Positions 1 to 64,000 of a stretch of DNA of 64,000 nucleotides are shown piece by piece (the first letter of the stretch is position 1; the number at the start of each line of letters is the position of its first letter). The stretch lies in the IMG/VR virus record IMGVR_UViG_3300026522_000021; one strand, written 5' to 3'. The position numbers were made by a program, and so were the translations under genes. The notes under the pieces are model-generated. The model made no database searches. It saw only the letters and a list, made by a program, of their open reading frames with translations, and was not told where the DNA came from. Origin of the DNA: a virus. Taxonomy: Duplodnaviria > Caudoviricetes.

Positions 1-69
1 TTCTATAGACTCGTATATCAAGTACAATGAAATATCAATTTTATCTAATTTTGAAAAATTATAATTCAT

Positions 70-699
70 CTAATCCCATCCGTACTTATTCCCGAAATCT
101 ATGAAGTCCTTATATCTTTTTACTTCATCTGGCGTATCAAGCTGTTTCCACATCTCGATAAATTCATCTATAACTTCATTCTTGTTTGTAAAGTCGTACT
201 TGATCGTTGGTTGATTTCCGTATGTATGTGTAGTGATTGCTTTATGATGTCCGCGTATTTGTATGCCATTTGCGTTTACATCGCAGAAATCAATACCGAG
301 AAAGTTCGGATAATCTTCCAACCCTTTATTTATTAATTTTTCAATCCTGACCATTTCGCCCTTGAATTTCTCAAGTGTTTCTATGGTTACATATGGCGAG
401 CGCCAAAATCCTTTTGTATAAAGTTTGTTAATATGCTTTATTACCTTGCTGGCTTCTTCCCATCCATCATATAAATCTTCCCATCTTGCATACGCGCTGT
501 AGTTCTGCAATGACATATTATCATCAAAGTAAACTACCATAGGATGATCTGCGTCCCATTCACATACCCTTGATAAGATACATGGCTTTAGATTTGCATC
601 GCCAACTCCTTTATGACCATGATGCACATGATAGAAAACTCTTTTACCAAACAATTCTAATAATTGTTTTCGTGTAGCACCTTTACATGGTTTTACCAT
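70..699 (-). CDS. Hypothetical phage protein
   Basis: 209-aa ORF in the co-directional - strand gene run; no motif recognised. Confidence 0.6.
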   Translation of the reverse strand: MVKPCKGATRKQLLELFGKRVFYHVHHGHKGVGDANLKPCILSRVCEWDADHPMVVYFDDNMSLQNYSAYARWEDLYDGWEEASKVIKHINKLYTKGFWRSPYVTIETLEKFKGEMVRIEKLINKGLEDYPNFLGIDFCDVNANGIQIRGHHKAITTHTYGNQPTIKYDFTNKNEVIDEFIEMWKQLDTPDEVKRYKDFIDFGNKYGWD

Positions 700-880
700 C
701 CTTTCTTAGCTCCTTAAATTCGCAAGGTACATACTGACCGTAAATATAATCTTTGTCCTTTGCATTACAGTGAAACTTCAATGTAATATTCTTTACATCT
801 AAGTTGCTATGAACGCATTCTGAACATTCACTTGTGCAAATCATACTTCTGCTTTTACGCGCCATTATGTACCTCCTGTA

Positions 881-1312
881 TTAAATCTTTCCTGTATTTA
901 TATCTATGTAAAGCCTATCTAATCCAGACTCAAATGCGCCTATTCCTGAAAAGCAACTGCACAATTTTAAGTTATCAAATAGATAAGGCATTGCTTTATA
1001 TAACTCTCTGTATATATAATATAAAACATCTACGACTATGCTATTTCCTGCTTGCTTATATAGCTGGCTATTACTTATTCCTGCTGCTTCTGCCTTATTG
1101 AAATCCTCATCGGAAAATCCCATAAGTCTAAAACATTCTTTTGGAGTTAATTTTCTGATCCTATATCCTGATACATCACAGTTTTCATCTTCATAAGTAA
1201 TCACTCGTTTCGCCCCCCCCGCGTCAATCGTCCGAATCGTACCTATAGTGTTATCGGAAAATGTTCTTAAACCTTCGTCATATCTTCTTTCACATACAAT
1301 CTTATTTGTCAC
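881..1312 (-). CDS. C5 DNA methyltransferase, small subunit carrying motifs IX, X and permuted motif I
   Basis: RKLTPKECFRLMGF (IX) and QLYKQAGNSIVVDVL (X), followed by LCSCFSGIGAFE (FxGxG, motif I). Confidence 0.85.
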   Translation of the reverse strand: MTNKIVCERRYDEGLRTFSDNTIGTIRTIDAGGAKRVITYEDENCDVSGYRIRKLTPKECFRLMGFSDEDFNKAEAAGISNSQLYKQAGNSIVVDVLYYIYRELYKAMPYLFDNLKLCSCFSGIGAFESGLDRLYIDINTGKI

Positions 1313-1329
1313 TATTTACTACCACCAAA

Positions 1330-1539
1330 TCATTTAAGGTTTGTATCGCTTGTCTGAAGAATCTCTCTTTTATTTCTTCCATATTCAACAACTATCATTG
1401 GTTGTGCATTTCCACCTTGAAAAGTTCTCAGTGTTGGGCATAAACCATTTTTCGCCCACACATTTCCAGCGTATCCAGTGCTAAAATCTTTGCTATAAAT
1501 ATTACCAATACATTTGGCATTATCTGTGTTATCTTGCAT
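1330..1539 (-). CDS. Free-standing MTase target-recognition-domain (TRD)-like module
   Basis: YAGNVWAKNGLCPTLRT..GGN.QPMI resembles TRD repeats of multispecific phage MTases; lies between the MTase halves. Confidence 0.6.
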   Translation of the reverse strand: MQDNTDNAKCIGNIYSKDFSTGYAGNVWAKNGLCPTLRTFQGGNAQPMIVVEYGRNKREILQTSDTNLK

Positions 1540-1735
1540 TATTTATATCTCGCTTTTTATGAACTACATACAAATATGAATATCCACCCATATTCCCTAA
1601 CGGTTGAGCAGTAAGTGCCATAGCTATTCCTCTTGAGTCATAAACCCTATTTCCTTGCCTATACTGTTTACCGAAATTCTTATTACCAAATCCACAAAGA
1701 AAAATAGGTTTATTGCAATTATTTTGCACTCTCAA
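1529..1735 (-). CDS. Free-standing MTase TRD-like module
   Basis: RQGNRVYDSRGIAMALTAQ is a TRD-like signature; overlaps both neighbours. Confidence 0.6.
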   Translation of the reverse strand: MRVQNNCNKPIFLCGFGNKNFGKQYRQGNRVYDSRGIAMALTAQPLGNMGGYSYLYVVHKKRDINNAR

Positions 1736-2663
1736 TCACTCCATTCATAGATTGGTTTCCAAAACCTTTATAATCTCTTGCCAGCAAAGTATTTGCACAA
1801 TTAGTATACTTATCAAGTTTACCACATTGATCTGAGACTAAAGCTGTTTTCTGTGTTACTGCTTGCCATGAATGCTTTTTGTCGCTAATCCCACCCCATG
1901 ACGCTGCTATAGTTTTAGAAACCGTTCGTTCTGGAATCTTACCATCGTGAATCAGTTCTTCTAATAGCTTTCTCGCATTAGGAGTATTCACATAATACTT
2001 TTCATCAACTTCATCTTCTAGCATATCCAGTAAACACATATTGTTATTGAATGGTTCTGGAAATTTAAACCTACCATTATCATATTCTTTCAAAATAATA
2101 ATCAAGTATACACGTTCTCTATTTTGTGGAATCCCATAATCCTTACTATTAAGCACTTTCCAATAACAGTTATAACCGTATTCTTCAAGTTCACCAATAA
2201 ACATGTCAAAGGTTTGTATGAAAGATTTTCCTACTATATTTTTCACGTTCTCATATATTCCCCATTTTGGTTTATTTGCTCTTATAATTCGCAGCCATTC
2301 AACCAATAAGGATGATCGTGTTTTGTCAAGGTTCTCGCTTCCGCATTTAGGGCATTTACTTCTTTGACTATAATGTACAGTCAGTGGATTATATTCTTCT
2401 CCACAGTCATTACACTTCCACTTACTACCTTTTTGCTTTCCTGCTACAGAAAAATCTTGGCATGGTGATCCTCCACAAATCATTGTGAATGGTTCAAGTG
2501 TATTCTCGTCAACCTTAGTTATGTCTCCAAGATTCTTTTGTTCATCTTCATTATGTATAGCGCAATAACTCTTTGCGGCGTATTTATCGAATTCACAAAA
2601 GTTAATCAGCTCGTAACCCTTAGAATCCGATAAAACAATCTTTTTATCGTTCTTATCTTCCAT
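1719..2663 (-). CDS. C5 DNA methyltransferase, catalytic subunit (motifs II-VIII, Zn-ribbon insert, no motif I)
   Basis: FCEFD (II), GDITK (III), GGSPCQDFS (IV), ENVKN (VI), PQNRERVY (VIII); CNDC...CPKC insert. Confidence 0.9.
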   Translation of the reverse strand: MEDKNDKKIVLSDSKGYELINFCEFDKYAAKSYCAIHNEDEQKNLGDITKVDENTLEPFTMICGGSPCQDFSVAGKQKGSKWKCNDCGEEYNPLTVHYSQRSKCPKCGSENLDKTRSSLLVEWLRIIRANKPKWGIYENVKNIVGKSFIQTFDMFIGELEEYGYNCYWKVLNSKDYGIPQNRERVYLIIILKEYDNGRFKFPEPFNNNMCLLDMLEDEVDEKYYVNTPNARKLLEELIHDGKIPERTVSKTIAASWGGISDKKHSWQAVTQKTALVSDQCGKLDKYTNCANTLLARDYKGFGNQSMNGVIESAK

Positions 2664-3371
2664 AAACTACCTATTTTAGCGCACTTTGAAAATTGTAACG
2701 CTTCACCTTTCTTGATTTTGTTAGCAAGCGAAAATCTTTTTGACTATTTTAGTGGGTTTATTTTCACTAAAGCGTCAATAAAAAGATTGTTTCTTTATCT
2801 TGCCTTATTTATTGTACTATATTTTCTCTGTTTCGTCAAGTATTATTTTGCATTATCAATAATGCTTGTTCAAAATACCTTGCAGTATAGAGTCTAAGTC
2901 AACTACACTTTTGTCAACCTTAGATGTTATATCATCAATCTTGAGAGTTTCAACAATGCCACCTGAATATATAACATGATAGATTACATCATGAATAGTA
3001 TCTGCTGTATCGTAATCTTCAATGTATGTAATAAGACAAGGCAATCCAACTTTAGTTAAAACAATATCCCCAACATTATAAACACCGTAATAAGATAAGA
3101 CAGCTTCGGCAACATCATTGAAATCCATTTTGTCTACCTTTCGGCTGCTTAAACTTTCATCAGGAAAGAACCGATTCCATTTTCCGTTTGTGCTTGGATA
3201 ATCTTTCTTTGCTTTCTCTACTTCTTGAATAATCCACCTTGTTTCGTTATACGTCATTTGCATTCCTCTTGTAACCATTTAAGAATTTCTCTAAATGAAA
3301 TTCTTCTCCATTTATGCGCATAAGCGAACAGCAACCATGCAAGTTCCCTGTCACTTTTCGCCCTAACCATA

Positions 3372-3644
3372 TCAGCATTTGTCATAACTTCTCCTGTTCC
3401 ACGCTTTAATCGCATTGTCTTGAGCTTCTTGATATGTCCAATGGAAACCATGTGTACGAACTTCAGCAAAGCAATTTAGGCATAACACTCGACTTGTGAA
3501 TTTGCATTGAGGTCTATCGGTTCTCTCTTCCGTAAAGATGCTTATGTCTGATCCTTTACTTCCGCAAAATGGGCATGGTCTTAAATACATGACTGTTCCT
3601 CCACTGGTATATATGTCTGTTCTTTTATTTTTCCAAGTTCCCAA
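3372..3644 (-). CDS. Lar-family (restriction alleviation) Zn-ribbon protein
   Basis: LRPCPFCG...CLNC...AIKAWNRR; true start is probably at MYLRPC. Confidence 0.7.
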   Translation of the reverse strand: MGTWKNKRTDIYTSGGTVMYLRPCPFCGSKGSDISIFTEERTDRPQCKFTSRVLCLNCFAEVRTHGFHWTYQEAQDNAIKAWNRRSYDKC

Positions 3645-4205
3645 TCATCGAACAGCATTCTCAAAGCTTTTTCTACAACATCCTTTTCAGCCTGATACAT
3701 AAGCATCGGGCAGTCTATATCGCGAATAACATTCAAAACCATTTCAGCCCAATGAGCATCTTTGTCAGTTACTTCAAATCTGCTTCGATATGGTTTCAAT
3801 TCTCTGATTCTATCTTGTGTTGTCAATGCACCTGTTTCTGCTGTAATATCAAGAACTTCTTTGATGCTTACTGGATAATCTTGTTCAATGCCAACCCATC
3901 CCATAATCTTAAATAGTATATATCCTTTCACCACTTTCTATAGCAGATAACAATTTATTAAATGATATTTTCGCTTCTTCTTCACTATCATACTTGCCAA
4001 AACATATCGGTTTCCCATCATATTTATATCCACGTATAAACCAATTAGCCTCGTTTGATATAGGATTACACAGCTTATCTGATAATTGAATTTTATCAAA
4101 ACTACCAAGTGGATGAATTTCATTTTTATCTTTTCTAATAATAATCATAATTGTTTGCCTCCTGCAATTTCGTTTAATTTTTCTACATTTATTCTTGATG
4201 GCATA

Positions 4206-4850
4206 TCAACTTTTTTTTTCAATAATATAATTCTTAATTATTTCAATATCGTCGTTTGTTAAATTAAACCATTCGCAATCACCATTTCTGCGTCTTTTAT
4301 TTTTAAACATATTATGTAATTCTTTTTCAACTATAACATTATCATATACATATTCAAATACATGATATAATGGTTCATCAGGGAGATGAGTATATTCACC
4401 AATTCTTTTTGCTCTTTCATTACATCTTCCTATTTTATAAACACCCATATTCTCCATTACATAGACAAACCCTTGTCTCAAACACTTTGGATTCTCTATT
4501 AATTCATATGTATAATAAAAACACTTATTACCATCACGGTTTTTATGTTGAATCAAATATCCAGATTGTTTTAACTCGCTCCAAGCACTTTCAAATGCTT
4601 TCGTGCCTTCGTTACATTTTGACTTTAAAAAAGATTTATATAAAATAAAACCATCTAAAGTGATGTAACTTTGTATTAAACAATATAAACCTTTTGCTTT
4701 TAAAGAAATATCTTTATCTCTCAATAAATAATTGGAGACAATAGAAAAATTTCCTTTTTTGGTATTTAAAAATGCACCATTCTTATTATTCATATAATAT
4801 TCGCTTTCTATATGTATAAATGCGCCGCGCCGAAACACGGCGCAATCCAT
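4206..4850 (-). CDS. HTH plus T5orf172/GIY-YIG-like domain protein
   Basis: N-terminal SLKAKGLY HTH-like region; C-terminal GFVYVM..YKIGR..EKELH..EWF; AT-rich. Confidence 0.7.
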   Translation of the reverse strand: MDCAVFRRGAFIHIESEYYMNNKNGAFLNTKKGNFSIVSNYLLRDKDISLKAKGLYCLIQSYITLDGFILYKSFLKSKCNEGTKAFESAWSELKQSGYLIQHKNRDGNKCFYYTYELIENPKCLRQGFVYVMENMGVYKIGRCNERAKRIGEYTHLPDEPLYHVFEYVYDNVIVEKELHNMFKNKRRRNGDCEWFNLTNDDIEIIKNYIIEKKS

Positions 4851-4858
4851 ATCAAATT

Positions 4859-5806
4859 TTATTCTCTATACTCCCAGTTTTTGTTAACGATATGATGACC
4901 GTCATAGCTGAAATCATCAAAATACTTTCGTACCTGAGCTATAAAGAGTACAGATCGACAACACTTGTATTCTTTGTTCTCTAAGAAACAGTAATATGCA
5001 AGCAATGTATCCCAAAATAATGCATCATTATTTTCGAGTTTAGCAAGACCGTATTTTCGAATATTGAAATATACATAAATAAAAAGTTTCCTGATTCCAA
5101 ATTCCTTACCATCTTCAATCATATTGTTTCGGCAATCATGTAAAGCAAGTTGAGCATTACGAATATCTTTTAACGTTACTTTCCCTGTATCATAAGCAAC
5201 ATATGATGCTGCGAGAAAACTTGAACAGTAGGCTAAAGAAGTTCCCGGATAATAATTTTGCAGAATAATTTCTCTACAAAACTCGCCGAATGTATCTATT
5301 TTTTCTTTGATAAATTCAATACAACTATCCATATCATCCGCGCCATAGCTCATATAATTAAGAAGCCTTTTAATAACCATTATTATTCTTTTGTCGCATA
5401 AAACTTCAAACATACTTCTCATCGAGTCATCAACGAAAGTTTCTTTTTTATGGTTAAAAATAACCTCTGATTTGATAGGTTTATTGACACTGATGCAATC
5501 ATAAAGTTTTTCAATGTTATCAACCACATCTCCATTACGAGTTAATACAATAGGATTTTGATTATACTTAGCGGCGTTATCAACTTTATGATATTCACCA
5601 TAATTTCTACGTTTTCGAAGAATCTTTCGTGCATCATCTGGATAAATTGTACATTCCATTATTGCTATATTGTCGTGTCGAATGCTTTTTAAAATTTCAA
5701 TTATTTTATCAAATGATATTTCTGTTACAAATTCATTATTGATAGTTACTGTGTTAATTCCTGTATCCATAAATTTCTCCTTTAGCCGTATAGTCCGATA
5801 CTTCAT
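4859..5806 (-). CDS. Hypothetical protein
   Basis: 315-aa ORF, no motif recognised. Confidence 0.55.
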   Translation of the reverse strand: MKYRTIRLKEKFMDTGINTVTINNEFVTEISFDKIIEILKSIRHDNIAIMECTIYPDDARKILRKRRNYGEYHKVDNAAKYNQNPIVLTRNGDVVDNIEKLYDCISVNKPIKSEVIFNHKKETFVDDSMRSMFEVLCDKRIIMVIKRLLNYMSYGADDMDSCIEFIKEKIDTFGEFCREIILQNYYPGTSLAYCSSFLAASYVAYDTGKVTLKDIRNAQLALHDCRNNMIEDGKEFGIRKLFIYVYFNIRKYGLAKLENNDALFWDTLLAYYCFLENKEYKCCRSVLFIAQVRKYFDDFSYDGHHIVNKNWEYRE

Positions 5807-6096
5807 CTAAAAAAATATTATTATAGAATATATATAAATCGGAAATCATTTGATTTTACACTTGCGTAACCGAATTATATTTTATATAAACGGTTTTCTT
5901 GCTTCTATCATAAATTTATTTGGGACTACACCACATGCCTTCATCCACTTTTCTACTTCTTCGCAGACCATTAAATGTTTTTCATATTCGGCTATGTTAC
6001 TGTCTTTTGACATAATAACTTTGTTATGATGCTCGCCGTATGATTCTAATAGCTCATTCATATCTTCATCTGAAATCTTCCATCCATAATTATATT

Positions 6097-6897
6097 TCAT
6101 TTAATTACCTCGCTATGGTTTTTGATCTTTGAACAAATTTTCTGCAACGCTTCTTTGTTTGACATATAAAATGGATCTTCTCCAAGCATCGCAACGATTG
6201 ACTGACCAAATCTCATCATTGGATATTGGCTATGATAATCCATTAACGCCTGAAGTATATCATCATAATCATCAGCTTCTTTTGTATCACGAGTGTACTT
6301 TGCTTTCGGATCGTAATGATCTACGATGTATTGCAACGTTCTCGGTGCATAATCAATGTACGGATACATGCATCCAACATTATAAATCTCACAAGGAAAT
6401 CCCTGACGATTTAACATAGCGGTTAATCGTCTTTCCATCTCGCTCTCGGCTGAATTGTGCGAATGACCGTGAAGCATTATGGCGTTTCTGTAATGATGGT
6501 TGTAAAACGGCATATAATAATGCGATAAAATTACTCTTTTATTAGCGCCATTTACTTCATCATTGACTTCTTTATACGGTACAACTTCTTCAAATAGCTT
6601 TTTAAAACGGTCATTTACGAACTTATCGTGATTACCAAGAATAAGATGTTTATTGCCATTAAGATTGTTTAATAATTCTTTGTAATAATCTAAATTCTGA
6701 TTATTTACCTTCCAACAAATGTCTCCAAGCACATAGATATGATCCGCATTAGTTACAGCTGCGTTCCATTTTCTTGTTATAGCCTCGTGCATTTCATCTA
6801 AATTTTTGAAACCACGATTATCAAAATCTTTTCCTGCTTTTGTTACATTGATATGCCCTAAGTGCAAATCTGAAATATATAATTTACGTTCTGCCAT
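6097..6897 (-). CDS. Calcineurin-like metallophosphoesterase
   Basis: SDLHLGH, LGD, GNHD, HGHSH motifs. Confidence 0.9.
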   Translation of the reverse strand: MAERKLYISDLHLGHINVTKAGKDFDNRGFKNLDEMHEAITRKWNAAVTNADHIYVLGDICWKVNNQNLDYYKELLNNLNGNKHLILGNHDKFVNDRFKKLFEEVVPYKEVNDEVNGANKRVILSHYYMPFYNHHYRNAIMLHGHSHNSAESEMERRLTAMLNRQGFPCEIYNVGCMYPYIDYAPRTLQYIVDHYDPKAKYTRDTKEADDYDDILQALMDYHSQYPMMRFGQSIVAMLGEDPFYMSNKEALQKICSKIKNHSEVIK

Positions 6898-8063
6898 TTA
6901 TTTACCTGTCAACTATTTCAAGTTTAATCCTTTTATAACCGCCACTAAAAATCAATCTTTTGTCAAGTTCTATTGCGTCTGTTTCAGCTGCGTTCATGGT
7001 CAAATATTCTCCTACATAGTGTGTTTCATCTGAATTGCCATACTTATTATTTTTCCACAAATCAACCTTTATTCTATACATCCTATAAAACCCTTTTAGG
7101 CGTATCGTATTTGTAATATCTCCAAAGATAATTGATAAACCTATCCCAATTCATCATAACTTGGTCAAATACATCTATCTTTTCTGGCTTAAAATTCTCA
7201 TAATATGGGAATCCATAAACCAAAATTTCCCATTCACACTTGCTCCAGAAGTAATACAATAAGCTACTACGAACTTCTTTTTCAAATTTTGAAAAACCAT
7301 TTTCACTATCTTTATGATGATTTATCCACGCTTTATCGCAATCATTTAAGAAGCCAGCATGATTGAAAATATTATATTTTTCAATTCTCTTTGCGTTTAC
7401 ATTCTCTATAATTGCGTACCATTCTGGACTTTCTTTGTTATTACTGGACATATTGTTTCTCCATATTTATCATAGTATTGCTTTGCCTTACATACATGAC
7501 CTAAAGACGTTAGTATACTAAAAGGACAATTAACCCAACAGGCACTTTCTATCATAGGTTTCCAATCGTCAGGAGCTTCAAATTCTAAAACATATTTCAT
7601 TTGTTCACCAACAAAGATTCGCAAATATGTTATTTGCGTATTTTTATAGAAAACTTAATTGTTCAAACTGGACATTCAAGTTATTATCGCGTTTTCTTGT
7701 ATTATTTCTTGGATGATATTGCTTACCAGTTATAACATCACCCATATCTGACAACACAAAATTTCTGCAATTCGTTTCTCGTTTAACTTGTTCTTCAGTC
7801 CAATGCGGTTGTTTACCTTCTGGATGATTGCTACATCTGTAATCGTCTGCTTCAAAGCAATAAGCGCAATATCTATGATACTTCTTCATCTTTATCTCCA
7901 GATTTCATAACCATGCTATACAGATTGGATAATCCACGATATTCTTTTGTAGTCCCATCTTCGATTTCTTCTACGATATCTTTTAACGACTTACTATCTT
8001 TCGATTTCTCTGGCGTAACAAACGGCAATCCACAACAATCATCCATTTTTCAAAACCTCAGTT

Positions 8064-8819
8064 TTATGCTATACGAATTATTTGTTCATACAAGCAAATA
8101 AATTTCCCCATAACTTGTTCATTTCTATGCAGATGCGCGAAGAACCATTTCGTAAATTTTAATCCATCCCATAACAATTCATTGAAATACCATGTCAATT
8201 TATCTCTGTCTGTAAATCCCATGACAGACTGTACTTCTTGAGGCGCACAATGGCTAATCACAAAATCAACTTCATTGTTTACAGCCTTTAAAGATTGTCG
8301 CCCACGTTCCATCTCTTCATCATTCGGCATTTCTTGATCCCACCATGATACGCCCCTGACACGAAACATCTTTCCGTACTTCTGCCATCTCCTATATGTA
8401 TCTCTAAAGTCATCCATGTCTACGAAATCATTAGGGTCTAAAATTCCATCTTGAATATCGTGCGAGCTTGCGCCTCCAAAGGCAAAGAATTTTTTATCGC
8501 ATATATCAAACACGTAACCGCGCATTAAATGATAAATATTATCCCTGATTTTGTGCGCTTTACCACCGTGGAAATCAACAATAGGATACGTGTAAAGCAA
8601 ATCGAAATTCTCATGATTTCCATCAACGAACAGCGTTGTAAACGGTTTATTATTCAGCCAATCAAGCCAATACTTTTCATCTTTTGAGTTAGACCATACC
8701 AGACCAAAGTCACCTAAGATAATAACGAAATCATCACGCGTCATTTCTTTCTGTTCTGGAAAACTATCTACGCTAAATCGGCGTGGATCTCCATGAATGT
8801 CACCTGTGCAATAAATCAT
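8064..8819 (-). CDS. Calcineurin-like metallophosphoesterase
   Basis: GDIHG, GDFG, GNHE, AHLH motifs. Confidence 0.9.
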   Translation of the reverse strand: MIYCTGDIHGDPRRFSVDSFPEQKEMTRDDFVIILGDFGLVWSNSKDEKYWLDWLNNKPFTTLFVDGNHENFDLLYTYPIVDFHGGKAHKIRDNIYHLMRGYVFDICDKKFFAFGGASSHDIQDGILDPNDFVDMDDFRDTYRRWQKYGKMFRVRGVSWWDQEMPNDEEMERGRQSLKAVNNEVDFVISHCAPQEVQSVMGFTDRDKLTWYFNELLWDGLKFTKWFFAHLHRNEQVMGKFICLYEQIIRIA

Positions 8820-9445
8820 TCGTCATACCTCTCTAACTTTTGTTCTTTGGTTTTCAAAATGAAATCCCTGTATTCTTCATAGTCCTTGAACTTGATGTAT
8901 TCACCATTGATTACATCGAAACAATTTTCATTTCTGGCAAATTCATATGCGTTTGCGCTGATAACAAAGTAAATGTCTTTATTCTTTTCTGTTTCTATAA
9001 CCAATGGAATAAGACTTTCTTTTATATCAATCACATTGTCAATACTTAATCCGCTGTCAATAGCATCAAACAAGAACCATAGTTCTTTAGCATCTGGATT
9101 TTCCTGCGACATGCGCCCCATTTTTCTGGCTATATCTTCAAGAACGTTTACAATGTTTTCGCCTTCGCTACTCATCATTGTTCTTGCTACGATATCAAAA
9201 TTTCCCCAAAATGCAGCCTTACTTCTTAACTCTCTCTCGCCGTCATGCATATTGCTATGAAACAGCACAGGAATATCTTTGTTTTTCAAACTTTGATTTA
9301 TTTGATTGAGAAGTGTAGTCTTTCCTGCGCCATTACATCCAACAAGAACAGTTAGCCCTGTATTTATTTTGATTTGCTTCTTCTTAAAGATTGCAAACCC
9401 ATCATCACCATACCAATCATTTGATAATCTGAATTGTCTGCTCAT
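8816..9445 (-). CDS. ABC/AAA-type ATPase
   Basis: Walker A GCNGAGKTT, SSEGE signature-like, FLFDAID Walker B. Confidence 0.8.
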   Translation of the reverse strand: MSRQFRLSNDWYGDDGFAIFKKKQIKINTGLTVLVGCNGAGKTTLLNQINQSLKNKDIPVLFHSNMHDGERELRSKAAFWGNFDIVARTMMSSEGENIVNVLEDIARKMGRMSQENPDAKELWFLFDAIDSGLSIDNVIDIKESLIPLVIETEKNKDIYFVISANAYEFARNENCFDVINGEYIKFKDYEEYRDFILKTKEQKLERYDE

Positions 9446-9897
9446 ACTAACATTCCATCAAGAATACTACTTACAAGTTTACCATCGGCTTTGCCTTTGA
9501 CTTTAGGCATAAGCTCTTTCATAATGATGCCTTTACTTTTCTTTGTTGCTGGATTATCAGAAGTAAAGCCAAGAGACAACATGACATCTTCAATAACGGC
9601 TCTGATCTGTGTTTCATCCATCAATTCAGGAGCAAACTTCTTTAGTGTTTCTATCCTTCTCTTGCATTGCTCGATAATATCCGTCCTATCTTCTGGACAC
9701 ATATCTAATGTTTCCTGCGTCTGACGGATTTCTTTATAAACAACTTCATTCTCTTCATCTTCTGTAAGCTCACGTTGTTTATCAATCTCTGCATTCTTTA
9801 ACGCAGAAAGAAGCAATGAAAGCGTATCTTTTGTTTCTTGATCGCGAGCCTTCATTGCATCAACCATGCACATTCTTACATAATCTTCTTTCTTCAT
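9442..9897 (-). CDS. GatB/YqeY domain protein
   Basis: AMKARD..LKNAEIDK..KGIIMKELMPKVKGKADGK. Confidence 0.85.
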   Translation of the reverse strand: MKKEDYVRMCMVDAMKARDQETKDTLSLLLSALKNAEIDKQRELTEDEENEVVYKEIRQTQETLDMCPEDRTDIIEQCKRRIETLKKFAPELMDETQIRAVIEDVMLSLGFTSDNPATKKSKGIIMKELMPKVKGKADGKLVSSILDGMLV

Positions 9898-9956
9898 CTG
9901 GTTTCCTTTCTAAAAATGGCGCAGTGTATTTCAACCGCGCCATTATCTTGCCTTAT

Positions 9957-10640
9957 TTATTCATCTTTCTTTTCAGCTTTTTCCAATTCATCGAGAAGCC
10001 CTTTGAAAGACTCTTCAAGTTCTGCGGACGCTTGCTTTGATACTTCGCCGATAGCTCTCTTATATGCTTCTGTCATTTCGCGGATACGATCTTCGCGCTT
10101 CTTGTTCTCGGCTCGTCTTACTTCCTGTTTGATGGATGCAAGTTTAGCCCTTTCCTCTTTGGCTTTCTTTGCTTCTTCTTCTCTCTTTTTCTTTGTCGCG
10201 TCAAGCTTGCCCAATGCGTACTTGATAATTTTGTTGTAAGCGGACGATCCTGTGCCAATGATATCCATCTCGGAAAGCAGTTTCTTTACAACACAGATCA
10301 GAACACCAACTTCAAGGCTGAATACATCACCATCATTAAGATGCGCAACTTCTTTTGTTCCGTCTGCGAACTCAACGAATACAGTCTTGTCATTTGGATT
10401 AGATACATTAACAATGTCTGGCATGATACACGTACGTCCAATGATACCATTGTCGGCATTCAGATAACCAAGATAAAGATCACCATCTTCTGCAAAAACT
10501 GTACTTCCAACCGTGTTTTCTTCCATGCATTCTCGAAGATATGTAATCGCTTTATCTGGCAATATTAGTTCACCATTTTCATTGTAAAGTCCACATTCAA
10601 CTACTTTTGCTTCAATTCCATCCATAATTGTTTCCTCCAT
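9957..10640 (-). CDS. Hypothetical protein with coiled-coil C-terminus
   Basis: 227-aa ORF; charged helical C-terminus. Confidence 0.6.
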   Translation of the reverse strand: MEETIMDGIEAKVVECGLYNENGELILPDKAITYLRECMEENTVGSTVFAEDGDLYLGYLNADNGIIGRTCIMPDIVNVSNPNDKTVFVEFADGTKEVAHLNDGDVFSLEVGVLICVVKKLLSEMDIIGTGSSAYNKIIKYALGKLDATKKKREEEAKKAKEERAKLASIKQEVRRAENKKREDRIREMTEAYKRAIGEVSKQASAELEESFKGLLDELEKAEKKDE

Positions 10641-10660
10641 GAGTTAATTTATAGTGGCAG

Positions 10661-10741
10661 TGCGGATGAAGGGATTCGAACCCTTACGCCATTTGGCATT
10701 AGTTCCTAAGACTAACGTGGCTGCCGTTACACCACATCCGC
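10661..10741 (-). tRNA. tRNA-Leu(TAG)
   Basis: GCGGATG acceptor stem, CT-TAG-GA loop, long variable arm, GGTTCGAATCC. Confidence 0.9.
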
Positions 10742-10748
10742 AATTTAC

Positions 10749-10839
10749 AAGGCGCATTTGTTGTTTGGTGTCCTTGTCGGACAAATACGATAACCCTAAT
10801 CATCAGCTTGTAAACATTTGAAATTGCTGTATGCGCCTT
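10749..10839 (-). ncRNA. ACAGCAA-motif RNA 1 (terminal-stem type)
   Basis: AAGGCGCAT/ATGCGCCTT stem, ACAGCAA after the 5' strand, internal hairpins. Confidence 0.7.
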
Positions 10840-10884
10840 TCGATATGAGAAAATATTTAAGAATATGTAGAAATAATCTACACA

Positions 10885-10958
10885 TGGAACATACAGGACT
10901 CGAACCTGTAACTTATCGGTTATGAGCCGATTGCTCTGACCAATTGAACTAATGTTCC
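10885..10958 (-). tRNA. tRNA-CAT (probably Ile2, otherwise Met)
   Basis: GGAACAT stem, ATCGG-CTCATAA-CCGAT arm, GGTTCGAGTCC. Confidence 0.88.
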
Positions 10959-10964
10959 AAACAT

Positions 10965-11161
10965 AATCAATATCAATTCGCCTCGTCAATAATTACTCAA
11001 CCGCCGAAACGCTTTTAGTTGGTTTGCGTTGCCATCTTCGTTACTCTGCCATTACTCTTTCAAGTTCATATCCACAGCAGATATTCTTAATTTTCATGGT
11101 TTTCGCTACTTAATCCTTAACATCCTCGCCTCATTACCGGCGATTTGAATTGATATTGATT
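10965..11161. ncRNA. Putative structured RNA closed by a 15-bp perfect stem
   Basis: AATCAATATCAATTC (10965-10979) pairs with GAATTGATATTGATT (11147-11161); ORF-free, inside the tRNA operon. Confidence 0.5.
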
Positions 11162-11368
11162 TGTCCGCATTGACTCGTCCTGTTCTCAGCCCCAACAACC
11201 AGACCACCATCACGCACTATGGGCAGAACCAATCAACCGATATTCTATTACGTTGTTGCGTTCGTAATATATTAGTAAATTCTGGTGCGTCAGTCATCAT
11301 AAGTGAATAAGTATATATCATTTCAACTTATTCCATCCTTGTTTACGGATGCTTTACTTATTTCTGAT

Positions 11369-11449
11369 TGCGATGATTTGGATTCGAACCAATACCTCGC
11401 CCACGTTTCCCATGTCTACAGGCGTATGCTACCTTTTACAACACACCGC
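11369..11449 (-). ncRNA. tRNA-like RNA with expanded anticodon arm
   Basis: GCGGTG/CATCGC acceptor, GGTTCGAATCC T-arm; CGCC/GGCG stem encloses TGTAGA plus a CATG-GGAAA-CGTG hairpin. Confidence 0.6.
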
Positions 11450-11583
11450 TTTTCAGTTATTCCATACCTTTACATCTGTACTATGGTTAGCTACACCATC
11501 GCCACCCTCACACTTTTGTTAATCTTTCCCTTAATGCTATTCTCTGGATAACTTTTCTGAATTATTCGCGATATAATTCATAG

Positions 11584-11665
11584 TGCTTGCGGAGGGAGTC
11601 GAACCCTCAATCCGTCTGGCGTGTGAGCTTAAATCACATGTGTATTCCATTTCCACCACGCAAGC
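11584..11665 (-). tRNA. tRNA-Leu(TAA)
   Basis: GCTTGCG stem, TT-TAA-GC loop, long variable arm, GGTTCGACTCC. Confidence 0.88.
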
Positions 11666-11705
11666 ATGTGTGTAAAGACCCTTACAATAAACTTTACACG
11701 TATTT

Positions 11706-11807
11706 TGTTTAGCGACCTCAAGAAAGTAAACCAAATGACAACATACACACTGAAACACAAAGCACAAATCTATTTATAGGAGGAGATACCACTATGGCGC
11801 TAAAACA
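11706..11807 (-). ncRNA. Putative antisense sRNA complementary to the shared early-gene leader and RBS
   Basis: Terminal stem TGTTTTAGCG/CGCTAAACA; loop contains CAT..CTCCTCCT..TTTGTGCTTTGTGT..GTGTATGTTGT..GTTTACTT. Confidence 0.55.
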
Positions 11808-11824
11808 GGTTTTAGAAATCTTAA

Positions 11825-11952
11825 CAGCGAGGACAGGACTCGAACCTGTAACCTACGGCTTCCTGAATGCGTAACGTTAAAATTGCTGCGCGTATCTAAT
11901 ACAAGATACGTTGTTTGTTTTTACGTTGCTCTGCCAGTTGAGCTACCTCGCT
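11825..11952 (-). ncRNA. ACAGCAA-motif RNA 2 (tRNA-scaffold chimera)
   Basis: AGCGAGG acceptor, canonical D- and T-arms; insert hairpin CGTATCT/AGATACG followed by CGCAGCAA. Confidence 0.8.
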
Positions 11953-12022
11953 GATGTTGTGGATGTGGCAATGGAAAACCAAGGCAAGAACCCACATCCA
12001 CTAATATGAGTGTTCTGAAAAC

Positions 12023-12088
12023 TAAGCGCATATAAAACTTTATCAATGACTGTCAGAAAAAGATTTTATAGTTTGCTGTTCGCGCTTA
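12023..12088 (-). ncRNA. ACAGCAA-motif RNA 3 (terminal-stem type)
   Basis: TAAGCGC-GA-ACAGCAA...GCGCTTA; directly downstream of the DUF2828 gene. Confidence 0.7.
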
Positions 12089-12098
12089 AATCTATGAT

Positions 12099-13598
12099 TT
12101 ACAGTAATCCTTCTACGGCTTCTCTTACTTTCGCGTAGCGTTCTCCATTCAGCGTTTCAAGAAGAACTTTGTAAGGATCAACCTGATTGCTCATGAACAT
12201 CTTCAGGATTTGAACCGAAAATCCACTGCAAAGAATAAGCCCCATATCATTCTGTTGCATCGGGATTGTTCCATTCAAGCGACCGCTTAAATTCCAGAAA
12301 CAAATCTTCGGAAGTTTATATCCTGCGTCCTCGAATTCCTGTGCGATTTCATCAAACAGGCTCTTGTTGAGATTGTGTGAACGACCGTCAAACTGCATGT
12401 CGGAACAAATCACGATCATCTTCGGCATATCTTCCGCAGAAGTATGATTTCTCTTTGCTGTTTTCAGGATCAGCATCATAGTCTTATAGATGTTCGTGTT
12501 TGAACAATCGGATTCGCGCAAGGAAAGATCAACTTTATCTGCAAGCGAATCGCAATTTGACAGATCGACAATCTTCGGATTGGATGAGAAGGTAATAAAC
12601 TTATCTTTCCAATCGCCTGTATTGTGTTCTGACATGTAAATTGCAAGTGCGGTTGCTACATCTAAAGGTGTACCACTTCCTGCAAAACTTCCCCATGTCA
12701 TAGAACCAGAACCATCACGAACAATCAGTGTGTTCTCTACAGACAGATCAGGAAGTGCCTTCCACAGCGCTTCGAGCGTTGCATCTTTTCTGCATCTATT
12801 CTGGCGATACTTCAGGCAGATCTCATGCGGATTAAGCGTGCTTGCGTTAATCTTTGCAGTGCCTTTTTCAAGCGATGCAAGATATTCGCGTCTACGATCC
12901 TCATCATTCCGTAAGAATGCGCTATTGTAGATCAGATTAGCTTTAGAAGGCACAGTTTCATAATTGATCTTATCCCATTTCTTAGCACTCATTTTGACCT
13001 CTACAACATCAAGATACTTTCTAAGTTTGGATAAAGTCTTTCTGTACTTCTTCTCTGTCCATCCAAGTTCACGGCAGATTGTTTTAGCTCTGTCAACTGT
13101 TATCTTGGATGATGCATTGACGCTCGGCATCCACTTCGCACACAGAGAAATCGACTTGCCTTCCTTCATGTTGGCTTTATCTTCTTTCAGCTGCGCCTTG
13201 ATTAAAGCGATTGCCTTTCCTCTCGTTCTTTCATCGTCAAGCATAACCATGACGCTATCCCAACGATTATAGAATGGGATAAGATCAATGATAGCCTTTG
13301 CGATCTTCGGCTGTTTTTCTGCAAGATAGCTCAGTCCAGCTCTGAAAGCTTTTCTCTCACCAAGTCCTTCACGGACATCGCCAAGATAGAAAAGATATTC
13401 AAGCGCTGTCAGCTTATCCTCAAAGAAAACTTTCATGAAATCTTCTTTGATCGCTTCAGGAAATCTGTTACGCATAGCAGATACTCCAAAGTTGAAATCA
13501 AGAAGTTTCTTTCCTGCTGTTGCATAGGCGATCGCGCCGTTTGTGGTTACTGATTTGCGAGTGTTCAATTCATTTTGCATTTCATCGAAGAAACTCAT
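12099..13598 (-). CDS. DUF2828-family TROVE/Ro60-like protein with C-terminal vWA domain
   Basis: TTNGAIAY, DVREGLGER, SLCAKWMPS; MIDAS RDGSGSM; SDMQFD; FWNL. Confidence 0.85.
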   Translation of the reverse strand: MSFFDEMQNELNTRKSVTTNGAIAYATAGKKLLDFNFGVSAMRNRFPEAIKEDFMKVFFEDKLTALEYLFYLGDVREGLGERKAFRAGLSYLAEKQPKIAKAIIDLIPFYNRWDSVMVMLDDERTRGKAIALIKAQLKEDKANMKEGKSISLCAKWMPSVNASSKITVDRAKTICRELGWTEKKYRKTLSKLRKYLDVVEVKMSAKKWDKINYETVPSKANLIYNSAFLRNDEDRRREYLASLEKGTAKINASTLNPHEICLKYRQNRCRKDATLEALWKALPDLSVENTLIVRDGSGSMTWGSFAGSGTPLDVATALAIYMSEHNTGDWKDKFITFSSNPKIVDLSNCDSLADKVDLSLRESDCSNTNIYKTMMLILKTAKRNHTSAEDMPKMIVICSDMQFDGRSHNLNKSLFDEIAQEFEDAGYKLPKICFWNLSGRLNGTIPMQQNDMGLILCSGFSVQILKMFMSNQVDPYKVLLETLNGERYAKVREAVEGLL

Positions 13599-13639
13599 AA
13601 TTGCTTTACCTCTCTTTTCTTAATTTGTGGTTGCAATTC

Positions 13640-13704
13640 AAGGCACTGGTTGTGGTTGTAAGATTAAAAGTCTTATCCATAATAGTGGTTGCTGTATGTG
13701 CCTT
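13640..13704 (-). ncRNA. ACAGCAA-motif RNA 4 displaying a Lys(UUU) anticodon stem-loop
   Basis: AAGGCAC-AT-ACAGCAA...TAAGA-CTTTTAA-TCTTA...GTGCCTT. Confidence 0.8.
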
Positions 13705-13712
13705 AAATGTAT

Positions 13713-13830
13713 AGCGCACGATTGGATTCGAACCAATGACAAATTCTTCTGTGTATTAAGTTGCTGATTGCGATTATCGCTAACCGCGTTTAACAAATTA
13801 AAACTGCACTACCAACTGTGCTACGTGCGC
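13713..13830 (-). ncRNA. ACAGCAA-motif RNA 5 (tRNA-scaffold chimera, no anticodon loop)
   Basis: GCGCACG acceptor, D- and T-arms; insert GCGGTTA-GCGA-TAATCGC-AA-TCAGCAA. Confidence 0.8.
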
Positions 13831-13846
13831 CATCCCTTTCGGGAAA

Positions 13847-14002
13847 CAGCAGTGACAGGAATCGAACCTGTGCTTGCAGCTTGACCAAGTAAACTTGCTG
13901 TGTGTTCCTTTAATTCCCCGACTCTAACTCGTCTATGCGGTTACTCTCGGTGGTAACAAGAAACATTTATATGCTGCCGTGTTCCCACTTCACTACACTG
14001 CC
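13847..14002 (-). ncRNA. ACAGCAA-motif RNA 6 (tRNA-scaffold chimera, large insert)
   Basis: GGCAGTG/CACTGCT acceptor; GCAGC/GCTGC stem encloses a TGTTTCTT/AAGGAACA helix followed by CACAGCAA; GGTTCGATTCC. Confidence 0.8.
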
Positions 14003-14005
14003 GCG

Positions 14006-14130
14006 CCCATCGTGAAGGATTCGAACCTTCCCCTCAAGTTTTGCAGACTTGTAATTGATATATAACTTTGCTGTAGGTGTTTACACTAAACACACAATCA
14101 AAAGATATGCTACCTCTACACCAACGATGG
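14006..14130 (-). ncRNA. ACAGCAA-motif RNA 7 (tRNA chimera retaining a Cys(GCA) anticodon arm)
   Basis: CCATCGT acceptor; insert GTGTTTA-GTG-TAAACAC-CT-ACAGCAA; then CAAGT-CTGCAAA-ACTTG; T-arm. Confidence 0.8.
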
Positions 14131-14148
14131 GATATTCAATTTTTAAAC

Positions 14149-14212
14149 AAGACGCTATGATGGTAATATAAGTTAACAGCTTATTCCTTCATATAATTGC
14201 TGTATGCGTCTT
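14149..14212 (-). ncRNA. ACAGCAA-motif RNA 8 displaying an Asn(GUU) anticodon stem-loop
   Basis: AAGACGC-AT-ACAGCAA...ATAAG-CTGTTAA-CTTAT...GCGTCTT. Confidence 0.8.
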
Positions 14213-14225
14213 TCAGTTTTAACAC

Positions 14226-14315
14226 AAGGCACTTTATTTTGATGGACTTGAACCATCTCGCAAAGACTTTGAATGTTTTTACTTTAACCGATGTTAAGTT
14301 TGCTGTATGTGCCTT
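14226..14315 (-). ncRNA. ACAGCAA-motif RNA 9 (motif stem in place of acceptor stem; D-, anticodon- and T-like arms)
   Basis: AAGGCAC-AT-ACAGCAA, ACTT-AACATCGGTTA-AAGT, AAAAC-ATTCAAA-GTCTT, GATGG-TTCAAGT-CCATC, GTGCCTT. Confidence 0.75.
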
Positions 14316-14336
14316 TCTTGTTATCTTGCAATACCT

Positions 14337-14365
14337 ATTATAGCATATCGTTCTCGGCTTTGCAA
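14337..14365 (-). promoter_or_regulatory. sigmaA promoter driving the ACAGCAA-RNA/DUF2828 operon
   Basis: TTGCAA-17-TATAAT with extended TG; about 20 nt upstream of RNA 9. Confidence 0.8.
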
Positions 14366-14478
14366 GTATTATTTTGAATTATTTTTAATGTAGTTTTGAT
14401 TTCTCGCGATCACTACAAGCGCACAGTTTCTTACTTTTTATGATGTTAGTTTAGAACTGCAAAAGCAACCATTCATCG

Positions 14479-14551
14479 TGCGCCAGATGGGACTCGAACC
14501 CATGACTTTTCGATTAAAAGTCGAATACTCTACCATCTGAGTTACTGGCGC
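14479..14551 (-). tRNA. tRNA-Lys(TTT)
   Basis: GCGCCAG stem, TTCGA-CTTTTAA-TCGAA, GGTTCGAGTCC. Confidence 0.93.
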
Positions 14552-14555
14552 GTAA

Positions 14556-14629
14556 CAGGCGCAGTAGGAATTGAACCCACGCTCACGCAGCTTTGGAGGC
14601 TGGTAGACTTCCAATTATCTTATACGCCT
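14556..14629 (-). tRNA. tRNA-Trp(CCA)
   Basis: AGGCGTA stem, CAGC-CTCCAAA-GCTG, GGTTCAATTCC. Confidence 0.85.
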
Positions 14630-14633
14630 TTAG

Positions 14634-14953
14634 TGGAGTAGAGGGGAATCGAACCCCTGTCCAAAACTACTCTATAAATATCCTTTACGCCGTTTGGGTT
14701 TGTACTGATCTGAATTTACAGATTCAACTCCGTCTGTCCACCACCTGTTTCACCGTCTTGTATAACAGGAACTTCAATCAGACATTACTTCGATCTTCAG
14801 CATTGACCGTCTAAAAGAATTACTGAAGATAGATGTGGCTCACGCCGCCATCCGATTTTCTGTATAATCAGCGTTTATATTTAGGTTTGATGATTAAGTC
14901 ATCACTCTGGCGAGATATTTACTTTGTAACCCTGTCGAAACCTTTACTACCCC
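14634..14953 (-). ncRNA. ssrA: tmRNA; predicted tag (A)ADYTENRMAA* at 14872-14840
   Basis: 5' GGGGTAGTAAAGGTTTCGAC, 3' GACAGGGGTTCGATTCCCCTCTACTCCA with G3.U70; ATAAAC-GCT resume context; tag ends in AA. Confidence 0.92.
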
Positions 14954-14961
14954 ATATATAA

Positions 14962-15032
14962 CAGCGGTTGAGGGTAATGCTCCCCCTTGTTCTGGGTCAA
15001 AGCCAGACGTATTACTTTTATACTAAACCGCT
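14962..15032 (-). tRNA. tRNA-Gln(TTG) with non-canonical T-loop
   Basis: AGCGGTT stem, TCTGG-CTTTGAC-CCAGA, T-loop AGCATTA. Confidence 0.8.
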
Positions 15033-15040
15033 AAAACTTC

Positions 15041-15148
15041 TTGCAAAAACAATCTGGTTATGGTAATATAGTAAATGCCATCATTAGTTTGGTGTGCTTT
15101 GTGTATGTGGTAGGGAGTTGGCTTTGTGCCTTCTCCCTATCTTTGTTT
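15041..15148 (+). ncRNA. Promoter-sRNA-terminator unit antisense to the early-gene leader motif
   Basis: TTGCAA-17-TAATAT (15041-15069, extended TG); core GTGTGCTTTGTGTATGTGG; TAGGGAG..CTCCCTA hairpin plus T-rich tail. Confidence 0.6.
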
Positions 15149-15162
15149 CCTTCGACTCTTAT

Positions 15163-15191
15163 AGTGTACCACATGTGAATATATTCGTCAA
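15163..15191 (-). promoter_or_regulatory. sigmaA promoter for the tRNA/tmRNA cluster
   Basis: TTGACG-17-TACACT with extended TG. Confidence 0.7.
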
Positions 15192-15215
15192 GCATTATTT
15201 TGCATTATTTATAAA

Positions 15216-15593
15216 CTAATCACAATAGCCTTTAATTAGCTCTAAACCGTATTTATCCAAGACCTTCTCAACCGCATCCCAATAATATCTTCCACAATCT
15301 TCATTGTCGATAACAAATACATTCTCATATTTCGGTTCTTCTTCGTCAGTCCAGCTGTAAATCTGATAAGGTACATCAATATATTCTTTGATCCTAAAAT
15401 GTCCAACACCGTTTCCAGTTACGTCAGACCAATCAAATTCATCTTCATCTTCATCTTCATCGCTCCAATGTTTATACTCTTCATTCGCCATTTCCAGAAG
15501 AATATCAAGCAACCGTCCGCGTGTAACTTTGTCTCTGGATATAATGAAGCTGCTTGAACTACTGTTGGTTACAAAGTCTCTTCTAATCTTCAT
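15216..15593 (-). CDS. NSSSSS-leader protein 1
   Basis: MKIRRDFVTNSSSSSFII; acidic body. Confidence 0.85.
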   Translation of the reverse strand: MKIRRDFVTNSSSSSFIISRDKVTRGRLLDILLEMANEEYKHWSDEDEDEDEFDWSDVTGNGVGHFRIKEYIDVPYQIYSWTDEEEPKYENVFVIDNEDCGRYYWDAVEKVLDKYGLELIKGYCD

Positions 15594-16177
15594 TAAAATC
15601 TCTCCAATGACTCTTTGAAATCATGATACGTCTTGTACTTTTCTTTCCACGATGCTTGAATATCGCCAAGTTTCAAACCATATTTGTCAACCACATAAGC
15701 GATATACTCATAATCGTATAGCTTACGTCTACGCTTATTCTGCTTTTTAATTTCCTCAAAAACTTCATCCTTCGGATCTTTATACTGTGTTAATAGATAG
15801 CTTGCCATATCATAAGAAGAATACTCTTCAAACTGGCAGATCGGACACAGGCATTCTGGCACTTCATAATATCTTTCTGATCCTAAAAGCGTTTCGAATA
15901 ATTCATCATCATCCATTGCTTCAAGCTCTTCACGAGTATAATGAAGATCATATTCTCTGGTTTCTTCATTCCAATAATCGTTTTTCAAAATTTCATTTAT
16001 TTGTTCTTCGCGTGAAGGGTTGAGCATATGCTCCTGACATAATACATGCCCATTTTCACATTCAAACATATCAAAATCTTCTACACTTGCATCCCATCCA
16101 GAACCTTCAGCGCCGCAAATCTCACATACAAAACTACTGGATGAGCTATTCGTCACAAAGTCTTTTCTAAATTTCAT
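15593..16177 (-). CDS. NSSSSS-leader protein 2 (Cys-rich, probable Zn-binding)
   Basis: MKFRKDFVTNSSSSSFVCEICG..CENGH..CPIC. Confidence 0.85.
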   Translation of the reverse strand: MKFRKDFVTNSSSSSFVCEICGAEGSGWDASVEDFDMFECENGHVLCQEHMLNPSREEQINEILKNDYWNEETREYDLHYTREELEAMDDDELFETLLGSERYYEVPECLCPICQFEEYSSYDMASYLLTQYKDPKDEVFEEIKKQNKRRRKLYDYEYIAYVVDKYGLKLGDIQASWKEKYKTYHDFKESLERF

Positions 16178-16178
16178 A

Positions 16179-16451
16179 TTAACTCCAACTAAATTTTACT
16201 GCCGTTGTTGGCACACCTATCAATTCAAGAAATCTTTGCATATCAAAATTATCTATAATGGTATAACCATGTATAAAATATTCGCCTTCATCTATCTGCC
16301 AGTAATCATCAAGATAATAATCTGGCATTATTTCAGGGGCATAATCTTGATAGTTAAATATCTTTTCCTTTTGTTCATCAGTAATAGCAGACTTCGCTAT
16401 TACGAAACTGCTACTACTGCTATTGGTCACAAAGTCAAATCTTATCTTCAT
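16179..16451 (-). CDS. NSSSSS-leader protein 3
   Basis: MKIRFDFVTNSSSSSFVI; start moved to 16451 by alignment with its paralogues. Confidence 0.85.
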   Translation of the reverse strand: MKIRFDFVTNSSSSSFVIAKSAITDEQKEKIFNYQDYAPEIMPDYYLDDYWQIDEGEYFIHGYTIIDNFDMQRFLELIGVPTTAVKFSWS

Positions 16452-16459
16452 TGTTTCCC

Positions 16460-16927
16460 TCAATGATGACTAAATCTTTGGATAGTGCAATCAAGTCTCG
16501 GCATAATTTCATGCTCCAAATCGCCGTTACAATGGTCATCATATTCTACAAGTGCGAGATAACCAAGTCCTTCGATCTTCTGTTTGAATTCTTCAAACCA
16601 CACATCAAGCCTTTCATTTACAGCCTTATCGAACTCATTTTTGTTTTCTGGCTTCTCAATCCAGTCATAGAAATCATGCCACCCAAGCTTTCTTTCGTAT
16701 TCATGCTCAAGAATATACCTTGCATCCCAATACATTTCATCTTTGAACTCATGCAAAGCTTCTTCTTTTGTAATTTTATTTCTCTTGACATCGTTCAACA
16801 CGGTATCAAATCTTTCGCCTAAGTAAAGCTCGTTTCTAAGTGCTTGCTCAACACTTCCTTCATCTTTAAATCCTACAATAAAACTACTGCTGCTCGAATT
16901 TGTAACATAATCTACTCTAATTTTCAT
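16460..16927 (-). CDS. NSSSSS-leader protein 4
   Basis: MKIRVDYVTNSSSSSFIV. Confidence 0.85.
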   Translation of the reverse strand: MKIRVDYVTNSSSSSFIVGFKDEGSVEQALRNELYLGERFDTVLNDVKRNKITKEEALHEFKDEMYWDARYILEHEYERKLGWHDFYDWIEKPENKNEFDKAVNERLDVWFEEFKQKIEGLGYLALVEYDDHCNGDLEHEIMPRLDCTIQRFSHH

Positions 16928-17352
16928 CAGTCATCTCCAGCAAGAATAATGAAATCATCGGATTTTAATTTTAAAAATAGCTCTCCTCTATAATCATCGT
17001 AAGCTATATCTTTCATTAAAATCTTGTATCCTTCATTCATCTTTTCTACACACTCATCATAAGTATCTCTAACCCAAGGATCATCTTTACATAACTCTTC
17101 AAATGTTTCGCACCCATACCCATAATCTTCAAAGAAATAGCGGCGCAAATCTTCCTTGTTTTCAAAAACTTCACTTTCTGTTGTTTCGTATGAGCCTCCG
17201 CTGCCCATCACAGCTTCTTTCACTATTCCCTGATACACTTCAAGAAATGGATATTTCTTCAATGTATCATTATCAATTTCTGGCAAACCTTTAAATGCTA
17301 CAATAAAGCTACTGCTGCTTGAATTCGTAACAAAATCATTTCTTATTTTCAT
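16927..17352 (-). CDS. NSSSSS-leader protein 5
   Basis: MKIRNDFVTNSSSSSFIV. Confidence 0.85.
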   Translation of the reverse strand: MKIRNDFVTNSSSSSFIVAFKGLPEIDNDTLKKYPFLEVYQGIVKEAVMGSGGSYETTESEVFENKEDLRRYFFEDYGYGCETFEELCKDDPWVRDTYDECVEKMNEGYKILMKDIAYDDYRGELFLKLKSDDFIILAGDD

Positions 17353-17860
17353 TTCCTACTATATTCCTCCCAATCAGAAAGAATTGCCATGACTAACAAA
17401 AATATATCAAGTATAAACCCACATCCCAAGATAAGCATAAACACAGCTAATAAAACTGTTGCCATTGTTACAACCCACCAATCTTTATCATGTGTTTGCC
17501 ACTGGAATTCCTATAGACTCACTTACCAGACCTTTTGATTTCGTTTAAATATCTATAGTATTCCTGAACGTTTCCATGTGACCAATAATCATCAAGTATT
17601 TCTTCCTGTTTCTTTGTATCAAATATTCCACCGAAAAGCTCATCTAATACGTCATTTCCAAATAAGCCCATATCATTCACCGTCATATGGCTCTGATAGA
17701 TTGCGCCACGCCACGACATTCAATCCCTTTTCTTTGTTGATATTAAAGCCGAACAGATTATTAGGATTATAAATGTCGTGAATTACACATCTTTCTCCTG
17801 TCGCTTTATCTTCTACCGTCACTTCATATACATTTTCTTCTCTTGGATTTCCGTCATCCT

Positions 17861-18193
17861 TTACGGATCTCCATACCTCATCCTGAAATGTTTTGTATCA
17901 TCTGCGTTAATATAATACATAAACAATCTATAGAAATCCCCATATTCATCTCCTGCCATACCGATATAAAAATTCCAGTCATCAATCGTTAAGTCAGGAT
18001 CATAATCAAAGTTGTCTTTGATTTCTTCGATTGCCTCTTGTGTAGTCAGACCATAATGCTCCGAGTATCTTTTGATTATATCCATGTTGCTTTCAATTAA
18101 ATTATTTAATTCTTCTTCGCTAAAATCTTTATGCAAAGCAACAATGTATGAACTCGAAGAACTGTTTGTCACAAAATCTTGTCTTATCTTCAT
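17861..18193 (-). CDS. NSSSSS-leader protein 6
   Basis: MKIRQDFVTNSSSSSYIV. Confidence 0.85.
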   Translation of the reverse strand: MKIRQDFVTNSSSSSYIVALHKDFSEEELNNLIESNMDIIKRYSEHYGLTTQEAIEEIKDNFDYDPDLTIDDWNFYIGMAGDEYGDFYRLFMYYINADDTKHFRMRYGDP

Positions 18194-18703
18194 ATTATCC
18201 TCTAAGGAATAGCCACTTCAACCAGTCTGGCAAATCGCTATTTATAATCACACCAAAATACCATTTGTTTAGTGCGATAACTGCCACAACAATGACAGCT
18301 ATCGCAATCGCAATTAAAATCTTCTTTACCATTTCTTAATCCCAAGCGTAAAGAAACTCATGTTCATTTGGCTTGCTGTATTTAGCGAAATCATTTTCTT
18401 GATCGTCAAGTTTTGCAAACCGTTTCTTTTCGCTGTGTTTATAGTTCTTCTTTCCGTACCAATCACTGTTGGTTTTATCATAGTCCGTTCTGGTTTCCAG
18501 ATGTTTACACTTTTTAAAACGTCCAACATCACCGACAAATTCTTTCGATGATACTCCAGTCACATCTTCATAGACTTTTGCCTGATGAACAGCCTTATTA
18601 AATGTTTTCTTGCGTCTTTCACCTCTATCGCACATAATGACCCCCACTAAATGTACTAATATAGTCAAAAACTTTCCAATAAAATCCGTCTTTTATTGGA
18701 GTT

Positions 18704-19468
18704 TTACGCAGATGTTAATTCGGCTTCTATTTCATCCTCAAATCTCTGCTCAAGCTCCAATATAGACTTTCCATTCCCTTTCATCGGTTCGCATAATCTG
18801 TATTCAAGACCTTTCAATCTCTTCCAATACTTCGGAAGATACCGATAAATAGATTTTAATTCCTTCAAGTTTTTATTTCGGCAGCACCAACAACTTACTC
18901 GATCTAAACAATCATATAGATCAACCCCACCCTCTTGCCACGCATAACCTTTGCTTCTGCAATATCTCAGGCAGTCTGCTTCGGTCATATTCCATTCGAC
19001 TAAAGGGAGAACCTTTCCTTCATGCTTTGCTTTCTCAAATCGTTGCGGCTCGTCAGCTGCAATTCCAACATAATCAGTCACATCATCATCAATAGTTTTC
19101 TTAAACTTGTCTATTGCTTGTAACTTTCCAGATGTTCCCCATCTACAAGCTCCACCACACCAACTGAAGCCATAATGATAACCTTCTTGTTTTCTATACT
19201 TGACTTCCCTGATTAACATAGAGATCCAGAATGGTTCTTGCGGATGCAGTTCAACGTATTCAATATTTAATTCTTTTAGTTTCGATTTAATTTCATCTCT
19301 TATATGATAGATTGAATCGAATTCCATTCCTGTATCGTAAAATACTACATAGTCAAGCGGATAATTCTTCTCTATCAACATAAGTAACATTGCTAAACTA
19401 TCTTTTCCAAAACTTACACTTGCAATATATTTCACACCGACCACTAACCAGATCGCGGCAATGGTCAA
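18704..19468 (-). CDS. PAPS-reductase-family (PP-loop) protein
   Basis: SVSFGKDS PP-loop, DTGMEF, GIAADE, RVSCWCC. Confidence 0.85.
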   Translation of the reverse strand: MTIAAIWLVVGVKYIASVSFGKDSLAMLLMLIEKNYPLDYVVFYDTGMEFDSIYHIRDEIKSKLKELNIEYVELHPQEPFWISMLIREVKYRKQEGYHYGFSWCGGACRWGTSGKLQAIDKFKKTIDDDVTDYVGIAADEPQRFEKAKHEGKVLPLVEWNMTEADCLRYCRSKGYAWQEGGVDLYDCLDRVSCWCCRNKNLKELKSIYRYLPKYWKRLKGLEYRLCEPMKGNGKSILELEQRFEDEIEAELTSA

Positions 19469-19623
19469 TTATTAAATCCTCCCATGCTAATGGCAATGCC
19501 TTCACGCTGTAACTAATAATTCTACACGCAACTTATCAATCTTTGCGAAACCCGGTCTACCGGGATTGGTGTTACTCCTTTTCTTTATTTTTTAAAATTA
19601 AATTATTTTGCATTATTTATTTC

Positions 19624-20442
19624 CTATTCACCGATATAAACCAACTTGTCTATGTATTCTCTATCTTCTCCTGCAAAAATCGGTATATTATCATCGGCAA
19701 CCCAATCAGAGCCACAGTATTTTACACAACTTCCTCGTTTCATAACGGTAGGATAATCATCCCAATTTACACCTTTTTCTTTGAGTAACATTTCCTTTAT
19801 TTCATTGCAACTCTTATTCTGAAGTTGTTTCTGCGTGAAGCATGATTGCCCAAGCATTTGTATACTATTTCTTATTGCATCAAGCTGTCTCCAATAGAAA
19901 TAATTTGTCACTTCTTCTTTTGTAAGATTAAAACATCTGGAGTCGAACATTGCGCCCCTTATTTTGGCTTTATAATAGACTTCATGTTGCTTCAATATTT
20001 TTCTTTCGTTATCTGATAAACGTCTATTTGTTCCACCTTCATCCCAATCTTCAATATTTTCTCTTCCAAACATATCAATGTTTGCCTCAAAATTTCTATT
20101 GAATATAAGAGTTGCTATAGAAGCTGTTACGCTACATACCTTTTGCACTTCATAGCCAAAGAACGCTTCAGTGTTTAATGATTTATAATCAATCAGCAAC
20201 AAAGAAATCTCATCGGATTGATGATAACCAAGAACGCATCCCTGAATGTTCACGCATAAATACTTCATCGTATCTTGCATAGTTTTTATCAATAAAGAAT
20301 CAAACGGCTTTTCAAAACATCTTGTAAAAGTATGAAATGCTTTTCCGTCAATGCGTATAATAACTGGCATCCTTCTTATTAAAGAGTTTTTTGGAACGCT
20401 CTCATACGTTTTCATCCTCTTTGCCAAATCGCTATTATCCAT
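19624..20442 (-). CDS. Thg1-like tRNA(His) guanylyltransferase / 3'-5' polymerase
   Basis: IRIDGKAFHTFT, YHQSDEISL, FDSR, WRQLDAIRNS. Confidence 0.92.
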   Translation of the reverse strand: MDNSDLAKRMKTYESVPKNSLIRRMPVIIRIDGKAFHTFTRCFEKPFDSLLIKTMQDTMKYLCVNIQGCVLGYHQSDEISLLLIDYKSLNTEAFFGYEVQKVCSVTASIATLIFNRNFEANIDMFGRENIEDWDEGGTNRRLSDNERKILKQHEVYYKAKIRGAMFDSRCFNLTKEEVTNYFYWRQLDAIRNSIQMLGQSCFTQKQLQNKSCNEIKEMLLKEKGVNWDDYPTVMKRGSCVKYCGSDWVADDNIPIFAGEDREYIDKLVYIGE

Positions 20443-21514
20443 TATTTATCCTTTCTTTATCACATAAAACAATCTCACTTCTAATCGGGCATCCTCCCAT
20501 ACACTCTCTTCTTCTTTCGCAATTCGGACACGAATTTCTAAAATGATTTCTGAAATCTTCAAACACTTCACTGTCCCATGCGTTCTGAATAGTATCGTTT
20601 GAAATGTCATACGCCCATTTCATGTCCTGATTGTCAAAGCTGCACGGCAGAGCTTTCATGTCTGATGTAATATACATTGACCATCTACCGCCCTCGCAAG
20701 TGTCAAAACTATCAGGATTGATTTTTGTTGTGAAATTGATTAGTCCGGGAACAGTACAGCTATCAAACCCGATTTTAAAATCATGATCGTAATTTTCTAC
20801 AATATTGAAAAACTTAGAAACTCTGCTATCGTTCACCTGTAAAACATTATCGGATTGACCAAGCCCAACAGGTTTATGAAGAAGGAATATAATCGCATTA
20901 ACGCCCTTTGGAAAATCGTTATCCTCAAGTCTTTGAATTGCTTCGTCAATGGAATTTTTTCCGAGAACATAATGGATGTTTGTCTTTACTCCTTCATCAA
21001 TAAGCATCTTAATTGCTCTAAGTGTATGTGGCTGTCTGTACCAACTGATTGCTACTGCGCCGCAATACTTCCTGCAAAGAGAAACAATCTCGTCATTAAA
21101 TCCTAATCCCGAAGATGTGAAATTAGGAACGATATTATTTTCGCGGCAGTATTGAAGGATCTCTTTGAAGTTTTCATGTTGATCTACATCGCCACGACCG
21201 CCAAGCGCAAGCTGATAACATTTTCCTTTACACTCATCAACAATTCTTTTAAAGTTTTCCAATGTCATGTTTGGATATTTCGTTTCAAGTCCGTTCTGAT
21301 AACACTGAACACCTGACTTGATACATAATCCGCTGCGTCCATGCTTGCAAAATCCCATTACGCCCACATCTATCAGTTCAGGGAATGAACTCATAAACGG
21401 ATCAACGCCTGTATCTTTCCCATGTTCATCAAGAATACCTGACCGCATATAGAACCCTGTATCTGGATTAAACATTGAAATGTATCTGTTCTTCTTGTCG
21501 TATTTGCGAATCAT
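20435..21514 (-). CDS. Radical SAM/SPASM protein with expanded cluster motif
   Basis: CKHGRSGLCIKSGVQCY (CX7CX6C), ALGGRGD, SPASM CEGGR..LPCSF..CPNC..CMGGCP. Confidence 0.88.
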   Translation of the reverse strand: MIRKYDKKNRYISMFNPDTGFYMRSGILDEHGKDTGVDPFMSSFPELIDVGVMGFCKHGRSGLCIKSGVQCYQNGLETKYPNMTLENFKRIVDECKGKCYQLALGGRGDVDQHENFKEILQYCRENNIVPNFTSSGLGFNDEIVSLCRKYCGAVAISWYRQPHTLRAIKMLIDEGVKTNIHYVLGKNSIDEAIQRLEDNDFPKGVNAIIFLLHKPVGLGQSDNVLQVNDSRVSKFFNIVENYDHDFKIGFDSCTVPGLINFTTKINPDSFDTCEGGRWSMYITSDMKALPCSFDNQDMKWAYDISNDTIQNAWDSEVFEDFRNHFRNSCPNCERRRECMGGCPIRSEIVLCDKERINNG

Positions 21515-21529
21515 ATTTTCCTTTCTGAA

Positions 21530-22282
21530 TTAAAGGCTTGTCTGTGACGTAATGAAACAAATCTTTTCTCCTGTTTCAGTATTCACACCCATACCTTCAA
21601 CCCTAACTTCATAATTCCATGTATCAAACTTTACTTTGTCGCGCTGTTCATCAAGACAAACTATTTTAAATCTGACCATCCCTTTGAAATTCTTGATGAT
21701 AGTTCTGCACCATTCGCCATATTTTTCTAAGAAGTCTGGCTTACGTTTTAAAATGTTTTCAAGTGTATCAACACATACCATTCCTGCGTCCGCGCAGAAA
21801 CTTCCGATTTCTTCTTTTGTTTCTGAATCGAATGTCGTACATCCCCAATCGCCGTAAATCGTATCGCGACATAACGGGAGGGAGTCTAAATCAAATCCTC
21901 TGCACCATTCATTAGTTGTATAGCAAGGGTCTGTAATAACTATGTCGCCTTCCATATCAACCCATTCGCTGTCAAGCAATCTCTCCAGTGACCACAACAT
22001 TGATTTACAACTCTGAAGAACACCGAAACCTAATTCAGTATTTACATACTGTTCTTCTTTTAAGTAATCATCATTCTGATTTACGCATTTTATTCCATGA
22101 ATAAGCCATTTGAAATCATCCGCTGACGCGTCCTGACAAGTCCTAACTTTTTCGATTAAATATTTCTTATCAACATTTTGTAAGTTATCATCTTGATTGA
22201 TTAGTTTACATGTCAATTGAACAGCAACGCCGATATCGTGAAGCGCTTCTTCTTTCTTTTGTTCATACCATTGGTTGTCCAT
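21530..22282 (-). CDS. Hypothetical protein
   Basis: 250 aa; ITDPCY and FCADAGMVC are conserved-looking motifs. Confidence 0.6.
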   Translation of the reverse strand: MDNQWYEQKKEEALHDIGVAVQLTCKLINQDDNLQNVDKKYLIEKVRTCQDASADDFKWLIHGIKCVNQNDDYLKEEQYVNTELGFGVLQSCKSMLWSLERLLDSEWVDMEGDIVITDPCYTTNEWCRGFDLDSLPLCRDTIYGDWGCTTFDSETKEEIGSFCADAGMVCVDTLENILKRKPDFLEKYGEWCRTIIKNFKGMVRFKIVCLDEQRDKVKFDTWNYEVRVEGMGVNTETGEKICFITSQTSL

Positions 22283-22349
22283 CCTATATACTCCATGTCT
22301 TGAATGATTGGGCGGTCTTACGCCGCCCGATGTGTTTATGAATTACCGT

Positions 22350-23108
22350 TTAGAACGCTTCGCCGTTATAGATTCTGATGGAGAAGCACGGAACAACCCC
22401 ATAGACGTAGCTCGCGTAGCTGCTGCTCAAGTAGCCGTGGATGCCGACAAGCATGAAGTAGGTCGCGACGCTCAAGTGGGGGGAGCAAGTCCAATACCAA
22501 TATGTTTCTCCATCTTTATTGTTCTTACATCTTTCCGCTTCTGTCTGCAAACCATTGAATAGAATGTCATCTTTGCCAGAATGATATTCTGTTTCTTTAA
22601 GGTTAGCCAAAGAAAGAAGATTTACTTTTCTCCTGAATGTCACAACCTTGCCATCTGCGCTTGCGATATGCTCGATGATCTTCATACTATCAACAAGCTC
22701 TTTCGGCATCTTGTCTGTGAAATCATCAAGATATTTTTCCATATCATCAATGCTGGACTCGCCAACAATATCTCTTGACACAAAATACACATCATCGTAT
22801 TCATCCGTCTTGTTGATATGTTCAACCACAAAAGTTACAACCTTGTCACCTACAGGAACGTCAAGCGTATCCTTCAGTCTGTATGTGTCTTTGACAACAT
22901 CTGATATTTTCCGATCAGAATAACACGTATATCCATGTCTATATGTACAATCTTCAGCGCCGATTTCCTCAAGCTCTAAATCCTTATCATTCACAGCTTC
23001 AAGAACAACGCCGTTAACCAGTTTCACATAATTCTTTCCTGTGCGTTTGTCGCGAAATCTCTTTACACCCTCCATGATTTGTTCTCCTTGTATTGAATTA
23101 TCTTGCAT
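22350..23108 (-). CDS. C-type-lectin-fold protein, probable DGR target (DUF6273-like)
   Basis: C-terminal WYWTCSP...GVVPCF; GC-rich NNC-codon variable-repeat-like 3' end; downstream GC hairpin. Confidence 0.75.
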   Translation of the reverse strand: MQDNSIQGEQIMEGVKRFRDKRTGKNYVKLVNGVVLEAVNDKDLELEEIGAEDCTYRHGYTCYSDRKISDVVKDTYRLKDTLDVPVGDKVVTFVVEHINKTDEYDDVYFVSRDIVGESSIDDMEKYLDDFTDKMPKELVDSMKIIEHIASADGKVVTFRRKVNLLSLANLKETEYHSGKDDILFNGLQTEAERCKNNKDGETYWYWTCSPHLSVATYFMLVGIHGYLSSSYASYVYGVVPCFSIRIYNGEAF

Positions 23109-23745
23109 TTCCTATATTATAGCATTGTTCTTTATGTATGTCAATGATTATCTTGTTTTATCTATTCGATATTTCCAATTGCTTTTTCAAGAAGTTCCAT
23201 CGCAACCTCAGTATTAACACACCATCCTCGATCATCCGAATAAAAGACATATGGTGAATCAATATCTAATAGTTTTTCAAATTCAGATTTAATTGTTTCA
23301 GACGTATTCTTATCTTTCGACTTCATAAGCGCTGCGCATCTCCTGTAAAAATCCAATTTTGAAAAAGCATGATTATCTGCTGTCTTTCGTTTTTGAATAT
23401 TCTTATTTTCTGCCACTGATACCTCAACTAATGCTGTTCAAATAGAACACATTATCTTCTATCTTGTTATTGATTGTGACAGACACAGGATTAAAATCAT
23501 GATTTCCAAATCGCTTTACTGTTCTTGAATTGCATATCAAACATTTTATATGTTCATATCCATCGCAGATTTTACGTATATCATCAACATTACTTGTGTC
23601 CGTCAGTATATATTTGTTTTTCCTTGTCTCATCTTTGATTATCATTTGTTCATCCTCGGAACTATGAATTCATTATCCATCCACTTAATCAATAGGACAT
23701 CGCGACAAACATATACTCTTGGCTTTATGCGCCAAACAAATTTTT

Positions 23746-24225
23746 CTATTGCTCTCTTGGCTTTTGATAACATTCTCTCACCTCCCTTACTGGCGTATCC
23801 ACTGGTGGAGCATCCAGAACTTCGATCTTTTCAACGATAATCCTTTTATCGCCACGCTTTGTTGCTACCTGTACGCGACTGCCAACCGCAAGTCTTTCAG
23901 GATGCTTCGTTTTCTTCGTCATGCGCCAGACATAAGTTTTTCCATCTGGTTCATGTTTCCCATAGACATACTTTGTCGGAACATTTTTATAATGTGCCTT
24001 GTTTGCAATTGTTATTTCAGCACATTCAACGCCACGATAAAGCAAAACCAAATAACGAATATATCCATCAATAAGCTCGCCAGCTGTATTAACAATAATC
24101 TCTTTCCCAATGTCCTCGCCGTTATCATAGTCTATATTGACATTTGCGATCTTATAATCATTCGGTATTGACTGTTTGAATTTTTCTGGAATGATAATAT
24201 CTTTTAAGTTCAATTCCATCGTCAT
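23746..24225 (-). CDS. ParB/Srx-like N-terminal domain protein
   Basis: EIIVNTAGELIDGYIRY motif. Confidence 0.55.
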   Translation of the reverse strand: MTMELNLKDIIIPEKFKQSIPNDYKIANVNIDYDNGEDIGKEIIVNTAGELIDGYIRYLVLLYRGVECAEITIANKAHYKNVPTKYVYGKHEPDGKTYVWRMTKKTKHPERLAVGSRVQVATKRGDKRIIVEKIEVLDAPPVDTPVREVRECYQKPREQ

Positions 24226-24308
24226 GTGTTTTCATCCTTTCTTAGTTTTTCAATATGTAATTTTTCTGTGTACCACATGCAAAAATTTCCAGTTCTTAAA
24301 AACTATGA

Positions 24309-24935
24309 TTAACTGAACAAGCTCGTTAAAACTCTCGGAACATAAGTTTTATTATCGAGATCGGAAATAACTGTCAGTAAATCGCCAAACATAGAAGCAT
24401 CCATCTTACACTCGGCAAGCTGCCGAAGTACAGACAATTCGTTTTTAATCTGCCTTCTATTCTTCAGGCGCGTTTTCAACATGTTATATGTAGATGCGAT
24501 ATCTTCACCGTTAATATCGCTAAATTCTATGTAGTGCTGAATGTCTGTTATTTCCTTATCTGTATTACTAAGAAGATCGGAAAGCTCACTCCTTCTATTC
24601 TCGGCATCGTCAATAAATTTCTTAACGCCTTCTATCTTTTTCCGAAGCTCTTCTATCTGCGGAGATAATAACAGTTGTTCAGGCTTTCTTTCTTCCTTTG
24701 GATTTTCCGCTTGATCCTGTTCTGGATGCTTAACAACTGTAAAACCTACATCTTCTTCAACCACACGATATAGCTTTCGTTTCTTTGGCGTTAAATTATT
24801 CTTCAGAACCTTCTCGGCTTTCCATTTTTCCAGAAACTCGTCAGCCAAAGCTCGGCTTCTGGCAGCTACATACTTTCCATCTATATCCCTCCTGATATAA
24901 TTTTTGTTTCCATCAGTGATAACATAGAGCGCCAT
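24309..24935 (-). CDS. Coiled-coil hypothetical phage protein
   Basis: DKEITDIQHYIE...RRQIKNEL...YVPRVL. Confidence 0.6.
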   Translation of the reverse strand: MALYVITDGNKNYIRRDIDGKYVAARSRALADEFLEKWKAEKVLKNNLTPKKRKLYRVVEEDVGFTVVKHPEQDQAENPKEERKPEQLLLSPQIEELRKKIEGVKKFIDDAENRRSELSDLLSNTDKEITDIQHYIEFSDINGEDIASTYNMLKTRLKNRRQIKNELSVLRQLAECKMDASMFGDLLTVISDLDNKTYVPRVLTSLFS

Positions 24936-25405
24936 ACAATACCTCCCTATTTTCTTGCATTATTTATTATGCTAATATGGAAGTTGCGCCATGTTAAACG
25001 CAACTCCATAGTTGAGAATATGTAAATATTTATTTATGACAGGATAGCCATGCACCCGAAACCACTGTCATATACAGGTGTTCTATCCTTGATTAGATGG
25101 CTAATCTTTTTCTTGGATACGCCCTTGCATTCAGGATGCACGAGCCTTTCTTCCTGCACATATTCATTACGTTCCTTTGATGTGTCAAAAACAAGGACAT
25201 CATTTGTTCCTTCATACAGCGCATAGAATTGTTTCTTCATTTTGATACTCCTTTATTAGATTTATTATGCGCGAAATTCCATCCCCGAACGAACAAGATA
25301 ATATTAAATAAAAATATTCTTTTATTCAATCGCGTTTTGCTTTATCTTGTATTATTTCTATGTAATTATCGAAACCGCCAAAGCGGTCACGATAATGATA
25401 TATAA

Positions 25406-26395
25406 TTATCCGTTGGATACAAAAGGCATCAGCACTTTCTTTAGCGTTGTGACGTTCTGTTCTACAACGCCGTATTCTTCAGCGAGCGACATAATTTTCC
25501 GCGAGTCATCCGAATTTCTAATAGACATAATCAATCTGTCTGTTTCTTCCTTGCCTACAGCGTCAACCATGAAATCATAGAAACCACGCAGATATAGTGT
25601 CCTTGCATTGATGTTGATATCGAGCTTATTCTTTATGTCGCGATTAAACAATCTGCTGATATGCCCAGCCCAATATTCTGGCGGTCTATCATTGAATTCT
25701 TTTTCAAACTTTGCTCTTGTTGGGAACTTGAAATATGATCCGCGATAGCTTAACAACAGATAGCTGCCTCGATGTGCTGGATATTCATCCATGTGATTTA
25801 TCTTAACAAGCAATTCATAAAGCCTATCAGATAATTGGATCTCGCGTCCCTTAACGATTGCTGTTTTCTTTTCGTGATTGATATCATCTTCCTTCAGGTT
25901 AACAATGTCAATGGCTTCAGGAAAACCCTCATAGAACATACGGATAATCGCTTCTTGATAATCCGCGTGCTCTTCTATCTGGTCATTCCTTATTCGCTCG
26001 ATTGCTTCTTCCATCGCATCTTTATCAAAAATTTTTACATCATCAGCGAAAAGCGCAACAACATTTCTTCCTTTAATCTTTTTATCGTTACAAGGATTTT
26101 TGATTACTTCATAATTGTCAATGTACCAGTTAAAGAAATCACGGAGAATTGACAGCAATGTATCATACGTCCTATAAGACATTTTATATACTTTATTGGA
26201 AAATGATTTATTACTAAACGTCTTTATCATCTCGGCAATTTCTTGCGATTCCATGTCAACAAGTGGCTTGCCTATTTCTTTTTCATAAGCGTATAATTCA
26301 GGTCTGTCGATCTGTCCTCGTATCTTCTTCGCCGTTGTTTCAGGTCTTGTAGTAAAATACTCATCCAACAAAGACGCTGTATCTTTCTTTGCCAT
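25406..26395 (-). CDS. Tyrosine-recombinase-fold protein lacking the catalytic set; probable YopR/MrpR-like repressor
   Basis: Integrase N-terminal SAM-like region (LRDFFNWYID..KNP), MFYEG..IVNLKEDDI; no HxxR or catalytic Tyr motif. Confidence 0.6.
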   Translation of the reverse strand: MAKKDTASLLDEYFTTRPETTAKKIRGQIDRPELYAYEKEIGKPLVDMESQEIAEMIKTFSNKSFSNKVYKMSYRTYDTLLSILRDFFNWYIDNYEVIKNPCNDKKIKGRNVVALFADDVKIFDKDAMEEAIERIRNDQIEEHADYQEAIIRMFYEGFPEAIDIVNLKEDDINHEKKTAIVKGREIQLSDRLYELLVKINHMDEYPAHRGSYLLLSYRGSYFKFPTRAKFEKEFNDRPPEYWAGHISRLFNRDIKNKLDININARTLYLRGFYDFMVDAVGKEETDRLIMSIRNSDDSRKIMSLAEEYGVVEQNVTTLKKVLMPFVSNG

Positions 26396-26470
26396 ACACC
26401 TACACCTCCTTACTTAAATATGTACCATAAAACCAAGGAAATGTCAATGTATATAAATATCTTGCGTTAT

Positions 26471-26974
26471 TTAGTAAGCATCAAGAATTGGAAACTGTGA
26501 CTGCATAGCACGGCAGATGCGCATAAGCATATCAACGTCTTTTATCTCGCCCATATAGTATTTTAAATTTTCCTTCTGCACAGTTGTTAACTGCTCTATA
26601 AGTAGTGTACTCGGCGCAGTCAGTCCGTATTTCTTATGATCCCATATCTCCACATGGCAAGGCAGATTTCTTTTGTTCATTTTAGTTGTCAACGGAATAG
26701 CATTTATCACCGTGCTATGCTGATTGTTCTTGTCATTCGAGATAATAAATACTGGTCTATGACCGCCCTGAATACTGCCATCCTGTGACGGAAGATTAGC
26801 CATCCAGATTTCTCCGCATTTAACATCACGACTTTCAGCCCCGATGAATTCAACACTATTATTTTCGTATTTAATGAAGAACGTCATAGGCTGCGCAGAT
26901 TTTCCATCTCGTCTTGCCTGTGTTCTTATTCTTGTTGATGCATTCATCATAAGCCTCCAGTCTCCAGATACCAT
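26471..26974 (-). CDS. PemK/MazF-family endoribonuclease
   Basis: GEIWMANL..GSIQGGHRPVFIISND..N..VINAIPLTT..LLIEQLTTV. Confidence 0.88.
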   Translation of the reverse strand: MVSGDWRLMMNASTRIRTQARRDGKSAQPMTFFIKYENNSVEFIGAESRDVKCGEIWMANLPSQDGSIQGGHRPVFIISNDKNNQHSTVINAIPLTTKMNKRNLPCHVEIWDHKKYGLTAPSTLLIEQLTTVQKENLKYYMGEIKDVDMLMRICRAMQSQFPILDAY

Positions 26975-27706
26975 TAAAAATCATCTAATGGTTTAGTTAT
27001 GTTGTCATTCGATTTCCTTTTTACATAGAAATCATATCCGGGTTTAATCAACACCAGTTTTCCACATCTCGGAAGATCATAACCAAAGTAAGGCTTTTTA
27101 TCTTTATTCTTATTCAGTTTGATCCTCATGAACCGTCCAACCGCATTGATAATTTCCACCGTGCGATCATCTGATTTGTTTGTGTATTTGATTGTACCAT
27201 CATTCTTTAAATCGCCAGTGCCAATGAATAACCCTGTTGTCTTGTGGTTTATTCCAATAAAGTATCTATTCCAATTCATGTTACCACTCCTGAAATATGT
27301 GGTGTACTGCATCGAACAATACACCACATTTTCCATTATTCTTCTGTAGCTTCATTATAATGTTTTTCGTTTTTATAAATGTTCTCCTCGTATTCAAATG
27401 CTTCTTTTGCATCCTCAAAACATTTACCGTCACTTGCCATCCATGTAGCGTTTACAAGAGTAAGACGATCTTTAATTCTTGTACGATAGCTTTTTGAAAT
27501 GAAGCCGCTGTTGCCATCAAAATACTGCTCTGGTATCAGTTCCTTCGCCCTAACCTTCATCCATCCGTTGCCATTATTATTTCCTGCCGCCGAAGGAGAA
27601 TAGATCAAAGCCATGATATGATTTTCCTGAAACACGCTAAACACATCAACCATACAGTTATGTTTCTTATAATACATTCTCTCCATCGTTATCGCCCCCA
27701 AACGTG

Positions 27707-28857
27707 TTACATGTCTACTTCTTCAGGCTCGTTCATGAAGTCAGAAGAAACATCCTCATGTTTTTCAATATCGGATTTTTCTGCTTCTTCAACGCCATCA
27801 TCTTCATGTTCATCGGATGCCTCGATATCCACATCATCGAAGAACCGATCCCATACCTTTTCGATCTCATCATGTCTGCGCTTGATATTCGCGTTCTTTG
27901 CAGAACCACCCTTGCAAGCATCGGAGTAAGCATCGGACACGATCACGCCATTTCCGAAAAGTTCTACCATGAAATCGCCCATCAGCTTATCAGAAATCTC
28001 ATCATCAATAGCCTGTTTGATCCACGGAACAAGCGAGATCATATGCGTTTCAGAAACCATTTTCTTTCTAACAGCCTTCGCAACCTTCGCATTGTCGTAC
28101 TCCTCAAGCACATTATAGATTGCGTAAATCTTATCCAGAACAGAAACGACCTCATCGCGCTCGGCATCGCTCATCTTCGTTTCCTGCATCACTTCGTTGA
28201 AAGTTCTGCTTTCAAAAGATACATCATCAATGTCCTCGTTCAGCATCATCCATACCTTCATGATGATCGGGAGCTGCTTTCTGGTTGCAAGCGCCTTTTC
28301 GGTCATGGTGTTCTGGAAAAGCTCATGCTTTCCAATATCAGAAACGGTGATGATGTCAACACAGTTAGCAATGTTGCGCTCTTTAGTGGAAAGGGGCTTT
28401 CCATTGTTCAGCTTCGCGAACAGCATCCGAACCTGTTCAGGAGTGATATCCTCGTAATAGTAGATCGTCAGGTGATAATCCTTGATTGCATCCTGAATCT
28501 CTTCGGGAAGGTCTTTAAAGTATTTCCCTTCAAGCCATTCCGTCTGCTCATTGCCCTCTGCATCAGTATATGTAATCTCAGGAACGCCAATCAGGTAATA
28601 CTCGTTCTCGATGAAGCCACGAATAGCATTGATGCGCTGCTTTCCATCAAGGAAATCATATGTTCTTCCGTCAACCTTCTTTGCGTAAAATGGCGGTACA
28701 GGATATCCTTCAATCAGGGAATGAATCAGGTTACTCTTCCTTGTCTGTTCCCATACATAGGATCTCTGGATGATATTGTCGAAACTGAATGTTCCGTTTC
28801 CTGCCATTTTCGCGATCTGCTTACAACTCCATGTAATGTTTGCTTTGTTAAGTGCCA
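27707..28857 (-). CDS. DUF262 (GmrSD/ParB-like) domain protein
   Basis: IQRSYVW, LIHSLIEGYPVP, LDGKQR, FAKLNNGKPL; start placed at MALNKA after GGAGG. Confidence 0.85.
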
Positions 28858-28974
28858 TTTCTTTATCCTCCTTTGTTTGATTTGCTTTGTGTTCTTTGTT
28901 TACTACCTCTCTATGTGAACATGTTACCACATAAAGAGGTAGATGTCAACTATTATTTTGAATTATTTTTTAAT

Positions 28975-29898
28975 TTATTTAATCAAGCTGTCAACCAATC
29001 CCATGATATCATTGATTGCTTCGATATGGACAGATGCTTCAGTCGCGTTTGCGTTTCTCTGTCCTTCAGAATAAGCCATTGCGATTATGTCTCGCAGATC
29101 GGAAACCTCGATGCTGATAACTGGCTTGTCAGAAACTTCTTTATATTCTTTATCACCTGTCACATAGTCATCAAAGAAACCGCCCATATCATCATAATAC
29201 TGATTGACTTTTTCTTTGGTTAATCCGATATAATGTTTAGTAGTTTTTGTATCGGAGTGATTGTAGATCGTCTGCAACAATTCCATGCTGTCATAATCAT
29301 TCGGATGGATCATTCTGGAGATCATACCGAAAGTTTTTCTTGTGCTATGCGTCCCAACATTATAGGTAATTCCGATAACATCTGCTGCTTTCTTCAGCGC
29401 CTTGCGATAACCATCGCTGGTGATGACTGTTCCTCTATGCGTCCCTGTCAGCTGCATGAACACGTATTCGTGATAGCCATTCTTCTCAGGTTTTACACCA
29501 GTCTTTTCAATGTACTTTTCAATAGCTTTTTTACAAGCGCTATTGATACGAGGATTCGCAAGCTTGTCTGTTTTATCCTCTACAATCTCAAGGATCTCAT
29601 CTCTGATTTTCCCTGTCTGCGGATTGTAAAGATGCTCCCATGTAAGATTGAGTGTATCGCCAACGCGCCTCGCCATGTTGCATCCTAAGATGAAGAGCAG
29701 ATAGTGAAGCCACATCTCATTCTCTTCAAAGTATTCGATCATCTTCTTCATATCTTCCAACTGGAACGGATATACTTCAGACTTGCGACCTTTCTTTTTA
29801 TTATTGGCTTTTTTCTCCTGACGAGGGAATTCAATGATGCTCGAATACCCTGTTCTTTCTTCCGTATCATTCCAGATATTCAATGCTCTGACTGCCAT
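28975..29898 (-). CDS. Tyrosine recombinase (YopP-like)
   Basis: ARRVGDTLNL, HSTRKTFG, NHS..TKHYIG. Confidence 0.9.
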   Translation of the reverse strand: MAVRALNIWNDTEERTGYSSIIEFPRQEKKANNKKKGRKSEVYPFQLEDMKKMIEYFEENEMWLHYLLFILGCNMARRVGDTLNLTWEHLYNPQTGKIRDEILEIVEDKTDKLANPRINSACKKAIEKYIEKTGVKPEKNGYHEYVFMQLTGTHRGTVITSDGYRKALKKAADVIGITYNVGTHSTRKTFGMISRMIHPNDYDSMELLQTIYNHSDTKTTKHYIGLTKEKVNQYYDDMGGFFDDYVTGDKEYKEVSDKPVISIEVSDLRDIIAMAYSEGQRNANATEASVHIEAINDIMGLVDSLIK

Positions 29899-30001
29899 CT
29901 CTATACCTCCTTATTAATTTGCTTTGCTTTGTGTAACTATAAGATAGCACATCATTTACTATCTGTCAATACCTATTTCAAAAATTTTCTTGTATTATTT
30001 C

Positions 30002-30290
30002 TTGACAAGTTTGAATTCAATCTGCTACGTTTATCGGCTTCCGCTCGGTTGGGCATAGTTTTCCCCCTAAACAGGGGGATAATGTTCTACTACGTTCATT
30101 CGGACGCTTCGGAGTACATTAGTTACCGCTTGTAAGCCAAATATCTGCCCTTGGCTGATGACGGTATCCCACATCAGATAACCTCCACTTAATTATTTAG
30201 TCTCGCCAGCCACGAGATTAATCGCCTTTTTGTGTGTCAGTCGCGATCAGGACTACGGATTATTTCAACAGAGTACCGTGTACTGCCTAT
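30002..30290 (+). ncRNA. Putative structured ncRNA divergent from the recombinase gene
   Basis: TTGACA-18-TACGTT (extended TG); GC-elevated; hairpins CCCCCT/AGGGGG, CTGATG/CATCAG, TTAGTCTCG/CGAGATTAA. Confidence 0.4.
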
Positions 30291-30999
30291 ATTAAATTGT
30301 AGTTTTTAAATACTAAGATTTTCTGTATACGCATGAGCAGAAAATCCATGTTTTGAAAAACGAATTTTACATAGCAAATAAATCTATTTTTGAAAAACAA
30401 CAAATTAAGAAAGAATAGTTTTCAAAAATTGATATTATTTGTCGCACGACAAAGAGCCTTGAACTTATGTCCAAGGCTTTCTGTGTTCTTTTATGGTTTC
30501 TTTTTCAAGCTCGTTATCACATTTATCGCACAAATCATAATGAAAAATCTTCATCCAAGGTTTAATCACAAGACTTGCTCCGCATCTGGCGCATGTCTGA
30601 TGTCCATAGACTTCTTCATATATCATCATGTGGTCTGCGCGTTCTCTTCTATTTCCTGTTGGAATAGATTTATGTTCTCTATCTATTCCTGAATAATCTG
30701 GATCATCAAGATATAAACTGATATCTTTCTTCCAAGGTTTTCTTCTATGGAAACTGCGAGGAATGCTGCGACCAAATAGATCAATCAATCTTGCATTGTT
30801 TGTTCTGCTTCTAAATACGCGATCAATAGTGAGATCAACATTGTCTTTCAAGTTTATTCCTTCTTCCCTAAATGGTCACAATACTCAGCATCATTGCAAT
30901 CCTTACAGTTTCCATCGCATCCGTATTCAACTTCGAGATAGACATTGCATTTTGTACAATTTCCAGAGTTGCATTTTTCCTCAGTATAAGGACAGATAT

Positions 31000-31563
31000 T
31001 CATTTATTACTTCTCCCTTCACCAAGATAATAGAAACGATCTATAACAACATTGTCCTTCTGGCTTTGGAAAGTCCCGAAAAGAATAGGGTCTTTTGCTC
31101 TTCTTTCTTTTTCTACTTGACGTTCTACATCACCTGTATAATCAGTGAACACAACGTATAACTTATCGAATTTGTCTTTGACCTTTGCGATCACTTCAAC
31201 AATTTCATCAGGGATTTCACGTTCATAGTTTTCAAGTTCGATAATCTTTACGACATCAGAAGCCACATTGTCTATGTAGTATTCAATATCATCGCGATAG
31301 ACGAATGTATCAATGCCCATCCTGACTATTTCACGTTCTTTTTCAATACATTCAAGATGGAATATTAGTTTCGCCGCGCCTTTGTATTGGTTTGTAATCT
31401 TGTATTTATTTAAAAGTTCCAAACAGTTATCATAAACGGCTTTCAGTTGTTCATCTGTCGCTTTAGATTTTCGCTCTTTCACAACAGCAAAATATTCTTG
31501 AGGCGTTAATTGTGCTTCTTCTGGCGTGTTCAAATTATCAAACGTCACATTCTCATCCATCAT
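31000..31563 (-). CDS. Hypothetical phage protein
   Basis: YEREIPDE...YVVFTDY...DPILFG. Confidence 0.65.
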   Translation of the reverse strand: MMDENVTFDNLNTPEEAQLTPQEYFAVVKERKSKATDEQLKAVYDNCLELLNKYKITNQYKGAAKLIFHLECIEKEREIVRMGIDTFVYRDDIEYYIDNVASDVVKIIELENYEREIPDEIVEVIAKVKDKFDKLYVVFTDYTGDVERQVEKERRAKDPILFGTFQSQKDNVVIDRFYYLGEGRSNK

Positions 31564-31932
31564 TATTTCCTTTCTTTATCAACATCCATAATTCAACGGT
31601 ATCAAATGATCCATTGTCATAGCTAACTACTCCATAAGTCTTTCCTTTATCACGTACAAAACCATGAAGTGTTGCGTGCTTTAATTTCTTACATCTTTTA
31701 CAATCCTTTCTTACTTTGTGTAAAACCTGACTATCAATGCATCCACAGCATTCATCGTATCCGGGCTTTACGAGGGTTTCCAGTTGTACCATTCACTGCT
31801 CCTCTTGCGCACAAAATAGTTTTCCAATATTTGAAATATCTGTTGTGCAATTAATTACATTTTTGAAAAACTAATAGTTACTGTATTTAGTTATTTTGTA
31901 TTATTTATTAGCAATAGCAGAGGATTTCTCTG

Positions 31933-32565
31933 CTATTCCGTCATTAAATCAAATACATCTACATTAGCCGCTACCGCCAATTTGCACAGGGCAAGCAACG
32001 GAATGCGGACGTTCAACCTACTACGATTGAACCACGAATAATATGAATGCTGTGTGCAATCACAAATTTCCATAACTTGTACTTGTCTTTTATTCGAATG
32101 GTGCAATAGCAGTTCTTCTGTTTTTCCGAAGTATTTTTCCAGATTATCCACCACGATATTTTTATCAGTGTCATACTGCATATCGAATGCACGGATATAG
32201 ATCTCTGCGCTATTGGTTGGATAATGCTCATTGCAATAATCGTTCGCCATCAAGAAATCCTGAACGGTCACTTCGCAATTTTCTTTAGTATTGAAAAACG
32301 CAAAAATATTGTAGTGTAGATAGTTGGCGACCATGCAAAGATCAATCAAAGGTATCTTCTTGTCTGGTCGATTAAACCAAGACATGACCGTATGTTTTGA
32401 ACGATTTGTTATTTCAGGCAGCGCCTTGTATCTATCTACTTCTAACCCTTTGGATTTTCCAAGAGAGACAGCTATATTCAAGTTAGCGAGGATCTCTTCG
32501 CGTGATCTGCTATCGTATTCATTTTGCATTGTTAAAATTAGTTCTGCATTATTCATGCGATTCAC
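31933..32565 (-). CDS. Tandem-repeat HTH-like protein
   Basis: Two copies of H(T/S)xxSWFNR...(K/R)IPL..LC..A. Confidence 0.6.
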   Translation of the reverse strand: MNRMNNAELILTMQNEYDSRSREEILANLNIAVSLGKSKGLEVDRYKALPEITNRSKHTVMSWFNRPDKKIPLIDLCMVANYLHYNIFAFFNTKENCEVTVQDFLMANDYCNEHYPTNSAEIYIRAFDMQYDTDKNIVVDNLEKYFGKTEELLLHHSNKRQVQVMEICDCTQHSYYSWFNRSRLNVRIPLLALCKLAVAANVDVFDLMTE

Positions 32566-32643
32566 CTACCTTTGGTCAAGGAAAATGTACTTATTTTACT
32601 ATAGCACATTTTCCACGACCTTGCAACAATTATTTTGCTTTAC

Positions 32644-33798
32644 TTATGCCACCTGCCTTTTGACAAATTCCACATTATCTTCGTTGATATTGACTGGCAA
32701 AATCAGGAATTCATATGTTTCATCCATAATCATAATTGGTTTCTTGAAACTATATGCGCCTTTTATTTCAGCTTCTTCAGAGAATGCACCGCAAGCATCC
32801 ATGATGAAACGAGGATTTACACCTACATACCATTCATGCCCCATACCGTATTCAGCTTCTACATTTTCCAGAACATCAGATGTACGATAGTTCGCAACCT
32901 GTACGCCTGTCGCAACGCTACCATTATTATTATAAAAGATCATCGGAGCTTTATTGTCCTTTGTGACAACTTTAGAATACTCTTTTGCAATATTCAAAAG
33001 TTCTTTTGTGTTGAACCTATATGTATATTCACTTCCAGAACGAACATCGCCAGTAAGTTTTTCATAATTGAAATATTCACCATCCAACAGGCGCGATGTC
33101 AGAACATAATCCTCACCTATGAATTCAACATATTTATCATTGGCATAAACTTCGATACTCTTATCATCATCCTTTGTTTTTCCAATCAGACTTTTAAGCG
33201 CACTATATACAGTGCCATCAAGGTTAAGTCCTCGTGCATTTGGCGCAAACATTCCACCAACAAGATTAGCCATGCCGATTCTGTGACCGTCCAGTGTAAC
33301 AATTCTCCGATTAGAAAGATCAAGATAGAAAGCTGTCATCATTTTGTTTGCTTCTTCCTCTGACCTTGCACAATTCAGAATGGAAAGATGTTTCAGGAAC
33401 TCGTTCTCTGACTGAATACAAACAATATTATTGTTTCCGATTGAAGGCTTCTCAATCCATATATCATCATAATCAGTATGACAAGGGATTTCATAGCTCT
33501 TCTTTGAACTTCTAATGTCAAGTTTTAAATCGGAGACAGTAATAATAATATCGTCATTGATTGCAAGAATTTTCTTTAAGTCAGAAAGCAAAACCCAAGC
33601 AACGCCATCCTCATATACGTTTGCATATACTTTTATCGTTGCGTAATTCGTTGAGTCAGTGGCAGAAAATTCCACATTGTTTCCGTGAGCTTCGATCTTT
33701 ACACATTCCATAACCTGAAGCGCCGTTCTTTTCGGTACGATACCGCCGATTCTGTCAACCAGAGTTTTGAAATCTTTTCCATAAATCTGAAATTTCAT
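32644..33798 (-). CDS. dnaN: DNA polymerase III beta (sliding clamp)-like protein
   Basis: 384 aa; SATD, VTLDGHRI, SRLLDGEYFNY, NPRFIMDA, FLILPV. Confidence 0.85.
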   Translation of the reverse strand: MKFQIYGKDFKTLVDRIGGIVPKRTALQVMECVKIEAHGNNVEFSATDSTNYATIKVYANVYEDGVAWVLLSDLKKILAINDDIIITVSDLKLDIRSSKKSYEIPCHTDYDDIWIEKPSIGNNNIVCIQSENEFLKHLSILNCARSEEEANKMMTAFYLDLSNRRIVTLDGHRIGMANLVGGMFAPNARGLNLDGTVYSALKSLIGKTKDDDKSIEVYANDKYVEFIGEDYVLTSRLLDGEYFNYEKLTGDVRSGSEYTYRFNTKELLNIAKEYSKVVTKDNKAPMIFYNNNGSVATGVQVANYRTSDVLENVEAEYGMGHEWYVGVNPRFIMDACGAFSEEAEIKGAYSFKKPIMIMDETYEFLILPVNINEDNVEFVKRQVA

Positions 33799-34724
33799 TT
33801 TTGTTCCTCCTAATTATCTTGCTTTGCTTATATGATAGTAACAATCAGAACGTCATCAATTGATCCAAAACCGCGAACCCATCTATTGCAGATATCTTTA
33901 CATATAACGCTCTGAAGCTGGCTATTCACACCATCGAAAAGAATAATATCTTTCTCGTCCTTCACCTGTATCTTCTGTACATACCACATGAAATTTGAAA
34001 GCTGTCCTAATGTAATGTAGTTCATTTATATACCTCCTTCTCAATGGATATGTTAGCACATTGTTTACTATCTGTCAATAATGATTTTGCATTATCTATA
34101 CTAAATTTGAATGTTTATTATCATAGACATAAAGCGTATTAACGTCCACAATAATTAACATTATTTCAAAACCATGATTTAATGAGCCTGTACTGCCCTT
34201 CGATTTTTCCATCGCTATTTACTTTACCAGTGATACAGCTAACTACTTCATCGCGATTTGATTTTTCGAAAATGGATTTTCCTGCTGCAATCGCATCGTC
34301 CAGATTTGTATGTCTACTGATAACCTTTCGATCATTCCCTTTGGTGACTGTAATAATATAGTCCATAGCATATCCTCCTTAAATAATATTTCTAAGTCGA
34401 TCCTGACATTCAAGATAGTACCTGTCTATGTATATCATTCTTTTCGTGAACAGGCAATACACTCCGATGCCTAAAACAAAAACTCCAAGCGTGTTTAATA
34501 AACCCCATTCATTCGCGCATCCAACGGCGACAGCAATTAATCCAATGACAGCAAGGATATAGCCCATCAATCTCTGGCGCTTATAATACGCAGCCATCCG
34601 CTTATTCGCCTTGATATAATTCATGCGCTTCTGATGCTTTACATCATTGCTTAATTTTTCCCAATCATTATAAGTCATTACCTGAATTTCCCTTCGTGAC
34701 ATTTTATTTCTCCCCTATTAAATG

Positions 34725-35132
34725 TCAAACGTTGTTATACTCTTTAACATCGTTGTTTGCTTCTTCTTCGGTTTCGTACCAAGATATAACAGTGTCGCTG
34801 ATCGTGCCGTGATTTTCCACATCGTCTGGCTTTACCGATGCCATCACATCTTTATATCTTCTGGCTGTAGTCTTGTTTGTTCTGTTATTCACCCTGAAGA
34901 TCACGCCATAAAATTTCCGCAGACTTGCATCAACAAGATCGTATCTATCTATTTCTTCTTTGGATAATGGATGGGAATACTCAACGTATCCCCAAGCATA
35001 ATCCTGAATATCATCGCAGAACTGGCGATCATCAAAGTTGTGATGATTGATGTAGTTATCATTCTTTGGATATGTACCTAATGAAACAGGTCTTAATTTG
35101 CTATAATATCTATTCATGGTTTCCTCCTTCAA
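34725..35132 (-). CDS. DarA-related / polyvalent-protein-associated small domain
   Basis: YYSKLRPVSLGTYPK...AWGYVEYSHPLS..I..YDL. Confidence 0.6.
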   Translation of the reverse strand: MKEETMNRYYSKLRPVSLGTYPKNDNYINHHNFDDRQFCDDIQDYAWGYVEYSHPLSKEEIDRYDLVDASLRKFYGVIFRVNNRTNKTTARRYKDVMASVKPDDVENHGTISDTVISWYETEEEANNDVKEYNNV

Positions 35133-35184
35133 CCATAATATAGCATATTGTTTACTAACTTACAAGTGTTTTCTTGTATTATTT

Positions 35185-35613
35185 TTATTCTTTGATGAAG
35201 TAACCATAGACGCATCTTGTACCATCGCGAGAACAATCATATGTATCATTCAGAACGCCATCAATTACAGCTGTCTCGTGCTTCGATAAGCTGCAAACAA
35301 TTCTTCCCTTCGGCAGTTCGTCCTCGCGCAAATGAACCTTGCATCCTGATCCGATTGTCATTGTGGGAATCCACTTCCATCCAAGATGTTTCATGACCTT
35401 CATGATCGTTCCCTTATATACGCCTGTCCGCGCATTGCTCTTTCCTGTTTTGCGCTTGCCTGTTCTTTCAGACTTTGCAAACTCGTTAATCAGATCATAG
35501 ATCTCGCGGCATGGTCTTTCCGTAGCAATCGCAATCGCTCGGCATACGCAATCGCCTGTTGTGCCTTTAAATCCTGCCTCTGCTCTTCCACCATCATTGT
35601 ACTGAAACTGCAT
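35185..35613 (-). CDS. Conserved phage hypothetical protein
   Basis: YNDGGR..GDCVCRAIAIA..H..AVIDG..DTYDC. Confidence 0.7.
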   Translation of the reverse strand: MQFQYNDGGRAEAGFKGTTGDCVCRAIAIATERPCREIYDLINEFAKSERTGKRKTGKSNARTGVYKGTIMKVMKHLGWKWIPTMTIGSGCKVHLREDELPKGRIVCSLSKHETAVIDGVLNDTYDCSRDGTRCVYGYFIKE

Positions 35614-36230
35614 TTGATTTCTCCTTTCGTTTCATGTTCCTGTGTACTTGCTTTACTATAATATAGCACATGCTTTACATGCTGTCAATACTTTTCTTGC
35701 ATTATTTATAGAAAAAAATTTTATTGGAGCGAGTTAAGGTACTATTTCTGCCTATTTATGTTTTTGAAAATTCAATAAAACTGGTATTTTATTAGCAAAT
35801 TTTCCTGATTTTCAAAAACTATTTCTATCTGTGCCAGCGCATACAGGTTTTCCGAATTTTGGAAAACTAATTTTGTTTGTAACTTAAAATAAGTTACAAT
35901 TCAAAAAGGAGTGCTGATGCACTCCTCAGATGTTGTATATATTTTCTTTTCTTTCTTCCAGCTCCTTTACGATTTCATTATATATCCTGTCGTTTTCTTC
36001 TCTTGTGTCTGGAATATAATAATCCCATAGTCCATCTTTTATTTTCAGGATAGATAAATACCACCATCCATCTGGTAATTCGATCTCCATGATAATAGAT
36101 TGTCGTTTTTCAAAATTGCATTTTTCTGTGTCGTTCATGCAGATTTTTCTAATTTTCAAAAACTAAATGTGTTTGCGCCAAAAAGAAAAAGGCGATCATT
36201 CGACCGCCTCTCTCGACCAATTTGCTGGAC

Positions 36231-36389
36231 TCAGCAAAATGGTAATTCTTCTTCATCATAGTTTGGTTCGCGTTCTTCGTCTGGTTCTTCATCGTCTGCA
36301 TCTTCCCATCCGATTTCCCAATATCGGCTCGGAAGTTTCCGCTTTTCACCAAATCCAAATAATGCCCTTACCCTATCTTCATCTGTCAT
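36231..36389 (-). CDS. Unlisted 52-aa acidic protein ending ...DEEELPFC
   Basis: ATGA overlap with the upstream stop; MTDEDRVRALFGFGEKRKLPSRYWEIGWEDADDEEPDEEREPNYDEEELPFC. Confidence 0.65.
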   Translation of the reverse strand: MTDEDRVRALFGFGEKRKLPSRYWEIGWEDADDEEPDEEREPNYDEEELPFC

Positions 36390-37384
36390 GCGCTCTTCAC
36401 CACCTTTTCAATCTCAGCATATGCGCATTTCCCTTGCATCGGGCTACCATCTGCATACTTCATATGTGCATCTGTAAATTCAAACGTCACATTTTTAGCG
36501 CCAAATCTGACGATACGCACCACGCTATGACGATACCTGTTAATCTGTACAAGATCTCCCTTGTTCAGATTTTCCTTGCTGAAAGAAATACCACCCTGAT
36601 TTTCGATGCACTCATGATAGTATACGGATTTTCCGATTTCGCTTTCCATGATTTCATACCAACGATCAAGCTCGGCATCAATTCTTTCCGCTGTTAATTT
36701 TTTAAGCTCACATCCGTATTTGTCTTTCGGGATTTCGCCATTCTCGATTGCCTTCTTATATCCCTCATATGTTGCAATGCTTCTCTTCAGTCCGCGAATG
36801 CTTGCTTCTGCCTCGTCAATTCTGCGCTGACAGAATGCTTTATCCTTCTGATCTTTTCCGCTTGCTGTCTGTCTTGCCTTGGCTGCGCATTCTGCATAGT
36901 ATTCGCTTTTGCTGAACTCTGCAAATCCACGCTCCCATGCATCAAACATTTTATTTCTTCTATTAGTAAAGGCACGACCGCTTGATGTGCTGATGTTCGG
37001 CTGCGTAAAGAATGCAATATCGCCATGCATATCATTGATAGGCTTCTGAAGTGCAACGCCTTTTTCGTGTGCCTTATCTGCCTTGTATTCCATGCGCTCC
37101 GCTCTGCGTTCTGCTTTTTCCATCTTGCGATCCATCTGCTGTTCAAATGTAAGCGCTTCGCCTTCGCGTCCTGCATCCTCAAGTCCTAATTCTTTAGCGA
37201 CACATTCAGGTCTGTAAAGGTTCGGGAACTTGCAACGGCTGATCCATGCGCCAGTGCCGCGACTGAATAAGAAATTGCTCCTGATCTTTGCTTTCTGATC
37301 GTCTGTCAACGCCATATAATCTGCCTTGTCAAAATGAAGCTCAAGTTTTCCTGTCTCCATGTTCCTAATATAATAGTTTGACAT
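36386..37384 (-). CDS. DUF3560 domain protein
   Basis: KAERRAER...FFTQP...RAF..RR..KSEYY..A. Confidence 0.7.
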   Translation of the reverse strand: MSNYYIRNMETGKLELHFDKADYMALTDDQKAKIRSNFLFSRGTGAWISRCKFPNLYRPECVAKELGLEDAGREGEALTFEQQMDRKMEKAERRAERMEYKADKAHEKGVALQKPINDMHGDIAFFTQPNISTSSGRAFTNRRNKMFDAWERGFAEFSKSEYYAECAAKARQTASGKDQKDKAFCQRRIDEAEASIRGLKRSIATYEGYKKAIENGEIPKDKYGCELKKLTAERIDAELDRWYEIMESEIGKSVYYHECIENQGGISFSKENLNKGDLVQINRYRHSVVRIVRFGAKNVTFEFTDAHMKYADGSPMQGKCAYAEIEKVVKSA

Positions 37385-37983
37385 TGTGTGTACCTCCTTG
37401 GTTTGATTTGCTTTGTGTATTTGCTTTACTATATATTAGCACAAGTTAATAGATAGTGCAAGCGTTTTCTCTAATTATTTTTAGATTTTTATAATTCAAT
37501 TTTTCTGCGCGGATGATACGGCAAATGTTAATTTTTGAAAATTGATTATTTTGTTTGCAACAAACAAATATTTCCAGTTTTCAAAAACTATTATGCGATA
37601 CAAAAGAAAAACGCCAGATTGCTCTGGCGCTTATCTTATTCAGCTTCTATCCTTTGGATCTCTATTAACGGAATTATATAAACATCATCTGCGATCACTT
37701 CTTTTTCCGTAAAGTAAAGACTGTTACAATGTAATATGCTCCCATCATAGTTTATAATTTTCAATGTTCTTGTCTCCTTCCAAAATAATTTGTGTTTTCG
37801 CATCAAGAATGATTGTTGAATGTGGGCTAACTGAATGTGTCCATAATTCTACTTCTTCATGCCATTTCCCACTGACAGCAGAATATATCCTTCCATATTT
37901 TACAATGCCGACATTATCAATCTTCGACATCCTAACACCATCATCCGTTTCCTTTCTGATTATTGCGTTCATTTATTCACCCC

Positions 37984-38670
37984 TTAAATCGCGACAGATA
38001 ATTTTCCATGTGGATTGAACTTGCGCCCTTCCTGATAACCGTCATCTCTAACATCGCTGTAAACTGTATGTCTGCTCTGGTATCTATCCGTCACAAAGTT
38101 AGAACATGCCTCATTGACTTCTTTCGGAACGATCATGACAAGACCCCATCCGCTCTCGTCCTGTTCTTTCTTGATCTTCTGCTCATCAAATGCGACCTTA
38201 ACACCTCTCGCAAATCCGATAGCATAGGAATTTTTGATCCTATTCTTTTCCGCTGAAGTGTAACGCTGCCATCCGTCAAGATTTTTCAGATATGATTTTC
38301 CGCAGCTTCTCGCCGTATCAACTGCATACTCAAAAATCTTTGCGCAGATATCAACGTCACCTTCCAGACCTACAAAAATAATAGTTCTTTTCTGTCCTCT
38401 GAAATTCTTATTTCCAGCTGACCGACAGCAATAATTTTCCGCTATGATATTGGCAAGACTGCCGATCCACCATTCGCCGCGCTTGGTGTATTCGTATTCC
38501 GTAATGATGCGCTTGACGTTCTTATTCTTTGCTTCAATCAAATCGACCTCGGCGATCTTGTGTTCTGCCATCAATTCTTTAGCTTTCAGGAGCGCCGCCT
38601 TTGCTTCATGTTCGTTGTTGCTTTCTGCCAGTACAAGAAGTTTCTTGATCTTTTCCTTATAGTCTTTCAT
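37984..38670 (-). CDS. DUF2786 domain protein
   Basis: KIKKLLVLAES.NEHEAKAALLKAKELMAEH; start after AAAGGAG. Confidence 0.8.
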   Translation of the reverse strand: MKDYKEKIKKLLVLAESNNEHEAKAALLKAKELMAEHKIAEVDLIEAKNKNVKRIITEYEYTKRGEWWIGSLANIIAENYCCRSAGNKNFRGQKRTIIFVGLEGDVDICAKIFEYAVDTARSCGKSYLKNLDGWQRYTSAEKNRIKNSYAIGFARGVKVAFDEQKIKKEQDESGWGLVMIVPKEVNEACSNFVTDRYQSRHTVYSDVRDDGYQEGRKFNPHGKLSVAI

Positions 38671-38972
38671 TGTGGATCTCCTTTCGATGCGTTTGTGTAT
38701 GTGATTTATCATCTGTAAACACTATACCACACAAAAATAGATATTGCAAGCGTTATTTTGAATTATTTTTAATTTTTTATAATCGGCTTTTTCTGCACGA
38801 TGCGCCGCAAAATTTCCACGTTTTGAAAAACATCAACTTACTGATTTGATTTTTGAAAATCAAACTTATTTGCAACAAATAAAAGAAGGGCATCACTGCC
38901 CCTCTATGATCCCCATGTCATTACATAACATGAAGATATAACTATATCTGTTTTCTTTGTTCATCACGTTAA

Positions 38973-39374
38973 TCATTGCCCATCAACCTCCGCCGCTTTA
39001 TTCAATATCTGAAGTGCAATCGTTGAAATATTCCCAAAACCTTCTTGCTCAACTGTTCTATTTAATAATTGAAGTGCAAGAGCCTGAATATCTTGTATTA
39101 TTTCCTGATTATTATTTCTTGTCATATTATGCACTTCTTTATGTACTTCTATATGATCTTGATTTTTTTCACTACCTTTTTCAACAAACTTTAATTCATA
39201 TCCGAATACATCTGCTATTTGCATAACCTCATTAAATCTAATTGAATTTCTACTTAACTTATTGTTTAGATTTTGAACTGAAGAATCTGTTATTCTGCAA
39301 AATTCAACCATTGTATGTTTAGAGTCTTTCATGAATTTTCTTATAATCGGTCTTGCAATATATCCGTTATTCAT
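38973..39374 (-). CDS. XRE-like HTH protein
   Basis: SVQNLNNKLSRNSIRFNEVMQIADVFGY. Confidence 0.7.
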   Translation of the reverse strand: MNNGYIARPIIRKFMKDSKHTMVEFCRITDSSVQNLNNKLSRNSIRFNEVMQIADVFGYELKFVEKGSEKNQDHIEVHKEVHNMTRNNNQEIIQDIQALALQLLNRTVEQEGFGNISTIALQILNKAAEVDGQ

Positions 39375-40055
39375 TCTGTAACACCTCCGCTATTATTTTT
39401 TAGAAAGAGCAACCACTGTTGTACTATACTTCATCCCCCTATGGCTGCGCGATTGATGTATCAGAGGGAACAACATTTTCGCGAAACTATGAATAAAACA
39501 ACTCTTCATATTAAATCATCCGAACGTGCGACCGTTAATAGTTATCTTCATCGGAATAATCATTGCTGTAACTTCTGTGAAAAGCTCTCGGAGCTGATCG
39601 CAATGGATTTCTTTGAATGATTTAACCTCCGTATCTTTCGCGTCCTTCCATCCGTTTCCAGTTTTGACATAGCGGTTCATATTAAATGTGGCATTTGTGT
39701 GCCGATAGAAACGCATGTTATAAGTATCGCTGTCGTGATTATAACGGATCTCGCACCTGTTCGCCTTGCTACCATTTCTCGGAATATTCATTACCAGAAA
39801 ATCCTGATCCCCTGATGAATGAAAATTGCTGCATCCTGTGCAAGCGATAAACTTTCTTCCTCCAAGCTGAACTAAAATTTCCTCTGCGATTGTCATTGTG
39901 GCTTCCTCCTTCGCTTTGTGTATGTTGTTTACTTGCTGACTATAATATAACTCCTCTTCTGCATATTGTCAAGTATTATTTTGAAATATTTTTAAAAGGT
40001 TTCTTACACACATTTATATTGTTTTTGAAAACTGAATTTTTCTGTATGGGGAAAT

Positions 40056-40141
40056 GGCGGTCTTACGCCGCACGATAAAACTATGAATAGTGTTTAGATT
40101 ATCCGATCATTTCAAAGATGGAGAAGCACGGAACAACCCCA
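40056..40141 (-). repeat. Orphan copy of the DGR target 3' end (IMH-like) and hairpin
   Basis: 25-bp identity 40117-40141 = 22377-22401; 16-bp identity 40056-40071 = 22311-22326. Confidence 0.85.
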
Positions 40142-40662
40142 AATAGTTTTTGAAAATTTATCTTTTTCGTGACATCACGAAAATGGTTTTCCAATATTAA
40201 AATTTTCTGCATAAAGAAATAGAGCGGATCAACCGCTCTATCTCCTGAACATGTGCGGATTTTCTGGAATTGACTGCGCCCATTCTAATAGCGCTTTCAG
40301 TTTTTCCGCTTTCACTTCTTCGTATTTTTCTTTTGTTTCCTGCTCTGCCTTCTTAAATGTATAGTTAACGCTTGTTTTTCCTTTGGCGTATGTAAAGCCA
40401 TCTGGTAAACCAATATCATCATAGCGCATATTGAATGCGACATAAAGATTGCAGTTATCCCCATAATGCGACTCGCAACATCCGATAGTGGTATAACCTT
40501 TTTGATTTAATATCCTGACAACTTCCTGAATGTTTGCATCAATCATTATCAGCTGCCACGGTGGATAAAATTTACATGTGCATTCATGCACCTGATGCCA
40601 GCAATTAGGGCATACATAATTTTCCATTACCTTTTTGGATCTCCGCATATCATCACGACCTT

Positions 40663-41139
40663 TCAACTAACTTTCGGATTGTACTGATTGTATCTCGTGA
40701 TATTCTTTTCGTCAACGCACTCGCGGAGCGCTGCGTACAACGGCGCTAATCCGATGCCGTTCGCCTGATACCCTTCGAGAATACATTCAAAGTATCCGAC
40801 CTCTGGGGGATAGATACCCTTCCGATTGTCTGCCATCACATAGACCATAGCTTTTACGGTTTCGCCTGTATCATCCATCGTGACAGGAATTAAAATCTTG
40901 GTGTAATAGCTCGGATATCCTTCGTAACGATCCAGATTATACATATCCTGTTTATCTTCCAGTTTCCAAACCACAACAGGAACAGAATCATTTTCATCTT
41001 TGGTTTCGATAATATCCGCGTGATAGTTGAATACGAGTTTCCATCCTTTTAGTTTTCCGTTACCGTAAATTTTTGTGTTCGGACATCTCCATGCCATCTG
41101 ATCCACGTTCATGTTGCTGCCATAGCTAATGTAATACAT
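40663..41139 (-). CDS. Gamma-glutamylcyclotransferase (AIG2-like)
   Basis: YISYGSNM..QM..RCP, LDRYEGYP.YY, AMVYVM. Confidence 0.9.
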   Translation of the reverse strand: MYYISYGSNMNVDQMAWRCPNTKIYGNGKLKGWKLVFNYHADIIETKDENDSVPVVVWKLEDKQDMYNLDRYEGYPSYYTKILIPVTMDDTGETVKAMVYVMADNRKGIYPPEVGYFECILEGYQANGIGLAPLYAALRECVDEKNITRYNQYNPKVS

Positions 41140-44100
41140 ATACTGTACCTCCTTTGTGTATGTTGTTTATAGGATAGCACATTCATACTATCCTGTCAAT
41201 AGTTATCTTGTGTTATTTCTTTTCCATGTCAATGATGAATTTTTCCTTCACCTGACTCGGAAACATCGTATCGCCCCATGCCGAATAGCCTTTAACATAT
41301 TTGCTTTCAATCTTCCGATTGCCTTTATAGATTGCCCACATCGGCGCAAATCCGCGCTCGTAGATTGCCGTATATGTTTCGCCTTTATATTCGATCTTAA
41401 ATCTGTATGCTCTTTTCATAATCCACCTCCGCAAATTTTCCTAATATTGAAAAACATTACAATACTGCGATCAAAGTTTCCAATGCTTTATAGCATTCCT
41501 TTGCTGTCATTACAGGGCTGCATCTTCTACCCCAATGCAGAACGGTATACATTCCTGACTCCTGATATACTTCGAGCTTGTGCCTGTTATTCCTTCCTTC
41601 TTTGTTGTATTCTTCCAGCAGCTTGTCAATCTTTCCTTTGTATTGCATCATTCTACCTTCTTCCCATCAACAATATCAAAATAAATCTGATTAAAAGTAT
41701 CATTTGGCTCTGCTATCACAAGTCCAACTCCTGCGCGATCTACCGCTAAATACTCGCCATGTGGAGTCTGTATTACTTTGTATGGATAAGAACCTAAAAT
41801 ACGCTTCTCTGAATCTAAAGTCTTTCCAAGATACTCTTTAACGTTCGCCGTTGATAATCTCATCTTTTCCACCTCCTTAAAAGATAAATCCTGCTTTATA
41901 CAGTTTGTCGATTGCGCGATCCACGCTCTCGAAAACCCTGATTGCCTGATCTTCCAGAACCGCGACAACATCGCCCTCTTTGGTTTCGTATATAACGACT
42001 TCTTCATCATGGAAATTAACCATTCTTTCCACTTCTTCAGACTGCGCGATGAATACCTTATATTTTCCCAACTTCATACCAGAGAATGTATCGTTCACGC
42101 GCTTAACCGCATCCTCAAAAGCTGTACCCATGCCAAAAGCCTCATAGAAATAATACTGACCGCCTTCAGTTTCAACGCCGATACCCTGATACATTTCCAT
42201 CAGTCTTTCCATTCTTTCCTTCGTCATTGTTTTATCCTCCTATGATCTGGCGCTTTAACTACAAATCGTTTTCAATCAACCAACGGCGCTCGGCTCGTCA
42301 ATCAACCGTTTTATAGAAATGTGCGTTGCTGTGTTTGTGTGTATCTCGTTTACTTGCTAACACTATAACTCACATTTCTGATCTTGTCAATACCTAATTC
42401 AAAAATTTATTTGCATTATTTATTATTTTTCAAGAATGGATTTTTCTGCGCCACGTTCACCAGAATATAATAGTTTGGCAAAATTAGAAATTTCTGCCGA
42501 TGTGCTTTGCAAAACTCTTTTGTTTTTCAAAACTGAATTTTTCTGTGGCTATGAGTTTTAGTTTTTGAAAATCAAAATTTTCTGTTGCACAAAAAGAAGA
42601 AGCTCCGAAGAGCTTCATCCTACGAATATGATTTCATTCTTTCCTCTTGTGTTCACATAGATTTTGAACTGATTGTGTCGCTTCTCTACCATCAAGATAT
42701 TTTCTGCTTTTGTGCGCTTGTATCCTTTTCTTTTCCTGACGATTGAAAGAACCAAAGAAGGATCATAGTTGACTTTATACATATTCTTTTCGTATTCCCA
42801 ATATGCATGGCTTCTTTCTCTTTCAACTGCATTCATAATCTTATATGTTTCCTCGTCATCCGTGAAAACATTCTTGTATTTGAAGAACTTGAATGCCGTG
42901 AAATTTTCCTCTTCAGAACTTGGATAATAAACGCCGCCACGATCATTTTTAACAGGCTTGCAAACCCTTACAACGATCTCGCATAATCCGCGATCATAAC
43001 GCCTGAATGCTTCTCTGCAAGCTGCGCCAGTCGTGATATAAATAATAATCCTTGCGCCATCATCAGCCAGTAAATCAGTATGACAATCAAACTCACTACA
43101 AGAATAATTATTCTGCGAAAAATCGAACCTTGCTCCATTGGATATGTACTCGGATACCAGATTAGAATAAACCTTTTCAATATCTTTCTTTGTGTATAAC
43201 ATTTTCTTCCTCCTTATCTACGATAGATGCAACCAGTCCAAACCTTTTCAACAGTGCCAGCGCACTCGCAATTCTTACAACCATTACAGATTGAATTGCA
43301 TTTATCACTCTTGAAAGTGTCAAGATGCTTGTATGCTGTTTTCCTGAGTCTGAGAATTGTTTTTTCTGCATCTTCCAGTCTTTCAAAAATTCCACCATTG
43401 CAAGGACTTGTCATATAATTATATGTGACCATGTAACCGCGTCCGTTTTCCATCTTCTCGATGATTGCCATATCCGTGACCGCCACATCTTGAAACCTTG
43501 CAACTACATTTTTGTATCTTTCCATTAAGTTAGCCATATCGTTTCCTCCTGTGCGTTTGTGTATTTGATTTACTATATAGTAACTCGGATCAATAAATAT
43601 GTCAAGATAATTTTTGAATTATTTTAGTTTTTTGATATTCAATTTTTCTGCTGACTGCATCGCAATTTTCCATAGTTTTCCAAAACTATTTTCAATCGTG
43701 CGCCATGTGCGATGATCTATAGTTTTCCAAAACTGAATTTTCCTGTTAAGCCAAAAGAAGAAGCGGATCTCTCCGCTCCTGTCTTCATCTTGCTTCGTAT
43801 GTTCTTTTCTGTAGCTTGGCTCTCTTGTCTATTATTGCCATGCTGTTATAGAACTTTGTCGCTTCTGCTTCAGTGTCGAATGTCCTGCAATACTCCGCGC
43901 CTGTTGTATGAAAATATACTTGCCAGATTGTGACCATCTTATTGTCTCCCTTCTGTATTATCTTGCTTTGCTTATCCTTCATAACGATCATGTAAAGCCA
44001 TCGGTCTATCACCAAAATGCTCTCTGAAACGACTATCGGAAGTATAAATGAATGAGCCTCCCATCATCCACCATCTACCCGGATGCGCAATCGGATAGGC

Positions 44101-47100
44101 ATGTGTGAACGTTCCGAAAGAATAATGTTTCGTTACTGCCTTCACCAGATTTTCAGGAAGATTTTCAGGATCATCAAGATCGAATTCCCAATTCCCATCA
44201 GGGCAAATTATATATGCTGTTTTAAATCTGTTGCTGATCCCATTGTTGCTGCAATTTCCGATGTTCTTGCTTTCGTAAATGTCAACGCTTAATGCTCTAA
44301 CCTTATTCATTGTGTACCTCCTTGGTTTTATGTGTTTGTGTATGTCGTTTACTATGTTTAGATGATAACTCCATTTTTCCAGAATGTCAATACTTATTTT
44401 GAATTATTTTTAAAATCTTTTTAGCTGCAAGGATCAACAATAATTCCACGTTTTCCAAAACCAAAATATGAGTACACCATCCAACAGAAAAATCTAATTT
44501 TCAAAAACTAAATCTTTCCGTGAGGACAAAAAAAAGAAGAGGCTCGCGCCCCTTCAGTCGAGAATCCAATACTGTTTTGAAAAGAACATGTAAATCATGC
44601 AAGGTATCATGAACACTGCGAATGTCGCATCGCCATCTAATAGCGGAACTGTTACCGCCGACAGGACGATCATCAACAGCGCATATAATTTCTGCTTCAT
44701 CATGTTCGGTTTTTCCATTTCGCTGATCCAGAATGTATCTGTCACTGTTCCATTGTATCCGTCATAATCTGCCAGCGTTTCAATACATGCTGCGTTATAG
44801 TCTTGCGCGATTTCCAGAGCATCATCAAAATCATCCAGAACATCAATCACGTTGTCGCGCTTGTCGATCACTGCGTAAACATCATAATCCAGATTGTAAG
44901 CTAAATTTTCCATTATATATACTCCCTTCGTAACTTCTTTATGTAATATGATATAAACAAGTATTATCTTGCATTATCCAAAGAATACAGACACTCCAGA
45001 ATAATTCATGTTGACCTTGCGCCATGTCTGAACCTTCATATTTCTATGTATCGGCTTGTAAATCCTTGTAAATTCATCAATCCAGACTGAGAAGCATCCG
45101 ACCTCCTCGGAATTGTCGCGAATGATCCTGATATTATTCTGCTTTAAAATTTCCATCACTTGTTTTCTGGTCTTGCATTGCTCGATTTTCTTTTTGATTT
45201 CTTCGTTCATTGTTTCCATCTCCTGTGAGCTTGTGTATGTCAGTTACTAAAAGCAATATAGCATATTTTTCGCATGATTGCAAGCGTTATTTTGCATTAT
45301 CTTTTATTTTTTAATATTGGATTTTCCTGCACCTCTCCAGCGCAATGAATTTATGTTTTCCAAAATTAGATTTTTCTGTTCTGCTGTCCGCAAAATTTCC
45401 GCGTTTTCAAAAACCATAGCTGTGAGTTTTTAGTTTTTAAAAATTCCATTTTTCTGTGCGCTTGAGTTTTCGTTTTCCAAAAATAGAATTTTCTGCAAGC
45501 ACGAGAAAACAGGACGCTTTTACACGCCCTGTTCTCCCACACACAACACACACAACGAATTGAGATAGTAGTCAATTTTCAATGACAAGTTCGGCAATGA
45601 TCCCATTCTGCAAGTCGGAAAGCTCATGCTTCACTCGTCTTTTCGCTATTTCCAGTTCATCCACATCGAAATATGCGATTGTCTGTTGCGGATTTTCTGG
45701 ATCATATAACCTGTAGGCGTTCATTTCTTTAACGAAATATGCTTTATAAATCTTTTTCATGTTAAACCTCCTCGCCGTTTTCCATCAGCTCAATCTGTTC
45801 GATTGCGGTATGAAGTGCGCTGCAAATATACTTTTCTGTTTTGGTTTCTCCTGTGTCAGCGTCGATCATCTTTTCCACAACCAGCAGATAATTCTTTCCA
45901 TCTTCGTAAATGTAATAATGATTGCTTCCTTCATAGAATATACAATCTTCATAGTCAGAATGAAAGTCTTTAATTCTTAACATCTCCACGCCCTCCGTGA
46001 TTGCTTTGTGTATTTGATTTACTATAATGTAACTCTTTCCATCTGTTTTGTCAACACTTATTTTGAATTATTTTTAAAACGCCAGATGCGGAGAAATATC
46101 CAAAACTCCGCGCCTGTCTTAAATGTAGTATGTATTGACTATCATTGTAAGTTTTCCGCTCTTTTCATCATACAAGTATATGATTACAAGAACAGGCGTT
46201 TTCTTATCACTCATTGGCAAGTCCTCCATCAATAGCTTTGTGCTTTGTGTTTTGCGGAACTGCCAAGGATATTTTTTAATTGCAATGGTCACGAGTCGAA
46301 CGTGATGCAATCGAATTTTCCGATGCCCTGATCCGTCAGCCATGCCGATCTTTACAGGAAATTATATTTCATTTCATCCCATGCATAATTGAGAAGCTGT
46401 CGAATTCTGCAATCGAATGTGTTAACATCTTTAATCATCCAGTCAACCAGACCTTCAGCACCTCCGATAGCTTTGATCTTTGTCTTGAGTGCCTTGAAAA
46501 CAAATTCATCGCACTCTTCCACCTTGATAACCTTCTTGATAACATCGCCTCGCTGATAGTTTGGCGTGATCTTCTGAATGATTATTGAATTGTTGTGAAG
46601 TCCGCTCGGTACGACAGACCAATCAGCAACCTTTATGCTCTGTCTTGTATTCATATCAAATGTAGTTTCATGATACTCGAAAAGTTTCATTGTGTGCCTC
46701 CTTTGTGTATGTGTTTTACTATCTATGATTATACTCGGATTTTCTGGCTTGTCAATACTTATCTTGAATTATTTTTAAATTTTTAAAACGGCGATTTTCT
46801 GCCACTGGCAGCGATCCGCTCCAGCTGCTCGGCGATAATCTTATGTTTTTGAAAATTCAAATTTTCTGCGCCTGATCCATCGACCGATACAGAAAATTGT
46901 AATTCTTAAAAACTATGATCCTGTTATTATTGTTTTGGAAAACTCCGATAATCTGCACGGCGATCCGCAAAAAGATTTAATTTTTGAAAACGCGATTTTT
47001 CTGTTTCTATGCTGTCGCGCCGATGCGATCCGCACACAAAAGAAAACAGGCGATTGCTCGCCTGTTCTGTATCGTGTTATCTTGTATTGCTTTTAGAAAA

Positions 47101-47787
47101 ATCTGCTGTTGCTCTCGCAAACCTCGATAGCGACTGACTCTTGATTGAGTGCTACCTTTGCCATGCTCGCCGCCTTCTCGATTGTCGCCTGATCCGATCC
47201 GTAAATCACGCATACCAGTGTCGGCTCGATTACGACTGTACCATCATCATGTGTGTAAACTCCAGTTCCCTCGGTGATTGTCGCGCCGCCTGTTGTCTGT
47301 GCGAAAATGTTAGCTGCGATCTTGAACGCGTCAATCGTTGTGATTTCCTGATGCTTTGTGTCCTGATCCAGAAGTCCGATGCAGATTGTTGTCTTTGTCA
47401 TGATAATTACCTCCATGTGTTTGATGTGTGTTTGTGTATTTCATTTACTGATTGTATGATAACTCCATGCCTTCACTTTGTCAATAGGTTTTTCAAAAAT
47501 TTTTTTGAATTATTTTTTACCTGTCGCGATCCGCTCCCACTGGCAGAAAATCATGATTTTCTGTATATATCAATGCAAATTTTCCATATATTCCAAAACT
47601 AAATTTTCCATTGTACATATATACATATAATCTATGTTTTTGAAAATTAAGATTTTCTGTTAGAGAAAACCAGAGGGAAAACAAATATTCCGCGTTTTGA
47701 AAAACATTGATCCGTTGCGCTGGCAGATTTTCAGATTTTCCAGACAAAAAAAAGGAACGCCTCTCGGCGCTCCCTTCGGATTTTCCG

Positions 47788-48120
47788 TTATGCTGTCGCG
47801 ATTGCGTCCACCTGTGCCATTGTGAAGAATGCCGCGACTTTCATAAAACATTTTCCAGTTTCGATTGTTTCGCCCGACTCCTCATCTGTATGAGTTTTTC
47901 CGCGATACTTCCAGACCTGAATTTTGATCTCGGATTTTTCCCCTCGTCGAACCTGATAACCAAGCTCTTTCCATTTTGCGTATGTGTGGATTGCTTCGGG
48001 AATTTCCAGCTGCTTTTTTCCATCCTGAGTCTCGACTTCGATAAATTTTCCTGTCCCTTTGAGCTTGCCTTCTTCCATAAGCTTTACGGACTCCATAAGG
48101 ATAATCATTGCGTTTGTCAT
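47788..48120 (-). CDS. ArdC-like ssDNA-binding N-terminal domain protein
   Basis: TYAKWKELGYQVRRGEKS...FFTMAQV; start after GGAGG. Confidence 0.7.
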   Translation of the reverse strand: MTNAMIILMESVKLMEEGKLKGTGKFIEVETQDGKKQLEIPEAIHTYAKWKELGYQVRRGEKSEIKIQVWKYRGKTHTDEESGETIETGKCFMKVAAFFTMAQVDAIATA

Positions 48121-49441
48121 TGAAATTTTCCTCCTTTGTTTGTGTGCTTTGTGTATTTCATTTACTGATTGCATGATAACTCCGATTTTCCGCGCTGTCA
48201 AGTATTATTTTGATTTATTTTTAAATTTTCCGAATGAAATTTTCCATATAATCATGATCTGAATGAAATTTTCCAATATACAATAAAAACATCATTTTAT
48301 TAGAGATTTTCCAATATAAACATACTATATTAGTATGTTTATTATGATCGGCGCTTGCAAATCTTCCAGACTGGCAAACCAAAAGGATAATTTTCCAATA
48401 TCGCGATTTTTTGCGGATGCTCGGCGAGTGATCCGTTTTAATTTTCCAAAAATGCAAAAATCTGTTTTTTCCAGCTGCGAGCAATTGCAATTTTCCGTAT
48501 TTTTCCAAAACTAAATCTTCCAGATGATCTCGGCGCGATAATTGGCAATTTTCCAAAACCAAAACAGGAAAACGGCATTTTCCAAAACAACGCGCAGTAA
48601 TGCAGAAAAGCGATGATTTCAAAAACCAAAAGGGAAAACGGCAGAACAGGCAGAAAAGAATGGTTTTAGAAAACAATGCGCTCGCACTGGCGCAGAAAAT
48701 CATGGTATTTGAAAACTATTCATGATCGGCAGCACTGGCGCGATAAATGCGGATTTTGGAAAACAAAAAGGATCTCGGCGCGGCGATAAAGTGAAGTATT
48801 GGAAAACTATAATACTCGCGGCAGATACGGCAGAAAATGCGCGTTTTGGAAAACGACAGGAACGCGGATGATTGTTTTTGAAAATCGGGAAAAGCTGCGA
48901 TGATCGGCGCGAAAAAGGATTGTTTTTGAAAACGCGGAAAAATTGCGGAGCGCTCGGCGAGTGATTGCAAAAAAAATCGACGTTTTGCAAAACTATGGAA
49001 TATCGCGGAACTGGACAGGATCGGCAGCAAAAAAGCGCGTTTTTGAAAAACCAAAACAGGCATCAGAGCAGAAAAACGGAGTTTTGAAAAACATCGGAAA
49101 AGCGCGGACGGTCAGGAGTTTAGTGGAGTAAAGCGGTAAAGTGCGACAGGCAAAAAGAAAACAGGGCTTGCGCCCTGTTATTTCTCATGTTTTAGATGAT
49201 ATTCTATTGTGCGGATCATGTTTTTGGCTTGATATTCTGATATTCCTACAATCTCCGCCGTTTTTTTGATTGATAAACCCTGTTCAAACCTTGCGCGATA
49301 TACTGCGGAATAAACAGGATGAAATTTAGTATAATAGTCTGGTAACATAGTCTCCCTCCATAGTTTTTGAAAATTTGATTTTTTGTTTTCGGAATACAGG
49401 AGGAGGCTCTCGCCTCTCTCCTTGTATTGTGTTATCTTGTA

Positions 49442-50309
49442 TTATTCATTGATCGCCTTTTCGAATGCTGCAACGATCTTTTTCGCGGCTACCTGTGCTT
49501 TATGCTTTCTGTACTCGGTGATGTTGTTGTATCTGCTGGTATCGAATGTGCTGTCGTTGAAATGTGCTACAAAGTTGTTCATGACGATCTCGGTGACTTT
49601 CGTTGCGAACTTTGCCATTTTCATGTACTGTTTGCTGTTCTGGAATTTTGCCATTCTGAATTCAAGCGTCATGCTGTGCTGTGTGTTTATGAAATTGGTA
49701 TGGGATGTTGCATCGGTGTATTCGTTGATGCTTCTCGCCCAGCAATCACCCTCGCTGTTGTACTCGTCAATGCCGCGCCCGAAAAGCTTTCTCGTTGCTT
49801 CATCGTTTGCTTTCATCGCCTCGGACAGTGGAAGAAACAGGCTGTGATAGAAACGGCGGATGTATCCGATTGTCTCGCTGTTCAGATCTCTATGCCCTAC
49901 ATGGAAGTGACTTCCTGCTGTCGATCCGATCTCCATGTCACCGTCTGCAATCAGACGATCCATCACTTTCCAAAGATGGGAAAAGCTCTTGAGGCTGTTT
50001 TCGATTGCGCTCTTGTATTCAACGTCAACCGTGCAATCTGCTGTAGGAAGCATCCCATACTCGTAAAGCTCGCTCCGCGCTTTAGCGTTGCTGTATGTTG
50101 TCTCGTTCTCCATGCCGTAAGTGAACGGATGAACGGTATCAGCTCCGCGCTGCTCGTTGTTCTTTGTTGTGTATCCGTGCATCTCGCTGTTGCAACGCTC
50201 GCAGATATAAGCTCCGCGCTGTCCGCGATTGTTCTTCTCGACTCTGTGCATGATGGAAATGTGACCGACTGCTCCGCATCTCGTGCATGTAACTGTTGTT
50301 CTTGCCATG
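49442..50309 (-). CDS. Putative amidoligase (COOH-NH2 ligase type 2)
   Basis: TYGMENE, DCT..VEYKS, TAGSHFHVG, TLEFRM; start at MARTTVTC after AAAGGAG. Confidence 0.75.
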
Positions 50310-50947
50310 ATTTTGTTCTCCTTTTCGTTCGATGTGCTTGTGTGTTTGTTTTGTGTATGTGGTTTATTAGGTTCTGTCAATACAATAGCACCGTTAATAG
50401 ATATTGTCAAGCATTATTTTGCATTTTTTAAAAATTATTTTTTTCTGTCATTCTGGACAGGGAAAACAGAAAAAGACTTTTTTCTTTTCCCTTATATAGA
50501 AGAAACACAAACAAAAAACATGCTCCGATCTCCGCTCGGCGCGGCATTTTTTAGGGTAAAAAAGAGCCAAAAACCGCGTAAAATCAAGGCTTTTCGGCGT
50601 TTTGAGTCTCCTCCTGTTTTCCGCTGATTTTTCGATTGATTTTTACGGCTTATTAAGTTTTGCAAAACATGGATTTTTTGCGGAATATCGCTTTAATAGA
50701 GTAAAGCATGAAAGCGACAGGATCAGCACGCTTTATCACATTAAAGTGCGACAGTAAAGAAGGCAGATGATAGGTTAGATAGCACTAACCAGTATGCGCG
50801 GATCATATGGTTAGATAATGCTAACTATCGGATGCAGCTGGACAGGTTAGAGCGCACTAACTCGGCAGTGAATACTTTATTGCTGTAAAGTGCGAAAGCT
50901 GCGGATCAGATGCTTTAACAGAGTAAAGTGATGAAGGAAGAAAAGCA

Positions 50948-51020
50948 TTAGCACTCTATCGCCGAGAGCGCTAAACTGGCAGACAGGATCATTTTAGCAC
51001 TCCAGAATATCGAGTGCTAA
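50948..51020. promoter_or_regulatory. Two CIRCE (HrcA) operators
   Basis: TTAGCACTC-N9-GAGCGCTAA (50948-50974) and perfect TTAGCACTC-N9-GAGTGCTAA (50994-51020). Confidence 0.92.
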
Positions 51021-51021
51021 T

Positions 51022-51186
51022 TGTGGAAAAATCGCGATAATTGAGTATGAATATTTATACAATTCTATGAATTGTGGATAACTTTTAAATAATGTGGATA
51101 ACTTGACTGTAAATTGTGGATAACTCGGTATTTTTAGCTGATTTTGGAGGAAATTGTGGATAAAATGTGGATAACTTTGTGGAAAA
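51022..51186. promoter_or_regulatory. DnaA-box cluster
   Basis: Perfect TGTGGATAA at 51073, 51093, 51115, 51155 and 51166; one-mismatch copies at 51022 and 51178; all co-oriented. Confidence 0.9.
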
Positions 51187-52205
51187 AATTTTTTGTCGAA
51201 AATGCACAAAAACGCAAAAAATCCCAATTTTTAAAAACATCGAAAAAAGTCGATAAAAACGGCATTTTATTGTTTTTCAAAATTATATTTTTTTGTGCAA
51301 TCCTACCAAAAATTTTAACACTTTACTCCGCTGAAGTAAGTCCGTTTTTTGTCCTTTTTCAGACTTGCCAGAAAAGACGGGGGGACAGAATAAACCTACT
51401 ATATTAGTATGTTTTCTATTGTCTGACAATTCGATCATTCTATACGGAATAGGGGTACAATTTAAGTTATTGAGTGACACTTCACTCCGCTAAAGCCAGT
51501 ATCGTGCCCCATCCCACTCTTACAAAAAAATCCCAATTCCAATAAAAATTTTTTCCACACTCCCCCAATTTTTCATTTTGACTAAATCTGCCTATTAACG
51601 AAAACTTCACCGAAAAATTATTAAAGCACTAAAATAGTCAAAATCAATTCATTATCGAAGTCGCCCGAAAATCACAATCAAATTTTCTAATCATACTAAA
51701 TCTGCCACTTTACACCAATGCCATCTTCGGCAACCGAATAAATTCACCGAAGCGAAAATCGACCTTAAATATTCGAGCAGAAAAGTGTGATTTTTAAAAA
51801 TTAAACATTTTAGAGAAAACGTACTGATATAGCCGATTTCATATATCTGGCGAAAAATCAGGATTAACGATCAGGAATTCAAACACATAAATTTGAGATT
51901 ACCCGATTAAAATATTTTGCCAATAAAAACGATCTGAAAATCAGTTTATAAATAATGCAAAATAAGCCTTGACAATGTTTATAAAACTGTGCTACTATGT
52001 CAGTGTGGCAAAAGATAGTTTCATTCTCCTGTGGTTTAATCCCACATTAGATGCAACTATTCCAACCGAACGGCACAACTATATATGTATGAACGTATAG
52101 GAATATAATCATTCTATACTTGTATAGAGTGAATACATATATAGTTGTTACTATACAATAATATATTCTTGTATAGATTATTAATATGAGTATGCATTTT
52201 GTCCG

Positions 52206-64000: not shown

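What the first reader, a model, noticed from the sequence alone, without database searches (positions are those of the whole stretch)
10749..14365. TROVE/Ro60-like DUF2828 gene embedded in an operon of nine ncRNAs sharing a helix-NN-ACAGCAA motif: candidate new phage RNP system
Seen: nine - strand elements flank the DUF2828-vWA gene under one consensus sigmaA promoter (14365-14337). They are at 10749-10839, 11825-11952, 12023-12088, 13640-13704, 13713-13830, 13847-14002, 14006-14130, 14149-14212 and 14226-14315. Each has a 7-9 bp helix with one strand followed by 0-2 nt and (A/G/T)CAGCAA. Helix sequences differ while pairing is kept (AAGGCGC, AAGGCAC, AAGACGC, TAAGCGC, TAAACAC, TAATCGC). Known: Ro60/Rsr (TROVE plus vWA) proteins bind Y RNAs through a conserved helix; bacterial YrlA RNAs join a Ro-binding stem to a tRNA-like module and lie next to rsr. 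Inference: ACAGCAA plus helix is the binding handle for this DUF2828 protein, and the nine RNAs are interchangeable adaptors carrying different tRNA-mimic payloads. I do not know a described Y-like RNA family for DUF2828.
Basis: partly seen in the sequence, partly recalled or inferred. Interest (0 to 1): 0.95.

Follow-up and report, generated by a model that had tools for sequence, protein, structure and literature searches.

The report
Phage Ro60-like protein with partner RNAs
This phage encodes a ring-shaped relative of the RNA-surveillance protein Ro60, flanked by nine small RNA genes that share one stem-plus-ACAGCAA "handle" and carry pieces or whole copies of tRNA. The same handle accompanies this protein in phages generally, which points to an undescribed kind of Y-RNA particle, probably used in the phage-host fight over tRNAs.

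Summary
All nine minus-strand elements are at the stated coordinates. Each has a 7-9 bp helix, then 0-2 nt, then (A/G/U)CAGCAA. About one CAGCAA is expected by chance in that non-coding DNA.

- **Element types:** five are closed hairpin RNAs. Four are tRNA-like genes with the handle in the anticodon-arm region.
- **Protein:** the DUF2828/DUF7788 protein (12099-13598) folds like Ro60 along its whole length (pLDDT 95; Z 19.1 over 412 residues) with an intact MIDAS motif. It has no Pfam TROVE hit.
- **Association, gene to RNA:** 79 of 82 loci with a homologue carry the handle on the gene's strand, mostly within 500 nt. My covariance model gave 198 hits on that strand and none on the other.
- **Association, RNA to gene:** 26 of 28 handle-bearing contigs encode the protein.
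- **Controls:** T4, T5, PG7 and Chazly21 (tRNA arrays, no DUF2828) have no handle. Nor does Bxz1, which has a true TROVE protein.
- **Payloads:** anticodon stem-loops (Lys-UUU, Asn-GUU), T arms or whole tRNAs.

No Rfam family matches the elements. Two papers guessed at Y RNAs beside such phage proteins without defining them. The handle matches the published pattern of Dictyostelium Class I RNAs. Binding and function are inferred, not shown. Earlier notes of this scan describe the same system on other DNA.

The parts
14337..14365 (-). sigma-A-type promoter-like site (TTGCAA-17-TATAAT, TG-extended -10) about 20 nt upstream of the first handle RNA
   Evidence: the best promoter-like site in 10500-15200, 10 of 12 plus TG. 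Bacillus phage Tsamsa has an analogous promoter directly before its first element. Use of the site is not shown.
14226..14315 (-). handle RNA 1. The stem AAGGCAC/GTGCCTT closes a cloverleaf-like payload that has a T-arm mimic (GAUGG-UUCAAGU-CCAUC) and no acceptor stem.
   Evidence: (38.1 bits). Rfam tRNA model positions 9-63 match at 23 bits.
14149..14212 (-). handle RNA 2. Stem AAGACGC/GCGTCTT. The payload hairpin UAAG-CUGUUAA-CUUA is an anticodon stem-loop mimic of tRNA-Asn(GUU).
   Evidence: (46 bits)
14006..14130 (-). tRNA-Cys(GCA)-like RNA with acceptor, D, anticodon and T arms. A handle hairpin (GUGUUUA/UAAACAC-CU-ACAGCAA) is inserted between the D arm and the anticodon arm.
   Evidence: (anticodon arm CAAGU-CUGCAAA-ACUUG and T arm aligned to the tRNA model)
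13847..14002 (-). tRNA-Asp(GUC)-like RNA. An 85-90 nt handle module sits in the anticodon loop between positions 33 and 34. The anticodon stem GCAGC/GCUGC is kept.
   Evidence: (tRNA model 46.4 bits, 90-nt insert)
13713..13830 (-). tRNA-like RNA with acceptor, D and T arms. The anticodon arm is largely replaced by the handle hairpin GCGGUUA/UAAUCGC-AA-UCAGCAA.
   Evidence: (tRNA model 47.4 bits, 56-nt insert)
13640..13704 (-). handle RNA 6. Stem AAGGCAC/GUGCCUU. The payload hairpin UAAGA-CUUUUAA-UCUUA is an anticodon stem-loop mimic of tRNA-Lys(UUU). It ends 41 nt before the start codon.
   Evidence: (46.1 bits)
12099..13598 (-). gene of the 499-aa DUF2828/DUF7788 protein, a Ro60-like helical-repeat ring plus a vWA domain with the MIDAS residues D295-x-S297-x-S299, T368 and D400
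   Evidence: pLDDT 95.1, pTM 0.93; Z 19.1, rmsd 3.8 A, 412 residues against Xenopus Ro60; phrog_850
12023..12088 (-). handle RNA 7. Stem UAAGCGC/GCGCUUA. It starts 11 nt after the stop codon.
   Evidence: (42 bits)
11825..11952 (-). class-II (Leu-like) tRNA-like RNA with the handle hairpin CGUAUCU/AGAUACG-C-GCAGCAA in the anticodon-loop region
   Evidence: (tRNA model 46.8 bits)
10749..10839 (-). handle RNA 9. Stem AAGGCGC/GCGCCUU. The payload has two hairpins.
   Evidence: (41 bits)
14478..15033 (-). ordinary tRNA-Lys(UUU), tRNA-Trp, tmRNA and tRNA-Gln(UUG) upstream on the same strand
10660..11665 (-). ordinary tRNA-Leu(UAA) at 11583-11665, tRNA-Met at 10884-10959 and tRNA-Leu(UAG) at 10660-10741, interleaved with the downstream handle RNAs. 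A further tRNA-like sequence without the motif lies at 11368-11492.
19624..20442 (-). Thg1-like enzyme (tRNA-His guanylyltransferase family, tRNA 5'-end repair type). This is context, not shown to belong to the system.
8064..9897 (-). metallophosphoesterase (8064-8819), P-loop ATPase (8816-9445) and YqeY-like protein (9442-9897) just downstream of the array. They are possible RNA end-healing or tRNA-related context.

Best explanation
The nine elements are genes of small non-coding RNAs that partner the neighbouring DUF2828 protein. Together they would form a Ro60/Y-RNA-type ribonucleoprotein of a separate, undescribed branch.

**The handle.** It is a 7-bp helix (consensus WAGRCRC/GYGYCUW), then 2 nt, then single-stranded ACAGCAA. 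In the stand-alone form an unpaired G follows the 3' strand.
- In the tRNA-embedded RNAs the helix is capped by a small loop, and the payload is the whole tRNA body.
- The two forms are therefore circular permutations of one design.

**Inferred binding.** The ring protein would bind helix plus ACAGCAA much as Ro60 binds the conserved Y RNA stem.

**Inferred function.** The variable payloads (anticodon stem-loops of Lys-UUU and Asn-GUU, T arms, whole Cys-, Asp- and Leu-like tRNAs) would then be displayed as baits or adaptors for proteins that recognise tRNA. The most likely targets are host tRNA-cleaving defence nucleases (decoy or inhibitor role) or tRNA repair and decay enzymes (scaffold role).

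**Shown versus inferred.**
- Shown here: the RNA family, its structure and covariation, its strand-specific and two-way association with the protein, the Ro60-like fold, and the tRNA-part payloads.
- Inferred: physical binding, expression in this phage, and the decoy or scaffold role.
For: **Fold.**
- AlphaFold model with pLDDT 95.1 and pTM 0.93.
- The top 13 Foldseek matches are all Ro60/TROVE proteins.
- VIA-align gives Z 19.1, rmsd 3.8 A over 412 of 499 residues against Xenopus Ro60. vWA-only matches reach Z 11.3 at most.
- The MIDAS residues are invariant in 117 homologues.

**Gene to RNA.**
- In 82 loci with homologues of 38-65% identity, the gene strand holds 246 strict stand-alone and 46 strict hairpin-type elements. 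The opposite strand holds 15 and 6.
- 79 of 82 loci have at least one element. 117 elements lie within 500 nt upstream of the gene and 50 within 500 nt downstream.
- Model R1 gives 198 hits at E <= 0.01, all on the gene strand.

**RNA to gene.**
- A 14-base handle pattern was scanned across IMG/VR. Of 35 matches with a closing strand, 14 have the gene in the fetched piece, all on the same strand.
- Of 14 further contigs tested, 12 encode it elsewhere.

**Whole-genome controls.**
- 5 of 5 DUF2828 phages (Enterococcus, Bacillus, Mycobacterium, Escherichia, Listeria) have R1 hits, and only next to the gene.
- T4, T5, PG7 and Chazly21 have tRNA arrays, no DUF2828 and no hit.
- Bxz1 has a true TROVE protein, no DUF2828 and no hit.

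**Helix.** All 7 pairs change on both sides across the alignment (see the caveat under evidence against).

**Payloads.**
- 89 of 231 payloads hold a hairpin with a 7-nt YU-NNN-R-N loop, against 16.5 +/- 3.5 after shuffling.
- CUUUUAA, CUUGAAA, CUGUUAA and the T loops UUCGAAU/UUCAAAU are the most frequent.
- 34 of 46 hairpin-type elements have a T-loop motif within 130 nt downstream.

**Literature.**
- In the P100-like Listeria phage CKA15, three very highly transcribed non-coding regions lie within 2 kb upstream of the Rsr-like CKA15_055, which is itself present in virions (PMC12282133).
- The near-identical LP-064 locus has three R1 elements directly upstream of that gene.
- Bas63 gp130, Ro60-like and upstream of tRNA genes, counters the ppl defence system (PMC11482910).

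**Context.** tRNA repair-type genes lie nearby: a Thg1-like enzyme, phosphoesterases and a P-loop ATPase in this window, and RtcB in LP-064.
Against: - No binding or expression data exist for this phage.
- The Pfam TROVE model does not hit the protein. A profile search against PDB sequences reaches Ro60 only at E 0.027, and only in the vWA part. Homology with Ro60 therefore rests on predicted structure.
- The covariation counts are circular, because the elements were chosen for perfect pairing. The independent support comes from strand asymmetry, position and co-occurrence.
- My first control for the RNA-to-gene test was flawed. 5 of 10 contigs in the 'no closing strand' group also had the gene. 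On inspection 4 of those 5 were real elements that my filter had missed.
- KVP40 has the protein but no R1 hit in its genome, only an ACAGCAA in the gene's own leader.
- Which of CKA15's transcribed regions are handle RNAs is not established. The most transcribed one maps onto a ROOL-like RNA instead.
- That Bas63 gp130 is a DUF2828 homologue rests on synteny within the genus, as seen in HY02. It was not checked directly.
- The decoy or scaffold function is speculation.
Confidence: 0.75

Rival explanations
1. The helix-plus-ACAGCAA modules are RNA processing signals or introns. In the four tRNA-like genes the insert would be cut out and the halves rejoined (for example by RtcB) to give working tRNA-Asp, tRNA-Cys and so on. 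The stand-alone copies would be processing punctuation of the polycistronic tRNA transcript. DUF2828 would then be a processing factor, or merely a neighbour.
For: - Precise removal of the insert from 13847-14002 leaves a canonical tRNA-Asp(GUC).
- Removal from 14006-14130 leaves a tRNA-Cys(GCA)-like sequence.
- RtcB lies 1.3 kb from the gene in Listeria phage LP-064.
- The elements lie inside tRNA arrays.
Against: - The insert position differs among the four genes: between the D and anticodon arms, at 33/34, and as a replacement of the anticodon arm.
- Stand-alone forms outnumber embedded forms 246 to 46, and they have nothing to splice.
- No group I intron or other ribozyme family matches.
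- tRNA-rich phages without DUF2828 have no such signal, so it is not general tRNA-operon punctuation.
- No RtcB was found among the window ORFs I tested.
Confidence: 0.1
2. The elements are cis-regulatory RNA structures, such as leaders or autoregulatory operators, that control expression of the DUF2828 gene. They would not be free-standing partner RNAs.
For: - In most loci the commonest position is directly upstream of the gene: 117 elements within 500 nt, some abutting the ribosome-binding site.
- In KVP40 an ACAGCAA with a 5-bp helix overlaps the gene's start codon.
Against: - This window has nine copies. Three of them are downstream of the gene, separated from it by tRNA genes, and four are complete tRNA-like bodies.
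- Other genomes carry copies tens of kb from the gene.
- Some copies follow their own promoter.
- Autoregulation through the same handle could coexist with the main explanation.
Confidence: 0.07
3. The elements are small mobile or repeat DNA elements with terminal inverted repeats. They would accumulate in tRNA arrays without acting as RNA.
For: There are many copies per genome. They have 7-bp inverted ends and variable interiors, and some are inserted in tRNA genes.
Against: - Strict co-orientation with the gene: 198 to 0, and 246 to 15.
- G-U pairs are tolerated in the helix, which makes sense only in RNA.
- An asymmetric, single-stranded ACAGCAA lies at one end only.
- The copies of one genome share no interior sequence.
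- The design is conserved across phages of Firmicutes, Actinobacteria and Proteobacteria whose proteins are only 33-40% identical.
Confidence: 0.03

Closest known systems
Ro60/Rsr (TROVE + vWA) with Y RNAs: metazoan Y RNAs, Deinococcus Yrn1, bacterial and mycobacteriophage YrlA/YrlB (Rfam RF02553; Chen et al. 2014, PMC4201824)
   Same: - A ring-plus-vWA protein is encoded next to, and on the same strand as, small RNAs.
- In those RNAs a conserved stem-associated motif is joined to a variable, often tRNA-like module.
- The genes sit in a context of tRNA damage and repair.
- In mycobacteriophage LeBron a YrlA-like permuted tRNA module (39.8 bits) is itself closed by the GCAGCAA handle, next to a DUF2828-type gene.
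   Different: - The protein is not recognised by the Pfam TROVE model and is 10-15% identical to solved Ro60s.
- The RNA motif is helix-NN-ACAGCAA, not GGUCCGA or GNCGAA.
- The Rfam YrlA model scores 20.5 bits here against a cut-off of 69.
- There are up to nine or more partner RNAs per genome.
- Payloads are often only an anticodon stem-loop or a T arm.
- The tRNA-like forms have open acceptor ends with the handle in the anticodon region, the reverse of YrlA.
- Bxz1, a phage with a canonical TROVE protein, has no such handle.
Class I RNAs of dictyostelid social amoebae (Rfam RF01414; Aspegren 2004; Mosig 2006, PMC5054030; Kjellin 2021, PMC7919456)
   Same: - The design is the same: RNAs of about 60 nt, many genes per genome, and a short stem joining the 5' and 3' ends.
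- The same letters follow the 5' strand. The published search pattern is GTTGRCCTTACAGCAA ... GTCAACTG, which reads as 7 nt + UU + ACAGCAA. The phage form is 7 nt + NN + ACAGCAA.
- The interior is variable, the stem is conserved in structure but not in sequence, and a G lies near the 3' end.
   Different: - The Rfam Class I model gives no hit on the window's elements even at E <= 10 on an 81-nt or a 721-nt stretch.
- Class I RNAs end in CUGU and start with AAG.
- They were reported as unique to Dictyostelia, and their known binder is the RRM protein Rnp1A.
- I could not test whether dictyostelids have a DUF2828 protein that binds them.
Phage Ro60-like proteins already noted in the literature and in annotation: Listeria phage CKA15_055 (PMC12282133), coliphage Bas63 gp130 (PMC11482910), 'Ro-like RNA binding protein' of cluster-L mycobacteriophages, PHROG 850 'RNA-binding protein'
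   Same: - It is the same protein family.
- The position beside tRNA genes is the same.
- The authors suggested that neighbouring transcripts or 'tRNA genes' may be Y RNAs.
- Bas63 gp130 has a counter-defence phenotype.
   Different: Those papers define no RNA motif or family. The handle, its covariation, the permuted tRNA-embedded form and the tRNA-part payloads are not described there.
Thermus phage phiLo Ro60 (PDB 9L5Y; PMC12135203)
   Same: It is a phage-encoded Ro60-fold protein, and it matches the model structurally (Z 15.1).
   Different: The depositors name the 9L5Y chain a TROVE domain-containing protein, so it belongs to the canonical TROVE branch. No ACAGCAA RNAs are reported for it, and I did not examine its locus.

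Membership tests
Ro60/TROVE protein family (Pfam PF05731 + vWA) | sequence match to the TROVE domain model | tested here: not met
   Pfam gives DUF7788 (1.7e-41), DUF2828 (3.4e-36) and weak VWA_2, with no TROVE hit at E <= 0.1. PF05731 finds nothing in four DUF2828 phage genomes but does find Bxz1's Ro protein.
Ro60/TROVE protein family (Pfam PF05731 + vWA) | fold: helical-repeat ring followed by a vWA domain with MIDAS | tested here: met
   Z 19.1, rmsd 3.8 A, 412 residues aligned to 1yvr. All top matches are Ro60 proteins. D295, S297, S299, T368 and D400 are invariant. This rests on a predicted model.
Ro60/TROVE protein family (Pfam PF05731 + vWA) | binds Y RNA on the outer ring surface and single-stranded RNA ends in the central hole | not testable with these tools
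   Needs biochemistry or a structure of the complex.
YrlA / bacterial Y RNA (Rfam RF02553) | covariance-model score at or above the gathering cut-off (69 bits), and a GNCGAA(N)G motif near the 5' end | tested here: not met
   The best score in the window is 20.5 bits, and that hit spans two adjacent tRNA-like elements. The motif here is ACAGCAA.
Dictyostelium Class I RNA (Rfam RF01414) | covariance-model match | tested here: not met
   No RF01414 hit at E <= 10 in 13620-14340 or in 13632-13712.
Dictyostelium Class I RNA (Rfam RF01414) | short terminal stem joining the 5' and 3' ends, followed on the 5' side by a motif ending in ACAGCAA; variable interior; length about 60 nt | tested here: met
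   Published pattern GTTGRCCTTACAGCAA...GTCAACTG and published description, compared with the consensus of 231 phage elements.
tRNA (Rfam RF00005) | full cloverleaf with a 7-nt anticodon loop, able to decode | tested here: inconclusive
   Three embedded elements pass the tRNA cut-off (46.4-47.4 bits against 29) and a fourth scores 28.2. All carry 39-90 nt inserts in or beside the anticodon arm. Whether any is processed into a decoding tRNA is unknown.
tRNA introns (group I, or archaeal bulge-helix-bulge type) | ribozyme core or bulge-helix-bulge motif at a defined position, whose removal restores a tRNA | tested here: not met
   No intron family is hit. The insert positions differ among the four genes. 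Most family members are not in tRNAs at all. Bulge-helix-bulge geometry was not examined explicitly.

The most novel reading that the evidence does not exclude
The helix-ACAGCAA RNAs and DUF2828 proteins would form one ancient ribonucleoprotein, parallel to Ro60/Y RNA and shared by phages, giant viruses, bacteria and eukaryotes.

- The abundant Class I RNAs of Dictyostelium, whose function has been unexplained for about twenty years, would be its eukaryotic members, and a DUF2828 protein would be their missing partner.
- In phages the particle would be a modular display system. Interchangeable tRNA-piece payloads would bait or block host anticodon nucleases and other tRNA-directed defences.
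Probability: 0.3. Interest if true: 0.95.

Novelty: new variant of a known kind. Interest (0 to 1): 0.85.

Why it matters
**Scale.** The protein family spans about 6,500 clusters at 50% identity and 711 deposited phage genomes. These include therapeutic and biocontrol phages of Listeria, Staphylococcus, Enterococcus, Salmonella and E. coli. Its genes are annotated only as 'RNA-binding protein' or DUF2828, and its partner RNAs are missed or mis-called as small ORFs or odd tRNAs.

**What a defined handle allows.**
- Annotating these RNAs.
- Testing directly what the particle does in the phage-host conflict over tRNAs.
- Asking whether the payloads predict which host nucleases a phage faces.

**Wider links.** It extends Ro60/Y RNA biology to a second protein branch with a different RNA code. 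It also offers a concrete candidate partner, and a testable hypothesis, for the Dictyostelium Class I RNAs.

Tried and rejected
The close metagenomic relatives (up to 84% identity) therefore could not be fetched, and no synteny with near relatives of this phage was examined.
- **The search for related loci with the single protein** found nothing. An alignment was needed.
- **Whole genome:** none is held for the window.
- **Rfam:** no Class I hit, only a sub-threshold YrlA hit, and no ribozyme or intron family.
- **ARAGORN with introns allowed** forces four 'intron-containing tRNAs', but with inconsistent insertion points and implausible arms for three of them. I do not rely on its anticodon calls except for Asp(GUC).
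- **Reverse-complement control for anticodon-like loops:** it gave 74 against 89 and is uninformative, because hairpins and A/U-rich loops read similarly on both strands. Only the shuffle control and the identity of the loops carry weight.
- **Base-rate control for the RNA-to-gene test:** the 'no closing strand' group was contaminated with real elements.
- **Sequence-only searches against solved structures** fail or are marginal.
- **The protein-atlas search** added only that the family also occurs in eukaryotes.
- **Papers:** I found none that names DUF2828 in a phage or RNA context. Avesson 2011, on the protein partners of Class I RNA, is not in the library.
- **Chance** is rejected as an explanation by the counts given above.

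Full report
**1. What is in the window**

On the minus strand, 10.6-15.1 kb is a phage tRNA region. It holds:
- tRNA-Gln, a tmRNA, tRNA-Trp and tRNA-Lys (15033-14478);
- a promoter-like site (14365-14337);
- six unusual elements (14315-13640);
- a 499-codon gene (13598-12099);
- three more elements interleaved with tRNA-Leu, tRNA-Met and tRNA-Leu (12088-10660).

- Five have the layout 5' strand (7 nt)-NN-ACAGCAA-payload-3' strand-G.
- Four are tRNA-like genes. Three pass the Rfam tRNA cut-off at 46-47 bits and one scores 28 bits.
- Each of the four carries an insert of 39-90 nt in or beside the anticodon arm. The insert holds a local 7-8 bp hairpin followed by 1-2 nt and (A/G/U)CAGCAA.

The two layouts are circular permutations of one design. 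In both, the motif leaves the 3' end of one helix strand into a junction that leads to the payload. The far end of the helix is either the RNA's termini or a small loop.

CAGCAA is expected about once by chance in this non-coding DNA and occurs nine times.

**2. The protein**

- Pfam calls it DUF2828 + DUF7788, with a weak vWA signal and no TROVE hit. PHROGs places it in phrog_850, 'RNA-binding protein'.
- An AlphaFold model from 117 homologues is confident (pLDDT 95.1, pTM 0.93).
- Its 13 best Foldseek matches in the PDB are all Ro60/TROVE proteins: Xenopus, human, Deinococcus Rsr and Thermus phage phiLo.
- The second-look aligner gives Z 19.1 and rmsd 3.8 A over 412 of 499 residues against Xenopus Ro60. 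Matches to vWA domains alone stop at Z 11.3.
- The MIDAS residues (DxSxS, T, D) are invariant.
- Sequence methods barely see the relationship.
- The family is very large: 6,504 clusters at 50% identity and 711 phage records. Some depositors already label it 'Ro-like RNA binding protein'.

**3. Does the handle go with the protein?**

I fetched 80 IMG/VR loci and two GenBank phage loci that encode homologues of 38-65% identity, each oriented with the gene on the plus strand.

*Counts with a strict rule.* The rule asks for 7 bp with at most one G-U pair, ending exactly 3 nt before CAGCAA.
- The gene strand carries 246 stand-alone and 46 hairpin-type elements. The other strand carries 15 and 6.
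- 79 of 82 loci have at least one element.
- 117 elements lie within 500 nt upstream of the gene and 50 within 500 nt downstream.

*Consensus.* The 231 distinct stand-alone elements give WAGRCRC-NN-ACAGCAA ... GYGYCUW-G.

*Covariance model R1.* It was built from 85 of these elements.
- It finds 198 hits at E <= 0.01 in the 82 loci, all on the gene's strand.
- In the window it finds only the five stand-alone elements.

*Helix.* Every helix position changes on both sides. That count is circular, because I selected for pairing. The strand, position and co-occurrence data are independent of it.

*Reverse test.* I scanned IMG/VR for AAGACACNNACAGCAA.
- Of 35 matches with a closing strand, 14 had the gene in the fetched piece, always on the same strand.
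- 12 of 14 further contigs encoded it elsewhere.
- Matches that looked like chance hits inside coding sequence lay on contigs without the gene.
- My intended control group was contaminated with real elements that the filter had missed.

*Whole-genome controls.*
- Five DUF2828 phages from five host genera all have R1 hits, and only beside the gene.
- T4, T5, PG7 and Chazly21 have tRNA arrays, no DUF2828 and no R1 hit.
- Bxz1 has a canonical TROVE protein, no DUF2828 and no R1 hit.
- KVP40 is an exception. It has the gene but only a handle-like ACAGCAA in the gene's own leader.

**4. Payloads**

- 89 of the 231 stand-alone payloads contain a hairpin with a 7-nt loop of anticodon or T-loop form. 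Shuffled payloads give 16.5 +/- 3.5.
- The commonest loops are CUUUUAA (the tRNA-Lys UUU loop), CUUGAAA, CUGUUAA (Asn GUU) and the T loops UUCGAAU/UUCAAAU.
- In this window:
  - 13640-13704 carries a Lys(UUU) anticodon-arm mimic;
  - 14149-14212 carries an Asn(GUU) mimic;
  - 14226-14315 carries a cloverleaf without an acceptor stem;
  - the four embedded forms are Cys(GCA)-, Asp(GUC)- and Leu-like bodies, plus one of unassigned identity (13713-13830).
- 34 of the 46 hairpin-type elements in other loci have a T-loop motif just downstream, so the tRNA-embedded form is recurrent.

**5. How it most likely works**

By analogy with Ro60, whose ring binds the conserved stem of Y RNAs while the rest of the Y RNA recruits other proteins (Chen 2014), I take helix plus ACAGCAA to be the protein's binding site. 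I take the payloads to be tRNA-shaped baits or adaptors.

Three lines point to the conflict over tRNAs:
- Genomic context: tRNA arrays; a Thg1-like enzyme, phosphoesterases and a P-loop ATPase in this window; RtcB in Listeria phages.
- The choice of Lys(UUU)- and Asn(GUU)-type loops. From my own knowledge, these are classic targets of anticodon nucleases.
- The published counter-defence phenotype of Bas63 gp130.

The role could be decoy or inhibition of host nucleases, or scaffolding of repair or decay. This last step is inference.

**6. Rivals**

- *Intron or processing reading.* It is attractive for 13847-14002, where excision would give a perfect tRNA-Asp. It fails on three points: the insertion sites vary, the stand-alone form predominates, and the signal is absent from tRNA arrays of phages without the protein.
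- *Purely cis-regulatory role.* It does not explain the downstream, distant and tRNA-shaped copies. Autoregulation through the same handle may nonetheless exist, as in KVP40 and the elements that abut the ribosome-binding site.
- *Mobile-repeat origin.* It does not fit the strict co-orientation, the G-U tolerance or the asymmetry of the motif.

**7. Relation to what is known**

- *Closest system.* This is Ro60/Rsr with Y RNAs. Two defining sequence features were tested here and not met: the TROVE model and the YrlA model or GNCGAA motif. I therefore file the system as a parallel variant, not as a member.
- *A bridge.* In mycobacteriophage LeBron a YrlA-like permuted tRNA module is closed by the GCAGCAA handle, beside a DUF2828-type gene.
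- *Listeria phage CKA15* (PMC12282133). The authors reported three very highly transcribed non-coding regions upstream of the Rsr-like CKA15_055, which they found in virions, and suggested Y RNAs.
  - By my mapping, their most transcribed region corresponds to a ROOL-like RNA.
  - The three handle RNAs lie between that region and the gene.
- *Coliphage Bas63* (PMC11482910). That preprint made a similar suggestion.
- *Prior definition of the RNA family.* Neither paper defines it, and Rfam 15 has no model for it.
- *Dictyostelium Class I RNAs.* The handle coincides with their published pattern, GTTGRCCTTACAGCAA...GTCAACTG, and with their design. Those RNAs were reported as unique to Dictyostelia. 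The Rfam Class I model does not hit the phage elements. This is a resemblance to be tested, not membership.

**8. Earlier notes of this scan**

Earlier notes describe the same protein-RNA pairing on other DNA in at least 14 genomes. I took the Class I lead and the 'not an intron' reading from them and checked both here as far as the tools allowed.

**9. Verdict**

The system is a new variant of the Ro60/Y RNA kind with an undescribed RNA handle. Binding, expression in this phage and function remain to be shown.

Noticed in passing
window 11368-11492 (-): A further tRNA-like sequence with a 7-bp acceptor stem and a T arm (UGG-UUCGAAU-CCA), carrying an insert of about 50 nt but no CAGCAA motif. 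Neither ARAGORN nor the Rfam tRNA model calls it.
   Followed up: partly
window 53136-55919 (+): A 927-aa ORF matches the eukaryotic-type RdRP family (PF05183, E 2e-7). From my own knowledge, this is the kind of two-barrel RNA polymerase known from YonO of SPbeta and from crAss-like phages.
   Followed up: no
window 60364-61806 (+) with tRNAs at 59034-60321: A beta-CASP/RMMBL ribonuclease gene (RNase J / CPSF type) lies next to a second small tRNA cluster (Tyr, Ser, Thr) on the plus strand.
   Followed up: no
window 18704-21514 (-): A run of tRNA-modification or repair-type genes lies 5-7 kb from the array: a PAPS-reductase-like ATP-pyrophosphatase, a Thg1-like enzyme and a SPASM-domain (radical-SAM-type) protein.
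   Followed up: partly
window 14633-14953 (-): A phage-encoded tmRNA (tag ADYTENRMAA, 92 bits) lies inside the tRNA array, directly upstream of the handle-RNA cluster.
   Followed up: no
L196 1965-2516 (Listeria phage LP-064); corresponds to CKA15 26,236-26,727: A ROOL-like RNA (87.4 bits, below the 99.1 cut-off) maps onto the region that PMC12282133 reports as the most highly transcribed 'non-coding' stretch of phage CKA15. That paper does not name it.
   Followed up: partly
L194 4453-4704 (Mycobacterium phage LeBron): Three handle RNAs follow the DUF2828-type gene. The middle one (TGGACTC-TA-GCAGCAA ... GAGTCCA-G) encloses a YrlA-like permuted tRNA module (RF02553, 39.8 bits). It links the YrlA design to the ACAGCAA handle.
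   Followed up: partly
L202 3420-3512 (-) (Vibrio phage KVP40): The leader of the DUF2828 gene holds ACAGCAA after a 5-bp strand, GACAT. The partner strand, ATGTC, contains the start codon, which suggests possible autoregulation. No stand-alone handle RNA was found in this genome.
   Followed up: partly
window 6097-6897 (-) and L001 6217-6759: A phrog_547 phosphoesterase lies a few kb from the DUF2828 gene in this window and 0.7 kb from it in Enterococcus phage VRE9_2. LeBron has a metallophosphoesterase upstream. It may be a recurrent neighbour.
   Followed up: no

Follow-up and report, generated by a model that had tools for sequence, protein, structure and literature searches.

Phages P1 and P7 encode an antisense RNA, c4, that RNase P processes out of a longer precursor and that masks a ribosome-binding site of phage genes. 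In phage T4, the endoribonuclease RegB inactivates the phage's own early mRNAs via the Shine-Dalgarno (SD) region (GGAG). Y RNAs are built from a terminal stem and a large pyrimidine-rich loop. (For context, see PMC4201824.) Firmicutes have C-rich anti-SD sRNAs, RsaE/RoxS, whose pyrimidine tracts pair with the SD from exposed loops. In enterobacteria, the sRNA GcvB uses its G/U-rich R1 region to silence ACA/CA-rich translation enhancers beside the SD (PMC3879156). RNAs encoded between phage tRNAs also exist, namely PAK_P3 sRNA2 and T4 band C/D (PMC4933390), and the E. coli RNA 3′ETS-leuZ is released from a tRNA operon (reviewed in PMC8383071).

Here we analyze a spacer in the tRNA operon of an uncultured phage represented by a stretch of 64,000 nucleotides (the window) and also present in bovine, sheep and other gut metagenomes. 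Its GGAGG ribosome-binding sites are the only indication of the host, which is probably a Firmicute. Genes from ~1 to 50.4 kb of the window lie on the − strand, and among them, at 10.6-15.1 kb, is a − strand cluster of tRNAs, tmRNA and tRNA-like RNAs in which a gene for a Ro-like protein is embedded. The spacer module begins about 280-300 nt downstream of the Ro-like gene, between a tRNA-like body and tRNA-Leu. A blastn search of 10500-12100 against cultured phage genomes returned tRNA matches only, and scans of IMG/VR by the Ro-like protein and by the spacer pattern returned zero matches. The principal landmarks are:

53136-55919: YonO/RdRP-like RNA polymerase
12099-13598, − strand: Ro-like DUF2828-DUF7788-vWA protein
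11825-11952, − strand: tRNA-like body with an expanded anticodon arm ('chimera 2'), upstream flank of the module (Rfam tRNA, 46.8 bits)
11583-11665, − strand: tRNA-Leu(UAA), downstream flank of the module (ARAGORN and Rfam)

The module has about an even chance, in our estimation, of being a multi-target antisense RNA that is cut from a tRNA precursor and shuts down early mRNAs, and in this predicted role it can be compared with each of the systems above. With GcvB it shares an exposed G/U-rich tract complementary to CA-rich sites directly upstream of, and including, the ribosome-binding sites of many mRNAs, and by analogy translational silencing would be the expected outcome. It differs from GcvB in having no sequence or structure homology to it (no Rfam match), in being phage-encoded, in carrying a full anti-SD and in its predicted targets, which are the phage's own early genes; moreover, its seed lies in a stem-closed loop rather than in a linear region, and a tRNA operon would supply it in place of a dedicated promoter and terminator. 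Because the host is probably a Firmicute, a dependence on Hfq is doubtful.

Like 3′ETS-leuZ, T4 band C/D and PAK_P3 sRNA2, the module lies between tRNA or tRNA-like genes of the same strand, has neither promoter nor terminator of its own and is proposed to be released by the tRNA-processing machinery. However, 3′ETS-leuZ sponges sRNAs rather than mRNA leaders, and T4 band C/D and PAK_P3 sRNA2 have no known targets, whereas the module has a conserved class of candidate targets that can be named and followed across lineages. The likeness to c4 is that of a phage antisense RNA directed, as proposed for the module, from a precursor against a ribosome-binding site, but c4 is a separate RNA family (no Rfam match for the module) that controls a single operon (icd-ant), chiefly its own transcript, in prophage immunity, whereas at least a dozen targets are predicted here. 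T4 RegB has the same purpose as that proposed for the module, the inactivation of early mRNAs, but RegB is a protein nuclease and the module would be a base-pairing RNA. RsaE/RoxS also expose pyrimidine tracts in loops for pairing with the SD; they differ in using short CCCC motifs in several hairpin loops against host metabolic mRNAs, whereas the complement in the module is long and composite, extends ~50 nt upstream of the SD and has no Rfam match. Finally, the module adjoins a Ro60-type gene (the Ro-like protein at 12099-13598), which recalls Y RNA/YrlA, but in contrast to YrlA it lacks a tRNA-like domain, its stem sequence is not conserved and no model matches it.

Several other features were observed in the cluster and in related phages. 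The tmRNA is the top-abundance RNA of the 10600-15100 region in metatranscriptomes, and its tag peptide, ADYTENRMAA in the window, is near-identical in relatives (ADYTENRMVA, ADYEENRMVA; window 10600-15100 and L011-L032). A further − strand tRNA-like body at 11380-11505, with an acceptor and T arm and a greatly expanded middle, was missed by ARAGORN and by the Rfam tRNA model; an RNA contig covers 11368-11495. In relatives, the early region contains a gene for a PemK/MazF-type endoribonuclease toxin close downstream of a GmrSD_N gene (L059:9480-9911, L060:11379-11798, L062:7187-7651); the GmrSD_N gene of the window is at 27707-28930.

A conserved, covarying RNA module in the tRNA operon

To describe the module beyond a single sequence, loci were collected around exact and related copies of the Ro-like protein, which has thousands of metagenomic homologues. 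The module was found as 13 distinct sequence variants in related rumen and gut phages whose Ro-like proteins are 55-100% identical. All 13 share one architecture: the 3′ end of a tRNA or tRNA-like element (T arm, acceptor), CAAAACC, a closing stem (7-12 bp) whose two arms enclose a loop of 44-81 nt, a RAAAU linker and an 8-bp hairpin with an invariant AAGUU..GGUCUU loop. Where a tRNA was found downstream, it lies within ~40 nt (window, L011, L015, L018a, L022, L032). In the window, the parts are, in − strand order:

11808-11815, − strand: single-stranded CUAAAACC (core AAAACC), directly 5′ of the closing stem; columns 3-8 are (near-)invariant in alignments A4 and A5
11796-11804, − strand: 5′ arm of the closing stem; UUUAGCG pairs, and the following two positions are C-U and C-G
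11717-11795, − strand: 79-nt loop that is the anti-leader itself; most of it is predicted to be open
11778-11785, − strand: CUCCUCCU, anti-SD tract resembling the 3′ end of 16S rRNA
11738-11768, − strand: UG-rich tract UUUGUGCUUUGUGU ... GUGUGUAUGUUGU, complement of leader blocks ACATACACA and ACACAAAGCA
11724-11731, − strand: GUUUACUU, complement of the 5′ end of early transcripts (AGUAAAC)
11708-11716, − strand: 3′ arm of the closing stem (helix 1)
11700-11707, − strand: A-rich linker CAAAAUAC, conserved as RAAAU
11670-11699, − strand: hairpin 2, an 8-bp stem GUGUAAAG / CUUUACAC with the conserved loop AAGUU..GGUCUU, ending 4 nt before tRNA-Leu

The terminal stem that a reading of the window's sequence alone (the sequence-only reading) had proposed is present as 7 bp between 11798-11804 and 11708-11714, and the 13 variants establish it as the covarying closing stem of a conserved structured RNA rather than a feature of the window only. 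Its sequence differs by lineage yet pairs in each (for example UUUAGCG, UUAACACU, UCAGCAC, GUACCAC, CCAACAUA, GUUAUCAAUAAA). In helix 1 of model R1, which is this closing stem, compensatory changes occur in 9 of 9 pairs and 95% of cells are paired; in helix 2 the corresponding values are 6 of 8 pairs and 100%. A covariance model was built from nine sequences and all matches were realigned with it (alignment A6), giving 97.4% paired cells over both stems and changes on both sides in 15 of 17 pairs. These pair counts took in two weak matches to the covariance model (L044 and L020 (−) 12646-12761; E = 0.36 and 0.97) that are probably false, and an alignment fitted to a model favors structure; the arms are nonetheless visible by eye in the raw sequences. 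None of 500 shuffles attained the observed values, and sliding the partners by 1-3 columns reduced pairing to 32-50%.

An Rfam cmscan of 9000-17000 at E up to 1 returned tRNA, tmRNA and chance matches and nothing over 11668-11815; in the same scan, the GcvB, C4, RsaE/RoxS and Y_RNA/YrlA covariance models gave no match to the module. We conclude that the module is a structured RNA family absent from Rfam and well supported by covariation. The molecule itself would be ~150 nt long, putatively read from the − strand of the interval that separates the tRNA-like element from tRNA-Leu.

The loop is the variable part of the module. CCUCC is found in 12 of the 13 variants, often as (A/C)CCUCCUUU, like the 3′ end of 16S rRNA, with L020 having CCUCUC, and a UG-rich tract follows the anti-SD tract in the loop of every variant, although its length and repeat number differ among relatives. 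The GUUUACUU element occurs in the L011, L013, L019 and L022 types as well as in that of the window and is missing in L014, L020 and L032. The centroid fold of the window's module retains the closing stem and hairpin 2 only, and the mean predicted probability of being unpaired is 0.49 for the loop and 0.65 at CCUCC; across variants, CCUCC is predicted to be unpaired with a probability of 0.37-1.0 and the closing stem to be paired with one of 0.45-0.98. The single-sequence fold is not more stable than shuffled sequences (z = +0.96), a result that we counted neither way since a module consisting mainly of open loop should show no extra stability.

Two relatives show the module in altered surroundings. 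In L008 (L008:1960-2841), which is 97.7% identical over the spacer, a 254-aa ORF replaces the sequence from tRNA-Leu onward and the module is retained. L018 has two diverged copies (L018:1837-1951 and L018:2117-2229), the second directly behind a canonical tRNA-Met.

Complementarity of the loop to early leaders

Between 28.9 and 50.4 kb, the window has ~15 sigma-70-like promoters, each followed by a short leader with the consensus ATAGTAAAn..A(C/A)ATACACAAAGCA..AAGGAGG..ATG. These leaders are the proposed targets:

28860-50410, − strand: ~15 early leaders, downstream of TTGACA-17-TAnnnT promoters
39904-39937, 48124-48171, 46231-46252 and 38674-38715, − strand: example leaders

Read on the + strand, 11706-11807 contains four blocks of the early leaders in leader order, AGTAAA(C), ACATACACA, ACACAAAGCA and AGGAGG. 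The sequence-only reading had picked out these blocks, and we find AAGTAAAC at 11724-11731, ACAACATACAC at 11738-11748, ACACAAAGCAC at 11755-11765 and AGGAGGAG at 11778-11785, followed by ATG at 11794-11796. The two 11-mers among these blocks are enriched in the window, with 10 and 11 matches (≤1 mismatch) against ~0.9 expected, and their matches are mostly on the − strand, directly downstream of the sigma-70-like promoters of early genes. Among + strand windows of 102 nt, 11706-11807 ranks first in 11-mer coverage (25 nt, compared with 14 for the next); its leader-likeness was reached in 1 of 100 block shuffles, and the 11-mer scan found no such leader-like window in the sense orientation. 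Sharing of 8-mers was uninformative for detecting the element because the leaders are of low complexity. The earlier claim that the loop is antisense to early leaders is borne out by ordered complementarity to all 15 leaders compared: each of them has 2-5 blocks of ≥6 nt in common with the reverse complement of the loop, in matching order, and the best single match is 21 of 22 nt, to the leader at 46231-46252.

The element had also been described as a colinear copy of a consensus leader. The block order agrees with that description, but the element is a stretched composite rather than a plain copy. The distance from AGTAAAC to ATG is 70 nt in the spacer element compared with 35-55 nt in real leaders, two core blocks that overlap in real leaders are separated, and a profile HMM of the 15 leaders gave no end-to-end alignment to the element (E = 71). 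'Composite' therefore fits the element, because its core blocks are pulled apart and the leader HMM fails to align. Likewise, an 'anti-AUG' is present in the window but otherwise only in its closest relatives, and so is not a general feature of the module.

Predicted pairing of the loop is stronger with the start regions of genes at 28-50.6 kb than with start regions elsewhere (median −33.5 vs −27.4 kcal/mol; Mann-Whitney p = 0.0002), although the duplex energies are inflated because UG-rich and CA-rich sequences of low complexity are being paired. The strongest pairing is predicted for the leaders of the genes at 37984-38670, 28975-29898, 43214-43537, 32644-33798 and 39516-39896.

A check suggested by the sequence-only reading was whether homologous loops follow the leader motif of their own phage. 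Early leaders were gathered by walking upstream in three other phage types, and the leader motifs differ: ATACACAAAGCA in the window and L011 types, AAACACACAT in L020 and AACACACA(A/C)..CGGAGG in L014. Four leaders were drawn per phage to equalize the size of the sets, and coverage of each loop by shared 9-mers (8-mers for L014) was determined. The window loop is covered over 19.6 nt by its own leaders and over 0 nt by those of L014 or L020. The L020 loop is covered over 24.3 nt by its own leaders, 9.3 nt by those of the window and 0 nt by those of L014, and for the L014 loop (K = 8) the values are 20.0 nt for its own leaders and 6-10 nt for the others. In the sense orientation, the loops have no k-mers in common with leaders at K = 8 or 9. 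In this small sample, homologues show a cognate preference in three independent lineages. In addition, the unusual CCUCUCUUUUA of L020 is exactly complementary to UAAAAGAGAGG, which lies in the leader of L020's own tRNA operon, and the L032 loop likewise reflects the AUAACAACA..AACAC motif found in the leader of the L032 operon. Taken together, these comparisons are suggestive of a loop that tracks its own leaders in three or four lineages; recombination between leader copies is an alternative explanation. A cognate matrix computed with RNAduplex was noisy because long CA/UG tracts pair promiscuously; in it the CA-rich leader of L020 pairs well with every loop, and the 120-nt window taken for L022 missed its sense element.

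Strand of transcription and alternative roles

The unit had been placed on the transcribed strand of the tRNA cluster, and the tRNA-like body and tRNA-Leu that flank it are indeed both on the − strand, as are all neighboring tRNAs and genes. When the stems of the 13 members are read on the − strand, there are four G-U cells compared with one A-C cell, and G-U pairs occur in hairpin 2 of L022 and L032. These counts lean toward transcription of the module from the − strand. As the sequence-only reading had it, no promoter was found upstream on the + strand; a promoter search inside the spacer also found none.

The RNA data are unstranded Logan contigs of metatranscriptomes, in which contig ends need not be RNA ends. 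One RNA-library contig (X11; 11702-12941) joins the Ro-like ORF to the loop and ends in the A-rich linker, and its stop at 11702 is a weak hint of an RNA end; an apparent end at 11703 in an X12 contig was rejected as such, since it is a clipped variant. A second RNA-library contig covers 11622-11822. RNA depth over the spacer is ~6-10, similar to that of the Ro-like ORF and far below that of 11004-11340 and of tmRNA. One run, X1, covers everything evenly and probably contains DNA, and uncovered parts in X7, X11 and X12 are uninformative. The region 11004-11340 itself has a depth of 60-150 in contigs of three metatranscriptome studies, 10-20 times that of the Ro-like ORF, and is 92% identical in L014 despite diverged flanks. 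It has no Rfam match and its folding energy is ordinary, so it is either an abundant RNA of no known family or a case of cross-mapping from a widely conserved element.

One alternative to an antisense role is that the module is a protein-binding scaffold, either a Y-RNA-like partner of the Ro-like protein or a ligand for some other RNA-binding protein. In that case the binding sites would be the closing stem and hairpin 2, the U/G-rich loop a tether, and the likeness to leaders a by-product of composition. The position of the module in an ncRNA-rich operon, ~300 nt past the Ro-like gene, is consistent with this idea, as is its plan of a terminal stem and large loop, which resembles that of Y RNAs; the invariant loop of hairpin 2 and the conserved CAAAACC and RAAAU flanks would suit recognition by a protein or an RNase. 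However, Rfam gives no Y_RNA or YrlA match, the module is without the CAGCAA motif ascribed to the operon's other ncRNAs, and the ordered blocks, the exact anti-SD and lineage-specific matches such as CCUCUCUUUUA of L020 go beyond what composition by itself accounts for. We consider a scaffold unlikely, although it deserves to be taken seriously.

The loop might also act in cis on its own precursor by pairing with a leader-like element 3.4 kb upstream in the same transcript:

15074-15111, − strand: leader-like sense element, CA-rich, in the 5′-terminal part of the tRNA operon transcript, following a sigma-70-like promoter (15191-15163) and then a hairpin

Long-range helices serve RNase III-type maturation in rRNA operons, and here such a helix could either direct maturation of that type or mask a spurious ribosome-binding site carried by the ncRNA precursor. 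The sense element behind the hairpin, upstream of tRNA-Gln, is conserved in seven relatives, and cognate duplexes are predicted to be more stable than those of shuffled loops in the window (−39.4 vs −28.7 ± 4.4 kcal/mol), L020 (−35.6 vs −17.9 ± 3.0) and L014 (−34.4 vs −25.2 ± 3.8 kcal/mol). The anti-SD variant of L020 fits, among the L020 leaders, only this 5′ operon element. On the other hand, the window's own 5′ element has no SD as a partner for CUCCUCCU, the operon may be divided by an internal promoter (14365-14337), the module is present twice in L018, and many early leaders match the loop as well as, or better than, the operon leader does. A cis-acting processing element thus strikes us as distinctly unlikely, while 15074-15111 itself might pair with the loop, in cis or in trans. 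The promoter, hairpin and sense element at 15074-15191 (−) also provide a simpler description of this region than the + strand 'first anti-leader' sRNA of the sequence-only reading.

A further idea is that the loop serves as a guide that, together with the Ro-like (DUF2828-vWA) protein and the tRNA-like RNAs, would direct a ribonucleoprotein or exonuclease to early mRNAs that bear the leader. We think this very unlikely; if true, the phage would remove its early transcripts by means of an RNA-guided machine that co-evolves with their leader motif.

The two remaining explanations are poorly supported, and each seems to us highly improbable. In the first, the element would be a + strand leader and ribosome-binding site driving a small ORF, of 26 codons in the window, one of the outcomes that the sequence-only reading had named as overturning it. 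There is a strong SD on the + strand and an ATG, GTG or TTG lies 3-13 nt downstream in most variants, but the ORFs are 5, 8, 12, 20, 24, 26, 33, 49, 52 and ≥61 codons long, L020 is without a start codon, the GTG starts belong to the covarying stem, and the peptides are unrelated or are an antisense reading of the T arm of the tRNA-like element (GFEP). Since start codon, length and peptide are not conserved and a + strand promoter is absent, the case for the 26-codon ORF fails, and the G-U pairs favor the opposite strand. In the second, the element would be a functionless relic, an inverted piece of a promoter-leader cassette left by a rearrangement or by a lost mobile gene. It does resemble a promoterless leader in the wrong orientation, and adjacent gene content varies by strain (the 254-aa ORF of L008 in place of tRNA-Leu), but the module occupies the same place in phages down to 55% identity of the Ro-like protein, compensatory changes maintain its stems, its flanking motifs are invariant and L008 retains it despite the changed neighbor. 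Also rejected were a terminator, since the − strand stems are not followed by a U tract, a riboswitch or T-box leader, for which downstream ORF logic is lacking, and a MazF/PemK site decoy, for which there is no evidence.

A proposed route from tRNA precursor to early mRNAs

In the multi-target antisense reading, the spacer RNA would be made from the − strand within the precursor that contains the tRNAs and the Ro-like gene, and would be freed by tRNA-processing enzymes, RNase Z-type upstream and RNase P downstream. The 3′ end of chimera 2 would set the 5′ end of the RNA through RNase Z-type cleavage, and RNase P cleavage at the 5′ end of tRNA-Leu would release it. The freed RNA may then accumulate as a stable species in which the closing stem and hairpin 2 hold the 79-nt loop open. 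The loop, as a stretched composite complement of early 5′ leaders from transcript start to ribosome-binding site, could pair with many early mRNAs in the infected cell, forming several short helices that involve both their CA-rich, enhancer-like region and their SD. Such pairing would block 30S binding and possibly trigger decay, and early expression would be damped or shut off. Early-type promoters drive the operon that contains the module, so a simple 'late shut-off' timing is not evident.

If this reading is correct, a promoterless RNA in a tRNA-operon spacer would be matched to a leader 'barcode' carried by ~15 early transcripts, and one small RNA would end the early phase in an uncultured family of rumen and gut phages, where T4 uses the RegB nuclease. 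It would also provide a defined target set for the poorly understood inter-tRNA phage RNAs (T4 band C/D, PAK_P3 sRNA2) and would help to account for anti-SD loops in phage tRNA arrays.

What the first reader, a model, noticed from the sequence alone, without database searches (positions are those of the whole stretch)
13640..14315. Motif RNAs present bare anticodon stem-loops (Lys-UUU, Asn-GUU, Cys-GCA, possibly UCA): candidate decoys for anticodon nucleases
Seen: RNA 4 holds TAAGA-CT-TTT-AA-TCTTA (13659-13675) and RNA 8 holds ATAAG-CT-GTT-AA-CTTAT (14168-14184). Both are perfect 5-bp/7-nt arms with C32, U33 and A37 but no other tRNA parts. RNA 7 keeps CAAGT-CT-GCA-AA-ACTTG (14035-14051). RNA 9 has an imperfect arm with a UCA loop. 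A canonical tRNA-Lys(UUU) is also encoded at 14479. Known: PrrC and the PARIS effector AriB cut tRNA-Lys(UUU); colicin E5 cuts tRNA-Asn. Inference: protein-scaffolded, non-translating anticodon mimics could titrate tRNA-targeting defence nucleases, modification enzymes or synthetases.
Basis: partly seen in the sequence, partly recalled or inferred. Interest (0 to 1): 0.88.

Follow-up and report, generated by a model that had tools for sequence, protein, structure and literature searches.

The report
Anticodon-arm mimics on phage Ro60-partner RNAs
Two ~65-base RNA genes beside a rumen phage's Ro60-like protein gene each carry a faithful copy of a tRNA anticodon arm (lysine, asparagine) on a conserved "handle"; related phages keep the arm but swap the three anticodon letters, which fits a bait for anticodon-reading proteins such as tRNA-cutting defence enzymes, a use that is still untested.

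Summary
RNA4 (13640-13704) and RNA8 (14149-14212), both on the minus strand, are a closing helix, AUACAGCAA and one hairpin. That hairpin has a perfect 5-bp stem and a 7-nt loop, CUUUUAA or CUGUUAA, and no other tRNA part is present. RNA7's CUGCAAA arm is real but sits in a complete tRNA-like body. RNA9's UCA arm is imperfect and is not conserved.

This is not chance. In 82 related loci such hairpins are about 127-fold denser inside handle RNAs than outside. Of 39 mimic loops, 29 equal a canonical tRNA loop in all 7 letters, including proline-type loops with G37. Covariation supports both helices. The triplet changes about 6 times faster than the rest of the RNA: RNA4 orthologues read UUU, GUU or UGG.

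Lys-UUU is the most displayed anticodon (17 of 42 lineages), and Asn-GUU is second.

The adjacent DUF2828 protein is predicted to fold like Ro60. The best reading is therefore a Y-RNA-like particle that presents anticodon loops. Acting as bait for anticodon nucleases is the leading role but is unproven (about 0.3-0.35).

No Rfam family matches, and I found no paper describing these RNAs. This scan has already flagged the same family on other DNA: 112 notes in at least 98 genomes.

The parts
13640..13704 (-). RNA4: handle RNA (7-bp closing helix + AUACAGCAA) carrying a bare Lys-type anticodon arm. It ends 38 nt upstream of the DUF2828 start codon.
   Evidence: fold, z -2.25. Orthologues in 7 lineages. 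Position relative to the gene.
13659..13675 (-). RNA4 anticodon-arm mimic: 5-bp stem, loop CUUUUAA, flanked by GG-A ... CAA-CC. It reads U36-A37-A38-U39-C40.
   Evidence: The loop is identical to this phage's own tRNA-Lys loop.
14149..14212 (-). RNA8: handle RNA carrying a bare Asn-type anticodon arm at the tip of a long interrupted hairpin.
   Evidence: z -2.58. Orthologues in L086 and L089 keep GUU, with a compensatory 31-39 change in L089.
14168..14184 (-). RNA8 anticodon-arm mimic: 5-bp stem, loop CUGUUAA.
14006..14130 (-). RNA7: tRNA-like body (acceptor, weak D arm, T arm) with a handle module (hairpin + CUACAGCAA) inserted between the D arm and the anticodon arm.
14035..14051 (-). RNA7 anticodon arm: 5-bp stem, loop CUGCAAA (Cys-type). 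It is not bare.
   Evidence: Orthologues read GCA, ACA or GGA.
14226..14315 (-). RNA9: handle-closed cloverleaf with a D-like hairpin, an imperfect arm (14260-14282, loop AUUCAAA) and a T arm (14241-14257).
   Evidence: tRNA model 9-63, 23 bits; z -3.61. The arm is not conserved as a 7-nt loop in orthologues.
12099..13598 (-). DUF2828 + DUF7788/vWA protein (499 aa), predicted to fold like Ro60. It is the presumed protein partner of the handle.
   Evidence: Pfam. PHROG 850. Model pLDDT 73. The top 12 PDB matches are all Ro60, E 2.6e-8 to 2.6e-5.
13713..13830 (-). RNA5: tRNA body with the handle module in the anticodon-arm position (context).
   Evidence: Rfam tRNA 47.4 bits with a 56-nt insert. 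ARAGORN.
13847..14002 (-). RNA6: tRNA body with a 90-nt handle-bearing insert in the anticodon loop (context).
   Evidence: Rfam tRNA 46.4 bits..
14478..14551 (-). Canonical tRNA-Lys(UUU) with the same 7-nt loop as RNA4 but a different, G/C-richer stem.
14337..14365 (-). Promoter-like site (TTGCAA, 17-nt spacer, TATAAT, extended TG) just upstream of RNA9. No minus-strand terminator-like site lies before the gene, so RNA9 to RNA4 and DUF2828 are probably one transcript.
   Evidence: This is a consensus match only, and the number of matches is not above the shuffled controls.
12023..12088 (-). RNA3: handle RNA just downstream of the gene. Its cargo is a long hairpin with a 17-nt loop and is not anticodon-like.
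11825..11953 (-). RNA2: tRNA body with a handle insert (context).
10749..10839 (-). RNA1: handle RNA with a complex cargo (context).
   Evidence: z -3.36.

Best explanation
RNA4 and RNA8 belong to an uncatalogued family of small phage RNAs. The family is defined by a "handle": a 6-9 bp closing helix whose 5' strand is followed by 0-3 nt and then ACAGCAA. The handle is genetically tied to a Ro60-like ring protein (DUF2828 plus vWA).

Shown:
- the handle and its covariation;
- its strand- and position-linked association with the gene in very different phages;
- the Ro60-like predicted fold of the protein;
- the cargo of RNA4 and RNA8, which is a faithful anticodon-arm mimic with the isoacceptor-specific loop letters 32, 33, 37 and 38;
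- the replacement of the displayed triplet between related phages while the scaffold stays the same.

Inferred, by analogy with Ro60 and Y RNAs, where the RNA tethers the ring to another protein: the handle docks on the ring, and the anticodon arm is the effector module that engages a protein reading a particular anticodon loop.

Most likely target, by inference only: tRNA-cleaving defence nucleases of the PrrC, AriB or OLD kind. The particle would titrate, block or hold them while the phage's own tRNAs and tRNA-maintenance genes keep translation going.

Sub-confidences: family and ribonucleoprotein pairing about 0.85; anticodon-arm mimicry under selection about 0.85; anti-nuclease role about 0.3-0.35.
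For: Handle family:
- ACAGCAA occurs 509 times on the gene strand and 38 times on the opposite strand in 82 loci. Helix-closed copies number 251 against 4, clustered within 500 nt of the gene ends.
- The same handle lies next to DUF2828 in an Enterococcus phage, the Felix O1-like phage HY02, mycobacteriophage LeBron and Listeria phage LP-064.
- RNAalifold on 16 homologues recovers the closing helix and the 5-bp arm. All 9 predicted pairs show compensatory changes (pair types).

Protein:
- Pfam DUF2828 and DUF7788.
- The top 12 PDB fold matches are all Ro60.

Mimicry:
- There are 65 CU-NNN-AA 5-bp hairpins in 11.3 kb of handle-RNA interior against 40 in 884 kb outside.
- 29 of 39 loops are identical to a canonical loop with the same anticodon, including UUUGGGU with G37.
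- The stems are generic and A/U-rich, unlike those of the canonical tRNAs, so these are not recent tRNA copies.

Specificity element:
- In closely related pairs the triplet changed at 7 of 30 sites against 26 of 564 elsewhere, odds ratio 6.3, p = 7e-4.
- RNA4 orthologues read UUU (W, L083-86, L088, L089), GUU (L090/91) or the Pro-type loop UUUGGGA, with 32 and 37 changed in step (L087).

Link to nucleases:
- Lys-UUU is the most displayed anticodon, in 17 of 42 lineages, and Asn-GUU is second.
- AriB cuts exactly Lys-UUU, Thr-UGU and Asn-GUU and reads U36-A-A-U-C. RNA4 carries that string.

Context:
- Thg1-like, YqeY and two phosphoesterase genes, a tmRNA and nine tRNAs lie in the window.
- RtcB lies next to the Listeria phage locus.
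- The Ro60-like gp130 of the Felix O1-type phage Bas63 counters the ppl defence system (PMC11482910).
Against: - No expression, processing, binding or protection data exist for any of these RNAs.
- Many family members carry non-anticodon cargo, including RNA1 and RNA3 here and most copies in the Felix O1, LeBron and Listeria phages. Anticodon display is therefore one option of the family, not its essence.
- Ser-UGA, Ser-GCU and Pro-UGG are common displays with no matching nuclease known in this setting.
- U-rich triplets are partly expected in an A/T-rich genome.
- AriB needs D-loop contacts as well as the anticodon-arm site. RNA8 lacks U39.
- RNA8's arm is lost in the closest relatives, L083-85.
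- The lineage counts and pair comparisons are not phylogenetically independent.
- The host is unknown.
Confidence: 0.42

Rival explanations
1. A tRNA damage-repair or quality-control particle. The Ro60-like ring captures broken or misfolded tRNAs. The tRNA-like cargos (arms, cloverleaves, whole bodies) recruit or gate tRNA-recognising repair and processing enzymes, as proposed for the bacterial Rsr-YrlA-RtcB system.
For: - Ro60-like fold.
- Thg1-like, YqeY and two phosphoesterase genes in the window.
- RtcB 1.3 kb from the DUF2828 gene in Listeria phage LP-064 and a phosphoesterase next to it in the Enterococcus phage.
- Cargos of all degrees of tRNA completeness.
- Ro60 with a tRNA-like partner is seen as an RNA-repair platform in jumbo phages (PMC7824862).
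Against: - A general repair adaptor gives no reason for fast, isoacceptor-exact switching of the triplet.
- No RNA ligase was found in this window.
- Many cargos are not tRNA-like at all.
Confidence: 0.25
2. Bait for host anticodon-loop readers other than nucleases, such as position 34 or 37 modification enzymes or anticodon-reading aminoacyl-tRNA synthetases. The aim would be to retune host translation or to get the mimic modified.
For: - The loops reproduce 32, 33, 37 and 38 exactly, including G37 after G36.
- Displayed anticodons almost all end in U, A or G followed by the matching purine at 37. These are the classes that carry bulky position-37 modifications (established tRNA biology; counts).
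- YrlA is a substrate of tRNA modification enzymes (PMC4201824).
Against: - The lack of C at position 36 may simply reflect low C content.
- No benefit to the phage is evident.
- Rapid triplet switching is less expected for housekeeping enzymes.
Confidence: 0.1
3. A cis-acting leader. The handle RNA directly upstream of the gene serves autoregulation, processing or stabilisation of the DUF2828 mRNA, and its hairpin is a structural or processing signal. Alternatively it is a cleavage sensor that couples anticodon-nuclease attack to expression.
For: - A handle RNA ends 17-60 nt before the start codon in 38 of 42 lineages, and 28 of these have an anticodon-type loop.
- No terminator-like site lies between the promoter-like site at 14365 and the gene.
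- A conserved CUUG-AUUGC string follows RNA4 in orthologues.
Against: - The same kind of RNA also lies downstream of the gene and kilobases away among tRNAs: RNA8 here, and L087 position 5442.
- A leader role does not explain exact mimicry of different tRNA loops.
- This role is not exclusive of the best explanation.
Confidence: 0.1
4. Decayed tRNA gene remnants with no function of their own. Only the handle matters.
For: The RNAs sit in a tRNA cluster, and the family includes whole tRNA bodies with inserts.
Against: - 127-fold enrichment.
- Compensatory stem changes.
- Exact 7-letter loops on stems unrelated to the canonical tRNAs.
- A conserved GG-A...CC clamp.
- Conservation of RNA4's arm across 73-84 % identical lineages.
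Confidence: 0.03

Closest known systems
Ro60 (Rsr) with Y RNAs, especially bacterial and phage YrlA (Rfam RF02553; Chen et al. 2014, PMC4201824) and Thermus phage phiLo Ro60 with Yrl1/Yrl2 (PMC12135203)
   Same: - Ring protein with a Ro60-like fold plus vWA.
- Several small RNA genes on the same strand right next to it.
- RNAs built as a protein-binding stem closed by the 5' and 3' ends plus a variable module that mimics tRNA.
- Found in phages with many tRNA genes.
   Different: - The protein matches Pfam DUF2828/DUF7788, not TROVE.
- The RNA signature is helix + ACAGCAA, not GNCGAA or CGAA.
- The YrlA model scores 20.5 bits against a threshold of 69. It gave no hit at the gathering threshold in the LeBron, Listeria, Felix O1-like and Enterococcus loci.
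- The cargo here can be a bare anticodon arm with a switching triplet. YrlA instead mimics the D arm, T arm and acceptor stem.
Phage tRNA-based escape from anticodon nucleases: T5 tRNA-Lys/Thr/Asn variants against PARIS AriB (PMC11464382, PMC12409363); T4 Pnk/Rnl1 against PrrC (established knowledge)
   Same: - Same battlefield and the same anticodons. Lys-UUU, Asn-GUU and Thr-UGU are among the most displayed.
- RNA4 keeps the U36-A-A-U-C string read by AriB.
- The phage also encodes a canonical tRNA-Lys and tRNA-maintenance enzymes.
   Different: - The known cases replace or repair the tRNA.
- These RNAs cannot be aminoacylated and would have to act as bait or inhibitor.
- No such RNA decoy has been described in the papers searched.
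- A bare arm lacks the D-loop contact AriB needs.
Ro60-like gp130 of Felix O1-type phage Bas63 (PhageMaP preprint, PMC11482910)
   Same: - Felix O1-type phages carry a DUF2828 homologue directly upstream of the tRNA array (34 % identity).
- Four handle RNAs lie within that array.
- gp130 is the only family member with a phenotype: it counters the ppl defence system.
   Different: - I did not fetch Bas63 itself. Equating gp130 with the HY02 homologue is an inference from genus and gene position.
- Felix O1-type cargos are not anticodon arms.
- The mechanism of ppl is unknown.
Class I RNAs of dictyostelid amoebae (Rfam RF01414; Kjellin et al. 2021, PMC7919456)
   Same: - 42-65 nt long.
- A short covarying stem joins the 5' and 3' ends.
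- A conserved unpaired 11-nt motif lies next to the 5' strand, and the rest is variable.
- The paper's invariant C6, C9, A10 and A11 fit ...ACAGCAA.
   Different: - No match to any Rfam family other than tRNA and weak noise at E up to 10 over 13599-14330, so no Class I hit.
- The literal motif is from my memory and from earlier scan notes. I could not find it in the searchable text.
- The known protein partner there is an RRM protein.
- The organisms are eukaryotes.

Membership tests
Handle RNAs (closing helix + ACAGCAA) partnered with DUF2828; uncatalogued | A 6-9 bp helix joining the two ends, supported by covariation | tested here: met
   RNA4 and RNA8 each have 7 bp. There are 3-6 pair types per position in 51 unique RNAs. 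RNAalifold finds compensatory changes in every aligned pair.
Handle RNAs (closing helix + ACAGCAA) partnered with DUF2828; uncatalogued | 0-3 nt and then ACAGCAA directly 3' of the 5' strand of the helix | tested here: met
   Both RNAs read helix-AU-ACAGCAA. ACAGCAA is invariant in alignments A2 and A3.
Handle RNAs (closing helix + ACAGCAA) partnered with DUF2828; uncatalogued | Same strand as, and close to, a DUF2828 gene, in distant phages | tested here: met
   509 against 38 by strand, clustered at the gene ends. Enterococcus, Felix O1-like, mycobacterial and Listeria phages.
Handle RNAs (closing helix + ACAGCAA) partnered with DUF2828; uncatalogued | Physical binding of the handle by the protein | not testable with these tools
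   No RNA-protein prediction or experiment is available here.
Ro60 / Y RNA (YrlA) system | Ro60 ring protein (TROVE HEAT-repeat ring + vWA) | tested here: inconclusive
   Fold: the top 12 PDB matches are all Ro60, TM about 0.46-0.49, on a model of pLDDT 73. Sequence: Pfam gives DUF2828/DUF7788/VWA_2, not TROVE.
Ro60 / Y RNA (YrlA) system | Y RNA stem with the Ro-binding GNCGAA-type motif; match to Rfam YrlA | tested here: not met
   YrlA scores 20.5 bits against a gathering threshold of 69, and the match spans two different RNAs. There were no YrlA hits in four other DUF2828 loci. The motif here is ACAGCAA.
Ro60 / Y RNA (YrlA) system | A tRNA-mimicking effector module | tested here: met
   The module is an anticodon arm in RNA4 and RNA8, a cloverleaf in RNA9 and whole tRNA-like bodies in RNA2 and RNA5-7. 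A different part of tRNA is mimicked than in YrlA.
Canonical tRNA | Acceptor stem, D arm and T arm; match to the Rfam or ARAGORN model | tested here: not met
   RNA4 and RNA8 give no tRNA hit even at E up to 10. ARAGORN finds none.
Canonical tRNA | Anticodon arm: 5-bp stem, 7-nt loop, U33, purine at 37 | tested here: met
Dictyostelid Class I RNA (RF01414) | Match to the Rfam covariance model | tested here: not met
   Not among the matches at E up to 10 in 13599-14330.
Dictyostelid Class I RNA (RF01414) | Short terminal stem plus an adjacent conserved unpaired 11-nt motif and a variable remainder | tested here: inconclusive
   The design is the same, and 4 of the 5 invariant positions named in PMC7919456 fit. 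I could not verify the literal motif in text.
Anticodon-nuclease decoy (functional class) | Loop identical to that of the targeted tRNA | tested here: met
   RNA4's loop equals the tRNA-Lys loop and RNA8's equals the tRNA-Asn loop of related phages.
Anticodon-nuclease decoy (functional class) | Carries the recognition string of a known nuclease (AriB: U36-A-A-U-C plus D-loop U16/U17) | tested here: inconclusive
   RNA4 has U36-A-A-U-C. RNA8 has C39 in place of U39. Neither has a D loop. The host, and therefore the relevant nuclease, is unknown.
Anticodon-nuclease decoy (functional class) | Binds or inhibits the nuclease and protects the phage | not testable with these tools
   Needs biochemistry and infection assays.

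The most novel reading that the evidence does not exclude
Phages use a Ro60-like ring loaded with interchangeable handle RNAs as a programmable bait. Each RNA shows one tRNA's anticodon arm and neutralises the defence nuclease that reads that anticodon. The displayed triplet is re-written by point mutation as host defences change. That would make it an RNA-based, sequence-addressable anti-defence system.
Probability: 0.3. Interest if true: 0.9.

Novelty: new variant of a known kind. Interest (0 to 1): 0.8.

Why it matters
tRNA cleavage is now recognised as a major route of bacterial immunity (PrrC, PARIS, retron and OLD nucleases, Schlafen-like enzymes). The known phage answers are replacement tRNAs and repair enzymes. 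An RNA-protein particle that presents bare anticodon arms would be a third answer, and an easily re-targeted one.

It would also give the first concrete function to the very widespread phage Ro60-like DUF2828 proteins, found in 711 phage records. It would show that Y-RNA-type adaptors can carry a sequence-specific "address".

Even if the nuclease idea is wrong, the family is a clean case of modular RNA evolution: one handle and many tRNA-derived cargos. It is missing from Rfam, and it yields simple experiments.

Tried and rejected
- A single-protein scan of viral contigs found no relatives. It was replaced by an alignment-based scan.
- Rfam at the gathering threshold and at permissive E-values gave only tRNA and tmRNA, plus sub-threshold YrlA and noise.
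- Full-text searches for DUF2828, for phage decoy or anticodon-nuclease RNAs and for Ro60-type phage systems gave no description of these RNAs.
- A search for the literal Class I motif string found only unrelated papers.
No whole genome is held for the window. I therefore could not map RNA ends or list the phage's full tRNA set.
- One contig look-up returned no DNA.
- MAFFT aligned the 5' handle and the arm well but left the 3' strands ragged. I did not build a covariance model. I used anchored counts in scripts and RNAalifold instead.
- Position 36 is never C. I considered reading this as a sign that position-37 modification classes are being mimicked, but it cannot be separated from the low C content.
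- The hairpin at 58494-58510 (CUUUGAA) lies inside an ORF and is taken as chance.
- No complex prediction was run.
Full report
**Setting.** Window 10.4-15.3 kb is a minus-strand cluster of tRNA genes (Leu, Met, Leu, Lys, Trp, Gln) and a tmRNA. It surrounds a 499-aa ORF at 12099-13598 that matches Pfam DUF2828 and DUF7788/vWA and PHROG 850, "RNA-binding protein".

A model of this protein built on 33 homologues has mean pLDDT 73. Its twelve best PDB matches are all Ro60, from Xenopus, human, Deinococcus and Thermus phage phiLo, with E from 2.6e-8 to 2.6e-5 and TM about 0.46-0.49.

The window also encodes a Thg1-like enzyme, a YqeY protein, two metallophosphoesterases, a beta-CASP RNase and an RdRP-family polymerase. 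It is therefore a large phage with a tRNA-maintenance toolkit. The closest relatives, at 73-84 % protein identity, come from samples whose names suggest rumen studies (my inference).

**The RNA family.** On the minus strand, nine elements share a helix followed by (A)UACAGCAA.
- Five are closed by that helix: RNA1, 3, 4, 8 and 9.
- Four are tRNA bodies in which a hairpin plus the same box is inserted at the anticodon arm: RNA2, 5, 6 and 7 (Rfam tRNA 46-47 bits with 56-90 nt inserts).

In 82 loci (80 IMG/VR contigs encoding relatives, one Enterococcus phage and the window), ACAGCAA occurs 509 times on the gene strand and 38 times on the other. Helix-closed copies number 251 against 4, concentrated within 500 nt of the gene's ends.

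The handle is also present beside the DUF2828 gene of Enterococcus phage VRE9_2, the Felix O1-like phage HY02, mycobacteriophage LeBron and Listeria phage LP-064. No Rfam family matches it. YrlA reaches 20.5 bits against a threshold of 69.

**Checking the finding.** RNA4 and RNA8 fold into the closing helix plus this hairpin, with z -2.25 and -2.58, and contain no other tRNA part.

RNA7's arm sits in a full tRNA-like body. RNA9 is a handle-closed cloverleaf whose anticodon-like arm has a mismatch.

In the whole window, only nine such hairpins with CU-NNN-AA loops exist on both strands. Four are in canonical tRNAs and three are these. A Markov null expects 3.25 per window.

**Are they anticodon mimics?** Across the related loci, the evidence is as follows.
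- 5-bp/7-nt hairpins with CU-NNN-AA loops occur 65 times in 11.3 kb of handle-RNA interior and 40 times in 884 kb elsewhere.
- Seven-nt loops dominate the predicted hairpins, 74 of 208.
- Of 39 distinct mimic loops whose triplet also occurs in a canonical tRNA of these loci, 29 are identical to that tRNA's loop in all seven letters. This includes a proline-type group that reads UUUGGGU with G at 37, the purine that follows G36 in real tRNAs.
- The stems are generic and A/U-rich, unlike those of the canonical tRNAs. The loops are therefore maintained on a common scaffold rather than copied recently from tRNA genes.
- A GG-A ... 3-4 nt ... CC clamp around the arm recurs.
- RNAalifold on 16 homologues, none from the window, recovers both the closing helix and the arm. 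Every predicted pair has compensatory changes.

**Orthologues of the window's RNAs.**
- RNA4, the RNA just before the gene, keeps its arm in all seven related lineages. It reads UUU in five of them, as in the window, GUU in L090/91 and UUUGGGA in L087. In L087, positions 32, 35, 36 and 37 changed together into a proline-type loop.
- RNA8 keeps GUU in L086 and L089, the latter with a compensatory 31-39 change. Its arm is lost in L083-85 and L087.
- RNA7's triplet toggles between GCA, ACA and GGA. A decoding tRNA could hardly tolerate that.
- RNA9's arm varies in loop length (5, 7, 8 and 13 nt), so the UCA reading is not supported.

Among closely related pairs of mini RNAs, the triplet changed at 7 of 30 sites against 26 of 564 elsewhere (odds ratio 6.3, p = 7e-4; small sample, not independent).

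**Which anticodons?** I counted lineages at 90 % protein identity, 42 in all. Lys-UUU is displayed in 17, Asn-GUU in 7-9, Ser-UGA in 6, Ser-GCU in 5-6, Pro-UGG in 4, Thr-UGU in 2-4 and Tyr-GUA in 2.

Leucine anticodons are almost absent from the displays, although Leu-UAA is the commonest canonical phage tRNA in these loci.

The AriB nuclease of PARIS cuts Lys-UUU, Thr-UGU and Asn-GUU. It reads U36-A-A-U-C and cuts after C40, but it also contacts the D loop (PMC12409363). RNA4 carries U36-A-A-U-C. RNA8 does not.

U-rich triplets are favoured by base composition, other displayed anticodons have no known nuclease in this setting, and the host is unknown.

**Position.** A handle RNA ends 17-60 nt upstream of the DUF2828 start codon in 38 of 42 lineages, and 28 of these have an anticodon-type loop.

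In the window, a promoter-like site at 14365-14337 precedes RNA9, and no minus-strand terminator-like site lies before the gene. RNA9 through RNA4 and the gene are therefore probably co-transcribed. A cis role for RNA4 cannot be excluded.

**Interpretation.** The pairing of a Ro60-like ring with adjacent same-strand RNAs that have a conserved protein-type handle and a variable tRNA-mimicking module matches the logic of Ro60 and Y RNAs. There, the RNA tethers the ring to another protein (PMC4201824, PMC12135203).

I read RNA4 and RNA8 as adaptor RNAs whose effector module is an anticodon arm. The fast, isoacceptor-exact switching of the triplet argues that the module's partner reads specific anticodon loops.

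Defence nucleases are the most plausible partners, given the bias toward Lys and Asn, the tRNA-maintenance context, and the one phenotype known for the protein family: gp130 of Bas63 counters the ppl system (PMC11482910). Repair-enzyme recruitment, modification-enzyme or synthetase baiting, and a leader function remain open.

**Earlier notes of this scan.** The scan describes the same handle family on other DNA: 112 notes in at least 98 genomes. I treated those notes as leads.

Noticed in passing
window 14006-14130 and L083-L089: The tRNA-like RNA7 changes its 'anticodon' between close relatives on an unchanged arm: GCA in W, L087 and L088; ACA in L083-85; GGA in L086 and L089. It is therefore unlikely to decode.
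   Followed up: partly
window 13599-13640 and orthologues: A conserved CUUG-(A/U/G)-AUUGC string follows RNA4's closing helix, 20-40 nt before the DUF2828 ribosome-binding site. It may be a processing or regulatory signal.
   Followed up: no
window 11369-11449 (-): A weak tRNA-like element (Rfam tRNA 20.8 bits) with acceptor and T arms and a large insert. It has a GUACAGAUG box instead of ACAGCAA and may be a diverged tenth family member.
   Followed up: no
L082 (Escherichia phage HY02) 5700-6400: Four handle RNAs (helix + UACAGCAA or UUCAGCAA) lie among the 22 tRNA genes just downstream of the DUF2828 gene of this Felix O1-type phage. None carries an anticodon arm.
   Followed up: partly
L092 (Mycobacterium phage LeBron) 3950-4230: Three handle RNAs lie directly after the 'Ro-like' gp53. 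The middle one carries a T arm followed by a D arm, the permuted order seen in YrlA. No YrlA model hit was found.
   Followed up: partly
L093 (Listeria phage LP-064) 2150-2420 and 5349-6515: Three handle RNAs lie upstream of DUF2828, and an RtcB-like RNA ligase gene lies 1.3 kb downstream.
   Followed up: no
L001 (Enterococcus phage VRE9_2) 3830-3960: A mini tRNA-like element (acceptor, D and T arms, no anticodon arm) is followed at once by a handle RNA, just upstream of DUF2828.
   Followed up: no
window 8064-9897 (-) and 19624-20442 (-): YqeY-like, a 209-aa P-loop protein and a metallophosphoesterase lie in a row downstream of the RNA cluster. The order is conserved in L083-L089. A Thg1-like gene lies 6 kb upstream. 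This may be an end-healing or tRNA-repair set, but no RNA ligase was seen.
   Followed up: partly
window 53136-55919 (+): A 927-aa ORF matches the RdRP family PF05183 (E 2e-7), as in the single-subunit RNA polymerases of some large phages.
   Followed up: no
window 27707-29898 (-): A gene with a GmrSD N-terminal domain lies next to a phage integrase-family gene inside the phage.
   Followed up: no

Follow-up and report, generated by a model that had tools for sequence, protein, structure and literature searches.

At 15041–15150 of the window (the whole stretch of 64,000 nt of phage DNA analyzed here), a short unit with a promoter-like site, two hairpins, and a T-rich tail lies on the + strand among genes read from the - strand. 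Two questions arise: whether the unit is a gene for a small RNA (sRNA), and whether such an RNA would act on the transcript that it overlaps or on the early mRNAs of the phage, whose leaders carry a sequence complementary to it.

Genomic setting of the locus

The source is taken to be an uncultured, large, SPbeta/c-st-like phage of Gram-positive bacteria. A 927-aa protein encoded at 53136–55919 has 40–42% identity to proteins of Clostridium phage c-st and of Enterocloster phages, and its more remote match is YonO, the single-subunit RNA polymerase of SPbeta-like Bacillus phages. Genes are on the - strand from position 1 to ~50.5 kb and on the + strand beyond 52 kb. Searches of GenBank phages with megablast and blastn identified no homolog of the sRNA unit or its surroundings and yielded matches to tRNAs only.

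The unit overlaps the start of an operon of structural RNAs on the - strand:

15163–15215, - strand: early-type promoter of the operon, with TTGACG at 15191–15186, 17 nt with TG, and TACACT at 15168–15163; it faces the sRNA unit
15034–15156, - strand: sense 5′ leader of the RNA operon, the full complement of the sRNA, with box ACAUACACAAAGCACAC and no ribosome site after it
14961–15033, - strand: tRNA-Gln(UUG), gene 1 of the operon (ARAGORN and Rfam), which begins 7 nt from the sRNA -35
14633–14953, - strand: phage tmRNA with the tag ADYTENRMAA, gene 2 of the operon (ARAGORN; Rfam RF00023, 92 bits)

A tRNA-Trp and a tRNA-Lys complete the operon (ARAGORN, Rfam). With tRNA and tmRNA genes below it and an early promoter above it, the locus runs antisense within the 5′ leader of an RNA operon that is transcribed early. 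The operon promoter carries the A/T-rich upstream element AAATAATGCAAAATAAT, as do ~22 other - strand promoters in the window, and is kept in the related sequences L172, L198, L277/L292, and G001. An earlier note on this DNA had recorded a - strand promoter at 15191–15163; this is a genuine member of the early promoter family, upstream A/T element included. The note missed that the operon encodes tRNA-Gln and tmRNA. The tmRNA gene sits between tRNA-Gln and tRNA-Trp; only tRNA-Gln and tRNA-Lys are found there in the close relative L292.

Architecture of the predicted sRNA unit

The unit has four parts, all on the strand opposite to the operon:

15041–15069, + strand: sRNA promoter, with -35 TTGCAA at 15041–15046, a 17-nt spacer, TG at 15061–15062, and TAATAT at 15064–15069
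15077–15097, + strand: 5′ stem-loop SL1 (GCCAUCA / UGGUG-GC), present in both the MFE and the centroid fold and as the same hairpin in 8/8 homologs
15098–15108, + strand: unpaired linker UUUGUGUAUGU, the proposed seed, 11 nt, the exact complement of box AUACACAAA
15109–15150, + strand: terminator, with a 9-bp outer stem, a 2x2 internal loop, and a 3-bp inner stem (15109–15141), followed by TTTGTTTCC

The earlier note had described TTGCAA-17-TAATAT with TG, a hairpin, and a T-rich tail, and all of these are present where it placed them. Transcription is predicted to start at ~15075–15077, with SL1 at or near the 5′ end. The + strand RNA folds at -29.3 kcal/mol (z = -6.6) into a single dominant structure, whereas the sense leader at 15034–15156 folds weakly (z = -2.2). 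Partition-function folding gives the linker an unpaired probability above 0.9 and an opening energy of 0.14 kcal/mol, and extending the seed into either hairpin costs 5–12 kcal/mol. The 9-mer at 15098–15106, within the linker, is the motif repeated elsewhere in the window. The terminator hairpin folds at -21.1 kcal/mol, and the U-tail of the window's own copy is interrupted (UUUGUUUCC). Strong hairpins with a T-run behind them are uncommon: the + strand has three in 50.5 kb.

The promoter is less distinctive. Its score is ordinary (8/12 of the consensus plus TG), it does not have the A/T element found upstream of early promoters, and 97 sites on the + strand of 1–50500 score equally, so the match alone is weak evidence. 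It was not among the sites listed by a program promoter scan of the window. Such matches are frequent, and the sense promoter is strong and conserved; both points agree with an account that has no + strand RNA, in which the region does no more than form a structured 5′ leader for the tRNA/tmRNA operon and resembles a + strand promoter and terminator by chance. The homologs described below bear on that account.

Several other identities were considered for the locus. Rfam searches at gathering thresholds and at E values up to 10 identified no family except tRNA and one chance lncRNA match, and a riboswitch, a T-box, or another known leader RNA was rejected on this ground. A small protein was rejected: the + strand ORFs at 15041–15178 and 15094–15219 overrun the terminator, have no ribosome site, and are out of frame in the homologs owing to loop indels. 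A type I toxin-antitoxin pair was also rejected. The sole - strand ORF (15195–15058, 45 aa) begins upstream of the sense -35 and reads hydrophilic, and beyond it the sense strand continues into tRNA-Gln.

Homologous units in other genomes

Seven homologous units were identified in other uncultured contigs, making eight with the window. A relatives search with the neighboring 125-aa ORF gave three weak loci, one of them L001, and the unit of that 121-kb viral contig (G001; L001/L127) was thus reached via a neighboring protein and then recognized by eye. The others were found by DNA patterns: L132 in a 50.7-kb provirus (G002), L172, L198, L219, and L236 in metagenome contigs, and L277 in contig C189 of G003, the same contig as L292. 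Three further searches were unproductive. A relatives search with the Ro-like protein found none; the pattern AGTAAANGCCATCAT gave 120 chance matches and no true one in viral contigs, missing L001 for the absence of one base; and the seed-free pattern GCCATCA..TGATGTGC gave, among the matches listed, chance ones only. Because seven of the eight units were found with patterns that contain the seed, leaving G001 as the sole independent case, the invariance of the seed is largely by construction and proves nothing.

An alignment of seven sequences (A1) shows no change in TGnTAnnAT, in the T and G of the -35, or in the distance between these elements, while the spacer and the upstream sequence are replaced; the promoter of L198 agrees with this pattern. 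Between the -10 and SL1 there are 6 nt in six of the units and 10 nt in the other two, so short a gap that the RNA would begin with the hairpin. A covariance model (R1) recovers 8/8 units with E values of 3e-7 to 3e-22 and on the sRNA strand only. The structural alignment (A5), which was fitted to the model and holds eight sequences from ~4 lineages, has 19 pairs with 152/152 pair cells standard and four pairs changed on both sides (compensatory). Its inner stem occurs as GGC/GCC, AAGC/GCTT, GGAA/TTCC, and GGA/TCC, one outer pair varies among A-U, G.U, and C-G, and no slid control comes near this level of pairing.

A G.U pair in the terminator stem of 5/8 sequences would be a C.A mismatch on the other strand, and a U.G pair in SL1 of the window would be an A.C mismatch. 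Owing to such strand-specific G.U pairs, the sRNA strand folds more stably than its complement in all homologs, and in every one of them it is this strand that has the T-run after the hairpin.

The comparative data are good evidence that the unit encodes a real + strand RNA. The earlier note had proposed a self-contained + strand sRNA gene, and the homologs support it, since none of the eight has lost the promoter, the 5′ hairpin, the linker, or the terminator. We regard a + strand sRNA gene with a predicted product of ~70 nt as probable, and with some confidence. A fortuitous promoter and terminator in an operon leader are correspondingly improbable: TGnTAnnAT and the -35 are held at fixed spacing within replaced sequence, only the + strand has the G.U pairs and the T-run, and the G002 unit occurs without a sense promoter of the family.

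Position of the units relative to the operon

Six of the eight units lie antisense in the same leader, between a conserved early-type promoter ~100–150 bp away and tRNA genes. This arrangement agrees with a role in cis only, in which a real sRNA controls the tRNA-Gln/tmRNA operon by interference between convergent promoters or by cleavage of the duplex, and its matches to other leaders are a by-product of the operon leader being one of the early-leader family. The sRNA is perfectly complementary to the operon leader throughout, and its seed region alone pairs there at -38.4 kcal/mol.

Against this stand the two remaining units. The G002 unit stands alone, after the terminator of an unrelated choline-binding-repeat protein gene, and has neither a tRNA nor a consensus early-type promoter on the sense side in its surroundings. 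The L236 unit, in a short contig, is divergent from a consensus promoter and without a tRNA operon; a sense-strand leader ~300 nt away has a 15-nt exact complement upstream of a ribosome site. As neither has the tRNA operon, the conserved module is the sRNA itself rather than the sense leader. Cleavage of the operon leader would also matter little, since RNase P removes it anyway. A distance of 55 nt separates its box from the -10 and no ribosome site follows, so that no need for the box on the sense strand is obvious, and the unpaired linker exactly matches the invariant 9-mer of other leaders. We consider a purely cis-acting RNA rather unlikely, though it is the alternative to which we give the most weight.

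The stand-alone copy in G002 is at 1507–1588 (-) of locus L257, near the edge of the unrelated provirus, which has 49% G+C overall and ~42% locally; genes for choline-binding-repeat and Big_2 proteins adjoin it. The contig of L277/L292 is a 101-kb phage contig closely related to the window and was binned in a MAG labeled Bacteroidales. Its sigma-A-type promoters and strong Shine-Dalgarno (SD) sites argue that this label is a binning artifact.

Complementarity to early gene leaders

The motif TTTGTGTAT occurs in 14 copies in the window, all written on the + strand, where 1.06 are expected, and 14 copies were reached in 0/100 shuffles. Eleven copies lie ~10–20 nt past the -10 of consensus - strand early promoters (37.4–50.4 kb) and precede AGGAGG-type ribosome sites by 0–25 nt. 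The remaining copies are one directly after an ATG, one intragenic, and the sRNA locus. Exact matches of at least 10 nt (10–15) to the sRNA number 17 on the - strand RNA, 14 of them in leaders or at a start codon; matching at this length adds the leaders at 45231, 46239, 28883, and 29925. Together with two leaders that have the 9-mer only, these 14 make about 16 early sites:

50350–50363, - strand: leader box, 14-nt exact complement, -32.5 kcal/mol
48142–48156, - strand: leader box, 15-nt exact complement, ending 9 nt before the SD
47431–47439, - strand: leader box, 9-mer
46701–46713, - strand: leader box, 13 nt, abutting the SD (AUACACAAAGGAGG)
46239–46250, - strand: operon-internal leader box, 12 nt, upstream of GGAGG-ATG
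46002–46013, - strand: leader box, 12 nt
45231–45240, - strand: promoter-proximal leader box, 10 nt
44335–44345, - strand: leader box, 11 nt
43556–43564, - strand: leader box, 9-mer
43188–43197, - strand: box immediately after the start codon of the ORF at 42615–43202
41152–41163, - strand: leader box, 12 nt, abutting the SD
39913–39925, - strand: leader box, 13 nt
38692–38703, - strand: leader box, 12 nt, -29.7 kcal/mol
37409–37420, - strand: leader box, 12 nt
29925–29935, - strand: leader box variant UACACAAAGCA, 11 nt
28883–28892, - strand: leader box variant ACACAAAGCA, 10 nt

Two leaders have the box directly against the SD; in the rest it ends 5–25 nt upstream. These counts bear out what the earlier note had reported: its matches of 15/15 at 48142–48156 and 14/14 at 50350–50363 are both exact, its core common to about 16 early leaders corresponds to the 14 copies of TTTGTGTAT against ~1 expected plus the longer matches, and the placement it gave, near ribosome binding sites (RBSs), holds for about 16 sites just upstream of, or at, those of early genes.

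Duplex energies were computed for the 26-nt seed region against the 12 promoter-proximal leaders (37–50 kb). They range from -19.6 to -32.5 kcal/mol, ignoring the cost of opening the hairpins. Among 2,000 control windows the mean is -12.8 kcal/mol, with the 5th percentile at -19.2 and the 1st at -23.3. All 12 leaders are at or below the 5th percentile of the controls and seven at or below the 1st. Some of this complementarity could follow as a by-product from the overlap of the sRNA with a leader that belongs to the same family.

Early leaders in G001 carry a related tag, GTAAA-N4-ATACACA, but only 5/18 pair at or below the 5th percentile of the controls. The G001 seed differs from that of the window by one base, and no clear co-variation of seed and box was seen between the two, in a comparison where the seed formed part of the search patterns. 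When the 50 kb of G002 were scanned for targets of its own sRNA copy, no enrichment of boxes was identified.

A second anti-leader RNA

A further complement of the early leaders was identified on the other strand of the window, within the tRNA genes:

11706–11807, - strand: second anti-leader RNA, transcribed with the tRNAs, an inverted copy of an entire early leader whose ends close in a terminal stem

It carries anti-AUG, anti-SD (CUCCUCCU), anti-ACACAAAGCAC, anti-ACAUACAC, and anti-AGUAAAC sequences, and is located between a tRNA-like gene and tRNA-Leu(UAA). The + strand at 11706–11807 has no promoter, and its sole ORF (26 aa) enters the antisense of the tRNA-like gene. An identical RNA (100%) is present at 3754–3866 of L198. 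In L219, a G001-type contig, a counterpart at ~4460–4590 (+) likewise precedes tRNA-Leu(UAA) and has a wholly different closing stem. Two independent anti-leader RNAs of the same polarity favor recognition of the leaders at the RNA level.

In an alternative explanation, the box and the AGTAAA upstream of it are a DNA operator for a phage repressor, like SPBRE/MrpR, and the complementarity at the RNA level is without function. In SPbeta, a 15-bp element at ~10 early promoter regions is bound by the master repressor (PMC10516654). In the window, AGTAAA holds a fixed 4-nt gap upstream of the box (ATACACAAA), giving a unit AGTAAA-N4-AUACACAAA whose inner spacing is fixed and yet whose distance from the -10 varies from 2 to 13 nt; in some promoters AGTAAA would lie partly upstream of the start site, and it also follows the -10 of the sRNA itself. 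AGTAAA may be a protein-binding half-site. However, the box always points the same way as transcription and keeps to the ribosome site, even in the operon-internal leader and at the promoterless start codon. At the sRNA locus the AGTAAA half is missing and 55 nt separate the box from the -10. The complement in the second anti-leader RNA reaches the SD and the AUG, which points to recognition of RNA. An operator with functionless complementarity is improbable, and the operator reading is compatible with a trans-acting sRNA. AGTAAA is also found inside the spacer of three promoters (29969, 34078, and 35165).

The tRNA region around the second RNA has another unusual feature. Rfam tRNA matches of 118–156 nt, with large insertions in the tRNA bodies, occur on the - strand at 11825–11952, 13713–13830, and 13847–14002. 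They flank an ORF at 12099–13598 (-) that encodes a 499-aa protein of PHROG 850 ("RNA-binding protein"), and by analogy the arrangement recalls modules of Ro with Y RNA or tRNA-like RNA.

Proposed mode of action

The reading we prefer, to which we assign a probability of roughly 0.5, is that the ~70-nt RNA acts in trans by pairing with early leaders of the same phage. Host sigma-A RNA polymerase would transcribe the unit at 15041–15150 (+) from its extended -10 promoter, and the intrinsic terminator would end an RNA of ~70 nt composed of the 5′ hairpin, the 11-nt G/U-rich linker UUUGUGUAUGU, and the terminator hairpin. The linker would pair with the C/A-rich box (CCAC)AUACACAAAG, 0–25 nt upstream of or at the RBSs of ~16 early mRNAs. 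Pairing would mask the box, probably a translation enhancer of the ACA type or a standby site, and in several leaders the adjoining SD as well. Translation would decrease, the mRNAs would be open to decay, and the early regulon would be turned down. Because the only unfolded stretch of the RNA mirrors the tag of the early genes, the sRNA probably lowers their translation. Production of the RNA, its pairing in vivo, and the direction and size of its effect are what we infer from the sequences.

As the sRNA lies antisense within the operon leader, it could have a purely cis-antisense role or be in a sponge relation with it, and as a perfect complement the leader would be either a cis target or a sponge. 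Once freed by tRNA processing, it might, speculatively, set the timing of the sRNA as such a sponge. A wider version of the trans-acting reading makes the unit a portable module for immunity or exclusion: a prophage or the G002 copy would silence the leader tag of incoming SPbeta/c-st-like phages, the sponge leader of the carrier would neutralize the sRNA when the carrier is lytic, and with the second RNA the whole would form an RNA-only circuit for timing and competition. We regard this version as a long shot.

Comparison with known systems

Enterobacterial GcvB was reportedly described by Sharma et al. in 2007 as setting a G/U-rich region, R1, against C/A-rich motifs. With its G/U-rich region, GcvB silences ACA motifs that lie immediately before the SD and enhance translation (Yang, Figueroa-Bossi and Bossi 2014, PMC3879156). 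By analogy, GcvB is the nearest mechanistic precedent for the predicted RNA, and c4 of phages P1 and P7 the nearest phage precedent. Like GcvB, the predicted RNA carries a single-stranded G/U-rich seed and ends at an intrinsic terminator, and its proposed multi-target regulon takes in many mRNAs with C/A-rich (ACA) sites shortly before the SD. It differs in having no homology of sequence or structure (the Rfam GcvB model is unmatched at E values up to 10), in being phage-encoded in a Gram-positive-type setting, in its targets, which would be the early genes of the phage itself, and in being nested in the leader of a tRNA operon.

The c4 RNA of P1 and P7 (immI; Rfam C4) is processed from the transcript of its targets and controls one operon, icd-ant. 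It shares with the RNA described here small size and phage origin and, as predicted in our case, action in trans at short complementary sites near the RBSs of the phage's own mRNAs and a part in control of development or immunity. Unlike c4, the present RNA has its own promoter on the opposite strand and a terminator, ~16 dispersed targets, and no match to Rfam C4. The lambda OOP and P22 sar RNAs are cis-encoded antisense RNAs with convergent promoters. As in the present case, the RNA is short, has a terminator, and is fully complementary to the 5′ portion of a phage transcript read in the opposite direction. In contrast to both, what is overlapped here is a non-coding tRNA/tmRNA leader, some copies of the unit lack that leader, and the seed matches many unlinked leaders. 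The repeated box resembles SPBRE/MrpR in that an SPbeta-like phage carries a short element at ~10–20 early promoter regions. A protein recognizes SPBRE as DNA, whereas here two encoded RNAs complement the transcribed copy of the element.

No homolog of the sRNA is found in Rfam or in GenBank phages, and the principle of a base-pairing phage sRNA is already known. What is new is that a Gram-positive-type phage has a leader tag across a regulon, that the sRNA is nested in a tRNA/tmRNA leader, that it has a partner anti-leader RNA, and that another provirus carries a stand-alone copy. If the trans-acting reading is true, post-transcriptional control would extend over the whole early regulon of a large, temperate-type phage whose Gram-positive hosts live in the gut or rumen; one or two sRNAs would read a C/A-rich leader tag private to the phage and act beside a protein repressor or replace it. 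Common leader sequences of phage early genes would then be explained, enhancer silencing of the GcvB kind would extend to phages of Firmicutes, and the tag and its sRNA would be a compact, transferable pair for synthetic control. The stand-alone copy in G002 hints at a role in competition between phages.

Other features of the region

The ORF that adjoins the locus (15216–21514, - strand) has only a 22-residue N-terminal motif, MKIRxDFVTNSSS..., in common with its G001 counterpart (L001 4337–4400). The other two strong + strand hairpins with a T-rich run in the block of - strand genes, at 49393–49428 and 30449–30484, each have a weak promoter-like site upstream and could be further antisense units or bidirectional terminators. 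Nearly all early promoters have a conserved AAAATAAT(T/G)CAAAATAAT immediately upstream of the -35, including ~22 on the - strand (among them those at 50410, 48201, 38749, 14365, and 2839) and one on the + strand at 51969. The same element is found in G001 and L292 and could be an UP element or the site of a regulator.

Follow-up and report, generated by a model that had tools for sequence, protein, structure and literature searches.

A serine-rich N-terminal tag on divergent phage and bacterial proteins is coupled to a radical-SAM/SPASM enzyme

Otherwise divergent proteins of phages and anaerobic bacteria share a short N-terminal tag, and their genes are coupled to that of a divergent radical-SAM/SPASM enzyme. 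Together they probably make up an undescribed system, with a single enzyme as the modifier of numerous proteins. No description of it came up in literature searches covering the motif, phrog_7293, radical-SAM post-translational modification in phages, and RB16/KP15 or AVAST with radical SAM.

Results

Six proteins of the window start with the same tag

The window, a 64 kb stretch of viral DNA, was scanned in all six frames for the motif MK[IF]RxD[FY]VTNSSSSS[FY]. Exactly six copies were found and none beyond these, each forming the serine-rich first 16 residues of a minus-strand ORF (Table 1), as an earlier note on this DNA had claimed. M1, K2, R4, D6, V8, T9, N10 and S11 to S15 are invariant in the six tags. 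The note had also described the proteins as acidic and as diverging after the motif, and both descriptions held: past residue 20, they are 24–40% identical without any conserved column, their pI is 4.3–4.9 and their net charge −8 to −21. Several are entirely without cysteine. The serine codons of the tags are mixed (AGT, AGC, TCA, TCG, TCT and TCC), and between copies the 51 nt that encode the tag are no more than 59–84% identical, which places the conservation at the protein level, again as proposed. The ORF coordinates in the earlier note are the low ends of the minus-strand genes. The start at 16451 is an ATG; an alternative TTG start is also listed 4 codons upstream.

Scans of the six proteins against Pfam, NCBIfam, PHROGs and PADLOC gave only weak matches to phrog_7397 and phrog_2900, both families of unknown function. 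The body of tagged protein 2 belongs to the family of the single tagged proteins that adjoin the enzyme in bacteria. Tagged protein 3 shares the C-terminal ending ...LEH...SHH with RB16p111, and the body of tagged protein 5 is zinc-ribbon-like (CxxC...CxxGH.xC), its subfamily being frequent among the top matches of the tag profile.

The enzyme gene lies upstream of the array, its 3' end 2.24 kb from the first tag gene, which bears out the claim of a CX7CX6C-bearing SPASM radical-SAM gene at a distance of about 2.2 kb. The Thg1-like and PAPS-reductase-like genes between enzyme and array are outside the module; in most related phages the array directly follows the enzyme, and these two genes are elsewhere or absent. 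A promoter and terminator scan gave counts no higher than in shuffled controls.

Table 1. Features of the tag array and the enzyme gene in the window; the tagged genes start at the higher coordinate
Feature	Coordinates	Strand	Remarks
Divergent radical-SAM/SPASM enzyme, 359 aa, proposed writer on the tag	20435..21514	-	Pfam SPASM, phrog_7293
Enzyme N-terminal hairpin YISMFNPDTGFYMRSG, predicted docking strand for tag residues 1-5	21437..21484	-	complex model
Cluster-binding motif C56-x7-C64-x6-C71-Y	21299..21349	-	three Cys invariant
SPASM region	20453..20764	-	C253, C273, C291, C329-x2-C332-x5-C338-x3-C342, C351
Thg1-like gene	19624-20442	-	between enzyme and array
PAPS-reductase-like gene	18704-19468	-	between enzyme and array
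Tagged protein 1, 110 aa, pI 4.3	17861..18193	-	weak phrog_7397 match; body cluster 13
Tagged protein 2, 141 aa	16927..17352	-	body cluster 0, with 72 bacterial proteins
Tagged protein 3, 155 aa	16460..16927	-	AF2 model; ...LEH...SHH C-terminus
Tagged protein 4, 90 aa	16179..16451	-	body cluster 4
Tagged protein 5, 194 aa	15593..16177	-	7 Cys; body cluster 2
Tagged protein 6, 125 aa	15216..15593	-	body cluster 11

A divergent radical-SAM/SPASM enzyme precedes the array

The enzyme matched phrog_7293 (E 2e-23), Pfam SPASM PF13186 (E 4.5e-5, 24.1 bits, cut-off 21.5) and TIGR04085 (27.1 bits, cut-off 27), and it carries the SPASM pattern CX2CX5CX3C plus flanking cysteines, as expected for two auxiliary clusters. 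One viral clade of the family is Twitch-like and lacks the final CxxCx5CxxxC block. C56, C64 and C71, at the site of the SAM-binding 4Fe-4S cluster, were invariant in a 17-sequence alignment, and these three cysteines are kept across clades spaced CX3CX2C, CX5CX3C, CX7CX6C, CX7CX8C and, in RB16, CX7CX2C; homologues 37–40% identical to the window enzyme have the canonical CX3CX2C at the same columns. Two homologues (P0180 and L006:1879-2904) passed Pfam Radical_SAM with 37.9 and 36.3 bits (cut-off 29.5). The family profile aligned to the radical-SAM core of SkfB, positions 57–292, and matched SkfB, PqqE, anSME and BtrN weakly. The window enzyme itself had no match to Pfam Radical_SAM PF04055 at E≤0.1, has GGRGD in place of GGE and an expanded CX7CX6C loop, and lacks the aromatic residue before the third cysteine, so that SAM cleavage by this enzyme is putative.

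G20 and G26 of the N-terminal hairpin are invariant in the alignment of the enzyme family, and RB16p156 also carries the hairpin motif. No RRE/PqqD match for the enzyme was found in Pfam or NCBIfam, and no anSME family match in NCBIfam at E≤0.01. PADLOC-DB 2.0 had no match for the window enzyme or the tagged proteins; a homologue with the canonical motif gave a weak generic pVip match only.

Tag and enzyme occur together in phages and bacteria

A tag profile matched 14,108 protein cluster representatives (E≤1e-3, clusters at 50% identity), in nearly all cases at the first residue of proteins 33–290 aa long, and the enzyme family comprises about 4,300 clusters at 90% identity. Both families were found in anaerobic bacteria, those of the gut among them, and in the phages of these bacteria. 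No model in Pfam, NCBIfam or PADLOC covers the tag. No tagged protein longer than 340 aa was found in the search, which is weak evidence, and the sulfatase domain was absent from all clients examined. Cultured phages contained no DNA near-identical to the window and gave no tblastn match to the 141-aa client. FxSxx/SPASM peptides bear a C-terminal motif (PMC7159879) and were rejected as the same system on that ground.

The co-occurrence of tag and enzyme was then counted. In viral contigs, where the counts, like those in bacteria, are not independent events because they include many related phages and a mobile operon, the enzyme lay within 10 kb in 53 of 77 tag loci, usually ending just before the array, and 68 of 77 enzyme loci had 1–7 tag genes downstream. 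The phage arrays consist of the enzyme followed by 1–10 tag genes. In the commonest type of viral tag locus without a nearby enzyme, the enzyme was on the same contig beside a second array. Most viral enzyme loci without tag genes are cut contigs, and two others (L119 and L120) have a variant tag. Two viral contigs (G002 and G003, 78% and 84% complete) contained tags, and the enzyme was not seen on them.

The enzyme adjoined the tag in 72 of 80 bacterial tag loci, often in reversed order (tag, then enzyme) and with one tag per genome; all five orphan loci that were tested had the enzyme elsewhere in the genome. Among 201 genomes of the Lachnospiraceae family, 7 had the enzyme and 4 the tag. 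All four tag genomes were enzyme-positive, and in the three enzyme-only genomes the genes were broken or fragmentary.

In the RB16-like T4 phages, the enzyme has only 26% identity and two MKIRSGFVSNSSSSSF proteins are encoded 20 kb from it, and the RB16-type enzyme and tag gene sets had identical genus distributions over 166 and 175 records. Cultured T4 phages of the RB16 and KP15 kinds, among them RB16 of E. coli and KP15 of Klebsiella, have the system among their core features. The vWA protein encoded between the tag genes of RB16 is unrelated to the TROVE/vWA protein of the window, and a vWA link was rejected. Over the whole family, the tag stays near-invariant while the identity of the enzyme falls from 96% to 26% and the bodies lose all detectable similarity. 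The co-occurrence check that the earlier note had proposed thus found each partner almost never without the other, in phages as well as in anaerobic bacteria.

The bacterial modules are situated in defence islands, and the single chromosomal tag copies have no phage structural genes nearby. In four genomes, tag and enzyme lie inside an Avs1-like operon with the order MBL/Avs1a, trypsin-STAND, 133-aa protein, tag, enzyme and 313-aa protein; the PADLOC matches to Avs1a, Avs2 and Avs1b are these neighbours and not the pair itself. Across the 80 bacterial loci there was no conserved protease or transporter and no further conserved candidate substrate gene with the pair. The note had proposed a phage modification system. 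The coupling to the enzyme agrees with it, but the system is not phage-specific, as the pair also forms bacterial two-gene modules and is part of Avs1-like operons.

The tag is predicted to dock in the barrel of the enzyme

AF2 models were obtained for tagged protein 2 (pLDDT 88.6, residues 1–11 below 50) and tagged protein 3 (pLDDT 93, residues 1–9 below 50). Both show a strand at residues 13–20, with S13 to F20 as the first strand of a small core, and a common layout of beta1, variable insert, beta2, alpha and beta3; in tagged protein 3 the strand is followed by helices, a strand at 123–130, a helix and a strand at 148–153. The six window bodies were mutually undetectable by HHalign (probability <5%), and among 14 body families compared without their tags only two pairs merged. 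One tagged body has BspA-type LRRs. Foldseek found nothing in the PDB for the model of tagged protein 2 at E≤0.001, and a wide VIA-align search with tagged protein 3 gave a generic helical hairpin alone (Z≤7.2). The ESM Atlas search returned only the query's own family, and its feature search unnamed viral clusters. On the basis of the two models, the bodies are probably very divergent paralogues and likely not unrelated cargo behind a portable tag. On this reading the portable poly-Ser tag of the earlier note needs correcting; the serine run itself starts strand 1 of the folded body.

The complex of the enzyme with tagged protein 2 was modelled with ESMFold2, the scores being the program's own confidence. 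Three runs gave an ipSAE of 0.62, 0.58 and 0.65, and the best control 0.00; among 80 solved complexes 58 attained that mark, and among 110 mismatched pairs 2 did. The runs share at least 63% of their contacts. Within the complex the tagged partner was poorly modelled (pLDDT about 50), and the confident interface comprises tag residues 1–10 only, placed in the enzyme barrel. They are predicted to contact enzyme residues 19–26, D34, D38 and D49 and, at the top of the barrel, the conserved residues Q101, N131, T133, G152-A155, K177, H181, N206, D251, D268 and D271; the lowest expected error was between enzyme residues 19–26 and tag residues 1–7. The docking of the tag in the active-site barrel agrees with the modification proposed earlier, but the part predicted to enter is MKIRxDFVTN and not the serine run. 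Docking alone does not account for the strict conservation of the five invariant serines, which fall outside the confident interface. Covariation of tag positions 4 or 6 with the enzyme residues that they contact was too unclear to use. The complex model could echo solved complexes of RiPP maturases with their peptides.

Discussion

The data show the common tag, the extent of its family and its coupling to the enzyme, and the docking is predicted. Catalysis, the site that is modified and the part played in biology are inferred as follows. The six ORFs would be clients of the enzyme encoded 2.2 kb upstream. Residues 1–10 of a client would be a free, unstructured peptide, and S11 to F20, the serine run with a hydrophobic stretch, would form strand 1 of a minimal three-stranded alpha/beta core, separated from strand 2 by a hypervariable acidic insert. 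The N-terminal hairpin of the enzyme may capture the peptide by pairing with tag residues 1–5, bringing K2 and R4 close to conserved acidic residues, after which residues 5–10 may span the open top of the radical-SAM barrel beside the SPASM domain. A 5'-deoxyadenosyl radical would abstract a hydrogen, leading to a putative modification within V8 to S13. By precedent only, candidate chemistries are the oxidation of T9 or of a serine hydroxyl as by anSME and BtrN, an aromatic-to-C-beta or ether cross-link, or epimerisation. A single enzyme would handle all six paralogues, and the modified proteins, with their variable bodies as binders, would probably act in phage-host conflict because the module is found in bacterial defence islands and phage accessory regions.

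SPASM and Twitch enzymes are mostly modifiers of peptides or proteins. On balance, we favour one enzyme that post-translationally modifies many client proteins, probably in phage-host conflict, and consider this rather better than an even bet. A bolder form, for which we would put the chances just below even, is an unrecognised radical-SAM tagging system of the arms race between phages and bacteria, in which the 16-residue tag would assign thousands of small, fast-evolving binders to one dedicated enzyme, whose new kind of modification they would require for activity. With the same reserve, the phages would carry arrays of armed proteins, and the bacteria single copies in defence islands and Avs1-like operons.

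Considerably less probable is a role of the tagged proteins as regulatory or adaptor subunits and not as substrates. Their N-terminal peptide would plug or gate the active site, their body would sense or recruit something else, for example a phage or host protein, and the enzyme would in reality act on a nucleotide, an RNA or a third protein, as is the case in sensor-effector defence systems. A tag modelled in the active site suits an inhibitor as well as a substrate, and the hypervariable bodies, including the one with LRRs, and the location in defence islands and in four Avs1-like operons are also in line with such a role; the bacterial order, in which the enzyme comes after a small acidic protein and an HTH gene lies upstream in 22 loci, resembles an antitoxin-toxin arrangement. 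However, up to 10 different tagged proteins per enzyme fit clients better than stoichiometric regulators, the auxiliary clusters of SPASM/Twitch enzymes and a peptide bound over the barrel typically go with substrates that are peptides or proteins, and no other conserved candidate substrate gene lies beside the pair.

We regard it as very improbable that the tag is simply the most conserved part of one fold, or a signal for assembly, packaging or export, with the link to the enzyme due to ancestry and synteny. Many of the loci do come from related phages, and S13 to F20 is strand 1 of a shared layout in both models; but the most conserved part, residues 1–10, is unstructured in both monomer models. 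Moreover, the co-occurrence outlasts reversed gene order, lost linkage (20–115 kb) and transfer across phages and six bacterial phyla down to 26% enzyme identity, and the single chromosomal copies are not near phage structural genes. The shared assembly or targeting strand suggested in the earlier note was not supported. Least probable of all is that the tag serves a trypsin-like cleavage after K2 or R4 or an autoprocessing at N-S or S-S, with an unrelated job for the enzyme in the same pathway: the invariance of K2 and R4, the trypsin-like STAND protease at the head of the Avs1-like operons and the autoprocessing known at Asn-Ser and Ser-Ser bonds speak for it, but only 4 of the 80 bacterial loci encode this protease, the phage arrays examined all lack it, and the complex model and the co-occurrence favour a direct contact of tag and enzyme.

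If the enzyme modifies client proteins, as we favour, the system resembles the RiPP SPASM/Twitch maturases SkfB, PqqE, SuiB and CteB, where one enzyme acts on several substrates with a common N-terminal recognition sequence; the predicted beta-strand pairing and the peptide over the barrel near the SPASM domain are also alike, and SkfB is the best solved sequence match to the enzyme family (E 2.7e-5). In contrast to these maturases, the clients are folded proteins of 90–345 aa and not short peptides, and the conserved N-terminus is probably itself modified and is not a leader ahead of a variable core. Pfam and NCBIfam scans detected no PqqD-like RRE, the bacterial loci had no conserved protease or exporter, and the predicted strand pairing uses the two-stranded N-terminal hairpin in place of an RRE. 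The expanded spacing of the cluster motif, the phage arrays and the defence-island modules are further differences.

The anSMEs (AtsB, anSMEcpe) are likewise SPASM radical-SAM enzymes of anaerobes; they target a short motif in the N-terminal region of a whole protein and oxidise Ser or Cys, and the tag is rich in Ser/Thr hydroxyls. The sulfatase motif C/S-x-P/A-x-R and the sulfatase body are missing here, however, and the similarity of the enzyme to anSME and BtrN is confined to the SPASM part (E 0.006–0.017). A SPASM enzyme beside the gene for a protein-sized substrate is also known from QhpD/QhpC and from CrpC/CrpA of Methanococcus voltae, where CrpC modifies a whole protein (PMC13692751). 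CrpC and QhpD install Cys thioethers in Cys-rich proteins, whereas the tag is without Cys. The capsid-targeting sequence of the T4 internal proteins is similar in being a short N-terminal peptide common to diverse small phage proteins, but the tag is also found in single copy in bacterial chromosomes and tracks a radical-SAM enzyme, not the prohead protease.

Whether the enzyme modifies the tag can be settled by ordinary genetics and mass spectrometry, since the system is present in RB16 and KP15. A short, transferable and enzyme-specific tag could serve protein engineering. If the enzyme modifies the tag, the tagged proteins would be a large unannotated class of modified proteins with at least 14,000 tag clusters, and a new type of substrate, possibly with a new chemistry, for SPASM radical-SAM enzymes. 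This would also give a function to two genes within the antiviral operons of the Avs1-like type and to genes that are core in Klebsiella and Enterobacter phages considered as candidates for therapy.

A common N-terminal tag on six divergent proteins

The peptide MK[IF]RxD[FY]VTNSSSSS[FY] opens six minus-strand ORFs (table), and a six-frame scan of the window found no copy beyond these six. The tagged proteins, here called clients, have 90-194 residues and a pI of 4.3-4.9. When they were compared, 12 of the first 15 residues were invariant, and beyond about residue 20 there was no conservation. The Ser codons vary between the copies and the tag-coding DNA is just 59-84% identical. Both the shared tag and the differing Ser codons reported in the earlier note were thus confirmed.

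The bodies of the clients had been described as dissimilar. HHalign indeed detected no relationship between the six bodies, but the AlphaFold models of the 141-aa client (pLDDT 88.6) and the 155-aa client (pLDDT 93) have one layout. In both models residues 1-9/11 are disordered, S13-F20 forms strand 1, and a variable helical insert is followed by a C-terminal strand-helix-strand. The C-terminal sequence patterns are similar in most of the remaining clients, and the 194-aa client showed no clear fit. The common layout and the similar patterns suggest that the clients are divergent paralogues on a minimal core. Fold searches with the client models matched no known fold. A known domain was seen in just one tagged protein, a 335-aa relative from Anaerotignum (L235:2410-3414), which has BspA-type leucine-rich repeats.

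A search with a profile of residues 1-30 against 1.84 billion cluster representatives gave 14,108 matches at E<=1e-3. The tag started at residue 1 in nearly all of these proteins, which have 33-290 residues and varied bodies. No model covering them was found in Pfam, NCBIfam or PADLOC, and the motif was absent from the searchable literature.

The enzyme family

The radical-SAM enzyme proposed to act on the tag belongs to a family of 4,317 clusters at 90% identity, within which the best existing name is 'radical SAM protein with 4Fe4S-binding SPASM domain'. Three Cys and a Tyr-Gln after them are invariant. The Cys spacing is the canonical CX3CX2C in the deep clades and is expanded in others; members with the canonical motif pass Pfam Radical_SAM. 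One viral clade is missing the last SPASM block. The nearest solved proteins are SkfB, PqqE, anSME and BtrN, every match being weak. In a tree of 85 enzymes, one bacterial clade is linked to Avs, one viral clade is of the Twitch type, another clade holds the phage arrays, and the bacterial single-tag modules form a nested clade. Tags were present at nearly all full-length loci within every clade, and the few tagless tips were short or cut loci.

Some homologues (table) are encoded by ORFs of 619-786 aa, roughly double the usual length, which suggests inteins or fused homing endonucleases. Two others have in-frame TAA stops and are probably decayed modules; no tag was detectable in either genome.

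Tag and enzyme occur together in viruses and bacteria

Starting from the tag, the enzyme was found at most 10 kb away in 53 of 77 tag loci on viral contigs. Usually it ends immediately ahead of an array of 1-7 tag genes; the chief exception is a phage type with the enzyme about 29 kb off, beside a second array. Starting from the enzyme, tags were found downstream in 68 of 77 viral loci, and the loci without tags were mostly truncated contigs or carriers of a variant tag. In the cultured T4-like phages RB16, KP15, Miller, Matisse and their relatives the enzyme is merely 26% identical and has a CX7CX2C motif. In RB16 the enzyme lies 20 kb from two MKIRSGFVSNSSSSSF proteins. The records of the enzyme and of homologues of RB16p111, one of these two proteins, numbered 166 and 175, with matching genus counts.

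The earlier note had proposed a phage system. It is not specific to phages: the enzyme adjoins the tag in 72 of 80 tag loci of species-representative bacterial genomes. At many of these loci the enzyme immediately follows a lone tagged gene (about 124 aa), the reverse of the phage order. All five orphan bacterial tag loci that were tested had the enzyme elsewhere in the same genome. In an even sample of 201 genomes of one family, 7 had the enzyme; the tag occurred in 4 genomes, all of them among these 7. The three enzyme-only cases were broken or fragmentary. The co-occurrence proposed as a check was therefore observed in viral and bacterial loci alike. The contig labels of the hosts include Lachnospiraceae, Clostridium, Sporomusa, Desulforamulus, Fretibacterium, Desulfobacterota and Gastranaerophilales, groups generally regarded as anaerobes.

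Genomic neighbourhood

The bacterial modules neighbour an R-M system with a PIF1 helicase, Cse1, or MADS-like and PDC genes. In four genomes the pair lies within a conserved six-gene operon (table). Only one further neighbour recurs, a small protein (about 120 aa) which, judged by eye, looks like an HTH regulator.

The window itself is a large low-GC phage-like genome with tRNAs, a tmRNA, and TROVE-like, Thg1-like and YonO-like RNA polymerase genes. The Thg1-like, PAPS-reductase-like and TROVE/vWA genes jointly look like an RNA-repair auxiliary set. The tmRNA is located inside the tRNA gene cluster. Three over-long tRNA-like Rfam matches, none called by ARAGORN, could represent tRNAs that contain introns or insertions, and a 927-aa protein may be a YonO-like phage RNA polymerase. 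Strand and GC skew switch at about 48-50 kb.

Features of the window and of related loci on other contigs
Feature	Position	Strand	Remarks
Six tagged ORFs	starts 18193, 17352 (141-aa client), 16927 (155-aa), 16451, 16177 (194-aa), 15593	-	tag at N-terminus
Enzyme	20435-21514	-	359 aa; C56-x7-C64-x6-C71; SPASM domain
Thg1-like tRNA-His guanylyltransferase	19624-20442	-	8-nt overlap with enzyme 3' end
PAPS-reductase-like	18704-19468	-	near enzyme
TROVE/DUF2828/vWA RNA-binding protein	12099-13598	-	nearby
tmRNA	14631-14953	-	Rfam 92 bits; ARAGORN tag peptide ADYTENRMAA
tRNA genes	10660-15033
Over-long tRNA-like matches	11825-11952, 13713-13830, 13847-14002	-	118-156 nt
927-aa protein	53136-55919	+	weak match to eukaryote-type RdRP fold (PF05183, E 2e-7)
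MazF/PemK-like toxin, GmrSD_N (DUF262) protein, integrase-family protein	26471-29898	-	adjoining each other
C5 cytosine methylase	1719-2663	-	zinc-ribbon/HypA-like insertion
Six-gene operon	L163, L164, L191, L205 (~5600-12400 each)		MBL (Avs1a-like), trypsin-STAND NTPase, 133-aa protein, tagged protein, enzyme, 313-aa M1E1E6-like protein
Long enzyme ORFs	L037:5961-8318, L076:5602-7935, L038:1458-3314
Enzyme homologues with stops	G072:C4:124430-125497, G131:C7:57808-58869

Predicted docking and the probable role of the tag

A complex of the enzyme and the 141-aa client, together with SAM and three clusters, was modelled by ESMFold2. The ipSAE values were 0.62, 0.58 and 0.65, and 0.00 for all three controls; the ipSAE mark, which 58 of 80 solved complexes attained as against 2 of 110 mismatched pairs, is only roughly valid here. 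The partner had a pLDDT of about 50, and the runs had at least 63% of the contacts in common. On the enzyme side the predicted interface comprises the N-terminal hairpin 19-26, the acidic D34, D38, D49, D251, D268 and D271, and conserved positions where the barrel strands end. This is the customary location for a peptide substrate. The predicted docking could also echo RiPP complexes that have been solved.

The recurrent pairing and the predicted docking partly support the tag-modifying system that the earlier note had supposed, but the confident interface is limited to tag residues 1-10 and excludes the Ser run. The main rival, in which the enzyme acts on another substrate and the tag is its regulatory plug or adaptor, has a rather small chance of being correct. 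A purely structural or targeting role is unlikely: a tag that is merely strand 1 of a common fold would fit S13-F20, but not the unstructured residues before it in the two client models. One radical-SAM writer serving many tagged clients is the best explanation, and we consider it probable, if well short of certain.

Follow-up and report, generated by a model that had tools for sequence, protein, structure and literature searches.

Why would a phage devote some 500 bp, free of genes, to sites that resemble operators of host repressors and boxes for the host initiator DnaA? The question is posed by positions 50690-51186 of the window, the whole 64-kb stretch of viral DNA analyzed here, which a preliminary description had singled out as a possible DNA sponge. 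Judged from sequence features, the best explanation of the block is that a large Firmicute phage has its origin and central control region here. The features on which this rests are collected in Table 1.

Table 1. Coordinates of the block and of the features around it (positions in the window)
Feature	Position	Strand	Description
Second repeat field	48800..49150		GTTTT-N2-AAAAC dyads, GACAGGA and GCGGA spacer words
End of second repeat field	49118-49150		A-like site with third half-site
Zn-ribbon and amidoligase-like protein gene (P0001)	49442..50308	-	first left-arm gene; conserved in relatives
Sigma-A-like promoter, amidoligase-like gene	50382..50410	-	TTGACA-17-TATTGT with TG
Dyad A1	50690..50707		GCTTTA-N6-TAAAGC
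Dyad A2	50730..50747		GCTTTA-N6-TAAAGT, then GCGACAGTAAAG (third half-site)
Dyad B1	50773..50790		GGTTAG-N6-CTAACC
Dyad B2	50809..50826		GGTTAG-N6-CTAACT
Dyad B3	50845..50862		GGTTAG-N6-CTAACT
Dyad A3	50874..50891		ACTTTA-N6-TAAAGT
Dyad A4	50912..50929		GCTTTA-N6-TAAAGT
CIRCE 1 (dyad C)	50948..50974		one mismatch, right arm (GAGCGCTAA); retained in L219
CIRCE 2 (dyad C)	50994..51020		perfect TTAGCACTC-N9-GAGTGCTAA
DnaA-box cluster	51022..51186	-	five perfect TTATCCACA: 51073, 51093, 51115, 51155, 51166
Near DnaA boxes	51022, 51178	-
AT-rich tract beside DnaA boxes	51187..51320		74-78% A+T
Conserved non-coding DNA	51290..51720		A-like half-sites 51320, 51479 and repeat ACTAAATCTGCC
Sigma-A-like promoter, right arm	51969..51998	+	TTGACA-18-TACTAT with TG
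wHTH, DnaD-like replication protein (P0003)	52206..52961	+	flanks the block on the right
YonO-type single-subunit RNA polymerase	53136..55919	+	anchor for finding relatives

Up to 50308 the genes are on the minus strand, and from 52206 they are on the plus strand, so the block sits in a 1.9-kb divergent intergenic region. The window thus shows a strand switch, and its cumulative GC skew reaches a minimum near 50 kb, either of which is looked for at an origin; because phage GC skew also tracks the direction of transcription, the minimum alone is no proof of one. The phage itself is large and carries tRNAs, a tmRNA, ClpP, a beta clamp, and a tyrosine recombinase, and its polymerase shares ∼40% identity with its counterparts in Clostridium phage c-st and Enterocloster phages. 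The amidoligase-like appearance of P0001 led to its rejection as a candidate DNA-binding regulator, and PDB sequence searches with P0001 and P0003 gave no match. A megablast comparison of 24 kb with GenBank phages was also without a match; the DnaA-box module alone matched lactococcal phages. The strong Shine-Dalgarno sequences, like the presence of CIRCE, suggest a Firmicute host, from gut or rumen. An HrcA family search found no match in a Bacteroides control genome.

The motifs listed in the preliminary description (CIRCE, DnaA boxes, and both palindrome types) were all recovered in place, and its view of the block as gene-free holds. Because every small ORF overlapping 50283-51480 is interrupted by stop codons in the closest relative, L219, positions 50690-51186 are non-coding, and the small ORFs across the block were rejected as genes. 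The window ORFs that were scanned against Pfam include no chaperone gene, and Rfam matched no RNA family in the block. The nine dyad sites of the block read A A B B B A A C C, after which come the DnaA boxes. Dyad centers are 29-46 bp apart, which are not multiples of the helical turn, so cooperativity on the same face is not indicated. The linkers after each dyad measure 11-25 bp, several of them containing GACAGGATC or GCGGATCA. Taken as a whole, the block presents itself as a modular array of units of about 36-46 bp, with one predicted dyad-symmetric protein site per unit. The sites are real and under selection, and two of the three dyad types match host repressor operators.

The first of these types is CIRCE. 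When the 64 kb were searched allowing up to 3 mismatches, only 2 matches were found, both in the block, against 0.01 expected by chance; one is perfect and the other has a single mismatch, as had been correctly called. Set against L219, the window has 3 differences in the 36 positions of the CIRCE arms but 10 in the 18 positions of the N9 spacers (Fisher p = 3e-4), so selection acts on the arms. Genomes carrying relatives of the phage have 2-6 perfect CIRCE copies each, with the same consensus. No HrcA gene was found in the scanned window ORFs or in two near-complete CIRCE-bearing phages, nor was a phage-encoded HrcA present in G001-G005. Host HrcA is the expected reader of phage CIRCE.

Dyad B is the second. 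Three perfect copies of GGTTAG-N6-CTAAC are spaced by 36 bp (50773, 50809, and 50845), and none occurs elsewhere in the window. Host genomes were scanned for this palindrome as the preliminary description had proposed, and it proved to be enriched in Clostridia: RGTTAG-N6-CTAACY has matches in 98 of 151 Clostridia genomes, often 2-12 as compared with 0-3 for the reversed control, and the sites are often paired. In the strongly enriched Ruminococcus sp. YE282 (G006) there are 12 matches versus 0 for the control. Host sites lie upstream of feoB (at 33 bp), a DtxR-family repressor gene, rubrerythrin, and a ZIP transporter, as well as at a P-type ATPase divergent from a DUF2325-DUF3793 operon. Given this enrichment and the metal homeostasis genes downstream of the sites, dyad B is identified by genomic context as the operator type of a clostridial DtxR-family metal repressor. 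The classical corynebacterial DtxR/IdeR box is TTAGGTTAG-S-CTAACCTAA, with half-sites 1 bp apart. Dyad B shares its half-site words, GGTTAG/CTAACC, but holds them 6 bp apart and so departs from the classical geometry.

The other palindrome that had been left without an assignment resists the same treatment. CTTTA-N6-TAAAG has 4 perfect copies in the window (50691, 50731, 50875, and 50913) and copies with 1 mismatch at 49118, 51321, and 51480; with its conserved TG extension the dyad A consensus is CTTTA-N6-TAAAGYG. Neither RCTTTA-N6-TAAAGY in 151 Clostridia genomes nor CTTTA-N6-TAAAGTG in 101 genomes is enriched over the reversed control, scans in which a regulon of 1-3 sites would escape notice. 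A host operator is therefore not supported, with or without the TG extension. A-like half-sites are also present in the family's conserved non-coding DNA, and dyad A may be read by a phage-encoded protein. A 56-aa HTH gene (49178-49348) was rejected as the reader of the array, since it is absent from L219, which retains the array.

The direct repeats that close the block match host DnaA boxes. As described earlier, five are perfect and two near perfect; the perfect ones fall within 102 bp (51073-51174), with no other perfect copy in the 64 kb. A DnaA-dependent origin typically has at least three consensus boxes within 100 bp of each other. All are co-oriented, and their intervals of 20, 22, 40, 11, and 12 bp (51073 to 51178) are near multiples of the helical turn, which places them on the same helical face; the outer near-box at 51022 is 51 bp ahead of the first perfect box. 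A+T content reaches 74-80% in segments at 51050 and 51200-51300, and the AT-rich tract beside the boxes is a possible unwinding region. A run of DnaA-trios beside a box is a criterion for clostridial oriC (PMC7561715). No run of at least 4 trios was detected on either strand of 50980-51360. Because no DnaA-trio adjoins the boxes, DnaA may not be the DNA unwinder here but an accessory factor of the kind that acts at plasmid origins. The cluster could be either an origin that fires or a binding-only sink resembling datA.

The preliminary description had proposed a search for similar clusters in related phages, and arrays were found both in relatives sharing the polymerase, whose intergenic regions were recovered with the YonO-type enzyme as anchor, and outside that family. 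L219, with flanks of 84-92% nucleotide identity, has seven perfect DnaA boxes after the array B A B C C. This closest relative comes from a MAG that was binned as Bacteroidales. In L122, T-poor direct repeats (CACCAACGAA and CGACAGGAA) form the array and four DnaA boxes follow, and L114 has eight B-type dyads and then eight 11-bp tandem iterons in the DnaA-box slot. CIRCE is absent from both L114 and L122. Dyad order and copy number thus vary even between close relatives (AABBBAACC in the window versus BABCC in L219), and these relatives keep an architecture whose modules are reshuffled or replaced. The conserved non-coding DNA to the right of the boxes (Table 1) is common to the window, L219, L114, L122, and L201. 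The last of these, a prophage of Ruminococcus sp. YE282, carries Rex-like TTGTTAA-N4-TTAACAA sites; their interpretation as a host Rex box was rejected, as perfect copies are confined to the prophage.

The relatives also reveal what the DnaA-box slot is not. Its position, orientation, and phasing are repeated in L219 (7 boxes), L122 (4), and L208 (3), with perfect-box spacings of 11-12, 20-22, 32, or 40 bp across the window and its relatives, so that host-type boxes fill the slot in four lineages. L114, whose wHTH protein has 79% identity with that of the window and a nearly identical helix-turn-helix, holds iterons in the slot, whereas L122, with a wHTH protein that is only 29% identical, holds boxes there. 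The boxes are therefore not sites for the phage wHTH protein, and the slot behaves as an exchangeable array for binding an initiator that does not covary with that protein.

Recurrence extends to phages that appear unrelated. Perfect CIRCE is present in more than 113 IMG/VR contigs. The ORFs that flank it (n = 112) include 18 GroES, 18 Hsp20, and 5 HtpG (about 40%), and at 32 loci no ORF starts within 200 bp of CIRCE. Several contigs have gene-free arrays made of these modules. L053 alternates four CIRCE copies with three B dyads, and its sister L292 has six A dyads at a 24-bp period, a degenerate CIRCE, B, and CIRCE. L061 (the same phage as G002) and L093 combine CIRCE (2-3 copies), B (4-6), A with a third half-site (2), and TTGTGAA-N4-TTCACAA (4-5); the last motif is consistent with both the Rex and the Crp/Fnr consensus. 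L075 (the same phage as G003) has two CIRCE copies and three ATGAAACGTTTCAT dyads, and L280, L289, and L295 have the arrangement B-CIRCE-B. Comparison of the fetched CIRCE loci with the window at E 1e-8 detected no shared proteins. Moreover, the large phage contigs G002 and G003 lack a YonO-type polymerase, which places them outside the family of the window. The A/B/CIRCE set is thus reused in at least two phage lineages without detected shared proteins. The CIRCE arrays of G002 and G003 lie at a GC-skew minimum and strand switch, so that, with the window, three independent lineages have the array at the point of divergence. G002 in addition has B (20 copies), A (5), and a TGTGA-type dyad (13) scattered over ∼19 kb of spacers between small early cassettes.

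How might such an array work? The reading favored here, tentatively and with a probability of roughly 45%, is that the array works in cis as a docking platform by which the phage origin or early switch is tied to host DnaA and HrcA and to the metal status of the host. Host DnaA, in the role of initiator or accessory factor, would oligomerize on the phased boxes, with HrcA, the metal repressor, and whatever protein reads dyad A docked beside it; these docked proteins would gate origin firing, early divergent transcription, or both. HrcA requires free GroEL. Phage replication or induction would then track the proteostasis, metal status, and replication state of the host. Copies made after replication would also titrate low-abundance repressors, probably as a side effect, although one that could itself be selected. 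The cis reading is favored because of the position of the block, the phasing of the boxes, their interchangeability with iterons, and the replication gene downstream, and also because G002 has dispersed copies and because there are precedents for action on phage DNA by DtxR, LexA, Spo0A, and DnaA. Coupling of an origin or switch, which the preliminary description had offered as an alternative to its sponge, thus seems to fit the anatomy better. Against the cis reading, no promoter is clearly overlapped, the dyads are unphased, their order and copy number drift fast, and there is no DnaA-trio. The drifting order and the loss of CIRCE from L114 and L122 would be unexpected for a precise operator geometry, and the unphased dyads, the drift, and the lack of an overlapped promoter would suit a sponge equally well or better. 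The two models are not mutually exclusive.

It is possible, though less probable, that the array acts mainly in trans as a replicating decoy that soaks up HrcA, the metal repressor, and DnaA as phage DNA amplifies. In that case groESL/dnaK and metal uptake would be derepressed and host initiation disturbed, to the gain of virion production. In its boldest form, and with no better odds, the proposal is that large Firmicute phages carry rapidly evolving operator and DnaA-box arrays at their origin as self-amplifying decoys, which would deplete the host of low-copy repressors and of DnaA, so that chaperones and metal uptake would be turned on and host initiation arrested in a takeover by DNA alone, without a phage protein. 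The sites are dense, of consensus quality, and without an attached gene or promoter, as a sponge would have them. Host regulons are small, with 2-6 CIRCE copies per genome and from none to a dozen B sites, so at a hundred copies the phage would have many times as many sites as the host. The rapid change in copy number and order around conserved arms (the window versus L219, and L053 versus L292), the recurrence of the set in lineages without detected shared proteins, and the unphased spacing that independent binding would give all agree with titration, and a position at the origin would provide the highest dosage. Synthetic decoy arrays are reported to retune transcription factor regulons in E. 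coli (PMC7826281). On the other hand, each phage genome offers merely 2-4 sites per regulator, close relatives dispense with CIRCE or with the DnaA boxes, and the B, A, and TGTGA-type dyads spread across the inter-cassette spacers of G002 look more like cis regulation.

A more ordinary explanation would be an overlooked promoter of which the sites are operators. The promoter scan found no sigma-A-type promoter clearly overlapped by the dyads, the nearest good ones being the conserved leftward promoter of the amidoligase-like gene, 280 bp from the first dyad, and another ∼950 bp to the right. The claim that no promoter underlies the sites must nevertheless be qualified, since on the minus strand CIRCE 2 overlaps a weak promoter-like site, TTAGCA-18-TGcTAAAAT. 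The CIRCE pair could then be an operator of the usual kind, with CIRCE 2 forming a leftward extended -10 promoter and CIRCE 1 lying in the leader, and an HrcA-controlled transcript would run through the array; both parts of this proposal are improbable. The candidate has 9 of 12 matches plus the TG, its TGCTAAAAT junction is retained in L219, and several other phage CIRCE copies share the left flank of CIRCE 2. Yet the -35-like hexamer is weakened in L219 (TAAGCA), and the first ORF downstream is the amidoligase-like gene, with a strong, conserved promoter of its own. Nor is the terminator-like tail after CIRCE 1 conserved; its T-tail is absent in L219, for which reason CIRCE 1 was rejected as an intrinsic terminator. 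Finally, an operator for this transcript would leave the A, B, and DnaA sites unexplained.

About equally improbable is that the dyads are iterons or operators for phage proteins in an autonomous origin, centromere, or immunity region, with their likeness to host sites partly coincidental. Dyad A, with its lack of host enrichment and its half-sites in the family's non-coding DNA, would agree with a phage-encoded reader, as would the prophage-confined sites of L201. G002 and G003 each encode one small wHTH protein with a weak Fe_dep_repress match, although without a homologue in the window. The co-oriented word GACAGGA is concentrated at the block, 7 of the 12 forward copies of its GACAGG core in the window falling within 2.1 kb there, and it recurs in L122. 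However, an 18-base perfect CIRCE and 5-7 perfect DnaA boxes are beyond coincidence, dyad B is clearly of the operator type of a host metal regulon, and no protein of the DtxR, HrcA, or DnaA family was found among the scanned ORFs of the 64 kb. Least probable is a DNA-entry or membrane-tether element resembling the T5 injection stop, in which membrane-associated DnaA and other host proteins would hold the incoming DNA at the block: T5-like phages do have a palindrome-rich untranslated region with ordered DnaA boxes (bioRxiv 10.1101/866236) and the G002 and G003 arrays lie at 8-11% of genome length from a contig end, but the block, with at least 50 kb of genes on its left, is not close to a short first-step-transfer segment, the T5 model is itself hypothetical, and CIRCE and B sites have no role in it.

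Docking in cis and titration in trans lead to different expectations about phage biology, and both are open to standard binding and reporter assays. With action in cis, abundant and mostly uncultured phages would use host repressors to sense proteostasis and metal status directly; with action in trans, the arrays would be natural transcription factor sponges. With either, they suggest a so far undescribed way for a phage to read or manipulate host physiology, going beyond single borrowed regulators (LexA, DtxR, Spo0A, and DnaA) to operators of several host regulators stacked beside an origin-like DnaA cluster, with the modules reshuffled between sister phages and reassembled by unrelated phages of Firmicutes from gut and rumen. 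The set of modules could also serve as a sequence signature for control regions and host phyla, given that CIRCE implies an HrcA-bearing host.

Several of the modules have familiar counterparts. The CIRCE copies have the same 9-N9-9 inverted repeat as the CIRCE/HrcA operators of Firmicute groESL and hrcA-grpE-dnaK. In those chaperone operons a sigma-A promoter is followed by groES, hrcA, or dnaK, whereas the copies in the block stand in tandem among other operators and beside DnaA boxes, with no chaperone gene, no sigma-A promoter just upstream, and the nearest gene start more than 600 bp away. A full-text literature search on CIRCE and HrcA turned up no report of CIRCE in phage genomes or of HrcA in such a role. 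DnaA-box clusters are known at oriC, at P1 oriR, at the pSC101 and F origins, and at the E. coli datA sink. The cluster described here resembles oriC and plasmid origins in having at least 5 consensus 9-mers, phased and co-oriented, with an AT-rich neighbor, a skew minimum, and a replication protein gene nearby; it differs from oriC in lacking dnaA/dnaN neighbors and a DnaA-trio, and in that a sister phage fills the slot with 11-bp iterons.

Host regulators acting on phage DNA have precedents in DtxR at the corynephage beta tox operator and LexA in GIL01 and CTXphi, as well as in the Spo0A and Spo0J sites on phi29 and DnaA at P1 oriR. As in the DtxR, LexA, and Spo0A cases, where phage behavior follows iron, SOS, or sporulation status, the operators of the phage match those of a host regulator. 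Those cases involve one or a few sites on a defined promoter or origin, whereas here several operators are stacked, gene-free, and rapidly reshuffled.

Whole regions of similar appearance are also known. T5-like phages have a 1.2-1.6 kb untranslated region with dense palindromes and repeats and 8 ordered DnaA boxes, for which an injection-stop (iss) role has been proposed (bioRxiv 10.1101/866236). The block shares with it a long untranslated palindrome and repeat stretch with ordered DnaA boxes in a large phage; the T5 region differs in lying in a terminal repeat and in an order that is highly conserved among T5-like phages, whereas dyad order in the family of the block is fluid. Synthetic transcription factor decoy arrays are likewise tandem operators on replicating DNA that can titrate a regulator; those known are engineered, or else chromosomal sinks for one protein (PMC7826281), whereas the block is natural and holds sites for multiple regulators. 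Similar in layout are Lactococcus 949-group phages (KY554768.1, about 22.65-23.41 kb), in which a gene-free array of repeats or palindromes is followed by AT-rich DNA and that in turn by four co-oriented DnaA boxes ∼21 bp apart, the module being 87% identical to positions 51073-51126 of the window. That region, which has no annotation in the record and for which no functional study was found, differs from the block in having no CIRCE or B sites. A literature search on decoy sites and DnaA boxes in phages found no natural operator sponge on a phage, and to our knowledge no natural multi-regulator decoy on a phage has been described. The single elements are therefore of known kinds; what appears to be new is their combination into a stacked, reshuffled, multi-regulator array at a putative phage origin.

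The place that DnaA boxes occupy in the window is taken, exactly, by eight tandem 11-bp iterons in L114, a relative carrying B-type dyads (GTTAG-N6-CTAAC). The winged-helix (wHTH) protein encoded beside these iterons is still 79% identical to its DnaD-like counterpart in the window.

In small ssDNA phages, too, CIRCE (the HrcA operator) may lie beside a gene for replication. In six IMG/VR contigs of 5-7 kb (L019, L032, L044, L054, L057 and L071), a perfect CIRCE separates a 415-aa ORF from a 146-aa ORF that diverges from it. In the CIRCE survey, seven CIRCE-flanking ORFs matched REP_ORF2-G2P, a rolling-circle Rep family. The possible link to replication follows because the 415-aa ORFs are probably among these seven.

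GTTAG-N6-CTAAC arrays of 3-7 dyads with a 24-28-bp period occur in a group of viral contigs of 50-55% GC (L264, L266, L268-L271, L276-L278, L281, L282, L284, L287, L291, L293 and L296). Full CIRCE is absent from this group, and the half-CIRCE word is present. A different dyad, TTGTTAA-N4-TTAACAA, is arrayed in a Ruminococcus sp. YE282 prophage (L201); it fits the clostridial Rex consensus, and its perfect copies are confined to the prophage, with none elsewhere in that genome.

Features of the window and of related loci, with coordinates
Feature	Locus	Position	Remark
tmRNA and tRNAs	window	14631-14953 and 10660-15033, 59034-60321	
Unusually long tRNA matches	window	11825-11952, 13713-13830, 13847-14002	Rfam
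GmrSD-like gene	window	27707-28930	
ArdC-N-like gene	window	47788-48201	
Second repeat field	window	48800-49150	
Second repeat field, counterpart	L219	3960-4320	closest relative
56-aa sigma-70-region-4-like HTH protein gene	window	49178-49348	
GIY-YIG-type homing-endonuclease-like gene	window	55912-56808	
beta-CASP/RMMBL RNase-J-like protein	window	60364-61806	right arm
ClpP protease	window	61818-62426	right arm
SbcD-like exonuclease	window	62666-63871	right arm
11-bp tandem iterons (AAAATGGTTTT)	L114	655-745	n=8
TTGTTAA-N4-TTAACAA dyad array	L201	5905-6150	prophage, Ruminococcus sp. YE282

Taken with the tmRNA, the ClpP, RNase-J-like and SbcD-like proteins suggest phage interference with the quality control of protein and RNA in the host. 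The phage tmRNA tag reads ADYTENRMAA, and the window holds at least nine tRNAs. The three long Rfam matches, which lack an ARAGORN call, may be intron-containing tRNAs.

Small ORFs in a set of 39 minus-strand ORFs of the window, scanned together, have Pfam matches to a PemK/MazF-like toxin, DarA_C (anti-restriction), YqeY and one Cro/C1-type HTH. The end of the YonO-type polymerase gene runs into the homing-endonuclease-like gene. In L199 and L219, which derive from one MAG, identity to this polymerase is mosaic (98% at the N-terminus, 86% in the rest).

The 56-aa HTH gene is missing in L219, although its neighbourhood is otherwise retained there. In the second repeat field of the window, GACAGGA and GCGGA words are interleaved with GTTTT-N2-AAAAC dyads, and the field ends in a site resembling dyad A (CTTTA-N6-TAAAG) with a third half-site. 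Similar units, of the GTTTCAAAAATTTGAAAC type, lie ahead of the DnaA boxes in Lactococcus phage AM1.
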